A stretch of DNA of 41,038 nucleotides from Candidatus Colwellbacteria bacterium (GTDB taxonomy: Bacteria > Patescibacteriota > Minisyncoccia > UBA6257 > Colwellbacteraceae): the NCBI GenBank assembly GCA_030700125.1, contig JAUYKE010000002.1, positions 1-41,038 on the forward strand, in the 5' to 3' direction. Positions 1 to 41,038 of the stretch are shown here, piece by piece (the first letter of the stretch is position 1; every line of letters starts with the position of its first letter). The translations under genes were made by a program, and so were the position numbers. The notes under the pieces are model-generated. The model was not told the DNA's origin and made no database searches. It worked only from the letters and a program-made list of their open reading frames with translations.

Positions 1-1
1 C

Positions 2-2146
2 TCTCTCTTTTTCCCCTTCGTCACCGGAAGAGTCTATGTATTCCGTCTTTTGGTGGAAATTTCTCTTTTCTTCTGGCTCATACTCATAGCTCGGAAGCCA
101 GAGTTTCGCCCTCGATTTAAAAATCCGGTCATTTTAGGGACGCTCCTGTTTCTCTTAGGACTAGTCGTGACTGCATTTCTGGGGGTTGATCCAATGCATT
201 CTTTCTTCTCAAACATTGAGCGGAGCGATGGGATAGTTCAGTTCGGCCACTGGGTGTTATTTCTCTTAATGATTGCTTCGGTGATGCGCACTCCCAACGA
301 GTGGCGGGCGTTTCTATGGGTTTTTGCTGGAGTCGCCTTCGCGGTTGCCGTTTATGCTTGGGGATTGCACGAGGCGAGATTAGCCGGATTTTTTAATAAC
401 CCTTCTTACTTAGCTGCCCTTATGCTCTTCTCGATTGGGGTGGCCGGGATTCTCTGGGTTTATACCAAGAAAGAACAGCGGAAATTGGTTGGGTGGATTT
501 TAGGCCCTCTAATTCTCTTTTTTCTGGCGACGCTCATCTTTACCCAAACAAGAGGGGTTTATTTGGGGATTATCGCCGGTTTTCTCCTGTTCACTCTTTT
601 ATCGGCAATCTACTTGCGGCGGGAGAAACAGAAACTTGTCTTCGGAGCAGTAGGTGTCTTGCTTTTAATGTTTTTGAGCTTGGGGGGCGTCTTTGCTTTC
701 AAAGAATCACCTCTTGTTACCGGCAATGACATTTTGAATCGTGTTGCCGATGTATCGGACTTGGCTAACTTAGGGGCTGCCAGAGAACGCTATTTGGGCT
801 GGATAATTGCTTTGGAATCATTCAAAGACAAGCCGGTTTTCGGCTGGGGTCCGGAGAATTACGACGCGGCCTTTAACGCACACTACAACTATCAAGCGGC
901 TAAAGACGAATCTTGGTTTGACTCTTCCCACAACCAGTTAATGGATGTTTTAGCTGAAGGGGGGATGGTCGGATTTTCTTTATATCTTTTCTGGATTGGA
1001 GCAATCTTTTATGCGGCTAGAAAGCTACTGACGCGGGGCACGAGAGACAAGCTAGTCGGGGCGATTATCGCCGGAACCTTTTTAGGATTTTTGGTTCAGG
1101 GATGGTTTCTTTTTGATACTTTCCCGATGTATTTAGGGCTCTTCCCATTGCTCGGCTTCACTTATTTCAAATACGAACGGGCTAATGGAGAGGAGGCAAT
1201 GACAAATGCAGCTAGAGGAAAGGCAGGAAAGGTGTTGCCGGCGGCTTGGGTTTATGCACTTACCCTCGTTCTCGTCCTTATTACGCCGTACTTAATTTAT
1301 AAGAATGTCTGGCAACCGTATCGGGCCAACGCTCTTATTTTTCAGTATCAAAGTTATTTAAATGGCGGTCGTCTCAGCGAAGCGGCTGGATTCCTCGAGC
1401 GGGCCTCAAGGATCAACTCCCCTTACACTAATTTTGATGTCGGAAATCAGTCATCTTGGAGCTTGCTCTATGTTCTTGATAACCCGTTGCCCGAAGAGAA
1501 AAAAGCGGATGCTCTCGCCCTCTGGGAATTAGTGGCAGGCCAGGAAGAGAAATCATTAGATTATAGGCCGGTAGAGCCGCAGGTTTATTATGTGCTTGGC
1601 CGTCTCTACAGGCATGGCTACGGGCACTTCGGCAGCCCCGAATATTTGAAAAAAGCAGAGACTTTCCTAAGGCAAGGAACGGCAATAGCCCCCGATAGAG
1701 TTGAATACGTCAATGAGTTAGCCGACGTCTTGTTGACTCAAGGGAGGCGGGAAGAAGCAGAGAATTTGGTCAAAGAGCATGCGGCAAGAATTGGCCCACC
1801 TTACTCCTATAAGTTTGTCGGTAATCTTTACTTTGTTCTTGAAAATTATGAGTTGGCTCTGGCAGAGTTTAAGAAGGCGGAGGCGGCCGGACTTAACTTT
1901 TGGGCTAATGAGAGCGAGTACAGCCGCTATGTTTTTGCCGGTCAGCAGGCGGGAGACTTTGGGGCAGTATTGAGATTGAGCGAGGAGTATATTGCCAAGA
2001 GGAAACCGAATGCTGAGGTTTTTTTCAACCAGGCAGTAGCTTACTATTACTTGGGTAATAAAGACGAGGCGAGAAACGCATATCTGAAAGCAGTTGCTTT
2101 AAATAGGGAATATGAGAAGTATGCCCAGTTCTTTATCGGGCAATAA
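2..2146 (+). CDS. Wzy_C / O-antigen-ligase-family polytopic membrane protein with C-terminal TPR domain (5' partial)
   Basis: The frame is open from nt 2 (SLFFPFVTGRVYVFRLLVEI...), so the TTG at 50 in the ORF track is probably not the true start. Many hydrophobic helices. Wzy_C-like motifs FTQTRGVYLGIIAG and SSHNQLMDVLAEGG. The last ~250 aa read as TPR-like repeats (e.g. AVAYYYLGNKDEARNAYLKAVALN). Confidence 0.75.
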   Translation, partial: SLFFPFVTGRVYVFRLLVEISLFFWLILIARKPEFRPRFKNPVILGTLLFLLGLVVTAFLGVDPMHSFFSNIERSDGIVQFGHWVLFLLMIASVMRTPNEWRAFLWVFAGVAFAVAVYAWGLHEARLAGFFNNPSYLAALMLFSIGVAGILWVYTKKEQRKLVGWILGPLILFFLATLIFTQTRGVYLGIIAGFLLFTLLSAIYLRREKQKLVFGAVGVLLLMFLSLGGVFAFKESPLVTGNDILNRVADVSDLANLGAARERYLGWIIALESFKDKPVFGWGPENYDAAFNAHYNYQAAKDESWFDSSHNQLMDVLAEGGMVGFSLYLFWIGAIFYAARKLLTRGTRDKLVGAIIAGTFLGFLVQGWFLFDTFPMYLGLFPLLGFTYFKYERANGEEAMTNAARGKAGKVLPAAWVYALTLVLVLITPYLIYKNVWQPYRANALIFQYQSYLNGGRLSEAAGFLERASRINSPYTNFDVGNQSSWSLLYVLDNPLPEEKKADALALWELVAGQEEKSLDYRPVEPQVYYVLGRLYRHGYGHFGSPEYLKKAETFLRQGTAIAPDRVEYVNELADVLLTQGRREEAENLVKEHAARIGPPYSYKFVGNLYFVLENYELALAEFKKAEAAGLNFWANESEYSRYVFAGQQAGDFGAVLRLSEEYIAKRKPNAEVFFNQAVAYYYLGNKDEARNAYLKAVALNREYEKYAQFFIGQ

Positions 2147-3962
2147 GTCTATCGAGAAAGTTTCTTAGTTCTTCCTCTGGTGCAGTAAAAAGCTTTTCTT
2201 CCAGCTCGCTTAAGTGATTTATAATTTCGCTCAGTTGAAGATTATTTTCGGTGCGGCTAACATAGATTTTTTCCCACTTGGTGGCGCCGCTCTGTTTTTC
2301 TTCTTCGGTTAAGATATCTTCGAAGAGATTTTCTCCGGGACGAATACCGGTGATAGTAATTGGAATGTGAACATCGGGAGTGTAGCCGGAGAGGCGAATT
2401 AGCTCTCTGGCAAGATCAATAATCTTTACCGGCTTTCCCATATCAAGGATGAAGATTTCTCCTCCTTGGCCGATTGCTCCGGCTTCCATAACGAGCAGGG
2501 AGGCCTCGGGGGTCGTCATAAAGTAGCGGACCATATCCGGATGGGTAACGGTTACCGGGCCGCCGCGGCGGATTTGTTCTTGGAATAATGGAATTACGCT
2601 TCCCCTGGAGCCCAAGACGTTGCCGAAGCGGACGGCTACGAAATTGGTTTCTGTCTCGTTATTTAGAGATTTAACAACCATCTCGGCAATCCGCTTGGTC
2701 TTGCCCATGACGGAAACCGGTCGGACAGCTTTATCAGTAGAAACAAGAACAAATTTTTTGACGCCGTACTCGGCAGCCGCTCGGGCGGTATTCAAGGTGC
2801 CTAAAACATTAACCTTAATTGCTTCTTCCGGGTGGTTTTCCATTAAGGGGACATGTTTATAGGCGGCGGCATGGAAGATAATTTCCGGTTTATGCTTCCC
2901 GATTACGGCGGCGATCTTCACTCTATCGGTGACGCTTGCGATAACCGCTTTAAGATTAGCCCTCGGTCTTAGGCGTTTAAGTTCGTGTTCAAGATTGAAA
3001 ATACCGCTTTCATCAATATCAAGAATGATTAATTTTGAGGGGGAAAATTGAAGGATCTGGCGAGACAATTCGGAGCCGATGGAGCCGGCGGCCCCAGTTA
3101 CAAGCACCGTCCTGTTGCGAATAAATTCATTAATTTTTTCGGTCTCAATATTAGTCGACTCCCTGCCTAAAAGATCCTCAATACTGATTTCTTTTAGGTT
3201 GCGGAAGGAGAGCGTCTGGCCAAGAAGTTCCGAGAATTCCGGGATAATTTTGATATTGGCGACACCTGCCTCGCGAGCGATGTTTACTGCATTTTGAATA
3301 GCGTCGGTTTCGTGGCGTTCCAGAGCGATGATGACTTGCTTGATATCTTCAGCGTTAACGATCCCGGGAATATCTTTAATGTAGCCCCGAACCGGGAGGC
3401 CGTGGATTGAAATGCCTTGGTTTGCCGGCCTTTCATCGACTAATCCCACGATTCGATAATTGTCGTTAGTGCCGGCTTGAAGAGAGCGGATAAGATGCTC
3501 ACCGGGTTTGCCGGCGCCAACAATAAGGATTGGCTCGCCAGTGGAGGCAGTTTTTTCGGGAGTGATTTGAAACCAAATTCGCTTGGAGATTCTTAACCCG
3601 CCGATGAGAACAAAACTTAGAATATAGCTTAAGGGCACTATGGATCGGGGAAAACCGGAGAAAAGATTGAATGTCCCTTGGCCGATAAAAACAAGCAGGG
3701 CAAAAGTGACGGCGGTGTAGGTTAAAGCTCGAAAGAGGCGAGTGAGTTCAGTCAGGCTTACGAACGACCAGGTGAATGAATAAAGTCGTTCGGCTCGGAG
3801 GAAAACGAGGTTTAGAGCAACGAAGATCAATATGTAATAGAGCAACCGGTCATAGTATTCCGGCGGGACAGTGGCCTCGAAACGCAGGAGAAAAGCGGCG
3901 ATAAGGGCGAGGGCGGAGAGAATCGCGTCGGCGACGGTGAAAATTAGTATCTTTTTCCTCAT
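2133..3962 (-). CDS. Membrane-anchored NDP-sugar 4,6-dehydratase, CapD/PglF/WbpM family
   Basis: N-terminal TM helices, then two Rossmann-like regions (ILIVGAGKPG; VLVTGAAGSIGSEL) and the extended-SDR core (AAYKHVPLME, VLVSTDKAV, NVLGSRGSVIP). Length of 609 aa is typical of PglF/WbpM. Confidence 0.85.
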   Translation of the reverse strand: MRKKILIFTVADAILSALALIAAFLLRFEATVPPEYYDRLLYYILIFVALNLVFLRAERLYSFTWSFVSLTELTRLFRALTYTAVTFALLVFIGQGTFNLFSGFPRSIVPLSYILSFVLIGGLRISKRIWFQITPEKTASTGEPILIVGAGKPGEHLIRSLQAGTNDNYRIVGLVDERPANQGISIHGLPVRGYIKDIPGIVNAEDIKQVIIALERHETDAIQNAVNIAREAGVANIKIIPEFSELLGQTLSFRNLKEISIEDLLGRESTNIETEKINEFIRNRTVLVTGAAGSIGSELSRQILQFSPSKLIILDIDESGIFNLEHELKRLRPRANLKAVIASVTDRVKIAAVIGKHKPEIIFHAAAYKHVPLMENHPEEAIKVNVLGTLNTARAAAEYGVKKFVLVSTDKAVRPVSVMGKTKRIAEMVVKSLNNETETNFVAVRFGNVLGSRGSVIPLFQEQIRRGGPVTVTHPDMVRYFMTTPEASLLVMEAGAIGQGGEIFILDMGKPVKIIDLARELIRLSGYTPDVHIPITITGIRPGENLFEDILTEEEKQSGATKWEKIYVSRTENNLQLSEIINHLSELEEKLFTAPEEELRNFLDRLIAR

Positions 3963-5089
3963 TTGGTATAAAAATCTTTTACCGCCTGGATAACAAAGTT
4001 AACTTCCTCGTCGGTAAGCTCGGGATAAATCGGCAGGGAGATAACTTCTCGGCAAACTTTCTCGGTTACCGGGAGCGGATCTACGGGAAAAGATTTTTTA
4101 TAGAAATCGTAAGAATAAATTGGCTTCGGCCAGGAAATAATCGTTTCGACCCCTTGGCTTTCCAGATGTTGTTTTAGTTCATCGCGCTTGGTGGTTTGCA
4201 CGACATAGTTCCAATAGGCGTCGAGGTAGCGGCTGTCTTCAAAATGGGGGAGTTTCAAATCTTTAATACCGCTTAATTCTGCTTGATATTTTTTGGCAAT
4301 TTCTGCGCGACGGGTAACGGCTTCATCAAAATGAGCCAGCTTAACGTTTAGAATAGCGGCTTGGATATTATCTAAAACGGCATTGTAGCCGAACATCTTG
4401 GGAGTACGGGCTGGGTCTCGCATCACGCCGTGATAACGAAGAAGGAGAATTTTCTCATCTAACCCCCCATCGTTTGTAGTTAGAGCCCCTCCTTCGCCGA
4501 AGCACCCCAGGATCTTGGCGGGATAGTGGCTGAAGCAGCCGGTTGCACCAAAGCTGCCCGCGCCTTTTCCGTTGAACTTTGCTCCCAGGGCCTGGCAGGC
4601 ATCCTCGATGACGTGAATCCTTTGCCCCTTTTCTTCAAATCTTTTGATAATCTGACCGAGAGTATCCATATCGCACATCCGGCCATTAAGATGGACGGGG
4701 ATCACCACTTTTGTTTTCGGAGTGATGGCAGTTTCCAAGAGACTCATATCCATATTCCAGTCCTTGCCGATGTCAATTAAAACCGGCTTAGCGCCGACTA
4801 AAACAATGGCGGAAATAGTAGCCATGAAGGTATGCGCAACCGTTACTACCTCATCGCCGGGGCCAATGTTTAATGCCTTGAGTGAGAGATGAAGCGCGTC
4901 AAAACCGCTATTTAACCCTTTGGCAAACTTGGCGCCGGTTAACTCGGAGATGTTTTTTTCAAAATCAAGTACATCCTGGCGAATGATGAGTTCACCCCGG
5001 GAGAGGCGATCTTCAATAACCGCCATGAATTCATCTCTATGGGTTTGCCAGTGGCGGGGATAATTTACAAAACGAATTTTATAATCCAT
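3959..5089 (-). CDS. DegT/DnrJ/EryC1-family PLP sugar aminotransferase
   Basis: Fold-type I sugar aminotransferase motifs (GDEVVTVAHTF, HVIEDACQALGAKF, FSHYPAKILGCFGEGG with the PLP Lys). 4-nt overlap with the downstream dehydratase gene. Confidence 0.85.
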   Translation of the reverse strand: MDYKIRFVNYPRHWQTHRDEFMAVIEDRLSRGELIIRQDVLDFEKNISELTGAKFAKGLNSGFDALHLSLKALNIGPGDEVVTVAHTFMATISAIVLVGAKPVLIDIGKDWNMDMSLLETAITPKTKVVIPVHLNGRMCDMDTLGQIIKRFEEKGQRIHVIEDACQALGAKFNGKGAGSFGATGCFSHYPAKILGCFGEGGALTTNDGGLDEKILLLRYHGVMRDPARTPKMFGYNAVLDNIQAAILNVKLAHFDEAVTRRAEIAKKYQAELSGIKDLKLPHFEDSRYLDAYWNYVVQTTKRDELKQHLESQGVETIISWPKPIYSYDFYKKSFPVDPLPVTEKVCREVISLPIYPELTDEEVNFVIQAVKDFYTK

Positions 5090-5095
5090 GGCGAC

Positions 5096-5602
5096 TTATA
5101 AGCGGATATAAACGGGACCGGGTTCTTGGTATGATTTTATTATGATGTTTTTGGTTTCTTCTGGGGTTTCTGGAATATAAGTTTTCATTTCAGGCAATTT
5201 ACTTAAGAAATCTATTTCTTCGTCATCCCGGAGAAGATTATGGCTAAAGCCCAAAAAAGAATATTTCTCGCTTCCTTTAACACCTATAATTTTTACGTTC
5301 GCTTTATGCATGCAAATAGCATTTCTTATCATCTCGTGAACTCTAAAGGTAACAAAATTAATCATTGAATAGAGATAGGGTTTCTTGCCACTTAGAGACA
5401 GGGCAGCGGCGATAATAGCAGTGCTCGCTTCCGTTACTCCAAAGTTAAAATATCTATCTGGATATAATTTTTCAAACTTCTCCGCATAATTGAAACCGAC
5501 ATCCGGGATTATAAAGATTATATCCTTGTCTTCCTCCGCTAATTCGCAAAGGGCGTCAATAAATGCCCTACGGTTATCTAATTTTTGAATTATTTCAGCC
5601 AT
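5096..5602 (-). CDS. Transketolase-like subunit, pyrimidine-binding (Pyr) domain only
   Basis: Collinear with the transketolase middle domain (RRAFIDALCELAEEDKDIIFI, YPDRYFNFGVTEAS, GPVYIRL). The ORF ends exactly where the transketolase C-terminal domain would begin. Only 6 nt separate it from the next gene, so there is no room for a degraded remnant. Confidence 0.7.
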   Translation of the reverse strand: MAEIIQKLDNRRAFIDALCELAEEDKDIIFIIPDVGFNYAEKFEKLYPDRYFNFGVTEASTAIIAAALSLSGKKPYLYSMINFVTFRVHEMIRNAICMHKANVKIIGVKGSEKYSFLGFSHNLLRDDEEIDFLSKLPEMKTYIPETPEETKNIIIKSYQEPGPVYIRL

Positions 5603-6371
5603 TTAATTCAACTAGGGCCTTTTCATAGTCGTCCTGTTTAATATTGGCATAATGCCAAAGATTATTATTTTCCATAAAGGAAACGCCTTTTCCCTTAATC
5701 GTGTCGCATATTATCATATTTGGAGATGAGTTAGATGCACTTTGGAGGGCGGATTTAATTTTTTCAAAGTTATGGCCGTCTACCCTTTGGACTGCCCAAC
5801 CGAAGGATTTAACTCGTTCATCCAGCGGCTCTATGTCCAGAATATCTTTAGTTCTTCCCATCGCCTGCAATCGATTGTTGTCTATCCAAGCGATTAAATT
5901 AGAAAGATTGTATTGTTTAGCAATTAAAATTGATTCCCACGTGGTTCCTATTTGCATTTCTCCATCACTTAGGAGAACATGGATTTTCCCCTCCTCGTTG
6001 TTTAGTTTCTTGCCTAGGGCAAAACCTATCCCGGCAGGCAGGCCGTAGCCCATACTGCCCCCGGCAAATTCCAATCCGAATTTCCCCCTCGGCTCTATAA
6101 GACCTATATATTCCTCTTCACCTGGACGGCAATAACGCTCTAAATCTTCTTTTGGGATCACCCCCTTCTCGGCCAGAAAATAATAAATTGAGGCTGCCGC
6201 CCATCCTTTGCTCAGGATAAACTTATCCTTTTCTAAATCCATCTTTTCGAATAAGGCGCTTAAGATATCAATGCAACTAAAGTTGCTGCCGATATGACTG
6301 CCTTGCGCCCGGTAGATCATTTCCAGCACCTTTTTCCTTGCTTCAGTGGCTATTTTTTTGTGATCAGTCAT
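5595..6371 (-). CDS. Transketolase-like subunit, N-terminal ThDP-binding domain
   Basis: SHIGSNFSCIDILSALF (transketolase His motif) and LLSDGEMQIGTTWES (GDG-type ThDP/Mg motif, variant). 8-nt overlap with the Pyr-domain subunit gene. Confidence 0.8.
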   Translation of the reverse strand: MTDHKKIATEARKKVLEMIYRAQGSHIGSNFSCIDILSALFEKMDLEKDKFILSKGWAAASIYYFLAEKGVIPKEDLERYCRPGEEEYIGLIEPRGKFGLEFAGGSMGYGLPAGIGFALGKKLNNEEGKIHVLLSDGEMQIGTTWESILIAKQYNLSNLIAWIDNNRLQAMGRTKDILDIEPLDERVKSFGWAVQRVDGHNFEKIKSALQSASNSSPNMIICDTIKGKGVSFMENNNLWHYANIKQDDYEKALVELNG

Positions 6372-6403
6372 TCTGACATTTTATTATGGCGTTTTGATCT
6401 GGC

Positions 6404-7006
6404 TTAGTCAAAAAGGATGCTTTTTACTGTCAATAAAATGATTTTTATGTCCGTCCACACGGACATTTCTTTGACGTATTTCATCTGGAGGCGGACTTTT
6501 TCTGGACGGATTTCTTTTAGATATTTTCTTTCTGCCTCTTCGGTAGTTTTAGCTCCGGCAAGCACTGCTCCTTCATCAATATTCCAAAGGGAAGCGTAGT
6601 CAGTCATTCCTGGCTTCACGCTGTAAACTATTTTTTCTTCGCCGGTGTAGAGCTTAGCATATTCCATCACTTCCGGGCGGGGACCGACCAAGCTTATCTC
6701 GCCTTTAACGACATTAATTAGTTGTGGTAACTCATCAAGCTTGAAGCGGCGAAGAAACTTCCCGGACTTGGTAACTCGTGGATCATCTCCTGGAGTTGAA
6801 GGTCCACCGATTTGCTCGGCGTTTACCACCATTGAGCGAAACTTAAAAATCCGAAACGGCTTGAAATTCTTGCCTGCCCTTACCCCTCGATAAAAAACCG
6901 GTCCGGGCGAATCAAGTTTAATCCAAATAGCAAAAGCCAAAAGAATGGGCGAGAGAAGTAAGAATCCGAGAGAGGCAAAAACCAGGTCAAGTAAACTCTT
7001 TATCAT
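6404..7006 (-). CDS. Small monotopic phosphoglycosyl transferase (bacterial sugar transferase, PglC/WbaP C-terminal type)
   Basis: 200 aa with one N-terminal re-entrant helix. Motifs [36 protein letters not shown]. Confidence 0.85.
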
Positions 7007-7095
7007 ACGAAAATGATTTTGACTTTTTCCTATAATTATTGCAAGTTGCTCTTGGCATAAGCCGATTTTTTTAGTTCTGTAACATCTATATATCG

Positions 7096-7418
7096 GAAGG
7101 GAGAAATTGCTATGCTAGAGTTGACGGAATTTCAGGCCGAGGTGGTGAAGGTTATGGAGAAACAGGGCGTAACGAACGTTCGTTACGCCGGTAAGGCGAG
7201 GAATCGGCGTTGCCGAGAGGACAATAGGCAACTTTACAAATTCCGAGGGGAAGATACGGGTGGATTCCCCGTCGTTGCCTATGCTTGCGGGTCTTGTAAG
7301 CAAGTAGAGATGTGGAATGTCGGGAGCTTCAAGGGGCGGCGCAGTTTTCCTTTGACGTAACTGATGTTCTTTGACCCCAGGGCGCGAAATCCTAGTCGCC
7401 CTGGGGTTTTGCGTTTTT
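7096..7418 (+). ncRNA. Unclassified structured RNA candidate with its own intrinsic terminator
   Basis: Found in the 385-nt gap in the minus-strand operon. Closing helix 7098-7110/7341-7353 (12 pairs including 4 G-U, 1 mismatch; the G-U pairs work only on the + strand). 8-bp helix 7125-7132/7238-7245. Hairpins at 7166-7189 (24-nt perfect palindrome), 7209-7232, 7247-7270 and 7282-7306. Terminator at 7375-7418. The region looks locally purine/GC-enriched. The family was not identified. Confidence 0.4.
7375..7418 (+). terminator. Rho-independent terminator, plus-strand specific
   Basis: 10-bp stem ccccagggcg/cgccctgggg, 12-nt loop, then ttttgcgttttt. The 3' arm and T-tract lie inside the last codons of the minus-strand methyltransferase gene. 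On the minus strand no T-run follows. Confidence 0.55.
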
Positions 7419-8195
7419 GGAGAATACAAAAACTGCTTTGAAGGCGTATTTTTTGAGGGAAGGAAAGATTTTAAAAAGAATTTTATCAATACCATTTGCT
7501 ATTCGGCATGCTGCTCGGCTACCTGGGAGGCGTTGAAGTGGGATAGTGAGAAGAGAAACGAAATGAAAGAAGTGGATCTGCTCGAGATCAAGATATTTTT
7601 TAGCCAATCCAAGATCCCCCATTTTCATAATGTGAGCGGCAGCCCAAAAGGTTCTCACCCCACGCTTTTTATTGAGCCAGCGCTTGAGGTTTGCCAGAGG
7701 GTGGTGGCCGAGAGTCTCAATGCCGATCAGCAATCCGCCTGGTTTCAAAATGTGGTGGATTTCTTGTAGTCCTTTTTCAAGCTCAATTGAGGAGAAGGTT
7801 CCGCCGTCAAAAACTATATCAAAAAAATTATCAGGAAATTCAAGCGCCTCCGCATCCATTTTAGTAAATCTTACATTGCTTACTTCATACTTCATTCTTC
7901 GTTCCTCAGCAATTTTTAAAGATTCTTCGGAGAGGTCAATACCAATAACTTCTTTAGCGCCCATTTTAGCGATTTGAATTGAGTGCATGCCGTGACCACA
8001 ACCATAATCAAGCACTTTTTTGCCGGGAACATATCGCTTGAGAAGTTTATAGAGAAACTGATAACTCGACATTCTCATAACATTTATTGCTTCAATGTCG
8101 AGGAGAGCTAGCTTCGGATGAACGGTCACTTTTGCCTGCCACCCTCGGGCCAACTTATCGTAATGGTTAATTTCCCGCTCCTTTCTTAAGTCCAT
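7392..8195 (-). CDS. Class I SAM-dependent methyltransferase
   Basis: Motif I VLDYGCGHGMHS, acidic loop IGIDLSE, post-I/II FDIVFDGG. Confidence 0.8.
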   Translation of the reverse strand: MDLRKEREINHYDKLARGWQAKVTVHPKLALLDIEAINVMRMSSYQFLYKLLKRYVPGKKVLDYGCGHGMHSIQIAKMGAKEVIGIDLSEESLKIAEERRMKYEVSNVRFTKMDAEALEFPDNFFDIVFDGGTFSSIELEKGLQEIHHILKPGGLLIGIETLGHHPLANLKRWLNKKRGVRTFWAAAHIMKMGDLGLAKKYLDLEQIHFFHFVSLLTIPLQRLPGSRAACRIANGIDKILFKIFPSLKKYAFKAVFVFSKNAKPQGD

Positions 8196-9197
8196 TTATT
8201 TGCCGGGGGTTAGCAATCTAAATGCTCCGATAATTGAGCCTAAACCGTAAGCGAAGTGCCTCGCGGCGAAGGCGAGGATTAAAAAGGGAAAGAGCAGGAG
8301 GTTTTTTTCGCGAGCGATGATTTTTAGGGAGAAGTAGAGGGCTGCGGTGAAATAGAGGGTGAGAATTACAACGGATATCCAGATTAGCGGCTTCCAAAAA
8401 ATTGAGCCGACAGCAGTAGCTAGAGTGGTGGAAACAAATACCAGCGGCGCGAGATGTCGGGGTTTAAAAATAGGGGAGCCGAATTTAAGAGGCAAAATTG
8501 CCCAGATGCCATCCAGGAAGTTTCTCCGCCAGAAAGAAATTATCGTTTTTTGTTTGGGATAGTAGGTGAGAGCAATATCCGGCGCTAAAAGAATCTTGCC
8601 TCCGGACTGCGTTAGGCGGAGATTGAAGTCAAAATCCTGGCTACGGATTAATCTTTCGTTAAAAAGGCCGACTTTGCGAAAGACCTCTTTGCGGTAGCAG
8701 ATGCCGTAAGCCGTGTCAGCCAATCGGGGTTTGTCGCCGCCTTGCCTGAAAGAACCACCGCCGCCCAAGGGGGAACCAAGCACTAAAATAATTGCTTTGG
8801 CGGCGAGAGTTTGAGCGGCGGGAACATTATAAGTCACGCCGCCTACGGCGGCAGTTTTATATTCTTCGAGATAGCGAACACACTTAGAAATATAATCCGT
8901 CGGATAAATTGTGTGAGCATCGCTTTTGGTGATGAAGTCGCCTTTGGCATTTTTGACTCCGATGTTTAAAGAAATGGGAGTAAAACCCTGAGGATTATCA
9001 AAGAGTTTAATGCGATTGTCTTTTTTCGCATAAAATTCGACTATTTCCCGCGAGTTGTCCGAGCTATTACTATTGACTGCTAGGATTTCAATCCTCTCTT
9101 TGGGGTAGTCCTGTTTGACTAAGGACTGAAGAGCGCGGGCAACAAATTCAGCTTCATTATGATACGGAATAATAATTGACACTAAAGGCGATTTCAT
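8196..9197 (-). CDS. Family 2 (GT-A) glycosyltransferase with C-terminal TM helices
   Basis: [13 protein letters not shown]..., SDNS, TKSDAHT (DxH/DxD-type), then 3-4 hydrophobic helices. Confidence 0.8.
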
Positions 9198-9232
9198 GTT
9201 TGAATGGAAGGCGTTATTCTTTCAACTTATCT

Positions 9233-10231
9233 ATGAAAAAAGCCCTTATTACCGGAGCCACTGGCCAAGACGGAAGTTATCTAATCGAGCTCCTACTGGA
9301 CAAAGGATACGAGGTTCACGGAGTAGTTCGGCGGGCTTCATCGTCTAATACTTCCCGAATTGACCACCTTTATCAAGACCCGCACATAAATGGTGTAAAT
9401 TTCCATCTGCATTACGGAGATCTGGCTGATGGAAACGCCATTCGGAAACTGATTTATAAGATTCAGCCGGATGAAATTTATAATTTGGGTGCCCAGTCCG
9501 ATGTGGAGATCTCATTTAAAATTCCTGAATACACGCTTGATGTTACCGGGGTGGGAACATTGCGTCTGCTTGAAGCAATTCGAGAGTTTGAAGTCCAAAC
9601 TGGCAAGAAGGTAAAGTTCTATCAAGCCTCCAGCTCCGAAATGTTCGGTAACTCACCGGCCCCCCAGCATGAAAAAACAGCGTTTAATCCCCGAAGTCCA
9701 TATGGAGCGGCTAAGGTTCTTGCTCACGACATTACGAAGAATTACAGAGAAGCATACGGCCTTTTTGCCGTTTCGGGTATTTTGTTTAACCACGAATCGC
9801 CGAGGAGGGGTGAAAACTTTGTAACCAGGAAAATTACCCGCGGAGTTGCGAGAATTAAGGCGGGACTGGATAAGAAGCTTTACCTCGGGAATTTAGATGC
9901 TAAGCGGGACTGGGGATACGCGCCGGAGTATATGGAAGCGGCTTGGCTCATGCTTCAGCAGCCGGAACCGGATGATTATGTGATCGGCACGGGCGAGAGC
10001 CGTTCGGTTAAAGAGTTCGTGGGGGAGGCATTCAAGCATGCCGGAATGCCGGACTGGCAAAATTATGCTGAAGTTAATGACCCGCGCTACTTGCGGCCAT
10101 CTGAAGTTCACTATCTTCAAGCTGATCCAAGGAAAGCTAAAGAGAAATTTGGTTGGACAGCAAAGACGAAGTGGAATGACTTGGTAAAAATAATGGTTGA
10201 TCATGACTTGAAGGAATACGGGATTATTTAA
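9233..10231 (+). CDS. gmd: GDP-mannose 4,6-dehydratase
   Basis: [35 protein letters not shown] (the Ser/Glu catalytic pair is present), [27 protein letters not shown] chose the ATG at 9233 rather than the track TTG at 9176, which overlaps the divergent GT2 gene. Confidence 0.9.
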
Positions 10232-10237
10232 AGTTTA

Positions 10238-12454
<2,217 letters not shown>

Positions 12455-12455
<1 letters not shown>

Positions 12456-13576
12456 TAGATCAGTAATTTCTTAATTACTGCGGAGACGTAGCGGATTTCT
12501 TTTTCGGTATTGCCTAAACCGCTGGGGAGATATAAACCCTGTTTGGAAATTTTATCGGCGACTGGGAAATTACCATTGTTTTTCTCTGCAACTCTGCGGT
12601 ATTGGGGTTTTTTCCAGACCGGCTGACGGTGAAGGGGGTAGAAAAATGATCGCGTCCCGATGCCATGATAGGCAAGTTTTTTGGCGAAAGATTCGTTGTT
12701 AAAACCAGTGGATTTATCGAGGACCACGCCGTACATCCAGTAGATGTTTTTGGCGTAGGGTTTTTCGGCTGGGAGCTGAAGACCGGGAATGTTCGCGAGA
12801 AGCTTATTGTAGAGTGCTCCGTAGTCGCGTTTGATTTTTACTAACTTTCTAACGTTCTTCATCTGGGCAACGCCCAGAGCTGCTTGAATATTTGTTATCC
12901 GGTAATTTCTGGCGATTTCTGAGTGGTAATACCTCTTCTCCTTAACAAATCCCAAATCTCTTAACATGTCGGCCCTATCTTTAAAGTGTTTGCTATTCGT
13001 TAAAAGCATGCCTCCTTCGCCGGTTGTAATGGTTTTGTTGGGATAGAAGCTAAAACAGGAAATATCGCCGAAGCTACCGCACTTTTTACCCTTATATTCG
13101 GCACCAATTGCTTCAGCGGCATCTTCAATTATTAAAAGCTTGTGCTTACGGGCAATCTTTTTGATAGCGTCCATGTTGCAAGGATGGCCGTAAATGTGAA
13201 CACCCATAATGGCTTTAGTTCGCTTGTTAATCTTCTTTTCAATCTGGGAGACATCCATGTTCCAGGAATACGCGTCGGCGTCAACAAATACTGGAATGCC
13301 GCCGTAGCTAACCACTGCTACAGCACAGCTCATAATGGTGAAGGTGGGCATTATTACCTCGTCACCGGGCTTGAGTTCAATGGCGCCTATTGCTACTTCC
13401 AGAGCGGCGGTGCCGCTACTTACCGCCGTGCCATATTTTTTTCCGATGAAACTTGAGAATTTATTCTCAAACTCTTTGACAAAAGGGCCTTCCGAAGAGA
13501 TCCAGCCGGTTCTAATGGCCTCCGTTAGATATTTTGCCTCACCGCTAATAAAGAGCGGCCTGTTAACCGGAATCAT
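12455..13576 (-). CDS. per: GDP-perosamine synthase (DegT-family aminotransferase)
   Basis: Collinear with E. coli O157 Per/RfbE as I remember it: WISSEGPFVKEFENKF, HIYGHPCNMD, IIEDAAEAIGAEYKGK, FYPNKTITTGEGGMLLTN, NYRITNIQAALGVAQ. Confidence 0.75.
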
Positions 13577-13578
13577 TT

Positions 13579-13995
13579 CTATTCGAAATAGTGAGCTTTA
13601 TCATCTTCTCCGAGATATGGGCCTTGCTTCACTTCAATGATTTCAACATCTTTCAAAACCTCAATGCCATGGCCGCCATGAGCGAGAAGAATAATGTCGC
13701 CGCTCTCAAGCTCCCGGGCGTCAAGATAATTCCCTTCGTTGTCATAGAAGTCAACTCGACACCTGCCGCTTCGAATGAAAAGGACCTCCTGGGTATGCGT
13801 AATCTCGCGAGGGATAACCTTGTGAGTGTGTGGTTTAACAACATGCCCTGCCGGATGCTTTAAGAATCCAAGCTGTTTAGGGAAATCATCTGGAGTGAGA
13901 AAATTTACTCCTTCGTCAGCGTGAGTGTTGTAGATGATGATGGCGATAATATTATCGCCGTGTTTTATAGTCTCTTTCCCTTTATCGCGAGCCAT
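13579..13995 (-). CDS. Small cupin-fold protein (WbuC / sugar ketoisomerase-like)
   Basis: 138 aa with a His cluster (HPAGHVVKPHTHK) and beta-rich sequence typical of cupins. Co-translated between the GT4 gene and per. Confidence 0.55.
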   Translation of the reverse strand: MARDKGKETIKHGDNIIAIIIYNTHADEGVNFLTPDDFPKQLGFLKHPAGHVVKPHTHKVIPREITHTQEVLFIRSGRCRVDFYDNEGNYLDARELESGDIILLAHGGHGIEVLKDVEIIEVKQGPYLGEDDKAHYFE

Positions 13996-15220
13996 AATGG
14001 AGAGCTTCCTCGATTACCTCGGCCCATTTTTCCCCGTAGTTCTCGAGAGTAAGGTCTTTGGTTTGGGCGTAGCCCTTCTTAACCATCTCTTTTCTCAAAT
14101 TCTCATTGGTCCATACCTTATAAACCTTTTCGGCAATATCATCAATATTCTCGGGATTAAAGAGAAGAGCGGCATCGCCTACCTGTTTCGGTACCTCAAA
14201 GATATTGGCGGTTACAACCGGGGTGCCCAAGACCATTGCCTCCAGTGGCGGAAGAGTAGTTGGCCCCTGGAAAGCAGGGGAAACAAGGGCCACCGCCTTT
14301 TTATAGAGCGCCACGGTTTCAATATCTTCCACGTAACCAGGGTGGGTAATTAAGTTTCTTATGCCTAAGCCCTCCGCGAGATCCATTACCTGTTTAAAGT
14401 AGCGAGCGTGGTTGCCTTTATTGCTGCCTACCATCACCAGCGGAATTTCTACTCCGTGCTCTTGCTTAATCTTGTGGAGGGCTTTGAGGAGACGGTCGTG
14501 ATATTTCTGAGGCCAGAATTGGGCCGGGTAATAAATAAACTTTTCGGGTAGTCTGTATCTTCCTAGAAGTTTCGCGGCTTTCTCCTGAGTCATATCTTTG
14601 TTCTCGTAGGTATAACTGGGAGCAACGTAATAGATGGTCCGGATTTTAGTCACGGGCACCCTAGTAAAGGTATGAATATCGTCCGCTCCCTGGACAGAAT
14701 CGGCTACAGTCAAAAGGGAGTGGCGGGCATAGTAGGGATAGATAATGTCGCGGGTCGTCTTTGTTGCCCAAGTATATTCCGGCCAGCGGGGGTAATATTT
14801 ATGCATGTAGTCGGGGAGGCAGGCAAGATAAGGAATTTTAAAAGGCACGTCGAAAGAAAAGGGGGTAGAGATGACGAGAAGATCAATGTTTCTATGCTGG
14901 AGGGCTTTATCCAGCTCTTTTATCACCAATGAGTCCAACCCGGTGACAAGCCCCAGAAAGTGAATTGCTTTTCTTAAGGGGTTGTGGCGACGGCGGGGCA
15001 GGGCGATATATTCCGCCTTACCCGAGATGACGGGTTTTGGCTCCCCCTCGTAATAAACGATGGAGTATTGAAATTTATCCGGAGCGTAAGCGAGGAGTCC
15101 GTTGGCGACGCTTAGAGTAAACTGGAAGACGCCACCGCCCGATCTCACGGGGAATAGAATCCCGATGTGTTTTTTTACCCCCACACCAATATTGGATTGG
15201 GGAAGATTTTGGTTAGCCAT
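13982..15220 (-). CDS. GT-B glycosyltransferase, family 4 type
   Basis: C-terminal E-x7-E-like region (PPLEAMVLGTPVVTANIFEVPKQVGDAALLF). Length is typical. Confidence 0.8.
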   Translation of the reverse strand: MANQNLPQSNIGVGVKKHIGILFPVRSGGGVFQFTLSVANGLLAYAPDKFQYSIVYYEGEPKPVISGKAEYIALPRRRHNPLRKAIHFLGLVTGLDSLVIKELDKALQHRNIDLLVISTPFSFDVPFKIPYLACLPDYMHKYYPRWPEYTWATKTTRDIIYPYYARHSLLTVADSVQGADDIHTFTRVPVTKIRTIYYVAPSYTYENKDMTQEKAAKLLGRYRLPEKFIYYPAQFWPQKYHDRLLKALHKIKQEHGVEIPLVMVGSNKGNHARYFKQVMDLAEGLGIRNLITHPGYVEDIETVALYKKAVALVSPAFQGPTTLPPLEAMVLGTPVVTANIFEVPKQVGDAALLFNPENIDDIAEKVYKVWTNENLRKEMVKKGYAQTKDLTLENYGEKWAEVIEEALHYGSR

Positions 15221-15310
15221 GATATTTTAACTTAGATTATTCCACGAACATTAATGATCTAATATCAACTGTTGCCTGAAGGCAACATTATCTAATATTG
15301 GTGTGGGGGT

Positions 15311-16288
15311 TCATGAAGTTGTTGGCAGGGTTTTGCCTACAGCTTCTAGGTCACTAATAAGCATGAGGCGGATAAGTTCTTTGAATTTTACTTGAGGGTT
15401 AAAGCCGAAGGCATTCTTGGCCTTGGAGATATCGCCTACAAGAACCGTGGTAGTGGCTGGCCGAAGGAATTTTGGATTGATTTTGATGTATTGCTTTGGG
15501 TCGAGACCAACGGCGGCAAATGTTTCATCTACCCATTCTTGGACTGAATGGGTTTCAGCGGTGCAAATTATGTAATCGTCAGGTTTCGGCTGTTGCATGA
15601 TATTCCAGGCGGCTTCCATGTATTCCTTGGCGTAGCCCCAGTCAATTTGAGCAGAGAGGTCACCGAGTTCCAGGGAATTTTGGAGGCCGGCATAAATTCT
15701 AGCTACTGACTTGGTCACCTTTCTTGTTAAATATTCTTCCGGACGGCGAGGAGATTCATGGTTGTAGAAGATGGCGGTGGCGACAAACATACCGTAAGTT
15801 TCGCGGTAAAATTTGGAGATAACGTAAGCTAGAACTTTAGCGCAGGCATAAGGACTTTGCGGGTAAAAAGGAGTGGTTTCTTTTTGAGGTGTTTCCATCG
15901 CTTTGCCGAAAATATTTGAGGAGAGCGGCTGGAAGAATTTAATTCTGGGATTTACTTGCTTAATGATTTCGAGCAAACGCCCAACGGCGGCGCCGGTGAC
16001 GTTGTATTGAAAATCCACCATGTCGTAGCTCCAGCCGACATGGTCTTGGTCGGCTTCGTTGTAAATCTCTTCCGGATTAACTTCTTTAATCACTCGGTAG
16101 AGAGAGGTGGTGTCCAAAAGATCGCCGCGATGGAGGGTAATCTTATCTAGAATGTGTTCAATATTTCGAGTGTTGCCAGTGGCTGACTTGCGATACAAGC
16201 CGTGCACTTCATATCCTTTTTCCAGTAAAACCTCGGCTAGATATGAGCCATCTTGGCCAGTGATACCGAGAATTAAAGCTTTTTTCAT
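15311..16288 (-). CDS. Gmd-family short-chain dehydrogenase paralog with a divergent active site
   Basis: [49 protein letters not shown] are Gmd-like. Where Gmd has [16 protein letters not shown], this protein has PLSSNIFG (Glu to Asn, codon 15914-15916), and NLGAxSHV is replaced by NEADQDHV. Confidence 0.8.
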   Translation of the reverse strand: MKKALILGITGQDGSYLAEVLLEKGYEVHGLYRKSATGNTRNIEHILDKITLHRGDLLDTTSLYRVIKEVNPEEIYNEADQDHVGWSYDMVDFQYNVTGAAVGRLLEIIKQVNPRIKFFQPLSSNIFGKAMETPQKETTPFYPQSPYACAKVLAYVISKFYRETYGMFVATAIFYNHESPRRPEEYLTRKVTKSVARIYAGLQNSLELGDLSAQIDWGYAKEYMEAAWNIMQQPKPDDYIICTAETHSVQEWVDETFAAVGLDPKQYIKINPKFLRPATTTVLVGDISKAKNAFGFNPQVKFKELIRLMLISDLEAVGKTLPTTS

Positions 16289-16326
16289 GATGCTGGTTTA
16301 TCTTAACCACGTTTTTCAAAAATGAG

Positions 16327-16351
16327 AAGACCCCGCCCACGGCGAGGTCTT
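16327..16351 (-). terminator. Probable intrinsic terminator after the C-methyltransferase gene
   Basis: Stem aagacc(c)cgcc/ggcgaggtctt with a 3-nt loop. On the minus strand it is followed by ctcatttttg. Confidence 0.45.
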
Positions 16352-16381
16352 GTACAAGTATAACGACTTACGATGCCGCCA

Positions 16382-17584
16382 TTACTTCTTCGCGCTAACT
16401 ATTCGGAATTTTGGGAGAGGGACAATAAATTTACCGCCTTTCTTCAGCCACTCCTTTTCTCTTTTGTAAAAAGTATCAAAGAAAGCCCAAGGGGAAACGA
16501 AAAAATAATCAGCATCTTTGCGAGCTTTCTCTTCATTCACGATGGGAATTAAAGTGCCCACGGTATACTTACCCCATTTCTGTTCGTCTTTATCGGCTGC
16601 GGCTTTAATTAATTTATTATTCAAGCCGTAGTATTGGAGAATAGTATTACCTTTGGTTGAGGCACCGTAGACATAAACCTTTTTACCTTTTTTCACTTCA
16701 CGCTTAATGAAATCAACCGCCTTCTTTTTATTTGCTTCCAGTCGCTTGGCGAAAGCTTTGTAATCGTATTTCGGCTCCTTGTATTTAATGCTGCCTTTCT
16801 TCAGATGGCGGGCGAAGAGGCGATAACTGCCGCCGTTAATGCTATTCTCTTCTACTTTGAATATTTCCAAACCATTCTTCTCAAAAAAGTAGACGAGTGA
16901 AGGATAAGAGTAATATTCAAGGTGTTCGTGGCAGATGTTTCCGAGATCATTGGTATTAATCATCGGAGCAAGAGTCATAAGCTGGGCGATGAAGACGCCG
17001 TTTTTATCAAGCGCTTTCACGGCATCGGTAATGAACTGATTTGGATTTTCCATGTCGTAAAACATGCCGATGGCGGTAATAACTTTTGCTTTTTTGTCGC
17101 CGAATTTTTTCTGCCAATTTTTGTGGGTCCAGAAGTCGGCGATAACGTGAGGCGTCACTTTCCTCAAATATTTAATAAGATTGGTAGCGGGTTCGCAGCC
17201 AACGCGAATCACCGATTTTGGATAGAACTTCAGCATCGTGCCGTCGTTGGCACCGATATCCAAAACAATGTCGCCCTTTTTAAGTTTGGCCATCTTCGTT
17301 GCTACTTGGGCGATCTCTTTCAAGTCAGCGGTAATAACGGGATTAATGCCCGAGCGGTACCAATAGTGGCGAGCGTAGAGCAGTTCTTGGGGAGCGGTGT
17401 GTTTTAGCTGGAGAAGGTCGCAATTTTTACAGTGGACCAGTTCCAGCGGGGCGCGGGGCGCTTTCTCCTTTTTACTCTTAACAAAAGTGGAGATATAAAG
17501 ATTGCCGATACTAAAGACCTTCTCAAGTTTACTTGAGCCACAAACGCGGCAAGTTTTTCGAGTAGTATGGCGAGGGATCTTCAT
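16382..17584 (-). CDS. NDP-hexose C-methyltransferase (TylCIII/EryBIII-like; Zn-ribbon + SAM MTase + C-terminal domain)
   Basis: N-terminal CRVCGS...CKNCDLLQL zinc ribbon, SAM motif VLDIGANDGTML, 400-aa length and a C-terminal Rossmann-like domain (KKVYVYGASTKGNT). Confidence 0.75.
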   Translation of the reverse strand: MKIPRHTTRKTCRVCGSSKLEKVFSIGNLYISTFVKSKKEKAPRAPLELVHCKNCDLLQLKHTAPQELLYARHYWYRSGINPVITADLKEIAQVATKMAKLKKGDIVLDIGANDGTMLKFYPKSVIRVGCEPATNLIKYLRKVTPHVIADFWTHKNWQKKFGDKKAKVITAIGMFYDMENPNQFITDAVKALDKNGVFIAQLMTLAPMINTNDLGNICHEHLEYYSYPSLVYFFEKNGLEIFKVEENSINGGSYRLFARHLKKGSIKYKEPKYDYKAFAKRLEANKKKAVDFIKREVKKGKKVYVYGASTKGNTILQYYGLNNKLIKAAADKDEQKWGKYTVGTLIPIVNEEKARKDADYFFVSPWAFFDTFYKREKEWLKKGGKFIVPLPKFRIVSAKK

Positions 17585-17661
17585 AATAACGCGGTTTAGT
17601 ATAGCGAAATCGAGTTCAAAAACAACTCTGCCAGTGTTATCCCCAATCGGGAGGGAGCTTT

Positions 17662-18717
17662 ATGTGCTATAATTTAACCGCTATGAGATTTACTAAGGAT
17701 ATCCTAATATTAGTGGGCGTGGTGGTTGGGATGGTGACTCTCACCGCTTCCGCTTCAGCCCGTTATGTGCCGGGCGGAGAAACCACTACTTATACTTATT
17801 ATTCAGCTACCAGCACTGCGGCACCTGACAGTACCAGCGCAACAACGACTACCCCCACCACAACTACTAGTACGCCAGAACCGACACCTGAAAGCACAAC
17901 AGCCACTCAACCATCAGCAATTATTGACAATCTTGCAGGTCAGCTTAATGCATTACTGGAACAATTAATTGCTTTACTTACTGTGCAGATACAAGATCTG
18001 CAGCAGCAATTGGTTGTTAAGCTAGGACAGCAGCCAACCGTTACTACCCCGACCCCGGCTGCCACTGCAACCACTACTGCCGAAACTGCTGTGACTTCCG
18101 CTGTTGCCGCAAATAAGCCCCCACGAGTTAATATTACTTTTCCTTATGGCGGACTTGAGCTTAGTGCTTCGGCCTCTACTGATGTTACCGCTTCAGCCGT
18201 GGATGATGACGGCACGATCAGCAAAGTAGAATTCTTTGATGGCGCAACCTTAATCGGAACCCATGCCGGCTCCATAGGTCCCTGGAGCGTGAGATGGAAC
18301 AATATATCAGCAGGCGAACATATTCTTACAGCCAAAGCTACTGATAACGGAGGAACTACAAGTACTTCGGGTCCGGTTACGACTACTTCGGCTCCGGTTA
18401 CCCTGACAGTTCAAGCTCTCGGCACGGGTATTGCCGGATTCCAAGATATACCTCCGGTGATTACTATCGCTACAACGATTACGGGTACTGCTTTGACAGC
18501 TACAGCTACAGTCACTACTTATGCAGGTAGCATTACTAATGTTGTGTGGTCTCGTGCTGCCTCGACTACGTCCGATGGGGCCTATGTGACTGATGCCACT
18601 TCGCCTTATAATGGTGCCGCGACTCTCGCAGTAGGTGTTCACACTATTTCAGCTATAGCCACTAACAGTCAGGGCACTACAGCTAGAACCGCGTCTACAA
18701 CGGTAACGACTAACTAA
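17662..18717 (+). CDS. Secreted/anchored Thr-rich protein with a coiled-coil segment and two Ig-like (Big_7-type) domains
   Basis: Signal/anchor MRFTKDILILVGVVVGMVTLTASASA. Low-complexity TTTTPTTTTSTPEPTPESTTAT. Heptad-like LAGQLNALLEQLIALLTVQIQDLQQQL. Two repeats of the pattern ...VEFFDGATLIG...W...GEHILTAKATDNGG.... The start may be 17683. Confidence 0.7.
   Translation: MCYNLTAMRFTKDILILVGVVVGMVTLTASASARYVPGGETTTYTYYSATSTAAPDSTSATTTTPTTTTSTPEPTPESTTATQPSAIIDNLAGQLNALLEQLIALLTVQIQDLQQQLVVKLGQQPTVTTPTPAATATTTAETAVTSAVAANKPPRVNITFPYGGLELSASASTDVTASAVDDDGTISKVEFFDGATLIGTHAGSIGPWSVRWNNISAGEHILTAKATDNGGTTSTSGPVTTTSAPVTLTVQALGTGIAGFQDIPPVITIATTITGTALTATATVTTYAGSITNVVWSRAASTTSDGAYVTDATSPYNGAATLAVGVHTISAIATNSQGTTARTASTTVTTN
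17665..17673 (+). promoter_or_regulatory. Extended -10 element (TGCTATAAT)
   Basis: Perfect TGnTATAAT 10 nt upstream of the ATG at 17683. It competes with the alternative start at 17662, which has the SD GGGAGGGAG at 17649-17657. Confidence 0.3.
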
Positions 18718-18740
18718 GCAGCAGCAATTAACTGCGCAAA

Positions 18741-18780
18741 GAAAAACCGCCGTTAACAGCGGTTTTTCTTGTGTTGTTTT
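18741..18780. terminator. Hairpin between convergent genes (likely bidirectional terminator)
   Basis: gaaaaaccgc / gcggtttttc stem with an 8-nt loop, an A-run before and a T-run after. Overlaps the last codons of the minus-strand methyltransferase gene. Confidence 0.55.
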
Positions 18781-19562
18781 CCGATAAAGTTAAAACTCTC
18801 TTTATCCGGAGAATAGCCGGAAGAGATTTCCTCTAATCCATATTTTTTAAAAATTTTAGGATAGGGGTGGATGTAGCTTTGACTGGATAGCTTAATGCTT
18901 TTGATAAGTTCCGAGAGGTCGCGCTTTTGGGAGGCGTCGTTATAGACGACGTAACCCCTAAAGTGTTTTTGAATAATTCCGCAGACTTTCTCAAGATCAA
19001 CGGGATTAAGATAGGCAAAGATACCATAGCTGAAAATTAACCCGGCTTTTTTCAGAATATCTCGGTATTTTTCGATGTTCCTTACGTCATCAACAAAAAC
19101 CTTGATATGGGGATTATTTAGCGCTTTGGCGTGATCCACAATTTCCGGCGTAATATCCACTCCGTAGAGCTCTAAGTGGGGATATTTATTGGCGAGGTGC
19201 TCCAAATGACGGAGAAAACCGCACCCTAACTCAAAAACTGTTTTCACATTTTTGGTTTCAATAAGGTTCTCAATCTCTTTGAGGTAATATTCGGGGATGG
19301 GCGTCTGGTTGAAACTTGCGAGATATTTCGCACCCCACTCTTTCCAGAATTTATTGTTTAATTCTTCACTGTTTAAGCGGCGGGTTTTATAAAAGTAGTA
19401 ATCAAAAAAAGAGGTATTCAAGAGCTTTCGGAGTGGCAGAGTATTGTGGAATTGTTTCGGTTTGTAGCCAAAATAAAAAAGAGCGGCTCCAAGAGTTTTA
19501 GTGAGGAGACTTTTTAGGGGAGTGGGAAGGATACGATTCAGAAATTTTAGTAGAGATCTCAT
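18753..19562 (-). CDS. Class I SAM-dependent methyltransferase
   Basis: Motif I VFELGCGFLRHL, acidic loop YGVDITPE. 4-nt overlap with the sulfotransferase gene. Confidence 0.7.
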   Translation of the reverse strand: MRSLLKFLNRILPTPLKSLLTKTLGAALFYFGYKPKQFHNTLPLRKLLNTSFFDYYFYKTRRLNSEELNNKFWKEWGAKYLASFNQTPIPEYYLKEIENLIETKNVKTVFELGCGFLRHLEHLANKYPHLELYGVDITPEIVDHAKALNNPHIKVFVDDVRNIEKYRDILKKAGLIFSYGIFAYLNPVDLEKVCGIIQKHFRGYVVYNDASQKRDLSELIKSIKLSSQSYIHPYPKIFKKYGLEEISSGYSPDKESFNFIGKQHKKNRC

Positions 19563-20305
19563 TTAGTTCTGTAACCGAGGTGCTTCATGGTTTTTCCGGC
19601 TATGGCGTGAAAAATCTTAAGCTCAAGCCGGGAAAATTGATTTTTAAAGTCTCCGACAACACCTTTGCGGAAAGGCATACTTTTGCTTTCCTCTTTACCT
19701 TTCTCGCGGCCGGAGAGCTTATCAAAGGTAAAGTTATCAATTGCTTCTTGGATGAGCTTATCGCTGGCTTTGACTTCTAGGTAATTGAGGATTTCTTTCA
19801 GGGTTTCTACGGGGTGGGATGATACATTCTCATATTTTACCCGGTGGTATTTAATATCCGGTCTTTCGGTCCAGAGGCGGATGAATTTTTTCCATTTGTG
19901 AGCAGTCCAGGCGTAGCTCAAAGGGCGGATAGAGCTCAGCGTATAAAATAACCTTTCTTTTAAAGTTGTCGGTGGCTCAAGATTGACCAATTCTTTATAT
20001 CGGTAGTAGGCGGAAACGGCGATGTCGCGGGGGTCACGGGTAAGGAAAATAATCTTGTCGGTTAAGTTAACGTTTTTGGCCGGCCAGTTGTGGGTCTTAA
20101 TGACCATGGAGTAGGGGCTTTTGGGGCGATTGGGGAGACTGCCTCCAGTTAGGGAGATGACCCGTTCATCAGTTGTATAGAGCATGCCTTTTAGAAAATC
20201 GTAGGGCTCAATGTATTTGGCATTCAAAATATAGCAGAGCATGTAGCTTAGCCAGCCCTGTCCAGAACGGCCGTAGTCGGCTATAAGGATTACTTTTTCA
20301 GACAT
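19559..20305 (-). CDS. PAPS-dependent sulfotransferase
   Basis: 5'-PSB-like loop ADYGRSGQGWL and 3'-PB motif FLTRDPRDIAVSAYY. 8-nt overlap with cysC. Confidence 0.75.
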   Translation of the reverse strand: MSEKVILIADYGRSGQGWLSYMLCYILNAKYIEPYDFLKGMLYTTDERVISLTGGSLPNRPKSPYSMVIKTHNWPAKNVNLTDKIIFLTRDPRDIAVSAYYRYKELVNLEPPTTLKERLFYTLSSIRPLSYAWTAHKWKKFIRLWTERPDIKYHRVKYENVSSHPVETLKEILNYLEVKASDKLIQEAIDNFTFDKLSGREKGKEESKSMPFRKGVVGDFKNQFSRLELKIFHAIAGKTMKHLGYRTK

Positions 20306-20810
20306 TGGTAATCAGGTTGTATACTTTTTCGACGGCTTCTGCAACGGTGGTTTTGGAGGTGTCAATCACGAGGTCGGGGTCTTGAGGGCGTTCGTAGGGG
20401 GTATTGGGAGAGACACCGATTAGGTTGGAAATTTCGCCGGCTTTAGCTTTGGAATAAAGATTTTTAGTATCGCGTCTGATCAAAACTTCTATCGGACAAT
20501 CAATGAAAATTTCTTTGTAATCTTCGACGAAAATCTCGCGGGCTTTGTCGCGAGTTTCCTGGAAAGGAGAGATGACGGCGACGACGATAATGTCATAGTC
20601 GTTTTTGATAGATTCACAGTAATCAATAATTTTGTAATTGTTTTCTAGGATTGCCTCCCTGGAGAATTGATTAGTGGTACCGGCTTTGGCGCGGAAGCGA
20701 TCACCATCAACATGATGAACGGAATAGCCGTCATCGGCTAATTTCTTTTCAACTCTCTCGGCAATCGTGCTTTTACCGGAACCGGACATCCCGGTGAACC
20801 AGATAATCAT
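20298..20810 (-). CDS. cysC: Adenylyl-sulfate (APS) kinase
   Basis: IIWFTGMSGSGKSTIA P-loop, HVDGDRFR, VISPF. Typical 170-aa length. Confidence 0.9.
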   Translation of the reverse strand: MIIWFTGMSGSGKSTIAERVEKKLADDGYSVHHVDGDRFRAKAGTTNQFSREAILENNYKIIDYCESIKNDYDIIVVAVISPFQETRDKAREIFVEDYKEIFIDCPIEVLIRRDTKNLYSKAKAGEISNLIGVSPNTPYERPQDPDLVIDTSKTTVAEAVEKVYNLITNV

Positions 20811-23044
20811 TATTTCTCAAAAAGGGTAGTGGGGGATTTTTTGTACCAGTTTTCCAGCATGTCAGCGATCTCGGGGCGCATGATCTCGCGAGGAATCTTT
20901 TTGCCGCTTAAGAGATGCTTCCTGGCGGCGGTGCCGCTAATCAAAGTTCTCGATTTTACCGAGTGGCGGCATTTGTCTGTCACTTTTTTGCAGAGTTTAC
21001 AATAGTTGGCCGCTTCCAACATGATTGGGGTAATGCCAATATCTTTTATACCCAGATCATAAAAGATTTTTTGAGATGCATCGGGGGCGTAGAATTCGCC
21101 GACGCCGGTGTGGTCACGGCCAATAATAAAGTGGCTGCAGCCGAGATTCTTGCGGCAAAGGGCGGTAAAGACCGCTTCACGCGGTCCGCTGTAGCGGGAA
21201 TAAGTTTGGAAGGCGCCGACAACTACCGGGTAGGGCTCGTAGACACCATTCTCCACCATAATTTGATAGGCACCCACAATGGCATCCGGCTTGAAGTCAC
21301 CGGTTTTCTTGGGACCGACCACAGGACTGATAAAGAGGGCATCGGCGTTCACTCGCTTTAAGGCTTCTTTCTGAATAAATTCGTGGCCACGGTGAGGGAC
21401 GTTGCGAGTGTGAAAACCGACAATTGTTCGCCAATCAAAATTTTTAAATATTTGACGAGATTGTTTTGGAGTTAAAGTGTAAGAAGCAGGGAAAAGCCGC
21501 GGTTTTTTTAAAAGGAAAACTTCGCCGCTTACAATGTAGTCACCAAGCTTAAAGATACGGGCGACGCCCGGATGGACGTGGCTATCGGTGCCGAACCATC
21601 GTTTAGCGGTTTCCTCCAAGTCAATTTTTTGGATATCCGAAACCTCCAGCACGGCATAGCGTTCTTTATCACCTTTGCGACCAAGAGCAATGCGCTGGCC
21701 TTTCTTGAAACTAATTTCCTTTTTTGGAAGCTGGAAGATAATAGGCAGAGTCCAGACTACCCCATTGGGCAAGCGGTAATCTTCTAAGACAGAGTTCATT
21801 TCCCGCTTATTCATGAAGCCGCGGATAGGAGAATAAACACCATCAGTGATTTGAGTAACATCCAAGAGAATCTCTTGGCTTACATCAACTTTGTGGAGCT
21901 TTTTGGCTTGCGCCTGCATCGCTCCGTCGGCGTAATTCTGTACTAGCTTTCCGCCGTGGGGCTCAACCAATGTGAAAGAGTAGTCATAGAGATCACCGTC
22001 GTAGCGTTGGCTTTTCTCGCGGCGGTGGAGATAATCTTCGGTTTCCCTAATAACACCGGCGATCATGCGGACAGACTCAACGGGATACTTGCCAACAGCC
22101 GTTTCCGCAGCAAGAACTAAGCCATTTGCTCCGCTCATTAATGTGCTCGTGATGTCGTTGACTTCAGCTCGAGTGGGCTGGCCGGCGTGAATCATGGTTT
22201 CTAGAAGATTAGTGGCGACGTAAACTGGGGTATTGGTTTCTTTGCCGATGTTTAGAATGTGCCTTTGGGTGAGGGCGATTTCTTGAATAGGCACTTCGCG
22301 AGAGAGATCGCCTCGATCGATTAGTATGGCGTCGCTTGCTTTGGCAATCTCTTTCAGGTTTCGGATGCCGGTCATACTCTCAATCTTGCTGACAAGGGAG
22401 ATTGGATAAGGAAAAAAGGAGCGGAGCCGATCCACGCCCTCCTTACTAGTGGCAAAAGATAAGGCGTAGTTATTGATTTTGAATTTTTTGCCGATTTTAA
22501 AAGCGGCGAGATCTTTCTTTGTAAATGGAGGGAGCTTAATGGGCCTGTCCGTGGCAACACCTTTATTGGAGCCGATAACGCCGCCGGAGAGAGTCCGGGC
22601 AAGAACTTTACCGGACTTGATTTGGATGACTTGGACGATAACCGACCCAAAATCAATGTAGAGAAGATCGCCTTCCTGGAGAGTTTTCGCCGGATCAATC
22701 GGATAGAGAGGAATTTTGGTTTCAGTACCAAGCTCACTTGCCTTGACGAGAGAAACCAAGCTGTGAGTCTTAATCTCAAGTTTGCCGCCTCTCATTTTAC
22801 CGTTTCGGATTTGCGCGCCTTCAGAATCCAGCGAGAGCGGTTTTTTAGTCCATGACTGGATCTGCTTTATGAGGCGCGGCAGGTCTTTAGCTTGAGTGTG
22901 GGAGAGGTTGAGCCGGAAGAGATCAACGCCTGACTCGTCCATTTTTTGGATTATTCTCTTATCTGTGGAGGCAGGGCCGATAGTAGCTAAAACCTTGGTT
23001 AGCCTATTTGGTTTTTTCTTTGAGGGCATATTGAATGAGTTCAA
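20810..23044 (-). CDS. Fusion protein: pyruvate-kinase-like catalytic barrel (no C-terminal regulatory domain) + sulfate adenylyltransferase (ATP sulfurylase)
   Basis: N-terminal half: TKVLATIGPAS, FRLNLSH, LDSEGAQIR, VSKIES, DRGDLSREVP, PTRAEVNDI, LAAETAVGKYP. C-terminal half: VEPHGGKLV, HTRNVPHRGHEFI, GPREAVFTALCRKNLGCSHFIIGRDHTG. The start may be the second Met (23029). Confidence 0.8.
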   Translation of the reverse strand: MNSFNMPSKKKPNRLTKVLATIGPASTDKRIIQKMDESGVDLFRLNLSHTQAKDLPRLIKQIQSWTKKPLSLDSEGAQIRNGKMRGGKLEIKTHSLVSLVKASELGTETKIPLYPIDPAKTLQEGDLLYIDFGSVIVQVIQIKSGKVLARTLSGGVIGSNKGVATDRPIKLPPFTKKDLAAFKIGKKFKINNYALSFATSKEGVDRLRSFFPYPISLVSKIESMTGIRNLKEIAKASDAILIDRGDLSREVPIQEIALTQRHILNIGKETNTPVYVATNLLETMIHAGQPTRAEVNDITSTLMSGANGLVLAAETAVGKYPVESVRMIAGVIRETEDYLHRREKSQRYDGDLYDYSFTLVEPHGGKLVQNYADGAMQAQAKKLHKVDVSQEILLDVTQITDGVYSPIRGFMNKREMNSVLEDYRLPNGVVWTLPIIFQLPKKEISFKKGQRIALGRKGDKERYAVLEVSDIQKIDLEETAKRWFGTDSHVHPGVARIFKLGDYIVSGEVFLLKKPRLFPASYTLTPKQSRQIFKNFDWRTIVGFHTRNVPHRGHEFIQKEALKRVNADALFISPVVGPKKTGDFKPDAIVGAYQIMVENGVYEPYPVVVGAFQTYSRYSGPREAVFTALCRKNLGCSHFIIGRDHTGVGEFYAPDASQKIFYDLGIKDIGITPIMLEAANYCKLCKKVTDKCRHSVKSRTLISGTAARKHLLSGKKIPREIMRPEIADMLENWYKKSPTTLFEK

Positions 23045-24311
23045 TGGTATTTTTAAAACCTTCTTGGGTCAACTTGGGCATTTGCTTTTTGTACTTGCCG
23101 GATCTAATTAGTTTCAGTTTTTCTTCCAGCGTGATTTTACTTGTGACATAATCGATTCCTGGAAAATCTTTGTAATAATCTCCCATCAGTTCACGATTTG
23201 GATCGAGAGAAAGAATTGGCTTCTTTGGGTACTGGAGAGAGGCGGCAAAAAGAAGGGTGCTCAGTGATGGCGGGAGACCGATAATAACATCAGCTACGTT
23301 TAGGTAAGTCTCGGTCGGGCCATTTAGCTCCATTATTTTTACTTTGGGCGAGATTGATTCAAGCTCTTGCTTGAGAAATTCATAATTTTTGGTGGCTGGA
23401 TGAGTAGAAATAATAATTTTCCAATCCGGTAGGACGCTTTGAGCTAGCTGGAGAAGAGCTCTCCAACTGTTGAGCCGTCTTTCATTTGAGATAAAGAATA
23501 AATTTCTTCTGAAGCCTGCTTCGATATCTCCCGGGAGTAAAACAAGGGCAACTTTCTGCTTCTCTCTTGGCAGGGTTTGAAGCGGGGAAGAGAGAAAATT
23601 GTCAAAGAATTTTTTACTGGTAAGGAGGGGATGGGGAAGAATGATTAATTTCTTTTCAGGGACGCCATTTTTGGAATAGATGTCCCATTCTCTTTTATTG
23701 AAAACTGTTTGGTAGCTGGCATCTCTCATTCCAGACTCTCCTTTTAGGAGGATGTGGCTTGATTTACCGAAGAACGGTCCTTGAAAGTTTGCTAATGGTA
23801 AGAGCCAGTAATAAAAGAAATGGCCGATTAGCCTCCGTGTTTTAATGAGATTGAGCCGCAGGGGTAGGGGAAGAAACCTTGGAAGTCGGAGGTGCGCTTC
23901 GCCTAGAGTAATCCATTTAGCTGACTGGCCGGGAAAGGCGCTAAGAGCAGCTTGGATGGCAATGTTAACTGCTCCAACTTTCTTTGCTTCCCGGAAAAGA
24001 TACATCTCAAATAAATAGAGGTCGTTGGCGACAATGATCGCTTTGGGCTTGTACCGATGAATTACCTCTTTGGCCAAGCGGGACAGCTCCCGGTTCCTCC
24101 TTAATAAACTGGCTTTTTCTTCAGTATGCTGGTGAACGGGGATGATTTTTTCCAATCCGGGAAAAAGTTTTTTGTTTTTTACAATTTCCTCGGTAAATTG
24201 ATCAAGCTTTTCTGATAAAAGCACTACCGGATACTGGCTGGCCAATTCGTAGAGATGACCGATTAAAGTGGTGCGAAAGGAACGGGGAACAGAAGTGTAG
24301 AAAAGAATCAT
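23004..24311 (-). CDS. Hypothetical protein, possible GT-B-fold transferase with a TagF/KpsS/sialyltransferase-like HP motif
   Basis: 435-aa ORF in the operon. WKIIISTHPATK (strand + HP) and DVIIGLPPSLSTLLFAA resemble the C-terminal half of TagF/capsule/bacterial sialyltransferase-type enzymes. No confident family call. Confidence 0.4.
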   Translation of the reverse strand: MILFYTSVPRSFRTTLIGHLYELASQYPVVLLSEKLDQFTEEIVKNKKLFPGLEKIIPVHQHTEEKASLLRRNRELSRLAKEVIHRYKPKAIIVANDLYLFEMYLFREAKKVGAVNIAIQAALSAFPGQSAKWITLGEAHLRLPRFLPLPLRLNLIKTRRLIGHFFYYWLLPLANFQGPFFGKSSHILLKGESGMRDASYQTVFNKREWDIYSKNGVPEKKLIILPHPLLTSKKFFDNFLSSPLQTLPREKQKVALVLLPGDIEAGFRRNLFFISNERRLNSWRALLQLAQSVLPDWKIIISTHPATKNYEFLKQELESISPKVKIMELNGPTETYLNVADVIIGLPPSLSTLLFAASLQYPKKPILSLDPNRELMGDYYKDFPGIDYVTSKITLEEKLKLIRSGKYKKQMPKLTQEGFKNTIELIQYALKEKTK

Positions 24312-24320
24312 CTCCGACGC

Positions 24321-25820
24321 TTACGGGCGGAACCCCGACCCCTTTCGGGGGTCGGGGTTTATCTCCGACAGGACCTTTTCCAGAGAATCGCAAACGTAGA
24401 TGACCTCTTCTTCGGTTAGATTATTATGGAAGGGTAGGGCGATGGTCGCTCCGGACACTCTTTCGGTGATCGGAAAATCACCCGCTTTGTATCCAAATGT
24501 TCCGACGTAGAGTGGCTCAAGATGAATCGGTGGGAAGCGGTCGCGACAGTTCACACCTCTCTTCCCCAGCTTAGCGATAACCTCGTTTCTTTCTTGGCGG
24601 GAGAATTTTTCCGGGTTGAGCTGGATAACATAGACAAACCAGCTCATTTTATTGATTTCAGGGCCAACATAAGGAATGTGAACGTTCTTGATTTTTTTCA
24701 GACGTTCATTGTAAAGAGAGGCAATCTGGCTTCGCCTTGCTAAAATTTCTTCGATCCGTTTCATCTGGGTCACACCCAGGGCGGCGGAAAGTTCAGTCAT
24801 TCTGTAGTTGTAGCCGAGTGTTGTATAAGCAAGCGAGCCGGGTTTTTCTTCTCTCCCCTGATTTCTCATGCTCCGACAGAGTTCCGCCACTTCATCGTTA
24901 TTAGTAACAATTATCCCTCCTTCAGCAGTGGTGATCTGTTTATTGGGGGTAAAACCAAAAGCGGCGATATTACCGAAAGATCCGGCTTTTTTACCTTTGT
25001 ATTCAGAGCCGAGCGCCTCGCAGGCATCTTCAATCACAATCAAGTTATGCCTTTTGGCGATATCAAGAATTGGATCCATGTCGGCGACGTAGCCGAAGAT
25101 ATCAACGGGTAAAATTGCCTTTGTTCGAGGAGTAATTTTCTCTTCAATCTTTGCAGGGTCAATGCAGAGGGTTTTCTCGTCAATATCAACAAAGACCGGT
25201 TTGGCTCGCTCAAATAGGGGAGCATTAGCTGAAGCGATAAAACTGAAGGGAGTAGTAATTACCTCATTGCCGTCTTTAATTTCGAAAGCTCTCATAGCCA
25301 AGTGAAGTCCACTTGTACCGCTATTTACCGCTATTGCGTGCTTCATGCCAATGTAATCGGCGAAAACTGATTCGAACTCTTTGATCTTCGGACCAATAGT
25401 TAGATAAGGAGAGGAAAGAACTTCTTTAATGGCTTCTACCTCTTCGGAGGTTATGTCTTGCTTGGATAGGGGTACTTGTTTTAATTCGATAAGAAGCACT
25501 ACGTCCGCCATCGTCCCGTCCGGATTAACGATGGGAATCTGATAGATGCTTTTCTCGGTCATTGTTTTCAAGAGCTCCGAAGGGGAAGTGTCTTTGGTAG
25601 CGGTGATAAGACTGGTAATCATAATATCGGTGACGGAGGAATTGAGATTTTTGCCGGCCAGTACCGCTTCCCGGATATCGCCATCAGTTACGATGCCCGC
25701 TAATTTTTTCTGGTCGTCAATAACAAAAGCAGCCCGGATACCGCTTTGATAGATAGAATTTATCGCGTCCTTGATCGTTTTAGACCTATGGACGCAGATG
25801 ATATTGAGGTCTTTGGTCAT
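24321..25820 (-). CDS. CBS-domain pair fused to a DegT-family sugar aminotransferase
   Basis: Residues ~1-115 are CBS-like (GIRAAFVIDDQKKLAGIVTDGDIREAV; IYQIPIVNPDGTMADVV). The rest is DegT (AIAVNSGTSGLHLA, VIEDACEALGSEYKGK, FGFTPNKQITTAEGG). Confidence 0.8.
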   Translation of the reverse strand: MTKDLNIICVHRSKTIKDAINSIYQSGIRAAFVIDDQKKLAGIVTDGDIREAVLAGKNLNSSVTDIMITSLITATKDTSPSELLKTMTEKSIYQIPIVNPDGTMADVVLLIELKQVPLSKQDITSEEVEAIKEVLSSPYLTIGPKIKEFESVFADYIGMKHAIAVNSGTSGLHLAMRAFEIKDGNEVITTPFSFIASANAPLFERAKPVFVDIDEKTLCIDPAKIEEKITPRTKAILPVDIFGYVADMDPILDIAKRHNLIVIEDACEALGSEYKGKKAGSFGNIAAFGFTPNKQITTAEGGIIVTNNDEVAELCRSMRNQGREEKPGSLAYTTLGYNYRMTELSAALGVTQMKRIEEILARRSQIASLYNERLKKIKNVHIPYVGPEINKMSWFVYVIQLNPEKFSRQERNEVIAKLGKRGVNCRDRFPPIHLEPLYVGTFGYKAGDFPITERVSGATIALPFHNNLTEEEVIYVCDSLEKVLSEINPDPRKGSGFRP

Positions 25821-25845
25821 TTTGAATAGAAGTTAAAATTTAGAA

Positions 25846-26283
25846 TTAATTATTACTCTTTTTTTCTAAAATGATTTTTCCACCCTGAACCACGCCCATT
25901 ACTTTCGCGGGCACACCCCAGGCGGCAGAGTTATCGGGTATGTCGGTCTTGACTAAACTGTGAGCGCCGATAATGGAATTCTCTCCGATCGTTACGCCGG
26001 GTAAGATAGTCGTACCGGCGCCGATTTTCGCGTTTTTCTTGATGGTGACTAGCCCTTCTTTTTGGTCAATAGTGGAGACTGAATAAATCCGACAGCCAGC
26101 TCCGATTTGGACATTGTCTTCAATGGTCACTCCGTTAACAGCATGGATGTAAGTAAAGGCGCCAATATCTGTTCTGGATCCTAAACGGAAAGAATCTACG
26201 CCTTTTACAACCCAATGCCACTTGGTCATCTCGCCATCTACTATTTTCGGCGGTTGCCAATTTTCAAATCTATCTTCAGGCAT
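25846..26283 (-). CDS. Left-handed beta-helix (hexapeptide-repeat) acetyltransferase
   Basis: Repeating [LIV]G-x4 hexapeptides (IEDNVQIGAGCRIY, KNAKIGAGTTILPGVTIGENSIIGAHSLV). 145 aa. Confidence 0.75.
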   Translation of the reverse strand: MPEDRFENWQPPKIVDGEMTKWHWVVKGVDSFRLGSRTDIGAFTYIHAVNGVTIEDNVQIGAGCRIYSVSTIDQKEGLVTIKKNAKIGAGTTILPGVTIGENSIIGAHSLVKTDIPDNSAAWGVPAKVMGVVQGGKIILEKKSNN

Positions 26284-26322
26284 TTATATTTACCGCGATG
26301 TTATCACGGCTAGTTTTATTGT

Positions 26323-27489
26323 TCAACGACCAGGAGGGGGCTTAAAAAATAATTTATCCGTTCCGATTAAGTTAAAAATTTTCTCTAGAATTTTAACGAT
26401 GCGGCCGCTTACGTCTCCCGAGCCGTAGGGACTTTTGGCGTGGCGGGCTTGGGCTCGAAATGATGGAGTTAAAGCCTTATTAATCGTTGATTTGATACCT
26501 TTCTCGACGTAGCCAGCGTGAATGATGTTTGTGCTGCCCGGGCGGCCAAGTTGGCGGGTGCCGATATTTACTACCGGGATTTTGAAGTAAGCAGATTCAA
26601 TGAAACCGGAGCTGGAATTACCGACGAGGAGGTTAGCATGTCTTAAAAAGCTCAAGTATTGAGGGCGGGGGAGGGTCTTAAAGACGTGAAATCGGTTTCT
26701 GTTTTTGTATTTCTCTATTTCGCGAATAAAGATTTCGCTGCCAGTATCGGCATTAGGATAACTGACTAATTTTTCGGTGTCGTATCCGGCAAGAGTTTCG
26801 AGGAGCGGTTTGATTTGCTTGAAAAAAGGCGTCTTATCGAGGGGAGCTGGGTGATGGACAACAAAGAACCACTTTTTATTAGGATCCAAATTAAATTTTT
26901 TGGCTAACTCTTTTTTGGATGAATATTTTATTTTCGATAGGCCATCTAGTCCGGTGGCACCTACATTGAAAACCCGCCATCTCTCTTCCCCCAGCGCTAA
27001 GACTCTTTTTGCATTCGGTGCGCAAGAGGTGAAATGAATGTGGCTGAATTTGGTGATTGCGTGCCGGATAAATTCATCCGGACCCGCGCCGCTTACATCG
27101 CCACCATTGATATGAGCTACCGGGATTTTGAGATGCGTGCCGACAATGGCGCCGGCTAACGCCGGAGCGATGTCGCCTAAGACGAAGATGAGATCAACTC
27201 TGTTTTTTTCACAATAATCACTGATCCCCTTGATCTCTTTTGCTAAAACTTCCGGCATGTCATCTTTTTCACTTACAGGGACGACGGCGGCAATCGGCAT
27301 TCTGTCCTTCTCGATCTCGTTTAGGGTGAGCCCGAATTTTTTTAAGGTATGCATGCCGGTCACTAAAAATTTCGGCGAAAACTTTTTGCTTTCAAGTAAT
27401 GCCCTCATTACCGGCTTTAATAAACCGTATTCGGCCCGGGTACCGGTAACAATAAGGATGTTTTTCTTGCGGGTTGGCCTGAAACTCAT
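26323..27489 (-). CDS. neuC: Hydrolysing NDP-N-acetylhexosamine 2-epimerase (NeuC/LegG family)
   Basis: ILIVTGTRAEYGLLKPVMRAL, VAHINGGDVSG, NSSSGFIE. 388 aa. Confidence 0.8.
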   Translation of the reverse strand: MSFRPTRKKNILIVTGTRAEYGLLKPVMRALLESKKFSPKFLVTGMHTLKKFGLTLNEIEKDRMPIAAVVPVSEKDDMPEVLAKEIKGISDYCEKNRVDLIFVLGDIAPALAGAIVGTHLKIPVAHINGGDVSGAGPDEFIRHAITKFSHIHFTSCAPNAKRVLALGEERWRVFNVGATGLDGLSKIKYSSKKELAKKFNLDPNKKWFFVVHHPAPLDKTPFFKQIKPLLETLAGYDTEKLVSYPNADTGSEIFIREIEKYKNRNRFHVFKTLPRPQYLSFLRHANLLVGNSSSGFIESAYFKIPVVNIGTRQLGRPGSTNIIHAGYVEKGIKSTINKALTPSFRAQARHAKSPYGSGDVSGRIVKILEKIFNLIGTDKLFFKPPPGR

Positions 27490-27509
27490 TAGAGTGAAAT
27501 CTGATTAAG

Positions 27510-28610
27510 ATGAAGTCTACTAGAAAGATAGTAGTTGGCAATAAAACCATTGGCTACGGTGAGCCAGTTTTTATCATCGCTGAAGCGGGCGTGAATCACA
27601 ATGGGGAGCTTGAAAAAGCCCTCCAGTTGGTGGATATCGCTGCCGAGGCGGGCGCTGACGCAGTGAAGTTCCAGACTTTCCGAGCCGAGCAGGTAGTGAT
27701 TGAGTCCGGCGAGATGGCTGAATACCAAAGGAAGAATATCGGAGAGGGGTCCGCTAGCCGGCGGAGTCAACGGGAAATGCTCCGCGAGCTGGAGTTGAAA
27801 GAAGAATTCTATCAACCAATAATGGATCGCTGTCGAGAAAAAGGGATTATCTTCTTCTCTGCGCCCCATGGAGGAAAAGCAAGCGTGGATTTTCTAGAAT
27901 CTCTGGACATACCGCTTTACAAAATCGGTTCCGGGGATCTTACAAACTATATTTTTTTGGAGAGAGTGGCTGCGACAAAAAAGCCAATAATTTTAAGCAC
28001 TGCTATGTCATTTATGTATGAGGTAAAGGATGCAATTGATTTTTTAAAGAAGGGAGGTGTAGTCGATTTAGCTCTATTACACTGCACAACTAACTACCCG
28101 TGCCCTCTTGAGGAAGTAAATTTGGCGGCCATGGTTCGTATGATGGAAGAGTTGGATGCTATTGTTGGATACTCGGATCACACCTTGGGGCAGGAAGTCG
28201 CTGTTGTGATAGCAAGTTTGGGAGCGGCGATTTATGAGAGGCATTTTACGATTGATAAATCGTTGCCGGGACCGGATCATACTTCCTCTGATAGCCTGGA
28301 AGAGTTTAAGGAAAAAGTTGAAGCGATTCGACGTACTGCTATTGGATCTGTTATGCCGGATTCACTTCTTATGGGAAGTGATAAAAAAGAACCGACCAAA
28401 AGCGAATTGGCATCCATGAGGCTAACGATTCGGAAAAGTATTGTTGCGGCGGGGGATATGGAAGCCGGCCATGTGATAGAGAAAGATGATTTAGAAGCCA
28501 AGCGTCCCGGCGACGGTGTTTCACCAACCGAGTTCGAGAGGTTTACTGGAGGGAGACTAAAACGCGCCGTTCAAGCTGATCAGCAACTTAAATTCGAAGA
28601 CATCGAGTAG
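27510..28610 (+). CDS. neuB: Nonulosonic acid synthase (NeuB/LegI family) with C-terminal SAF domain
   Basis: VFIIAEAGVNHNGELEKA, DAVKFQTF, YKIGSGDLTN, HCTTNYPCP, GYSDHT, then an SAF-like tail (SIVAAGDMEAGHVIEKDDLEAKRPG). Confidence 0.85.
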   Translation: MKSTRKIVVGNKTIGYGEPVFIIAEAGVNHNGELEKALQLVDIAAEAGADAVKFQTFRAEQVVIESGEMAEYQRKNIGEGSASRRSQREMLRELELKEEFYQPIMDRCREKGIIFFSAPHGGKASVDFLESLDIPLYKIGSGDLTNYIFLERVAATKKPIILSTAMSFMYEVKDAIDFLKKGGVVDLALLHCTTNYPCPLEEVNLAAMVRMMEELDAIVGYSDHTLGQEVAVVIASLGAAIYERHFTIDKSLPGPDHTSSDSLEEFKEKVEAIRRTAIGSVMPDSLLMGSDKKEPTKSELASMRLTIRKSIVAAGDMEAGHVIEKDDLEAKRPGDGVSPTEFERFTGGRLKRAVQADQQLKFEDIE

Positions 28611-28650
28611 TCACTATAATAATTTCGCGATCGCAGAATTACTATAGTGA
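28611..28650. repeat. 40-nt palindromic element, copy A (TCACTA...CGCGATCGCA...TAGTGA)
   Basis: Near-perfect 40-nt palindrome immediately after the neuB stop. Same length, termini and CGCGATCGC centre as the element at 40165-40204. Confidence 0.7.
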
Positions 28651-28651
28651 A

Positions 28652-28681
28652 GAAATCCCGCGTGAGCGGGATTTCTTATTT
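28652..28681. terminator. Intrinsic terminator between convergent neuB and the class-III aminotransferase gene
   Basis: gaaatcccgc gtga gcgggatttc (10-bp stem, GTGA loop) followed by ttattt. Confidence 0.65.
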
Positions 28682-28701
28682 ACGCACCTAAATACGTAAA
28701 T

Positions 28702-30015
28702 CTATTTTGAAGTGAGGCGCTTGAGGGTGGGGTCGGCGATGGGACCTTTTAATCGTCGCTTAATGTCATTTTTATCTACAGCGTCTTTTAAGATGCTGAA
28801 AACCTCGTCAACGTTTTTGAGATATTTATTTACAATTGGTTTTTTGTGGGCGTAGGAAGTATAGACGGCGTTGGTGGTGATGAAGCCGCGCTCTAGCATC
28901 TCTTGGTTAAAGAGAGTGAGAAGCGCCTGGTTTTGGTTGCCGTACTGGAAGCTAAAGTGAGCCAAGGGCGGGATGCCAAAGGTTTTAATTTTCAAGCCGT
29001 GTTTTTTGGCGGACGTTTTCCAACCGCGGGTAATTGCTTTGCCGGTAGCCATTAGATGCTTAGGGACATTTTTCTCTCTGGTTTTTTTGAGAGTAGCAAT
29101 GGCGGCTGCCGGACCGATTCTTTCCGTCCAATAGGTGCTTGAGATAAAAGTATCTTGAGCTGAATCCATTATTTTCTTCTTTCCAACGACAACTGACATT
29201 GGATAGCCGTTGCCTAACCCTTTTCCGTAGAGGACAATGTCAGGAATAACGCCGTATTTAGCATGAGCTCCGCTGGGGTTCATTCTGAAACCCGAAGTAA
29301 TCTCGTCAAAAATTAAGACGGCGCCGGCTTTGTTGGCGATTTGCCGGACTTTTTGGAGGAAATTATTTTCTGGTTCATATTCCCGAACTGGCTCCATGAT
29401 AATGGTGCCGATTTTATGTTTTTTAACGACTGTTTTTAATTCATCAATCTTGTTGTAGTGGAAAGGGATAGCCGTTCCTTGAAGACCTCGGGGAACTCCC
29501 AAGGGTTTTAGTCCGGGAAGTAATTGACCATCAAGATTACTTTTCTTAGCGAGATTGGCAGCGAGATACCAGTCAGGCCAGCCGTGGTAGCCGCAGAAAG
29601 CAACCTTATCTTTTTTGGTGTAAGCGCGGGTGATGCGGACAGCAATTTGTGCCGCGTCGCTGCCGGTGCGGCCATAGCGCACCATGTGAGCCCAGGGGTG
29701 AAGCTTTAGTAATATTTCGGCAAGCTCCACTTCTTCCGGAGCGTTTAACGTACTCATCGAGCCGCTGTCTATAACTTTTTTAACTGCCCGGTTAACGTCC
29801 GGATCGGCGTAGCCTAAAATATTGGCGCCGATTCCCATGTATGAGAAGTCGAAATATTTATTACCGTCTAGGTCCCAGATCTCACAGCCCTTAGCTTTTT
29901 TAAAATAAGTGGGCCATTGGTCTGGTAAAAATCGCTCGGGACGCTTGGAAAGAAGACTGTTTCCGCCGGGAATAATTTTTTTGGCTTTATTCCAAAGTTT
30001 AATCCCTGAGTTCAT
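28702..30015 (-). CDS. Class III PLP aminotransferase (glutamate-1-semialdehyde aminomutase-like)
   Basis: IIPGGNSLLSKRP, WDLDGNKYFDF, IFDEITSGFR, YGKGLGNGYP. 437 aa. Glycan-cluster context rather than heme genes. Confidence 0.8.
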   Translation of the reverse strand: MNSGIKLWNKAKKIIPGGNSLLSKRPERFLPDQWPTYFKKAKGCEIWDLDGNKYFDFSYMGIGANILGYADPDVNRAVKKVIDSGSMSTLNAPEEVELAEILLKLHPWAHMVRYGRTGSDAAQIAVRITRAYTKKDKVAFCGYHGWPDWYLAANLAKKSNLDGQLLPGLKPLGVPRGLQGTAIPFHYNKIDELKTVVKKHKIGTIIMEPVREYEPENNFLQKVRQIANKAGAVLIFDEITSGFRMNPSGAHAKYGVIPDIVLYGKGLGNGYPMSVVVGKKKIMDSAQDTFISSTYWTERIGPAAAIATLKKTREKNVPKHLMATGKAITRGWKTSAKKHGLKIKTFGIPPLAHFSFQYGNQNQALLTLFNQEMLERGFITTNAVYTSYAHKKPIVNKYLKNVDEVFSILKDAVDKNDIKRRLKGPIADPTLKRLTSK

Positions 30016-30989
30016 GATTTTTGCTCCACTTGATTAAGTATTTTTAAGACCTTTATATCATCGTCAAGCGTGTTTGGAAATGGCGTCTTATCCTGGACCG
30101 CGTCAACGAACGCTTTTATTTCATCAACATACATCTCCTCAATAATATTCGGATTATAACCTTCGGCAGCTCGTCCTTCAGGCAGAGGAATTTCTTGCCA
30201 CTCCTTGACCCGTGCGTCGTAGAGCTTTACTACCTTGTCGTCCCAGCGCCAGAGAATTTGGGCTTCTTCTAAATTGAGAATTAAGCTCCTCGTGGCATAG
30301 CGAGCGGTGGTATCAACCATGAGACTGCCAAAAGATTGGTCGAGCTTGAGCGAGACAACGTAAGTATCATCAATATCAGCTCCTAAATCCATCGTTTTTC
30401 CGTAGAAACCAGTGACTGCTTTGGGTAAGCCAACAATATCGGTAAGCCAAGTGAGATCAAAGGAGACCATCTCTTTTACACCGCTCATCTCTTTTTTGCC
30501 GAAATAAGTGTCGCTAACTTTTTCCCAAGGATGCCAGTCAGGAAGATACTGTCCAATGTGATAGCTAAAATTCGTTACGTGGCCGTATTTGCCGCTCTTC
30601 ACGATGTCTTTGATAATTTTTATTGCTGGATAAAACCTAAGAGTGCAGGAGGGAGCGATAAGAACACCCACCTGTTTGGCCAGAGCATTTAGCTCCTCAA
30701 GTCCTTCTAGGATAACGCTTGCTTCCACAAAAACCGGTTTTTTATTGTCGATTGCAAAGCGAATCCACTCATTGTGTTTATCAGGAGGAGTAGAAATAAT
30801 GGTTGCGTCAATCTCTGACAGATTAACTTTACTTACGTCGTCAGCAGTTTTTATTCCGTATTTTTCTTCGGCTTCCTTCCGCTTTTCTTCTTGGAGCTCA
30901 ACGCCAACGATTTCACCGGCTTGGAGAGCTTGAAGATTGCGGATTCGCCGTTTTCCCATTGAGCCAAGACCGATTATTAAAAATTTCAT
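30012..30989 (-). CDS. Gfo/Idh/MocA-family NAD(P) oxidoreductase
   Basis: MKFLIIGLGSMGKRRIRNL Rossmann N-terminus, EASV (EKP-like) region, alpha/beta C-terminal domain. 4-nt overlaps on both sides. Confidence 0.75.
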   Translation of the reverse strand: MKFLIIGLGSMGKRRIRNLQALQAGEIVGVELQEEKRKEAEEKYGIKTADDVSKVNLSEIDATIISTPPDKHNEWIRFAIDNKKPVFVEASVILEGLEELNALAKQVGVLIAPSCTLRFYPAIKIIKDIVKSGKYGHVTNFSYHIGQYLPDWHPWEKVSDTYFGKKEMSGVKEMVSFDLTWLTDIVGLPKAVTGFYGKTMDLGADIDDTYVVSLKLDQSFGSLMVDTTARYATRSLILNLEEAQILWRWDDKVVKLYDARVKEWQEIPLPEGRAAEGYNPNIIEEMYVDEIKAFVDAVQDKTPFPNTLDDDIKVLKILNQVEQKS

Positions 30990-31699
30990 TTTTTAATGCC
31001 CTTCATGACTGCTTCTACACAGACGAGGTCAAAAATATCATCAACTTCGTAATTTTGCCATCGCTCGATTAGATAGGGCGTAATTCTTTTTGGGTAAAAA
31101 GTTTTTTGCTTTTTAAGCACACTGGTTTTACATAGATAGATCACGCCGTAGGGGAAGTAGACCTTAGGAAGCAGTTGTCGAATAATATTCTTCTCTTCCA
31201 TCAATGGTTTAATGAACCCTTTCTCGATTTTTTTCATAATGTAGGGACTTTCAATATGGACTTCGCCGACGCTCACTACTGCGTCGGTCTTATTGTAGTT
31301 TTTGAGCAAGATTTTGATGGCGTTATCAATGTCACCTTTCTTTCTTAAAGGAGAAGTCGGCTCAAGTAGTGCGATGGCGTCGTAAGATTCACCCCGTTTT
31401 TCAAGCTCTTTAATAGCATATAGGACCGAACCGATTATCGATGACCGGTCACCGGTTAGTTTTTTTGGCAGTTGAATGACCGATGCTTTGTATTTGAGGG
31501 CGACTCTAGTAATTTCCTCGCCGTCAGTGGCAACTACCACCTTATTTACCAGCTTTGCTTGTCTGGCAGTTTTGATTGAATAGGCAATAAGCGGCAGGCC
31601 GCCAACATCAACAATATTTTTTCCGGGTATGCCTTTTGAGCCGCCACGGGCGGGAATTAAGGCGAGGATTTTTTTCTTTGACTTAGAGGTGGATGACAT
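30986..31699 (-). CDS. neuA: CMP-nonulosonic acid synthetase (acylneuraminate cytidylyltransferase family)
   Basis: ILALIPARGGSKGIPGKNI, ATDGEEI, LEPTSPLR. I chose Met14 of the track ORF (31699); the track start at 31738 gives a longer overlap with the upstream gene. Confidence 0.8.
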   Translation of the reverse strand: MSSTSKSKKKILALIPARGGSKGIPGKNIVDVGGLPLIAYSIKTARQAKLVNKVVVATDGEEITRVALKYKASVIQLPKKLTGDRSSIIGSVLYAIKELEKRGESYDAIALLEPTSPLRKKGDIDNAIKILLKNYNKTDAVVSVGEVHIESPYIMKKIEKGFIKPLMEEKNIIRQLLPKVYFPYGVIYLCKTSVLKKQKTFYPKRITPYLIERWQNYEVDDIFDLVCVEAVMKGIKK

Positions 31700-32942
31700 T
31701 AGGCATTTTTTCTTTAATAGTGTGGCGGGTGTCCACAATCAGTTTGGCTGATTTAGTGACGGTTGAGTAGTCTAGGGTGGAATGGTCAGTCAGAATAAGG
31801 ATGCAGTCCGCGTTTTTTAAAAGCGGCTTTGATAAAGGGGCGGACTTAAATTGGTGGTTGCCGATTTTAATTTGAGGAACAAAAGGATCGTGGTAGCTAA
31901 CATCAGCTCCTTTGCGGAGGAGGTCTTTGATAATAGGAATGGCGGGGGATTCGCGGGCGTCATCAATATCTTTTTTGTAAGCTACACCTAAAACCAGAAT
32001 TTTTGAGCCGCGGAGGGATTTTTTTATACAGTTCAACGCCCAGATAACTTTGGTAACGACATGATGCGGCATTAACTCGTTTATCTCTCCGGCGAGTTCA
32101 ATGAACCGGGCAAAAAATCCATATTCCTTCGCTTTCCAGGAAAGATAAAAAGGGTCAACGCCAATACAGTGACCACCGATCCCCGGGCCGGGATAGAACG
32201 GCATATAGCCGTAAGGTTTCGTTTTAGCCGCTTCAATTGCCTCCCAAATATCAATGCCCATCTTATCGGCAAGCAGGTTCAATTCATTGATTGCCGAAAC
32301 ATTCACCAGGCGGAAAATATTTTCCAGGAGCTTGGTAAACTCCGCCGCCCGGGGAGAGGAAACCTTATGAACATTTTTGAGAAAAGTGAGGTAGAAAGTG
32401 GCGGCGAGATCGGTAGATTTTTTATCCATGCCGCCGACTACTTTTGGAATATCATTGAAAGGGAATTTGTTTCCCGGATCAATTCGTTCCGGCGCATAGG
32501 CGAGGTAAAAATCTTTGCCGGAGACTCGGCCGGGCTTTTCAAGAATTGGCTTTACTAGTTCTTCAGTTGTGCCCGGATAGGTAGTCGACTCAAGAATTAC
32601 AAGGGAATCTTTGGAGAGATATTTAGCGATATTTTTAGCGGCGGATTCAATAGCAGAAACGTCCGGAGCCTTATTTTTAGTAAGAGGAGTAGGAACAGCG
32701 ATTAGAATCACCTTACATTTTTTGATTTCTGTCCAGTTGGCGGTGGCAGTAAATCTCCTGGAATCGTGACTGCCGTTTAAGCGACGGACCCTTGCTTTAT
32801 CAATATCAATTCCTATTACCCTAATGCCTGCTTGCGTAAGAGCGAGAGTAGTGGGCATCCCTACATAGCCCAAGCCCACCACGCCGACAGTGACTCTCTT
32901 ATCCTTAATCGCCTTTTTCAACATCAGGTATTTAGAGCTCAT
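31683..32942 (-). CDS. UDP-sugar 6-dehydrogenase family (WbpA/WecC/Cap5O-like)
   Basis: VGVVGLGYVGMPTTLAL, PGPGIGGHCIGVDP (catalytic Cys), LVLGVAYKKDIDDARESPA. Confidence 0.85.
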   Translation of the reverse strand: MSSKYLMLKKAIKDKRVTVGVVGLGYVGMPTTLALTQAGIRVIGIDIDKARVRRLNGSHDSRRFTATANWTEIKKCKVILIAVPTPLTKNKAPDVSAIESAAKNIAKYLSKDSLVILESTTYPGTTEELVKPILEKPGRVSGKDFYLAYAPERIDPGNKFPFNDIPKVVGGMDKKSTDLAATFYLTFLKNVHKVSSPRAAEFTKLLENIFRLVNVSAINELNLLADKMGIDIWEAIEAAKTKPYGYMPFYPGPGIGGHCIGVDPFYLSWKAKEYGFFARFIELAGEINELMPHHVVTKVIWALNCIKKSLRGSKILVLGVAYKKDIDDARESPAIPIIKDLLRKGADVSYHDPFVPQIKIGNHQFKSAPLSKPLLKNADCILILTDHSTLDYSTVTKSAKLIVDTRHTIKEKMPNVIHL

Positions 32943-32969
32943 TACGCAACCACATTAATCATGTTTCTG

Positions 32970-34436
32970 TTAGCTGGCAAGGATAGATTTCAAATCACTA
33001 AAGAGCTTTTCCTTGAGGAGAATAAGGGTACCGAAATAGATAATGGCGGCTAGAATTATTATGAGAAGGACATGGAGACCAATTTGGATAAGCCCCGCGA
33101 CTGCTAACCCCATAAGAAGGGTGGCAATAATTATTTTTTTGAGATTTCCGATAACACTAAAATTATTGATTTGCTTCATCTTGAACCAGATGGAGACGCT
33201 TGTAATTACTTGGGTGCCTACGGTAGCGATGGCGCAACCGGCGATGCCCAATATGGGGATTAGGACGATGTCTAAGAGGGCATTGACCGTTACTCCAACT
33301 GCGCCGACTTTAACGAGGAATTTCTGCTTGTTGTAAGCAAAGATGCCGTTATTAAGCATGCTCATCGGGAACATGGTGATAAGGGTGAGGGCTAAAATCT
33401 TCATTGTCAGAGTTGCGGGCAAATATTCGGAGCCGTAAAGCAAGTTGACTATCTCTTCTCCGGTAAGAAGAAAGCCGACAGTGAGGGGAAGGGCGAAAAG
33501 AAGAACCGCCACGATACTTTTCTCGTTGAGGAGGCGAAAGCGATTGTGGTCTTTCCCGGCGAACCGCGCTAATGCCGGGAAGATGCTGGCGGCAATGAGG
33601 GAGGGGATGGCATAGAGAAGGGTGACCGGTTTCTGAGCAGCGGCGAAAAGTCCTACGTTCGTTGCGTCAGTGAGCCACCCTAGAAGGACAATGTCGGTGT
33701 TGATCATCACTACTCCCAAAATGGCGGCTAAACTCATTGGGATAGAGGCGTTAAGAATCGGTCTAATAAGAGCCTTTTCAAAACGGGCTATAAATTGCCG
33801 AATGTAGCTACGGACGAGGTATAAGGCAAGAATTAGTCCGACGGCGGATCCTATGGCATAAGCCAAAGCAAGGCTCTCCGGACTACGGAACTTGGCAAGC
33901 AGATAGAATCCAGCGCCGATTAGAACTATTTGAGTGACAATGCTGACCAAAGCTTCACCTTCCATCTTTTCTTGAGCCCGGAAAATAGCTGAGCCAACGA
34001 GGCCGCGAATCATATCAAAGACGAAAACCAGAGCAACGATGATGACTAGCGTTTGAGAGATCGGAATTTTAGTAATTAAGGGCGCGCCGAAGATGATGAT
34101 AACGGCGCTCGCTAAAGCCAAGAGAGAAGTTAGGCCAAGGGCGGTGGAAAAGTAGCGGGCCCGAAGCTGAGGATTTTTAGCTCCTTCACGGACAACGATT
34201 GGCGACATTCCTAAGTCAGAGAAAGCGGTAAGTAAACTAGCGAGGCCCATCACATAAGAGAAAGTGCCAAAACCGGCAACGCCAAGAACTCGAGCGGCGT
34301 AAATAATAATCGCCGCTTTAAGTAGCCGCCCCACGATTTCGCTAGAAGAGAGCCAGAATGTATTTTTAAGAATGGTTTGCCGCCCGGTGCGGTTTTCGCT
34401 TAGAAAATTTTTAATACGGGAAATTCTATTTGGCAT
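32970..34436 (-). CDS. MOP-superfamily oligosaccharide flippase (Wzx/PST type), copy 1
   Basis: About 12-14 TM helices. N-terminal KNTFWLSSSEIVGRLL..YAARVLG. Collinear paralog of 35093..36586. Confidence 0.8.
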   Translation of the reverse strand: MPNRISRIKNFLSENRTGRQTILKNTFWLSSSEIVGRLLKAAIIIYAARVLGVAGFGTFSYVMGLASLLTAFSDLGMSPIVVREGAKNPQLRARYFSTALGLTSLLALASAVIIIFGAPLITKIPISQTLVIIVALVFVFDMIRGLVGSAIFRAQEKMEGEALVSIVTQIVLIGAGFYLLAKFRSPESLALAYAIGSAVGLILALYLVRSYIRQFIARFEKALIRPILNASIPMSLAAILGVVMINTDIVLLGWLTDATNVGLFAAAQKPVTLLYAIPSLIAASIFPALARFAGKDHNRFRLLNEKSIVAVLLFALPLTVGFLLTGEEIVNLLYGSEYLPATLTMKILALTLITMFPMSMLNNGIFAYNKQKFLVKVGAVGVTVNALLDIVLIPILGIAGCAIATVGTQVITSVSIWFKMKQINNFSVIGNLKKIIIATLLMGLAVAGLIQIGLHVLLIIILAAIIYFGTLILLKEKLFSDLKSILAS

Positions 34437-35085
34437 ATTCTTCTTGCAACTCTTCTAGCGTCCGGCTCTGCTCTAGAGTATATTCTCCAACTCTTGTTCT
34501 AATAAGCGCTTGGAGATAGGCGCCGACGCCGAGGGCTTGACCTATATCTTCGGCTAAGCTGCGGATGTAAGTTCCGGCAGAAACAACCGCTCGGATTTTA
34601 ACTAGGGGGGGGATAAATTCCAAAAGTTCTAATTCTTTAATCACTATTTTTCTTGAAGTTAGGGCGGGGGTTATCCCTTGGCGGGCTAGCTTGTATGCCG
34701 GCACACCCTTTATCTTAACAGCCGAGTAAGCTGGCGGCCTTTGTTCAATCTCGCCGGTAAAATTTTTCAGGACTTTTTTAATTTTTTCATCAGTGAGAGA
34801 TTTTATTTCTTCATCACTTGCCATGTTTTTTATTTCCCCTTCGGGGTCGCCGGTGATACTCGTTTTACCCAGTTCAAGTGTGGCAAGATATTCTTTGTCC
34901 GTTCCTTTCAAAATCTGGTGAAGTTTTTTGGTTGATTCCCGGCCGATCCCAATTACAAGCACTCCTTCGGCAAATGGATCAAGCGTTCCGCCGTGGCCAA
35001 CGCGTGCCTCCCCGGTCAACCGACGGATATAATTGACCGCGTCATGGGAGGTGATTCCCGCTGGCTTGTGAAGATTTAATAACAT
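34426..35085 (-). CDS. truB: tRNA pseudouridine(55) synthase
   Basis: LLNLHKPAGITSHD, VGHGGTLDPFAEGVLVIGIG (catalytic Asp), PPAYSAVKIKG, SAGTYIRSLAEDIG. Start set to Met30 of the track ORF (35085), 7 nt after the upstream stop. Confidence 0.85.
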   Translation of the reverse strand: MLLNLHKPAGITSHDAVNYIRRLTGEARVGHGGTLDPFAEGVLVIGIGRESTKKLHQILKGTDKEYLATLELGKTSITGDPEGEIKNMASDEEIKSLTDEKIKKVLKNFTGEIEQRPPAYSAVKIKGVPAYKLARQGITPALTSRKIVIKELELLEFIPPLVKIRAVVSAGTYIRSLAEDIGQALGVGAYLQALIRTRVGEYTLEQSRTLEELQEEYAK

Positions 35086-35092
35086 AAATTGG

Positions 35093-36586
35093 TTATTTTT
35101 TTGCGCTTTGGTTGCGGAGGGTTTCTCTGATGCGGACGACGACATTCTCACCGCTCCAAAGCAAGCTGCCAAAGTAACTGATGATTGCGAGCGGCATCAC
35201 TAGAAGGAAAGGCAAGCCCAGCCCGTAGCGGCTTAAAATAATGACTATGCTCATCATAAAAGCGGCGACAAGAATCAGCCGTATTTCCTTGATGACGGAG
35301 AAGTCATTAATCTTCTTCATCTTCCGCCAGATTAAGGTGTTTATAATAAGCTGGGTAATGAATACCGCCCAGGCGGCGCCTATGATGCCCCAGCGAGGAA
35401 TAAGGAACAAACTTAATCCGATATTAATTAAAAGACCGATAGCCCAGAGGGGAACCAATTCGTTTTGCCGGTTATAGGCGAAGATGGCATTGATAATCAT
35501 GCCGACCGGGAAAACGGCGAGAAGAGTAAGGGCAAGAATTCTCAAAGGTGCGGCCGAAGAGATATATTCGCTCCCATAAAATAATTTAACAATCTCATCA
35601 GCCGTGAGAAAAATCCCGACAGTTACGGGAATAGCAAAAAGAAGGACTAAGCCCAGTCCTTTCTCTAAAACGTAGCGGAAGCGAACGTTATCTTTGTTTG
35701 CGAGACGTGCCAAAACTGGGAAGAAAGCGCCAGTCACAAGCGCTGGTAAAAGATAGAGGAAAGCAATCGGTTTTTGAGCGGCAGCGTAGAGGCCCACCTC
35801 CGCCGCTTCCCGGAACCAACCGATGATGACAGTATCGATGTTGACGATGAGCACTCCGAAGACAGCGGCTAAGCTAAGGGGCCAGGCGGCACTCAGAATT
35901 GGTTTAAGCAATTTCTTGTCGAAACTTGAAAAAAGATTTTTAATGTCTTGTCGGAGAATATACATAGTGACTAAGAGTCCTGCGCCGGCACCGATGGCGT
36001 AAGCCGCTGCCAGAGATTCTGGAGAAGTAATCATAAGGAGAGCAATGAATCCAGCAGCCACGATAATGGCTTGAGTAATGATGTTAACGAAGGCCTCTAG
36101 TTCCATCCGCTCCACCGCCCTAAAGAGAGAAGCGCCGAAGCGTCTTAAGGAGTCAAAGATAAAAAGAAAGCCGACTAAGTAAACTAGGGTTTGAGAAACT
36201 TGGATGTTCGTGATGCGGGGGGCAAGGAAAACAATGATAAGAAAACTTAAGACGGTGAGAATAAATTTAAATAGGAAAGCAGTGGAGAAATATTTGTCTT
36301 TGAGTTCCGGTCTTTTCGTTACCTCACGAATGACTACCGAGCTTAAGCCGACATCAGAAAAGACGGTGAGGATTGCTGCTAAGCTAGTGAGGTAGGAAAA
36401 AGCGCCCCAGCCGGCCGCCCCCAAGACGCGAGCAGCATAGACAACAATAAAAAGCCGAAGGATTCGGCCGGCTATCTCGCCAAAGGAAAGCCAAAAAGTA
36501 TTTTTGGTGACGGTCTGCCTAACGCCTTGATTCTCAAAGAGGAAGGCCTTCAATTGGCGCCAACGTGTGTGTTTGCTAGGCGGCAT
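35093..36586 (-). CDS. MOP-superfamily oligosaccharide flippase (Wzx/PST type), copy 2
   Basis: Same architecture and many identical blocks as copy 1 (KNTFWLSFGEIAGRIL..YAARVLG, YAAAQKP, FPVLARLA, LFYGSEY). Confidence 0.8.
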   Translation of the reverse strand: MPPSKHTRWRQLKAFLFENQGVRQTVTKNTFWLSFGEIAGRILRLFIVVYAARVLGAAGWGAFSYLTSLAAILTVFSDVGLSSVVIREVTKRPELKDKYFSTAFLFKFILTVLSFLIIVFLAPRITNIQVSQTLVYLVGFLFIFDSLRRFGASLFRAVERMELEAFVNIITQAIIVAAGFIALLMITSPESLAAAYAIGAGAGLLVTMYILRQDIKNLFSSFDKKLLKPILSAAWPLSLAAVFGVLIVNIDTVIIGWFREAAEVGLYAAAQKPIAFLYLLPALVTGAFFPVLARLANKDNVRFRYVLEKGLGLVLLFAIPVTVGIFLTADEIVKLFYGSEYISSAAPLRILALTLLAVFPVGMIINAIFAYNRQNELVPLWAIGLLINIGLSLFLIPRWGIIGAAWAVFITQLIINTLIWRKMKKINDFSVIKEIRLILVAAFMMSIVIILSRYGLGLPFLLVMPLAIISYFGSLLWSGENVVVRIRETLRNQSAKK

Positions 36587-36644
36587 AACAAAGTTATATT
36601 ATAATTAAGCGGCTCAAAATCCAAACTAATTCATTTTTTGATTC

Positions 36645-37019
36645 ATGAGAATGAAAACAGTAATGGTGCTTATTTTAGGGTTGCTCATTGCGACGGTTGT
36701 CGGAGCAGTAGCGGTGTTTTATCTGGGGGGAGGGTTTGACCTAAAAGGTGAAGAGCCATATTATGCAGTTCAGATGGAGAACGGCGACCTTTACTTCGGT
36801 AAAGTTTCTTATTTTCCTAAGTTCAGCTTGAGAGAGACCTACATCGTTCAGTCGGTGCAGGATCCGACCAGTCCTTTAGGCAGCAGCCTAAGAGTTGTTC
36901 CCCTGAATCAGGCTACAATTTGGTCGGCAAATAAAATAAACCTTAATAAAGATAAAGTGCTTTCAGTAAGTGAGGTCAATAAAGAAAGTCAGGTAATGAA
37001 ACTAATTTTAGGACAATGA
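36645..37019 (+). CDS. Small membrane-anchored hypothetical protein
   Basis: N-terminal TM helix (VMVLILGLLIATVVGAVAVFYL) and a soluble ~90-aa tail. 4-nt overlap with the DsbA-like gene. Confidence 0.5.
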   Translation: MRMKTVMVLILGLLIATVVGAVAVFYLGGGFDLKGEEPYYAVQMENGDLYFGKVSYFPKFSLRETYIVQSVQDPTSPLGSSLRVVPLNQATIWSANKINLNKDKVLSVSEVNKESQVMKLILGQ

Positions 37020-37738
37020 ATAAAACAGTAGATGCGATAAAGAAGGAAGGCAATTTTTTAGCAATTAGTATCCTAGTAGCGGCTCTTATTGTTGCCGGAA
37101 CTTTAATCTATGTTTTCGGTCCTGCGAGGGGCACTGGGGGGAATGAAGTTCCCGAAGGATCTGAAGCCGAGGCGGGTCAGCCGCCGGCCGTTGGCGATGA
37201 TTACGTTTTGGGAGATGCTAACGCGCCGGTGACGATTATTGAGTTCGGCGATTATCAATGCCCGTTTTGCGGCCGCTTTTTTAGCCAGACCGAGCCGCAG
37301 ATCAGAGAGAATTATGTTAAAACCGGCAAGGTAAAATTCGTTTATAAGGATTTGGTTATTATTGACGGGTTTGTTGCTGGCGGGCAGGAGTCAACTAACT
37401 CTGCCATGGCGGCTAACTGCGCTGGAGAGCAGGGGAAGTTCTGGGAATATCATGATTTCCTTTTTGAAACCGAGATTGCTGACGGTGAGGAGAATAGCGG
37501 CAACCTAAACAAAAACTTATTTGTGAACTTAGCTCGCAAGCTTGGGCTAAACGAGGCCAACTTCACTAGCTGTTTTGATTCGAAAAAATATCTGGCTGAA
37601 GTGGAGGGCGATACCGCAGAGGCGGAAGCGTCTTTGCCTCAACTTTCCACTCCCAGCACTTTCGTCAACGATAGATTGGTTTCCGGGGCAGTGCCTTATG
37701 AGCAGTTCGCCCCAATTATTGAAGAGGAATTGAAGTAG
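37016..37738 (+). CDS. Membrane-anchored DsbA-family thiol:disulfide oxidoreductase
   Basis: TM anchor, then a thioredoxin fold with FGDYQCPFCGRF (CPFC active site) and a C-terminal TPSTFVN cis-Pro region. Confidence 0.8.
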   Translation: MNKTVDAIKKEGNFLAISILVAALIVAGTLIYVFGPARGTGGNEVPEGSEAEAGQPPAVGDDYVLGDANAPVTIIEFGDYQCPFCGRFFSQTEPQIRENYVKTGKVKFVYKDLVIIDGFVAGGQESTNSAMAANCAGEQGKFWEYHDFLFETEIADGEENSGNLNKNLFVNLARKLGLNEANFTSCFDSKKYLAEVEGDTAEAEASLPQLSTPSTFVNDRLVSGAVPYEQFAPIIEEELK

Positions 37739-37777
37739 ATTAAAAAGGTCGAGAGCTAATTCGCTTTAATATTAAAC

Positions 37778-37927
37778 ATGAGTTGGGTTTACCTTATACT
37801 GGGTCTTTGGGTTGCCGCATCTCCCTGGCTCGTCGAGTCATTCGGATTTCCTTTGAACTTGAGCAACCTCGTCGTTGGGGCAGTGGTGGCTCTTCTAGCT
37901 CTTTGGGGCGCTTTTGGCCGCAAGTAA
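37778..37927 (+). CDS. 49-aa two-helix membrane peptide, SPW-repeat-like (not in the supplied ORF track)
   Basis: My own translation: MSWVYLILGLWVAASPWLVESFGFPLNLSNLVVGAVVALLALWGAFGRK. It has the GLW..SPW signature of SPW-repeat membrane proteins. The track ORF 37783..37980 is in another frame and looks non-protein-like. No clear SD. Confidence 0.5.
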   Translation: MSWVYLILGLWVAASPWLVESFGFPLNLSNLVVGAVVALLALWGAFGRK

Positions 37928-37967
37928 TTTTGATTTATTCGGCGGAAACGATTAGAATGTGGATTGT

Positions 37968-38210
37968 ATGGCCAAAGTAAAGATTTACAGCACGCCGAGT
38001 TGTGTCTATTGCAGGATGGCACGGGAATTTTTTGAGAAACACGGCGTGGAGTACGAAGATCATGATGTGGCGGCCAATGGAGAGGCCCTAAAAGAGATGA
38101 TTAATAAGTCGCATCAGATGGGAGTGCCGGTGATTGATATTGATGGCCAGATTTTTGTTGGTTTTAACCGATTGGGTTTAGAGAAAGTTTTAGGGATAAA
38201 GGTCGCCTGA
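37968..38210 (+). CDS. Glutaredoxin-like protein (NrdH/Grx family)
   Basis: KIYSTPSCVYCRMAREFF (CxxC), GVPVIDIDGQIFVGF. ~80 aa from Met4 of the track ORF. Confidence 0.8.
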   Translation: MAKVKIYSTPSCVYCRMAREFFEKHGVEYEDHDVAANGEALKEMINKSHQMGVPVIDIDGQIFVGFNRLGLEKVLGIKVA

Positions 38211-38233
38211 ATTAAGTTGATGAATCTTTAAAG

Positions 38234-38452
38234 ATGGAATACAAGTGTCCACAATGCGGTCATGTTTCGGCCGAAGCGGGCAACTGCCCGATGTGTAATG
38301 TGCCAATGCAGCCGGTAAGCGGAGAGGCAAGCGCGCCAGCTCCGGCTGCTCCAGTTGAACCAGCCCAGCCAGCGGCACCGCCGGAGGAGCCGGTGGCTCC
38401 TGCAGGGCCTCCGCCAGCTGGCGGACCACCACCTCCGCCGGGAGCGGTCTAA
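38234..38452 (+). CDS. Zinc-ribbon protein with a Pro/Ala-rich tail
   Basis: CPQCGH...CPMCN four-Cys ribbon, then ~45 aa of P/A/E low complexity. Locally GC-rich. Confidence 0.5.
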   Translation: MEYKCPQCGHVSAEAGNCPMCNVPMQPVSGEASAPAPAAPVEPAQPAAPPEEPVAPAGPPPAGGPPPPPGAV

Positions 38453-38462
38453 AAGTTATTCA

Positions 38463-38494
38463 GAAAAACCTTCTTACTTCTAAGAAGGTTTTTC
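38463..38494 (+). terminator. Intrinsic terminator upstream of trxB
   Basis: gaaaaaccttctta cttc taagaaggtttttc (14-bp stem). A TATAAT follows at 38498-38503. Confidence 0.6.
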
Positions 38495-38511
38495 ATTTAT
38501 AATGGTTTTAC

Positions 38512-39459
38512 ATGTATAAGCTAATTGTCGTGGGCGGTGGACCGGGCGGAGTAGCCGCCGGAATTTACGCGGCGAGAAAAAAAATTGAAACATTACTTAT
38601 TACCGAAACTTTCGGTGGTCAATCAATTGACTCTTCCGATATTCATAACTGGATCGGCACAAAATCGATTTCCGGATTTGATTTTGCCAAAATGCTTGAA
38701 GAGCACCTGCGAGCCCAGGACGGCACAATTGAAATTGTGGATGGCGAAAGAGTAAGTAGGGTTGAAAAAATAACTGACGGCTATCGCGTTTCAACCGAGA
38801 GCGGCAAGAGTTTTGAGACCAAGTACCTTTTAATAACTGCCGGAAGCCACCGGAAGAGATTAGACATCCCCGGCGGGAAAGAATTTGACGGCCGGGGAGT
38901 GGCTTATTGCTCTATCTGCGATGCACCGCTTTTCGGCGGCAAGGTGGTGGCGGTTGTGGGCGGCGGCAATTCGGCGATAGAAGCGGTGATCGATTTATTA
39001 TCTTACGCTACAAAAATCTATTTAATTCACCGTCGCGATGCTTTGCGAGCTGATCCGGTGAGCCAGGAGAAAATTAAGAGCGACCCTAAAGTGGAATTTA
39101 TTCTAAACTCTGAAGTTCAAGAAATCTTGGGCAATGAGGATAAATTTGTGAACAGTTTAAAATACAAGGATAAGGTAAAGGGAGAAGTGAAGGAACTAAA
39201 AGTTGACGGTGTATTCGTGGAAATCGGCTCTGACCCCAACACTAATTTCTTGAAAGATTTGGTAAAAGTTGATGATTCGGGTCATATTGTGGTTGACCAT
39301 CGCACCCAGCAGACTTCCGAGCCGGGAATCTGGGCGGCCGGCGACGCCACCGATGTTTTATACAAACAGAACAACATCTCCGCCGGCGACGCTATCAAAG
39401 CCGTTCTAAATATCTACGATAAGTTAACCGGCCAAAACCGCGAGATTTCCAAACTCTAA
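38512..39459 (+). CDS. trxB: Thioredoxin-disulfide reductase
   Basis: VVGGGPGGVAAGIYAARK (FAD), redox CSIC in AYCSICDAPLFGG, VVGGGNSAIEAV + HRRDALRA (NADPH), WAAGDATD. Confidence 0.85.
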   Translation: MYKLIVVGGGPGGVAAGIYAARKKIETLLITETFGGQSIDSSDIHNWIGTKSISGFDFAKMLEEHLRAQDGTIEIVDGERVSRVEKITDGYRVSTESGKSFETKYLLITAGSHRKRLDIPGGKEFDGRGVAYCSICDAPLFGGKVVAVVGGGNSAIEAVIDLLSYATKIYLIHRRDALRADPVSQEKIKSDPKVEFILNSEVQEILGNEDKFVNSLKYKDKVKGEVKELKVDGVFVEIGSDPNTNFLKDLVKVDDSGHIVVDHRTQQTSEPGIWAAGDATDVLYKQNNISAGDAIKAVLNIYDKLTGQNREISKL

Positions 39460-39500
39460 AATAAAAGCTAACCCTAGTTTGGAATGAATAATTATCAGTT

Positions 39501-39524
39501 ACTAAACAAAAACCGCGATCGCGG
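39501..39524. repeat. Half copy (left arm + centre) of the 40-nt palindromic element; 24-nt direct repeat of 40167-40190
   Basis: actaaacaaaaaccgcgatcgcgg is identical at both positions. This copy lacks the right arm and T-run. Confidence 0.75.
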
Positions 39525-39557
39525 AAATGGTATAGTAAATAGATAAGAGTTAAAACC

Positions 39558-40136
39558 GTGGCGAGAGGAGAAATTACAAAGAGAATTTTGGAGCACTTAA
39601 CGGATGCAAGCGCCGACATCGCTTATCTTTTTGCAGCAATTATTATTTCTCCCTATGGCGCTTCAGGAAAACAAATTGAGAGAAAAATGTGGGAATTGCG
39701 AGAGGGAACCGGAAGAAACAAGTCTGATTTAGAAAGGATAAAGCGTAAGCAGCAAAGTTTCTACAGCACGCTATATAGATTGCAACGGCAGGGCTTTATA
39801 AAAAAGACGAAGGATCGAAATTTAACAGCCACTATCTTGGGGAAAGAAAAATATAAAAAGATATTGAAGCGTTTGCCCAGTAGGTCCCATAAGCCGCAGA
39901 GGGACGACAGCTTGAAGGTCGTTATTTTTGATATTCCCGAGAAAGAGAAATACAAGAGAGATTGGCTTCGAGATCAATTGCAGGATCTAGGTTTCAAGAT
40001 GCTTCAGAAGAGCGTTTGGATTGGGAGAAGGAAACTTCCAGGTGAATTTATGGAAGATATTCGGGATTTAAAGCTTCTGCCCTATGTTGAAATTTTCTCT
40101 GTTATAAAAACCGGATCTATTCAATTAACTAAATAA
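39558..40136 (+). CDS. PaaX-like protein: N-terminal winged-helix region + C-terminal Cas2/VapD-like ferredoxin-fold domain
   Basis: GTG start. The C-terminal LKVVIFDIPEKEKYKRDWLRDQLQDLGFKMLQKSVWIG matches the Cas2/PaaX_C beta-alpha-beta pattern. The N-terminal FYSTLYRLQRQGFIKK is wHTH-like. No cas genes or CRISPR array nearby. Confidence 0.6.
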   Translation: MARGEITKRILEHLTDASADIAYLFAAIIISPYGASGKQIERKMWELREGTGRNKSDLERIKRKQQSFYSTLYRLQRQGFIKKTKDRNLTATILGKEKYKKILKRLPSRSHKPQRDDSLKVVIFDIPEKEKYKRDWLRDQLQDLGFKMLQKSVWIGRRKLPGEFMEDIRDLKLLPYVEIFSVIKTGSIQLTK

Positions 40137-40164
40137 ATTTAAGAGTATTCTTAACTGGATTCTT

Positions 40165-40204
40165 TCACTAAACAAAAACCGCGATCGCGGTTTTTGTTTA
40201 GTGA
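40165..40204. repeat. 40-nt perfect palindromic element, copy C; functions as the terminator of the PaaX-like gene
   Basis: tcactaaacaaaaaccgcgatcgcggtttttgtttagtga is a perfect palindrome with an A-run/T-run stem, so it has bidirectional terminator geometry. Confidence 0.75.
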
Positions 40205-40440
40205 ACTTGAAGCTAGGCGCTGCGTTGAATGACTGGATTGAAAATAGTCTCGGATGAGTGTCTGGGCGAAGTCAAACTTTTCACGATCATTAAATTATAA
40301 CTGTGGATAACTTTTGCGGCTGGGAGTTTTTGGAGTGGAAAGCGAAGTCGTTTAAATCCATGTTCTCTTTTCCCTTTCCAGAGAGATCCGGCAACCGTTC
40401 GGTACAATTTTAAATATTTTCGGGAGCGAGAAAGAATGTG

Positions 40441-40469
40441 AGTCCGCTTTTAAGCGGACTTGTTGTTTG
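40441..40469 (+). terminator. Intrinsic terminator with no recognisable upstream CDS
   Basis: agtccgc ttttaa gcggact followed by tgttgtttg. It lies 236 nt after the previous terminator. Confidence 0.5.
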
Positions 40470-40470
40470 A

Positions 40471-40512
40471 GTTCGGCAATTGATTCGGAAATTTCCGAAT
40501 CAATTGCCGAAC
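40471..40512. repeat. 42-nt perfect palindrome (gttcggcaattgattcggaaa | tttccgaatcaattgccgaac)
   Basis: Verified base by base. A third ATTGCCGAA copy lies at 40534-40542. (CCTG)3 and the palindrome cctgccggcagg lie at 40512-40531. Confidence 0.8.
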
Positions 40513-40646
40513 CTGCCTGCCTGCCGGCAGGTGATTGCCGAATGAAATTAATGAGGTAGAAAAGTGTATTTAGGATTCCGTAAATTTGGTTGGATTCTTG
40601 TATTGATAAAGCCATGAGGCGCTGTTTTAATTAGGGGAACTATTTT

Positions 40647-41038
40647 ATGAACGGAGAAACAAATTCTAATACAGAGCCGGCAATTTCTAATACGGAGCCG
40701 GCGACTGAAGTGATGAATTTAAAACCGAAGAGAAGCAATTTTTGGAAATTTTTAATCGCCTTCGCGGCGATAATTTTATTGGTAATTGCGGGATATTGGT
40801 TATGGAATAATCGTTTGAGTCCGGAGGCGAAAGAATCACGAGAGATGCAGGCGAACTATGACAGAGCTATTGCGCACCAGCAGCAATTTGAGGAAGCGAT
40901 GAAAAATGATACTTATGGCGGAAAAACTCCAGAGGAAACTTTGCAGCTTTTTATTGATGCATTACGTAAAGATGATATTGAGCTAGCTTACAAGTATTTT
41001 ATTTTGAAAGAAGATGGCAATCGGGATCCGAAATGGAG
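40647..41038 (+). CDS. Membrane-anchored hypothetical protein (3' partial, runs off the window; not in the ORF track)
   Basis: ATG at 40647 preceded by aggggaa 8 nt upstream. Open to the window end (130 codons). Sequence MNGETNSNTEPAISNTEPATEV..., one TM helix (FWKFLIAFAAIILLVIAGYWLW), then a soluble region. Confidence 0.55.
   Translation, partial: MNGETNSNTEPAISNTEPATEVMNLKPKRSNFWKFLIAFAAIILLVIAGYWLWNNRLSPEAKESREMQANYDRAIAHQQQFEEAMKNDTYGGKTPEETLQLFIDALRKDDIELAYKYFILKEDGNRDPKW

Follow-up and report, generated by a model that had tools for sequence, protein, structure and literature searches.

A GMD-derived SDR without the dehydration glutamate is paired with a sugar C-methyltransferase and may act as a C4 ketoreductase

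A second GMD-family protein, Gmd2N, is encoded in a 41,038-nt stretch of DNA from a Candidatus Colwellbacteria bacterium (contig JAUYKE010000002.1, here termed the window). Gmd2N has GMD ancestry but most likely performs no dehydration, and it is most likely now the dedicated C4 redox partner of a neighboring C-methyltransferase (CMT). The loss of the dehydration residue, together with constant pairing with the CMT, indicates that Gmd2N is most likely a reductase of a methyl-branched GDP-sugar and that its database label is most likely wrong. In the group of sequences to which it belongs, termed the ADQD clade, the dehydration residue and four other pocket positions are changed and the NADP and redox machinery is kept. 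The clade is monophyletic, and its pairing with a CMT is obligate and includes protein fusions. The gene and its motifs are as follows.

15311..16288, minus strand: Gmd2N (P0001), GMD-derived extended SDR of the ADQD clade, 325 aa (Pfam and TIGR01472 scores, structure model)
16184..16267, minus strand: GITGQDGSY Rossmann motif and R33-K34-S35 NADP 2'-phosphate motif, both kept
16037..16060, minus strand: red-wall motif NEADQDHV, which replaces NL[AG]AQS[HF]V (sequence comparison)
15905..15928, minus strand: yellow-wall motif PLSSNIFG (sequence, HMMER alignments)
15836..15850, minus strand: YACAK, the Tyr147/Lys151 catalytic pair, kept (sequence comparison)
15635..15649, minus strand: QIDWG, with Ile215 in place of the RDWG Arg (sequence comparison)
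15446..15469, minus strand: FLRPATTT, the C-terminal Arg motif without the Glu of RP[AT]EV[DE] (sequence comparison)

The coordinates and motifs that the first-pass annotation gave for this paralog (PLSSNIFG, NEADQDHV, YxxxK, NHESPRR and the Asn codon at 15914-15916) were re-read from the sequence and are exact. This codon encodes Asn125, which is present in place of the dehydration Glu. In the same motif Ser123 of the redox triad is retained and Ala is replaced by Pro121. Both NHESPRR and GITGQDGSY are found, and the redox triad Ser123/Tyr147/Lys151 is intact as judged from the sequence. HMMER alignments of Gmd2N to MUR1 (1n7g) and human GMD (6gpj) are gapless at both PLSSNIFG and NEADQDHV. 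The Glu is therefore absent, as had been proposed, and is not kept at a shifted position. The AlphaFold model of Gmd2N has a pLDDT of 94.3 and superposes on the ligand-bound GMDs 1n7h, 1rpn and 6gpj with a TM of 0.95 and an rmsd of 1.3-1.6 A.

Gmd2N shows 42-47% identity to characterised GMDs (E about 1e-90) and matches Pfam GDP_Man_Dehyd (PF16363) with 346 bits. It is rejected by the NCBIfam gmd equivalog model TIGR01472, where its score of 358.4 bits is below the curated cutoff of 415 bits. The loss of the catalytic Glu and this low score bear out the earlier suggestion that Gmd2N is very unlikely to be a dehydratase. GMDs need just one further residue for dehydration, the [ST]SE Glu (review PMC8987622), and the title of entry 6gpk describes human GMD E157Q crystallised with intact GDP-mannose. 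Orthology of Gmd2N to Rmd (2pk3, 6x3b) was considered and rejected, as the match is at E=1.7e-24 with 24% identity and the wall motifs differ.

All 120 closest database homologs of Gmd2N have Asn at position 125 (His or Thr in a few) and the motif NEADQDH[VA], so the Asn125 substitution is not due to chance. Among 199 family members, the non-Glu state at position 125 and the A-D-Q-D motif co-occur almost perfectly. In a phylogenetic tree the approximately 100 sequences with these changes form one clade with a support of 0.998, nested within the Glu-bearing GMDs. Position 125 across the clade is N (72), T (17), H (6), M (2) or L (1), with Glu in 0 of 99 sequences; it is Glu in 100 of 100 canonical GMDs. 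Every member of the clade has Asp80 and Asp82, which together with E78 make three new acidic residues lining the pocket. The RDWG Arg, conserved at 97% in canonical GMDs, and the RPxE Glu are also lost, changes that the first-pass annotation did not mention. These two residues presumably contact the pyrophosphate and ribose, by homology to GalE and RmlB. Their loss and the new acidic residues imply that the substrate or its binding mode may differ from that of a plain GDP-6-deoxyhexose. Elements conserved at 90% or more in the clade are GxxGxxG, R33-[RK]-S for NADP, S/T123, Y147, K151 and NHESPRR. A metagenome search with an alignment of the divergent T subclade, marked by SATMFG and NHDSPRR, matched only canonical Glu-bearing GMDs, because its second search pattern was generic. 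The ADQD clade is large and so far unstudied; literature searches found no published characterisation of it, and every source name shown for its members carries the label "GDP-mannose 4,6-dehydratase".

Upstream of the Gmd2N gene is the CMT gene.

16382..17584, minus strand: TylCIII/MtmC/TcaB9-type NDP-4-ketohexose C-methyltransferase (CMT, P0002), 400 aa (Pfam, solved-structure matches)
16327..16351, minus strand: terminator-like hairpin with an 11-bp stem containing 7 G-C pairs, followed by a T-run, within the 93 nt that separate the CMT stop from the start of Gmd2N

The reading of this gene as a TylCIII-type C-methyltransferase was upheld. The protein has a complete three-domain architecture, Methyltransf_13 (PF08421), Methyltransf_23 (PF13489) and Methyltransf_14 (PF08484), that is, a Zn-ribbon, a class I SAM methyltransferase and a C-terminal domain. 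It aligns full-length to 4rv9, 5t64 and 3ndi; the best solved match is MtmC 4rv9 (E=4e-41), with KijD1 and TcaB9 at about 1e-22. The Cys pairs of the zinc site (CxxC...CxxC) are kept as C12, C15, C52 and C55. The HEH motif is also kept, with CHEHLEY aligned to YHEHLSY of MtmC; its His presumably has the catalytic role of the His in the (Y)xEH motif of TcaB9. The characterised relatives (4rv9, 5t64, 3ndi) all use NDP-4-keto sugars and release 4-keto products. The genomic context here points to a GDP-sugar rather than a dTDP-4-ketohexose as the substrate. The other genes of the locus are listed below.

9233..10231, plus strand: canonical gmd (Gmd1), likely source of GDP-4-keto-6-deoxymannose (TIGR01472 494.1 bits, above the cutoff of 415)
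10238-10717, plus strand: GDP-mannose mannosyl-hydrolase-like NUDIX (below NCBIfam cutoff)
10704-11666, plus strand: GDP-L-fucose synthase-like SDR (below NCBIfam cutoff)
11622-12455, minus strand: 277-aa protein, no family assigned, downstream of Gmd2N on the same strand
12455-13576, minus strand: LegC/Per-like aminotransferase DegT_2, downstream of Gmd2N on the same strand
13579-13995, minus strand: WbuC-like cupin, downstream of Gmd2N on the same strand
13982-15220, minus strand: GT4 glycosyltransferase, downstream of Gmd2N on the same strand

The motifs of Gmd1 are NLGAQSDV and one of 10 residues (letters not shown). The gene order of the downstream block at 11622..15220 is repeated in another locus (L007). 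The only NTP-transferase of the genome is a short, broad-family enzyme whose gene adjoins PMM/PGM. The glycan island takes up a large share of the 555-kb genome, an expenditure suggesting that an episymbiotic lifestyle depends in part on the surface sugar.

A search for other Gmd homologs with Asn at position 125, suggested as a check in the first-pass annotation, recovered the clade described above, and each of the 30 other genomes that carry it encodes a CMT ortholog. The CMT gene is mostly directly upstream of the ADQD-clade gene and often overlaps it. In at least six cases the CMT and the ADQD-clade SDR are fused into one protein (P0124, L009 at 8765-10999, L012, L019, L030, L031). The co-occurrence, the frequent gene overlap and the natural fusions show that the proposed functional tie between Gmd2N and the CMT is well founded. 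CPR bacteria and DPANN archaea carry these genes within loci for cell-surface glycans.

The proposal that the 4-keto substrate probably comes from canonical Gmd also gains support. About 24 of the 30 genomes encode a canonical-type Gmd, compared with 98 of 401 genomes (24%) in the phylum of the window. It is often within the same operon as the ADQD-clade gene (L014, L019, L025, L035); operons of the type Gmd1-NUDIX-x-CMT-Gmd2N exist, and canonical Gmd directly adjoins the CMT in two genomes (G330 and G280). In G280 a further Glu-less Gmd paralog, with Leu, is located downstream. A canonical Gmd was not found in 5-6 of the 30 genomes, which are MAGs and possibly incomplete; two genomes in which none was found have a LegB-like dehydratase nearby. 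A LegC/Per-like aminotransferase, which the first-pass annotation had not considered, is present in 25 of 35 loci, often adjacent, and its conservation in the module comes close to that of the CMT. In many related loci the ADQD-clade SDR is accompanied by a DegT aminotransferase and a small polyprenyl-phosphate-type GT2. CMT homologs with 44-49% identity are also found in the phylum without any N-type partner.

The reading given here, that Gmd2N is a non-dehydrating C4 ketoreductase acting on the product of Gmd1 and the CMT, is considered to have an even chance of being correct. Gmd1 would convert GDP-mannose to GDP-4-keto-6-deoxymannose. The CMT would then place a methyl branch on a carbon beside the keto group; precedent in its family favours C3, and C5 is a further candidate. 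Gmd2N, with NADPH and the Ser123/Tyr147/Lys151 triad, would reduce the C4 keto group. The product, presumably still carried on GDP, would be a GDP-6-deoxy-C-methyl-hexose that the locus's own glycosyltransferases could use. For the redox direction we infer reduction, as the kept NADP(H) motif would be more in keeping with a reductase in biosynthesis than with a net oxidase. A 4-reductase side activity of some GMDs is reported in work cited by PMC3539893, and this activity provides an evolutionary path to a reductase.

Several observations count against a ketoreductase. The first-pass annotation had reasoned from the premise that SDR reductases lack the acidic residue; this premise does not hold. 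The genuine reductase Rmd (2pk3) keeps GSSEEYG and has canonical walls, so that loss of the Glu alone does not indicate a reductase and the changes in Gmd2N are no generic reductase signature. The conserved LegC/Per-like C4 aminotransferase could itself consume the methylated 4-keto sugar, in which case no reductase would be needed. The altered nucleotide-contact residues may leave other roles open. The genomes showing no canonical Gmd, the phylum CMT homologs without an N-type partner and the terminator-like hairpin between the CMT and Gmd2N genes also count against this reading.

The leading alternative, itself unlikely, is that Gmd2N is a C4 dehydrogenase or transient oxidase. It would oxidise C4 of a GDP-hexose or GDP-amino-6-deoxyhexose without dehydration and so make the keto group for the CMT, followed by transamination by DegT_2 or by redox-neutral re-reduction by Gmd2N itself. 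This would account for the linkage of SDR, CMT and aminotransferase, often with the small GT2 in a layout like that of ArnA/ArnB/ArnC, and for the genomes where canonical Gmd was not found. E78, D80 and D82 may form a site for an amino sugar, and a labile keto intermediate could readily be channelled within a fusion with the CMT. However, Gmd2N keeps an NADP(H)-type cofactor motif, and known net C4/C3 sugar oxidases use NAD+. The strong enrichment of canonical Gmd, often in the same operon, and the presence of another 4,6-dehydratase near the ADQD-clade genes of two genomes without a canonical Gmd also argue against it. A bolder form, judged rather improbable, is that the ADQD clade represents a new SDR activity, not plain reduction, that works as one unit with the sometimes fused CMT. 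There would be transient C4 oxidation of a GDP-(amino)deoxyhexose, C-methylation at the adjacent carbon and re-reduction. In the place of the lost Arg, which would bind pyrophosphate, the invariant Asp80-x-Asp82-His83 would bind either a metal or an amino group. If true, this would be a redox-neutral, "borrowed keto" sugar C-methylation and the first defined biosynthetic step for CPR/DPANN surface glycans.

The obligate pairing and fusion, together with the loss of two presumed nucleotide-contact residues, would also be expected of a non-catalytic or regulatory partner that binds a nucleotide sugar or cofactor and serves the CMT as a scaffold or substrate-presenting subunit. This is very unlikely. 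An active oxidoreductase would be expected to keep its Rossmann motif, NADP motif, Ser/Tyr/Lys triad and NHESPRR, and throughout this deep clade each of them is conserved at 90% or more. A GDP-sugar C4 epimerase, which would oxidise C4 and re-reduce it from the other face in the manner of GalE by the Ser/Tyr/Lys triad alone, is slightly less probable still. The fingerprint [ST]...Yx3K without an extra acid/base is that of 4-epimerases (PMC8987622 Table 1), but epimerization has no logical link to a CMT that needs and releases 4-keto sugars. Membership of Gmd2N in the family of known GDP-sugar 4-epimerases was rejected, as these enzymes (PhGal4E_1, 8RDG) belong to the GalE family and 8RDG matches Gmd2N only at E=7e-8. 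Least probable is a 4,6-dehydratase whose base has moved, e.g., to Asp80 or Asp82, or in some members to the His found at position 125. The gain of two invariant Asp residues does coincide exactly with the loss of the Glu, but position 125 also varies to T, M or L, the equivalog model rejects Gmd2N, and most ADQD-clade genomes have a separate canonical Gmd. In addition, red-wall residues are non-catalytic in all described dehydratases (PMC8987622).

The ADQD clade is of significance in that it lacks the GMD-defining residue and is nevertheless named GMD. In CPR bacteria, DPANN archaea and other lineages, reconstructed pathways therefore over-count entry steps to GDP-fucose and GDP-rhamnose and miss a branched-sugar pathway. 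The clade also provides a clean natural example of a dehydratase repurposed by one catalytic loss and four correlated pocket changes, and the natural fusions, with a built-in functional partner, make it experimentally tractable.

Gmd2N resembles GMDs in its fold, NADP motif, Ser/Tyr/Lys triad and NHESPRR, and the clade is nested inside them. It differs from GMDs in the absence of the dehydration Glu, the NEADQDHV wall, the Ile in place of the RDWG Arg, the absence of the RPxE Glu and the constant pairing with a CMT. Rmd is likewise an extended SDR, and the NADPH-dependent C4 reduction of a GDP-4-keto-6-deoxyhexose proposed for Gmd2N is Rmd chemistry. However, Rmd (2pk3) keeps SSE (GSSEEYG), HLAAKSSV and LRPSEV, and Gmd2N shares only 24% identity with it. 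If Gmd2N is a reductase, it arose independently of Rmd, from a dehydratase. The resemblance to ArnA(SDR)/ArnB/ArnC is in layout only, with a putative non-dehydrating C4 SDR grouped with a DegT aminotransferase and a small polyprenyl-phosphate-type GT2. The related loci differ in having no decarboxylation or formyltransferase and in having a CMT; ArnA keeps a T-S-E wall.

The CMT is similar over its full length, with zinc site and HEH intact, to the enzymes of the MtmC, TylC3, EryBIII, TcaB9 and KijD1 pathways. The proposed order of a 4-keto sugar, C-methylation and 4-ketoreduction follows the same logic. Those pathways act on dTDP-sugars in actinomycete antibiotic biosynthesis and have unrelated reductases as partners, whereas the context here is derived from GDP-mannose and the CMT partner is a GMD derivative, sometimes fused. 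No characterised pathway to GDP-linked C-methyl sugars was found in literature searches. The virenose pathway is still a proposal and GDP-linked C-methyl sugars have no biochemically defined route; thus characterising the Gmd2N-CMT pair would supply the missing enzymology. The route proposed for virenose in Coxiella burnetii, the analogy drawn in the first-pass annotation, is in silico only and consists of Gmd CBU0689, the TylCIII-like CBU0691 and GMER (PMC3539893). It shares with the present locus a Gmd, a TylCIII-like C-methyltransferase and a putative SDR reductase acting on a GDP-sugar. It differs in that its Gmd keeps the Glu and its last enzyme is a GMER/Fcl-type epimerase-reductase, with no Glu-less Gmd paralog.

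The genes discussed here are located in the window as follows:
15311–16288, minus strand: Gmd2N, 325 aa, a full-length GDP_Man_Dehyd/extended-SDR protein (Pfam, 346 bits)
16382–17584, minus strand: CMT, upstream of Gmd2N, a sugar C-methyltransferase with the three-domain TylCIII/TcaB9 architecture
9233–10231, plus strand: Gmd1, the canonical gmd

Gmd2N reads PLSSNIFG in the block of the dehydration Glu, compared with ASSSEMFG in Gmd1, and NEADQDHV in the second block, compared with NLGAQSDV. The Asn described in the first-pass annotation in place of the canonical Glu is present at position 125 (codon 15914–15916). As a check for a shifted Glu, Gmd2N was aligned by HMMER with Arabidopsis MUR1 (1n7g) and human GMD; both motifs align without gaps, so the Glu is not merely displaced. 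An AlphaFold model built with a clade alignment (pLDDT 94.3) superposes more closely on ligand-bound GMDs (TM 0.95, rmsd 1.3–1.6 Å) than on Rmd, the GDP-4-keto-6-deoxymannose reductase 2pk3 (TM 0.89, 24% identity). The NCBI gmd equivalog model, whose cutoff is 415 bits, distinguishes Gmd1 (494 bits) from Gmd2N (358 bits). Judged by sequence, Gmd2N is a GMD by descent, yet it lacks two defining properties, the Glu and a score above the equivalog cutoff.

Homologs with Asn at this site, which the annotation proposed to look for, are numerous. In all 120 of the closest database homologs (63–93% identity) the residue is N or, rarely, H or T, and the second block reads NEADQDH[VA]; every source-named member is labelled GDP-mannose 4,6-dehydratase. 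Among roughly 200 aligned family members, Glu pairs with A-[AG]-Q-S and non-Glu residues with A-D-Q-D almost without exception. In a FastTree phylogeny rooted with Rmd-like sequences, the A-D-Q-D sequences form a single clade of 101 leaves (the ADQD clade; support 0.998) on a long stem inside the Glu-bearing GMDs. Position 125 is Asn in the basal lineages and His, Thr, Met, Leu or Ser in later branches, a drift that is expected for a site no longer catalytic. The loss of Glu in Gmd2N is by these comparisons a clade-wide trait and not an accident. About 21 representatives (P0136, P0147, P0150, P0151, P0173, P0197 and others) make up a divergent subclade with P-x-S-A-[T/M/L]-M-F-G, NEADQD[N/D/S] and NHDSPRR, known from protein sequences alone.

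Positions that set the ADQD clade apart from canonical GMDs (position: ADQD clade; canonical GMDs)
78: E; L
80: D (99/99); A
82: D (99/99); S
121: P; A
122: hydrophobic; S
125: N, as in Gmd2N; E
186: Y; F
215: I/V/L; Arg of RDWG (97% Arg)
279: Glu of RP[AT]E lost; Glu kept

Both groups share, with at least 90% conservation, GxxGxxG, R33, the [RK]34-S35 NADP motif, S/T123, Y147, K151, N176-H-x-S-P-R-R and K190. For dehydration, GMD employs just one additional catalytic residue, the [ST]SE Glu, according to a review of nucleotide-sugar dehydratases (PMC8987622), and the human E157Q variant was, according to the title of entry 6gpk, crystallised with unreacted GDP-mannose. In the "heptagonal box" of NDP-sugar SDRs (PMC8987622), the sugar is enclosed by a red wall after strand 4, a yellow wall ([ST]xE) and a green wall (the C-terminal Arg segment). 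In the ADQD clade several walls of the pocket have thus been remodelled around an untouched redox core. The Arg of RDWG and the Glu of RPxE presumably match residues that contact the pyrophosphate and the ribose, respectively, by analogy to GalE (R231, R292, D295) and RmlB (R231, R297, H300). If so, the mode of nucleotide holding may also be altered, which is a lead only.

The premise that SDR reductases lack the acidic residue does not hold. The Rmd-like protein of locus L038 aligns with the solved reductase 2pk3 (E=2e-92), whose motifs are GSSEEYG, HLAAKSSV and LRPSEV; bona fide GDP-4-keto-6-deoxymannose reductases thus retain both the Glu and canonical walls. Absence of the Glu counts against dehydration but is no signature of a reductase. 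Gmd2N was rejected as an Rmd ortholog, given 24% identity to an enzyme with canonical walls, and as a GalE-type GDP-sugar 4-epimerase on comparison with those GDP-sugar enzymes.

The assignment of CMT as a TylCIII/EryBIII-type enzyme is borne out by its domains and by its closest solved match, MtmC (4rv9, E=4e-41); both CxxC pairs are preserved, as is the HEH motif. Among 35 loci encoding relatives, a CMT ortholog (50–90% identity) lies upstream of Gmd2N homologs of at least 55% identity almost always, frequently with gene overlap, and a whole-genome search found one in 30 of 30 genomes with the ADQD clade. The four loci with 50–52% identity to Gmd2N encode canonical GMDs, without CMT. The two proteins form one open frame of 738–759 aa in L009 (MT_13 + MT_23 + MT_14 + GDP_Man_Dehyd by Pfam), L012, L019, L030 and L031, and the same fusion recurs in the database protein P0124. 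The converse pairing is not universal: in many Patescibacteria, CMT homologs (44–49% identity) adjoin a small GT2 without an N-type partner. The window has this feature between the genes:
16327–16351, minus strand: strong terminator-like hairpin, 11-bp stem with 7 G-C pairs, followed by a T-run

It occupies the 93-nt gap from the CMT stop to the Gmd2N start; in relatives both genes overlap or are fused. In the window the two genes are neighbours without translational coupling. In two archaeal loci (L021:7524-9902 in G020; L015, G014:C3:80425-82728) the CMT ortholog is interrupted: its N- and C-terminal halves are separated by about 1.1 kb within a frame of about 800 aa. In NCBIfam the L021 frame matches intein-containing proteins; for a sugar C-methyltransferase, an intein would be unusual.

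A canonical-type Gmd is found in about 24 of the 30 genomes with the ADQD clade. Of 401 genomes sampled from the window's phylum, 98 carry a gmd above the equivalog cutoff; this tally counts one unpublished genome, G184, on which no particular claim depends. As the genomes are mutually related and the MAGs may be incomplete, the enrichment is to be read as a tendency rather than a statistic. At loci with canonical Gmd and no Fcl gene, Gmd shares the operon with Gmd2N:
L025: Gmd1-NUDIX-x-CMT-Gmd2N-cupin-DegT
L014: Gmd1-cupin-DegT-...-CMT-NUDIX-Gmd2N
L019: CMT::Gmd2N-DegT-Gmd1
L035: an arrangement of the same kind

Genome G330, from the phylum sample, has a canonical Gmd immediately 5' of a CMT homolog (L128:4880-7186, G330:C3, minus strand; 35–39% identity), 67 nt apart with a stop codon between, an order that is the reverse of the fusions. 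The operon in genome G280 runs CMT, canonical Gmd, an additional Gmd-like paralog, in which Leu replaces the Glu and the walls are changed differently, and a DegT-like gene. This paralog (L129:4396-5334, G280:C37, minus strand) reads AGSSLMFG, has the red wall HLASRVDT and lacks RPxE; it may have lost the dehydration residue independently.

Clustering of all ORFs from the 35 loci gives these module families:
DegT aminotransferase: 25/35 loci
NUDIX, GDP-mannose mannosyl-hydrolase-like: 19/35
GT2 of about 240 aa: 17/35
WbuC-like cupin: 11/35
Fcl-like SDR: 9/35

The aminotransferase is closest to LegC, a GDP-sugar C4 aminotransferase, with a score below the LegC cutoff, and the small GT2 is closest to AglJ, dolichyl-phosphate hexose transferases and ArnC. 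The minus-strand order in the window is CMT, Gmd2N, GT4, cupin, DegT_2 (12455–13576) and a 277-aa unknown, identical in L007. The GDP-type NUDIX, LegC-like aminotransferase, canonical Gmd and protein ancestry together suggest that the sugar is GDP-linked.

Lacking a base that could abstract H5, the Gmd2N scaffold can only transfer hydride between NADP(H) and C4. The CMT family requires and releases a 4-keto sugar, so Gmd2N either uses the CMT product or makes the CMT substrate. There is about an even chance that Gmd2N is an NADPH-dependent 4-ketoreductase consuming the CMT product. This reading is favored because canonical Gmd, which can supply keto sugar, is enriched and in many cases shares the operon, because the cofactor motif remains of the NADP type, because the G280 operon holds exactly the three enzymes predicted, and because some GMDs are reported, as cited in PMC3539893, to have latent 4-reductase activity. 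The main rival, which we consider unlikely, is a non-dehydrating C4 dehydrogenase or transient oxidase feeding CMT and the aminotransferase. That would account for the conserved aminotransferase and small GT2, an Arn-like layout, for the few genomes without canonical Gmd and for the new acidic residues of the clade, but it is a poorer fit to the NADP motif and to the canonical Gmd enrichment, and two genomes without canonical Gmd have a LegB-like dehydratase nearby. Minor alternatives are that Gmd2N is a partner without catalytic activity, that it acts as a 4-epimerase, or that it is still a dehydratase whose base has moved. If 4-ketoreduction is correct, hydride delivery by a GMD scaffold would be expected to give the manno (rhamnose-type) C4 configuration and hence, if C3 is the methylated carbon, an evalose-type GDP-6-deoxy-C-methyl-D-hexose. 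Speculatively, N, T, M, L or H at position 125 could make room for the extra methyl near C5/C6, or remove charge beside the quaternary carbon.

The genome to which the window belongs, as contig 13, is 96% complete and measures 555 kb, a size typical of CPR bacteria. The remainder of the window (2133–9197 and 18753–34436) is a single large glycan island. It encodes a PglF-like dehydratase with an aminotransferase, split transketolase-like genes and a PglC-like priming transferase. Also present are a PAPS/sulfotransferase module that includes a pyruvate-kinase::ATP-sulfurylase fusion, a nonulosonic-acid module (NeuB/NeuC/CMP-transferase), an NDP-sugar dehydrogenase and two flippases of the Wzx type. 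The genome has a single NTP_transferase-family gene (227 aa, of the broad archaeal GlmU/AglF/RmlA-like type), directly upstream of a phosphomannomutase/phosphoglucomutase (G000:C34:10646-12690; L148:1498-3544). Because the island depends on a range of NDP-sugars, their activation may fall to one promiscuous enzyme.

Literature searches turned up neither a characterised pathway to GDP-linked C-methyl sugars nor a paper on the ADQD clade. We class the clade as a putative neofunctionalised dehydratase with an obligate methyltransferase partner; it is widespread, uncharacterised and mislabelled as GDP-mannose 4,6-dehydratase. The virenose route of Coxiella (PMC3539893), the analogy drawn in the first-pass annotation and itself an in-silico proposal, differs in that its Gmd carries the Glu and its reductase is of the GMER type, whereas Gmd2N is Glu-less.

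Follow-up and report, generated by a model that had tools for sequence, protein, structure and literature searches.

The window, by which we mean the whole stretch of 41,038 nucleotides that was analyzed, carries on its reverse strand a gene whose product joins a pyruvate kinase (PK) barrel to an ATP sulfurylase (ATPS), followed by genes for an APS kinase, a sulfotransferase, and a methyltransferase (Table 1). The fusion gene probably starts at the ATG rather than at the alternative TTG. Its TAA stop codon shares one base with the ATG of the APS kinase gene (TAATG), 8 nt are common to the APS kinase and sulfotransferase genes, and 4 nt are common to the sulfotransferase and methyltransferase genes. 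The first-pass annotation had described the fusion as heading an operon with the APS kinase and sulfotransferase genes and had noted the first two of these overlaps, and both the operon and the overlaps were confirmed by the open reading frame (ORF) coordinates and Pfam. The fusion is translationally coupled to the APS kinase, sulfotransferase, and methyltransferase, and the setting is a nonulosonic-acid/polysaccharide locus. The gene upstream, for a 435-aa protein, overlaps the fusion gene by 26 nt if the ATG start is used or by 41 nt if the TTG start is used. This protein matched no Pfam family at an E value of 0.01, and counterparts of 432 aa (loci L002 and L003) and 439 aa (L008) occupy the same position. 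The methyltransferase gene order of the window was also found in L002 and L004. No CysD- or CysN-like annotation was returned by Pfam within the operon.

Table 1. Features of the fusion locus, listed in the order of transcription (positions are those of the window)
Feature	Coordinates	Strand	Details
Conserved 435-aa protein, no assigned function	23004..24311	-	Overlaps start of fusion gene
Fusion ORF, alternative TTG start at 23044	20810..23044	-	744 aa
PK-barrel/ATP-sulfurylase fusion gene	20810..23029	-	739 aa from ATG at 23029; gene-caller version P0001
PK A+B barrel, aa 14-325 of 744-aa ORF	22070..23005	-	PF00224
Linker (last PK helix and short flexible stretch), aa 326-360	21965..22069	-	Without Pfam domain
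PUA_2, N-terminal domain of ATP sulfurylase, aa 361-513	21506..21964	-	PF14306, E 2e-39
ATP-sulfurylase catalytic domain, aa 521-732	20849..21484	-	PF01747, E 5e-68
APS kinase (CysC-type)	20298..20810	-	PF01583, E 6e-41; TIGR00455 156.9 vs cutoff 138.7
PAPS-dependent sulfotransferase	19559..20305	-	PF00685 Sulfotransfer_1, E 4e-24
SAM-dependent methyltransferase, last gene of coupled run	18753..19562	-	Methyltransf_25/12/31

The two parts of the fusion protein were subjected to separate profile and structure searches, and each half matched its own family, the N-terminal half the PK barrel and the C-terminal half PUA_2 plus ATP sulfurylase. The earlier description of the chain as a PK catalytic barrel followed by a complete ATPS therefore holds in Pfam, PDB, and Foldseek searches alike, and each of the motifs quoted for it is present in the translation of the ORF. 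PF00224 was matched over model positions 2 to 328 of 328 (199 bits, E 1e-58). The PK C-terminal domain, which the first-pass annotation reported as missing, was indeed absent from the fusion protein in the Pfam search (PK_C, PF02887), and a phmmer search with the PKM2 C domain found it in the canonical PKs of the same list and not in the fusion subfamily. The AlphaFold2 model of the fusion had a pLDDT of 90.9 and a pTM of 0.82, with pLDDT below 50 only at residues 345 to 350 (739-aa numbering).

The same architecture was found in at least 120 protein clusters and at least 588 metagenome stretches. The best 120 protein clusters are 45 to 90% identical to the window protein, all with a continuous PK-ATPS architecture, and near-identical loci occur in independent assemblies (L002, L003, L008, and L009). 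Together with the continuous ORF in the window and the confident AlphaFold2 model, this makes an assembly or frameshift artifact that joined two separate genes vanishingly improbable. The junction, which had been singled out as a possible artifact, can thus be accepted as genuine. One related locus, L089, is interrupted by a TAA in frame between the two halves, and its APS kinase is frameshifted, so that degraded or error-containing copies do exist. It was considered as a natural split of the PK and ATPS genes and rejected, since in its DNA the fusion is continuous apart from that one in-frame stop codon; L089 is a degraded or low-quality copy and gives no evidence of fission.

The ATPS half scored above the cutoff of NF003166 (389.4 versus 387) and slightly below that of TIGR00339 (312 versus 323). 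Its closest solved relatives are the stand-alone Sat-type enzymes of Methanothermococcus thermolithotrophicus (PDB 8a8d, E 6e-88, Foldseek TM 0.93) and Thermus thermophilus (1v47, E 2e-74; TM 0.92 to 0.93 for the two structures), which have the same PUA_2 plus catalytic domain layout and the same C-terminal Cys/His cluster (Cys-x2-Cys...Cys-x-His in the window). The PHGG motif of the PUA_2 domain is invariant among the homologues. Across the QxRNxxHxxH and GRDHAG motifs, the R, the N, both His residues, and GRDH are invariant among 120 homologues. Whereas the two stand-alone enzymes have QTRN and GRDHAG and no PK barrel at the N terminus, the fusion family has an invariant HTRN (Gln replaced by His in 120/120) and mostly GRDHTG (Ala replaced by Thr in 115/120); the window protein reads HTRNVPHRGH and GRDHTG. 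The adjacent APS kinase and sulfotransferases support the assignment of this half as a predicted Sat-type ATPS, which would convert ATP and sulfate to APS and PPi.

The PK half matched PDB pyruvate kinases at E values of 1e-43 to 1e-49 and superposed on PKM2 and PykF with an rmsd of about 2.7 Å over about 340 columns (Foldseek). It fell below the NCBIfam PK cutoffs (TIGR01064, 261 versus an equivalog cutoff of 306.4; NF004491, 276 versus 432). Conservation was counted over 120 fusion homologues with residues numbered as in human PKM2, and the positions in this reference sequence were checked. R73, N75, S77, D113, R120, K270, E272, D296, T328, and E364 are kept in 120/120 homologues and K207 in 119/120. 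On the nucleotide side, H78 is kept in 120/120 and T50, G52, and P53 in 115/120 each. The catalytic Lys, the Mg2+/K+ ligands, the Thr proton relay, and the phosphate-binding Arg/Lys are thus all present, in agreement with the PK family assignment of the first-pass annotation, and the barrel is a putative, catalytically competent enzyme for PEP + ADP → pyruvate + ATP.

The rest of the active-site pocket differs from that of canonical PKs. E118Q, A293D, Q329N, G363A, and K367I/V are found in 120/120 fusion homologues, S362A and D178F in 119/120, K115E in 114/120, and Y83D in 97/120, and published docking tables place several of these positions in the lining of the PKM2 active-site pocket. We named the barrels that lack PK_C, keep the catalytic core, and carry E115, Q118, D293, N329, A362, and A363 the EQDNAA subfamily. 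The exact signature occurs in 92 aligned representative barrels, comprising 60 fused to ATPS, 1 fused to APS kinase, 1 triple fusion, 29 without a detected ATPS, APS kinase, or PK_C partner, and the window protein itself; about 25 further barrels deviate from it at one or two residues. In the same list, K118, A293, Q/E329, and S362 mark the canonical PKs, which score about 190 bits, versus more than 200 bits for subfamily members. Judged by its sequence, then, the barrel is a distinct PK subfamily with its own pocket signature and no ordinary PK.

The fusion family was found in candidate-phyla-radiation (CPR) bacteria, Bacteroidota, Ignavibacteria, Bacteriovoracia, and marine lineages, as read from source names and sample types rather than from a species-level survey. 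A scan of genome contigs with the single fusion protein returned only a PK from Methanosarcinales (28% identity). The first-pass annotation had allowed that the architecture might already be both widespread and functionally described; widespread it is, but the literature search found no paper that describes a PK-ATPS fusion. A Nitrospinota paper proved unrelated on checking. The barrel also occurs in other arrangements. Seven proteins are PK-ATPS-APS kinase triple fusions (P0038, P0039, P0094, P0115, P0198, P0213, and P0254), and two are PK-APS kinase fusions without ATPS (P0178 and P0237), of which P0237 was found in two independent assemblies and adjoins a sulfotransferase. Stand-alone barrels have polysaccharide-export or sulfatase-family genes as neighbors or lie on viral contigs, with neither ATPS nor APS kinase in view; the viral barrels also bear the EQDNAA signature, and one of them follows a sulfotransferase. 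A PK-PK-adenylate kinase protein, P0258, seemed to argue for ATP regeneration as a generic module, but since its barrels have the canonical signature and not that of the subfamily, it is a loose precedent only.

Neighboring genes were counted in the 24 loci whose flanks each measure 3 kb or more. APS kinase lies in the flank of 17 of these and is adjacent to the fusion in 15, and either APS kinase or a sulfotransferase is near the fusion in 20/24. APS kinase directly adjoins the fusion in Parcubacteria-like, Staskawiczbacteria, and Bacteroidota loci. In about 30% of the well-flanked loci, no APS kinase is nearby. Among loci that lack a nearby APS kinase, sulfotransferases are the commonest neighboring families.

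We propose, with a probability of roughly 0.6, that the fusion is a two-enzyme PAPS-supply protein for a surface-glycan sulfotransferase in which the barrel recycles ADP to ATP at the expense of PEP. The ATPS half would form APS and PPi, the coupled APS kinase would convert APS and ATP to PAPS and ADP, and the barrel, having lost the allosteric C domain, would rephosphorylate the ADP that APS kinase releases, with PEP as the phosphoryl donor. The net reaction would be sulfate + ATP + PEP → PAPS + PPi + pyruvate. Removal of ADP would hold ATP high where it is used and free APS kinase from inhibition as a dead-end E-ADP-APS complex. Sulfate activation, otherwise unfavorable, would gain the free energy of PEP. 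With PEP as the donor and ADP as the acceptor, we infer that the benefit would be both kinetic and thermodynamic coupling. The invariant phosphoryl-transfer and K+/Mg2+ residues support ADP recycling, as do the fusions of the barrel to APS kinase and to ATPS plus APS kinase. PAPS synthesis in vitro needed ATP regeneration by PK and PEP because ADP traps APS kinase in the dead-end E-ADP-APS complex (PMC9885120). This requirement, taken with the fusion partners and neighbors of the barrel, favors PEP-driven recycling of ADP to ATP, the interpretation to which the comparative data lend the strongest support. The substituted pocket, the PK scores below cutoff, the loci without APS kinase, and the stand-alone barrels count against it. 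Since stand-alone barrels occur apart from ATPS and APS kinase, strictly local recycling of ADP would not be obligatory.

The same pocket substitutions bear on a different account of the barrel, as a sulfation-dedicated PK branch whose remodeled pocket serves a noncanonical phosphoryl transfer. Such a reaction might be PEP dependent and act on APS (yielding PAPS), on PAP-derived nucleotides, or on PPi (removing it), or it might use a donor other than PEP. Because the pocket is remodeled, with changes that are invariant or nearly so and several of which line the PKM2 pocket, donor or acceptor specificity may differ from PEP and ADP. The invariant Gln-to-His change in the coevolving ATPS half, the loci in which APS kinase is not visible, and the stand-alone barrel beside a sulfotransferase on a viral contig point the same way. 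These substitutions in both halves keep in view the different PEP-dependent chemistry that the first-pass annotation had mentioned, yet we consider it unlikely. The PK phosphoryl-transfer apparatus and the nucleotide-side residues (R73, N75, H78, R120, K207, T50, G52, and P53) are kept, and in the fusions with a bona fide APS kinase one of the two activities would be superfluous if the barrel itself phosphorylated APS. We know of no precedent for PK chemistry on APS, PAP-derived nucleotides, or PPi.

Intact catalytic residues and the "pyruvate kinase" label in some sources would also suit a housekeeping glycolytic PK that was fused to ATPS for coexpression, with no functional coupling of the halves; CPR bacteria have small genomes, in which central enzymes are sometimes of an unusual form. 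This explanation is quite improbable given that the barrel forms a separate subfamily by score and signature, lacks the regulatory C domain, and always lies in sulfation or polysaccharide loci, in Bacteroidota, Ignavibacteria, and Bacteriovoracia as well. It is also recurrently fused to APS kinase, and such repeated pathway-specific fusion is unexpected for a housekeeping enzyme. The position of ATPS in place of the PK C domain and the intimacy of the fusion in the AlphaFold2 model (pTM 0.82) are consistent with a regulatory or sensor domain that binds PEP or adenine nucleotides and tunes ATPS with little or no turnover. There is a precedent in fungal ATP sulfurylase, where a dead APS-kinase-like domain senses PAPS and serves as a recruited allosteric module; PDB entries 1i2d and 1m8p are among the matches of the ATPS half. 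We regard a sensor role as very unlikely, however, since degenerate sensors normally lose their catalytic residues and here every catalytic residue and metal ligand is kept in homologues down to 45% identity; the barrel also exists by itself and with other partners.

Thermodynamics disfavors sulfate activation, and the known solutions are the CysN GTPase, fusion to APS kinase, and fusion to pyrophosphatase. If ADP recycling by the barrel is correct, nature would have found a fourth in the fusion of ATPS with a PEP-dependent ATP regenerator, of the kind that biocatalysis groups have engineered for PAPS. The PK-ATPS proteins form a large family in sugar-sulfation gene clusters that has apparently gone unstudied. 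Existing annotations label these proteins only "pyruvate kinase" or "sulfate adenylyltransferase." Consequently, these genes may lead metabolic reconstructions to mis-score glycolytic PK or assimilatory/dissimilatory sulfate metabolism. Enzymatic sulfation could also make use of a compact PK-ATPS(-APS kinase) enzyme as a source of PAPS in one protein. For CPR-like bacteria, the locus implies synthesis of nonulosonic-acid glycans that are sulfated and methylated, a point of relevance to how these episymbionts interact with hosts. Were the noncanonical reaction true instead, PK-ATPS would amount to a PAPS-generating machine that is self-sufficient or works by a new mechanism, and the stand-alone barrels, viral ones included, would represent a new class of accessory enzymes for sulfation.

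Comparison with characterized systems places these proposals in context. CysD has a PAPS-reductase-like fold unrelated to Sat, and coupling in CysDN is conformational, via GTP hydrolysis. Like the proposed fusion, CysDN spends an extra energy-rich compound to drive sulfate activation, but it couples via GTP, whereas the fusion would couple via PEP and the ADP/ATP pool. Bifunctional ATPS/APS kinase (PAPS synthase; Aquifex aeolicus 2gks, human PAPSS1/2) is likewise a Sat-type ATPS fusion that improves PAPS production, and PAPS synthase chains matched the ATPS half of the window in the PDB search. In PAPS synthase, however, APS kinase is part of the same chain, whereas in the window it is encoded by a separate overlapping gene and the fused partner is the PK barrel. 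The PDB sequence search and Foldseek found a PK barrel in no solved ATPS structure. Canonical PKs (PykF, PKM, and Geobacillus PK) share with the barrel the A+B fold and the catalytic, K+, and Mg2+ residues. They differ in having the C-terminal allosteric/tetramerization domain, in lacking the pocket residues E115, Q118, D293, N329, A362, A363, I/V367, and F178, and in their role in glycolysis, whereas the genomic context of the barrel is sulfation and its scores fall below the equivalog cutoffs. In laboratory PK/PEP systems for PAPS, the chemistry is identical to that proposed here, with PK recycling the ADP from APS kinase (PMC9885120). Those systems are engineered mixes of separate commercial enzymes, whereas the barrel would be a natural, fused, and dedicated PK subfamily.

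The first-pass annotation had read a 744-aa ORF as two enzymes in one chain, and both the ORF and its coordinates were confirmed, with TTG as the start codon; the corresponding gene call in the searched protein collection (P0001) begins at an ATG five codons farther on, at position 23029, and encodes 739 aa. A Pfam scan of the ORF found a complete pyruvate kinase (PK) barrel (model positions 2-328 of 328, 199 bits), PUA_2, and ATP sulfurylase (ATPS), and neither the C-terminal domain of PK (PK_C) nor any other domain. Against NCBIfam, the C half scored narrowly above the cutoff for sulfate adenylyltransferase (NF003166; 389 versus 387) and the N half clearly below that for pyruvate kinase (TIGR01064; 261 versus 306). 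Two defining features of PK, its C domain and an equivalog-level score, are thus missing from the fusion. Matches of the N half to many solved PKs (E values, 1e-43 to 1e-49) are confined to their A+B domains, and the C half matches the ATPSs 8a8d (Methanothermococcus thermolithotrophicus; E value, 6e-88) and 1v47 (Thermus thermophilus). An AlphaFold2 model built with 68 homologues was confident (pLDDT, 90.9; pTM, 0.82), with disorder limited to residues 345 to 350. In Foldseek comparisons, the C half superposed on 8a8d (TM, 0.93; rmsd, 2.0 Å) and the N half on PKM2/PykF (rmsd, about 2.7 Å over about 340 columns); the two halves were never found in one PDB chain. On these matches, both halves are assigned to known fold families.

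Coordinates of the fusion gene, its domains, and the genes compared with it
Feature	Sequence	Position	Strand
PK-ATPS fusion ORF	window	20810-23044	-
PK barrel (PF00224)	fusion	aa 14-325
PUA_2	fusion	aa 361-513
ATP-sulfurylase (PF01747)	fusion	aa 521-732
HTRN histidine codon	window	21425-21427
435-aa protein	window	23004-24311	-
DegT/DnrJ-type aminotransferase	window	24321-25820	-
351-aa protein	window	17662-18717	+
Wzx/MurJ-type flippase	window	32970-34436	-
Wzx/MurJ-type flippase	window	35093-36586	-
CysQ-like phosphatase	locus L006	8659-9432
CysQ-like phosphatase	locus L014	1-783
Interrupted fusion	contig L089	7380-10208
Stand-alone barrel	viral contig L090	6001-6978
Stand-alone barrel	viral contig L091	4581-5516
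Stand-alone barrel	viral contig L092	501-1238

The fusion is widespread and is no artifact. In a collection of 5.8 billion proteins, the PK-PUA_2-ATPS architecture was present in all 120 best clusters (45 to 90% identity), whose source names include CPR phyla, Bacteroidetes, Ignavibacteria, Bacteriovoracia, and one Promethearchaeota MAG. A pattern scan of contigs confirmed at least 588 metagenome stretches with the fusion, from groundwater, marine, soil, and other samples. Groundwater metagenomes supplied the nearest relatives (91% and 78% identical), whose gene order is identical; named relatives at 55 to 57% identity belong to Candidatus Parcubacteria, Staskawiczbacteria, and Nealsonbacteria, so that the window probably derives from a CPR/Patescibacteria contig. 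One AT-rich contig (L089; 32% GC), for which the gene caller lists a separate "PK" and "ATPS," was considered as a natural split and rejected: its DNA is a fusion broken by a lone in-frame TAA (position 9063) immediately past PHGGELV, and the APS kinase upstream is frameshifted. Either the locus is decaying or the assembly is of low quality, and the contig was not counted.

The 120 homologues were aligned with human PKM2, whose catalytic positions agreed with the known numbers. R73, N75, S77, H78, D113, R120, K270, E272, D296, T328, and E364 do not vary, K207 is retained in 119, and T50, G52, and P53 in 115 each. Alongside this core, E118Q, A293D, Q329N, G363A, and K367I/V distinguish all 120 homologues from PKM2; D178F and S362A distinguish 119 each, K115E 114, and Y83D 97. 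Docking tables place E118, A293, Q329, S362, K367, and Y83 among the positions lining the PKM2 active-site pocket (PMC11207066). When the PK half was used as the query in an exhaustive HMMER search of 1.84 billion representatives (clusters at 50% identity), the signature E115, Q118, D293, N329, A362, and A363, or a one- to two-residue variant, occupied roughly the best 125 clusters, at over 200 bits; canonical PKs with PK_C entered only at about 190 bits, carrying K118, A293, Q/E329, and S362. By its residues, the PK half is catalytically equipped, and it forms a subfamily of its own. The pocket changes, especially D293 (beside the Mg2+-binding D296), A362, I/V367, and F178, suggest altered cation, proton-relay, or nucleotide-ribose recognition.

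The ATPS half carries marks of its own. The two histidines, arginine, asparagine, GRDH, and PHGG are invariant in the 120 homologues. The two nearest solved ATPSs, 8a8d and 1v47, have QTRN and GRDHAG, whereas the homologues read HTRN in place of QxRN (120/120) and GRDHTG in place of GRDHAG (115/120). The invariant His for Gln and the mostly Thr for Ala are a lineage mark of PK-associated ATPSs.

PK-ATPS is the majority architecture within the signature subfamily, and further partners are joined to the barrel. Seven proteins are PK-ATPS-APS kinase triple fusions (P0038, P0039, P0094, P0115, P0198, P0213, and P0254). Two lack ATPS and join PK to APS kinase: P0178 belongs to a polysaccharide locus, and P0237 was recovered from two independent assemblies, where a sulfotransferase and a methyltransferase lie upstream of it. 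P0259 (1,151 aa) adds a type I phosphodiesterase/nucleotide pyrophosphatase domain ahead of PK, PUA_2, and ATPS, and P0138 joins a CBS domain to the barrel. A PK-PK-adenylate kinase protein (P0258; 1,051 aa) has a canonical signature and lies outside the subfamily. Genuine stand-alone barrels adjoin a Wzt-type ABC ATPase (P0148) or lie behind a sulfatase-family gene (P0167). Three more occur on IMG/VR viral contigs, next to SbcC/SbcD-like, radical-SAM, and peptide-deformylase genes in L090 and directly after a sulfotransferase in L091. These viral barrels bear the signature, part of which the short L092 copy has lost, and are assigned to phrog_25828, annotated "unknown function."

APS kinase immediately adjoins the fusion in a close relative, Staskawiczbacteria, and Bacteroidota. 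It was found in the flanks of 39 of 82 fusion loci, many with short flanks, and was adjacent in 35. Where each flank spans 3 kb or more, 17/24 loci contain APS kinase (15 adjacent) and 20/24 contain APS kinase or a sulfotransferase; in about 30% of well-flanked loci, no APS kinase was seen nearby. Among the 124 neighbor genes of loci without a detected APS kinase, Sulfotransfer_1 (10) and Sulfotransfer_3 (9) were the commonest Pfam families, followed by polysaccharide genes and TauE-type permeases. Bacteroidota-type loci carry a CysQ-like Inositol_P phosphatase just upstream of the fusion, a candidate enzyme for PAP removal; unlike these loci, the window's operon has no such candidate.

The most economical reading is that the fusion links ATPS, APS kinase, and PEP-driven ADP recycling. 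The ATPS half would produce APS and PPi, APS kinase would produce PAPS and ADP, and the barrel would return ADP to ATP at the expense of PEP, for a net reaction of sulfate + ATP + PEP -> PAPS + PPi + pyruvate. Since APS kinase releases ADP, its recurrent fusion to the barrel is the strongest comparative argument for this role. The domains, residues, partners, and genomic setting are observed; the substrates and the benefit of coupling are inferred. APS kinase forms a dead-end E-ADP-APS complex, and PAPS production in vitro required PK/PEP regeneration, without which ADP built up and PAPS was "practically missing" (PMC9885120). The fusion has a functional likeness to that engineered system.

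The invariant pocket substitutions, the loci lacking a nearby APS kinase, and the lone barrels in phage-like contigs would also fit a barrel acting on an acceptor or donor other than ADP or PEP, which we consider unlikely; they might also reflect no more than lost allostery and adjustment to a new oligomer. That the barrel is a housekeeping PK is more doubtful still, as the distribution of its subfamily is pathway specific; the missing C domain, which serves allostery and tetramerization, is consistent with an enzyme outside glycolytic control. A sensor domain is the least probable, given that the catalytic residues are fully conserved.

ADP recycling by the barrel would be functionally similar to the other energy-coupling partners of ATPS, namely, fused APS kinase, the CysN GTPase, and fused pyrophosphatase. 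PAPS synthase differs from the window's fusion, whose APS kinase is a separate gene. A full-text literature search covering few subscription journals found no description of the PK-ATPS architecture, which has possibly been noted elsewhere, e.g., in domain architecture databases. The fusion family is widespread, misannotated, and open to direct test.

Within the operon, the overlaps reported earlier, 1 nt between the fusion and APS kinase (TAATG) and 8 nt between APS kinase and the sulfotransferase, are correct, and a methyltransferase gene shares 4 nt with the sulfotransferase gene. A conserved protein of 435 aa, for which Pfam gave no match at an E value of 0.01, overlaps the start of the fusion. 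It keeps its place in the related loci L002/L003 (432 aa) and L008 (439 aa) and, in the window's lineage, accompanies the PAPS module as a syntenic partner. According to the annotated neighbors, the operon sits within a glycan locus encoding NeuB, UDP-GlcNAc 2-epimerase, a CMP-sugar-type cytidylyltransferase, a hexapeptide acyltransferase, CBS-DegT and class III aminotransferases, a glycosyltransferase, C- and O-methyltransferases, a GFO/IDH oxidoreductase, a UDP-sugar dehydrogenase, a GDP-mannose-dehydratase-like enzyme, and two Wzx-type flippases. This locus is a nonulosonic acid/polysaccharide pathway that includes sulfation and methylation steps.

Several other features of the locus were observed. 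The DegT/DnrJ-type sugar aminotransferase (499 aa) has an N-terminal CBS pair, as in L002 and L008; together with the CBS domain on barrel P0138, this may be a sign that these glycan pathways sense adenine nucleotides. The product of the sole plus-strand gene in its part of the minus-strand operon (351 aa) combines a hydrophobic segment at the N terminus with long mucin-like Thr/Ser/Pro/Ala-rich tracts and a Big_7 Ig domain; this putative surface protein could be a target of locus-encoded O-glycosylation and sulfation. The two flippase genes lie near each other, and the same duplication lies directly upstream of the fusion gene in the related locus L004.
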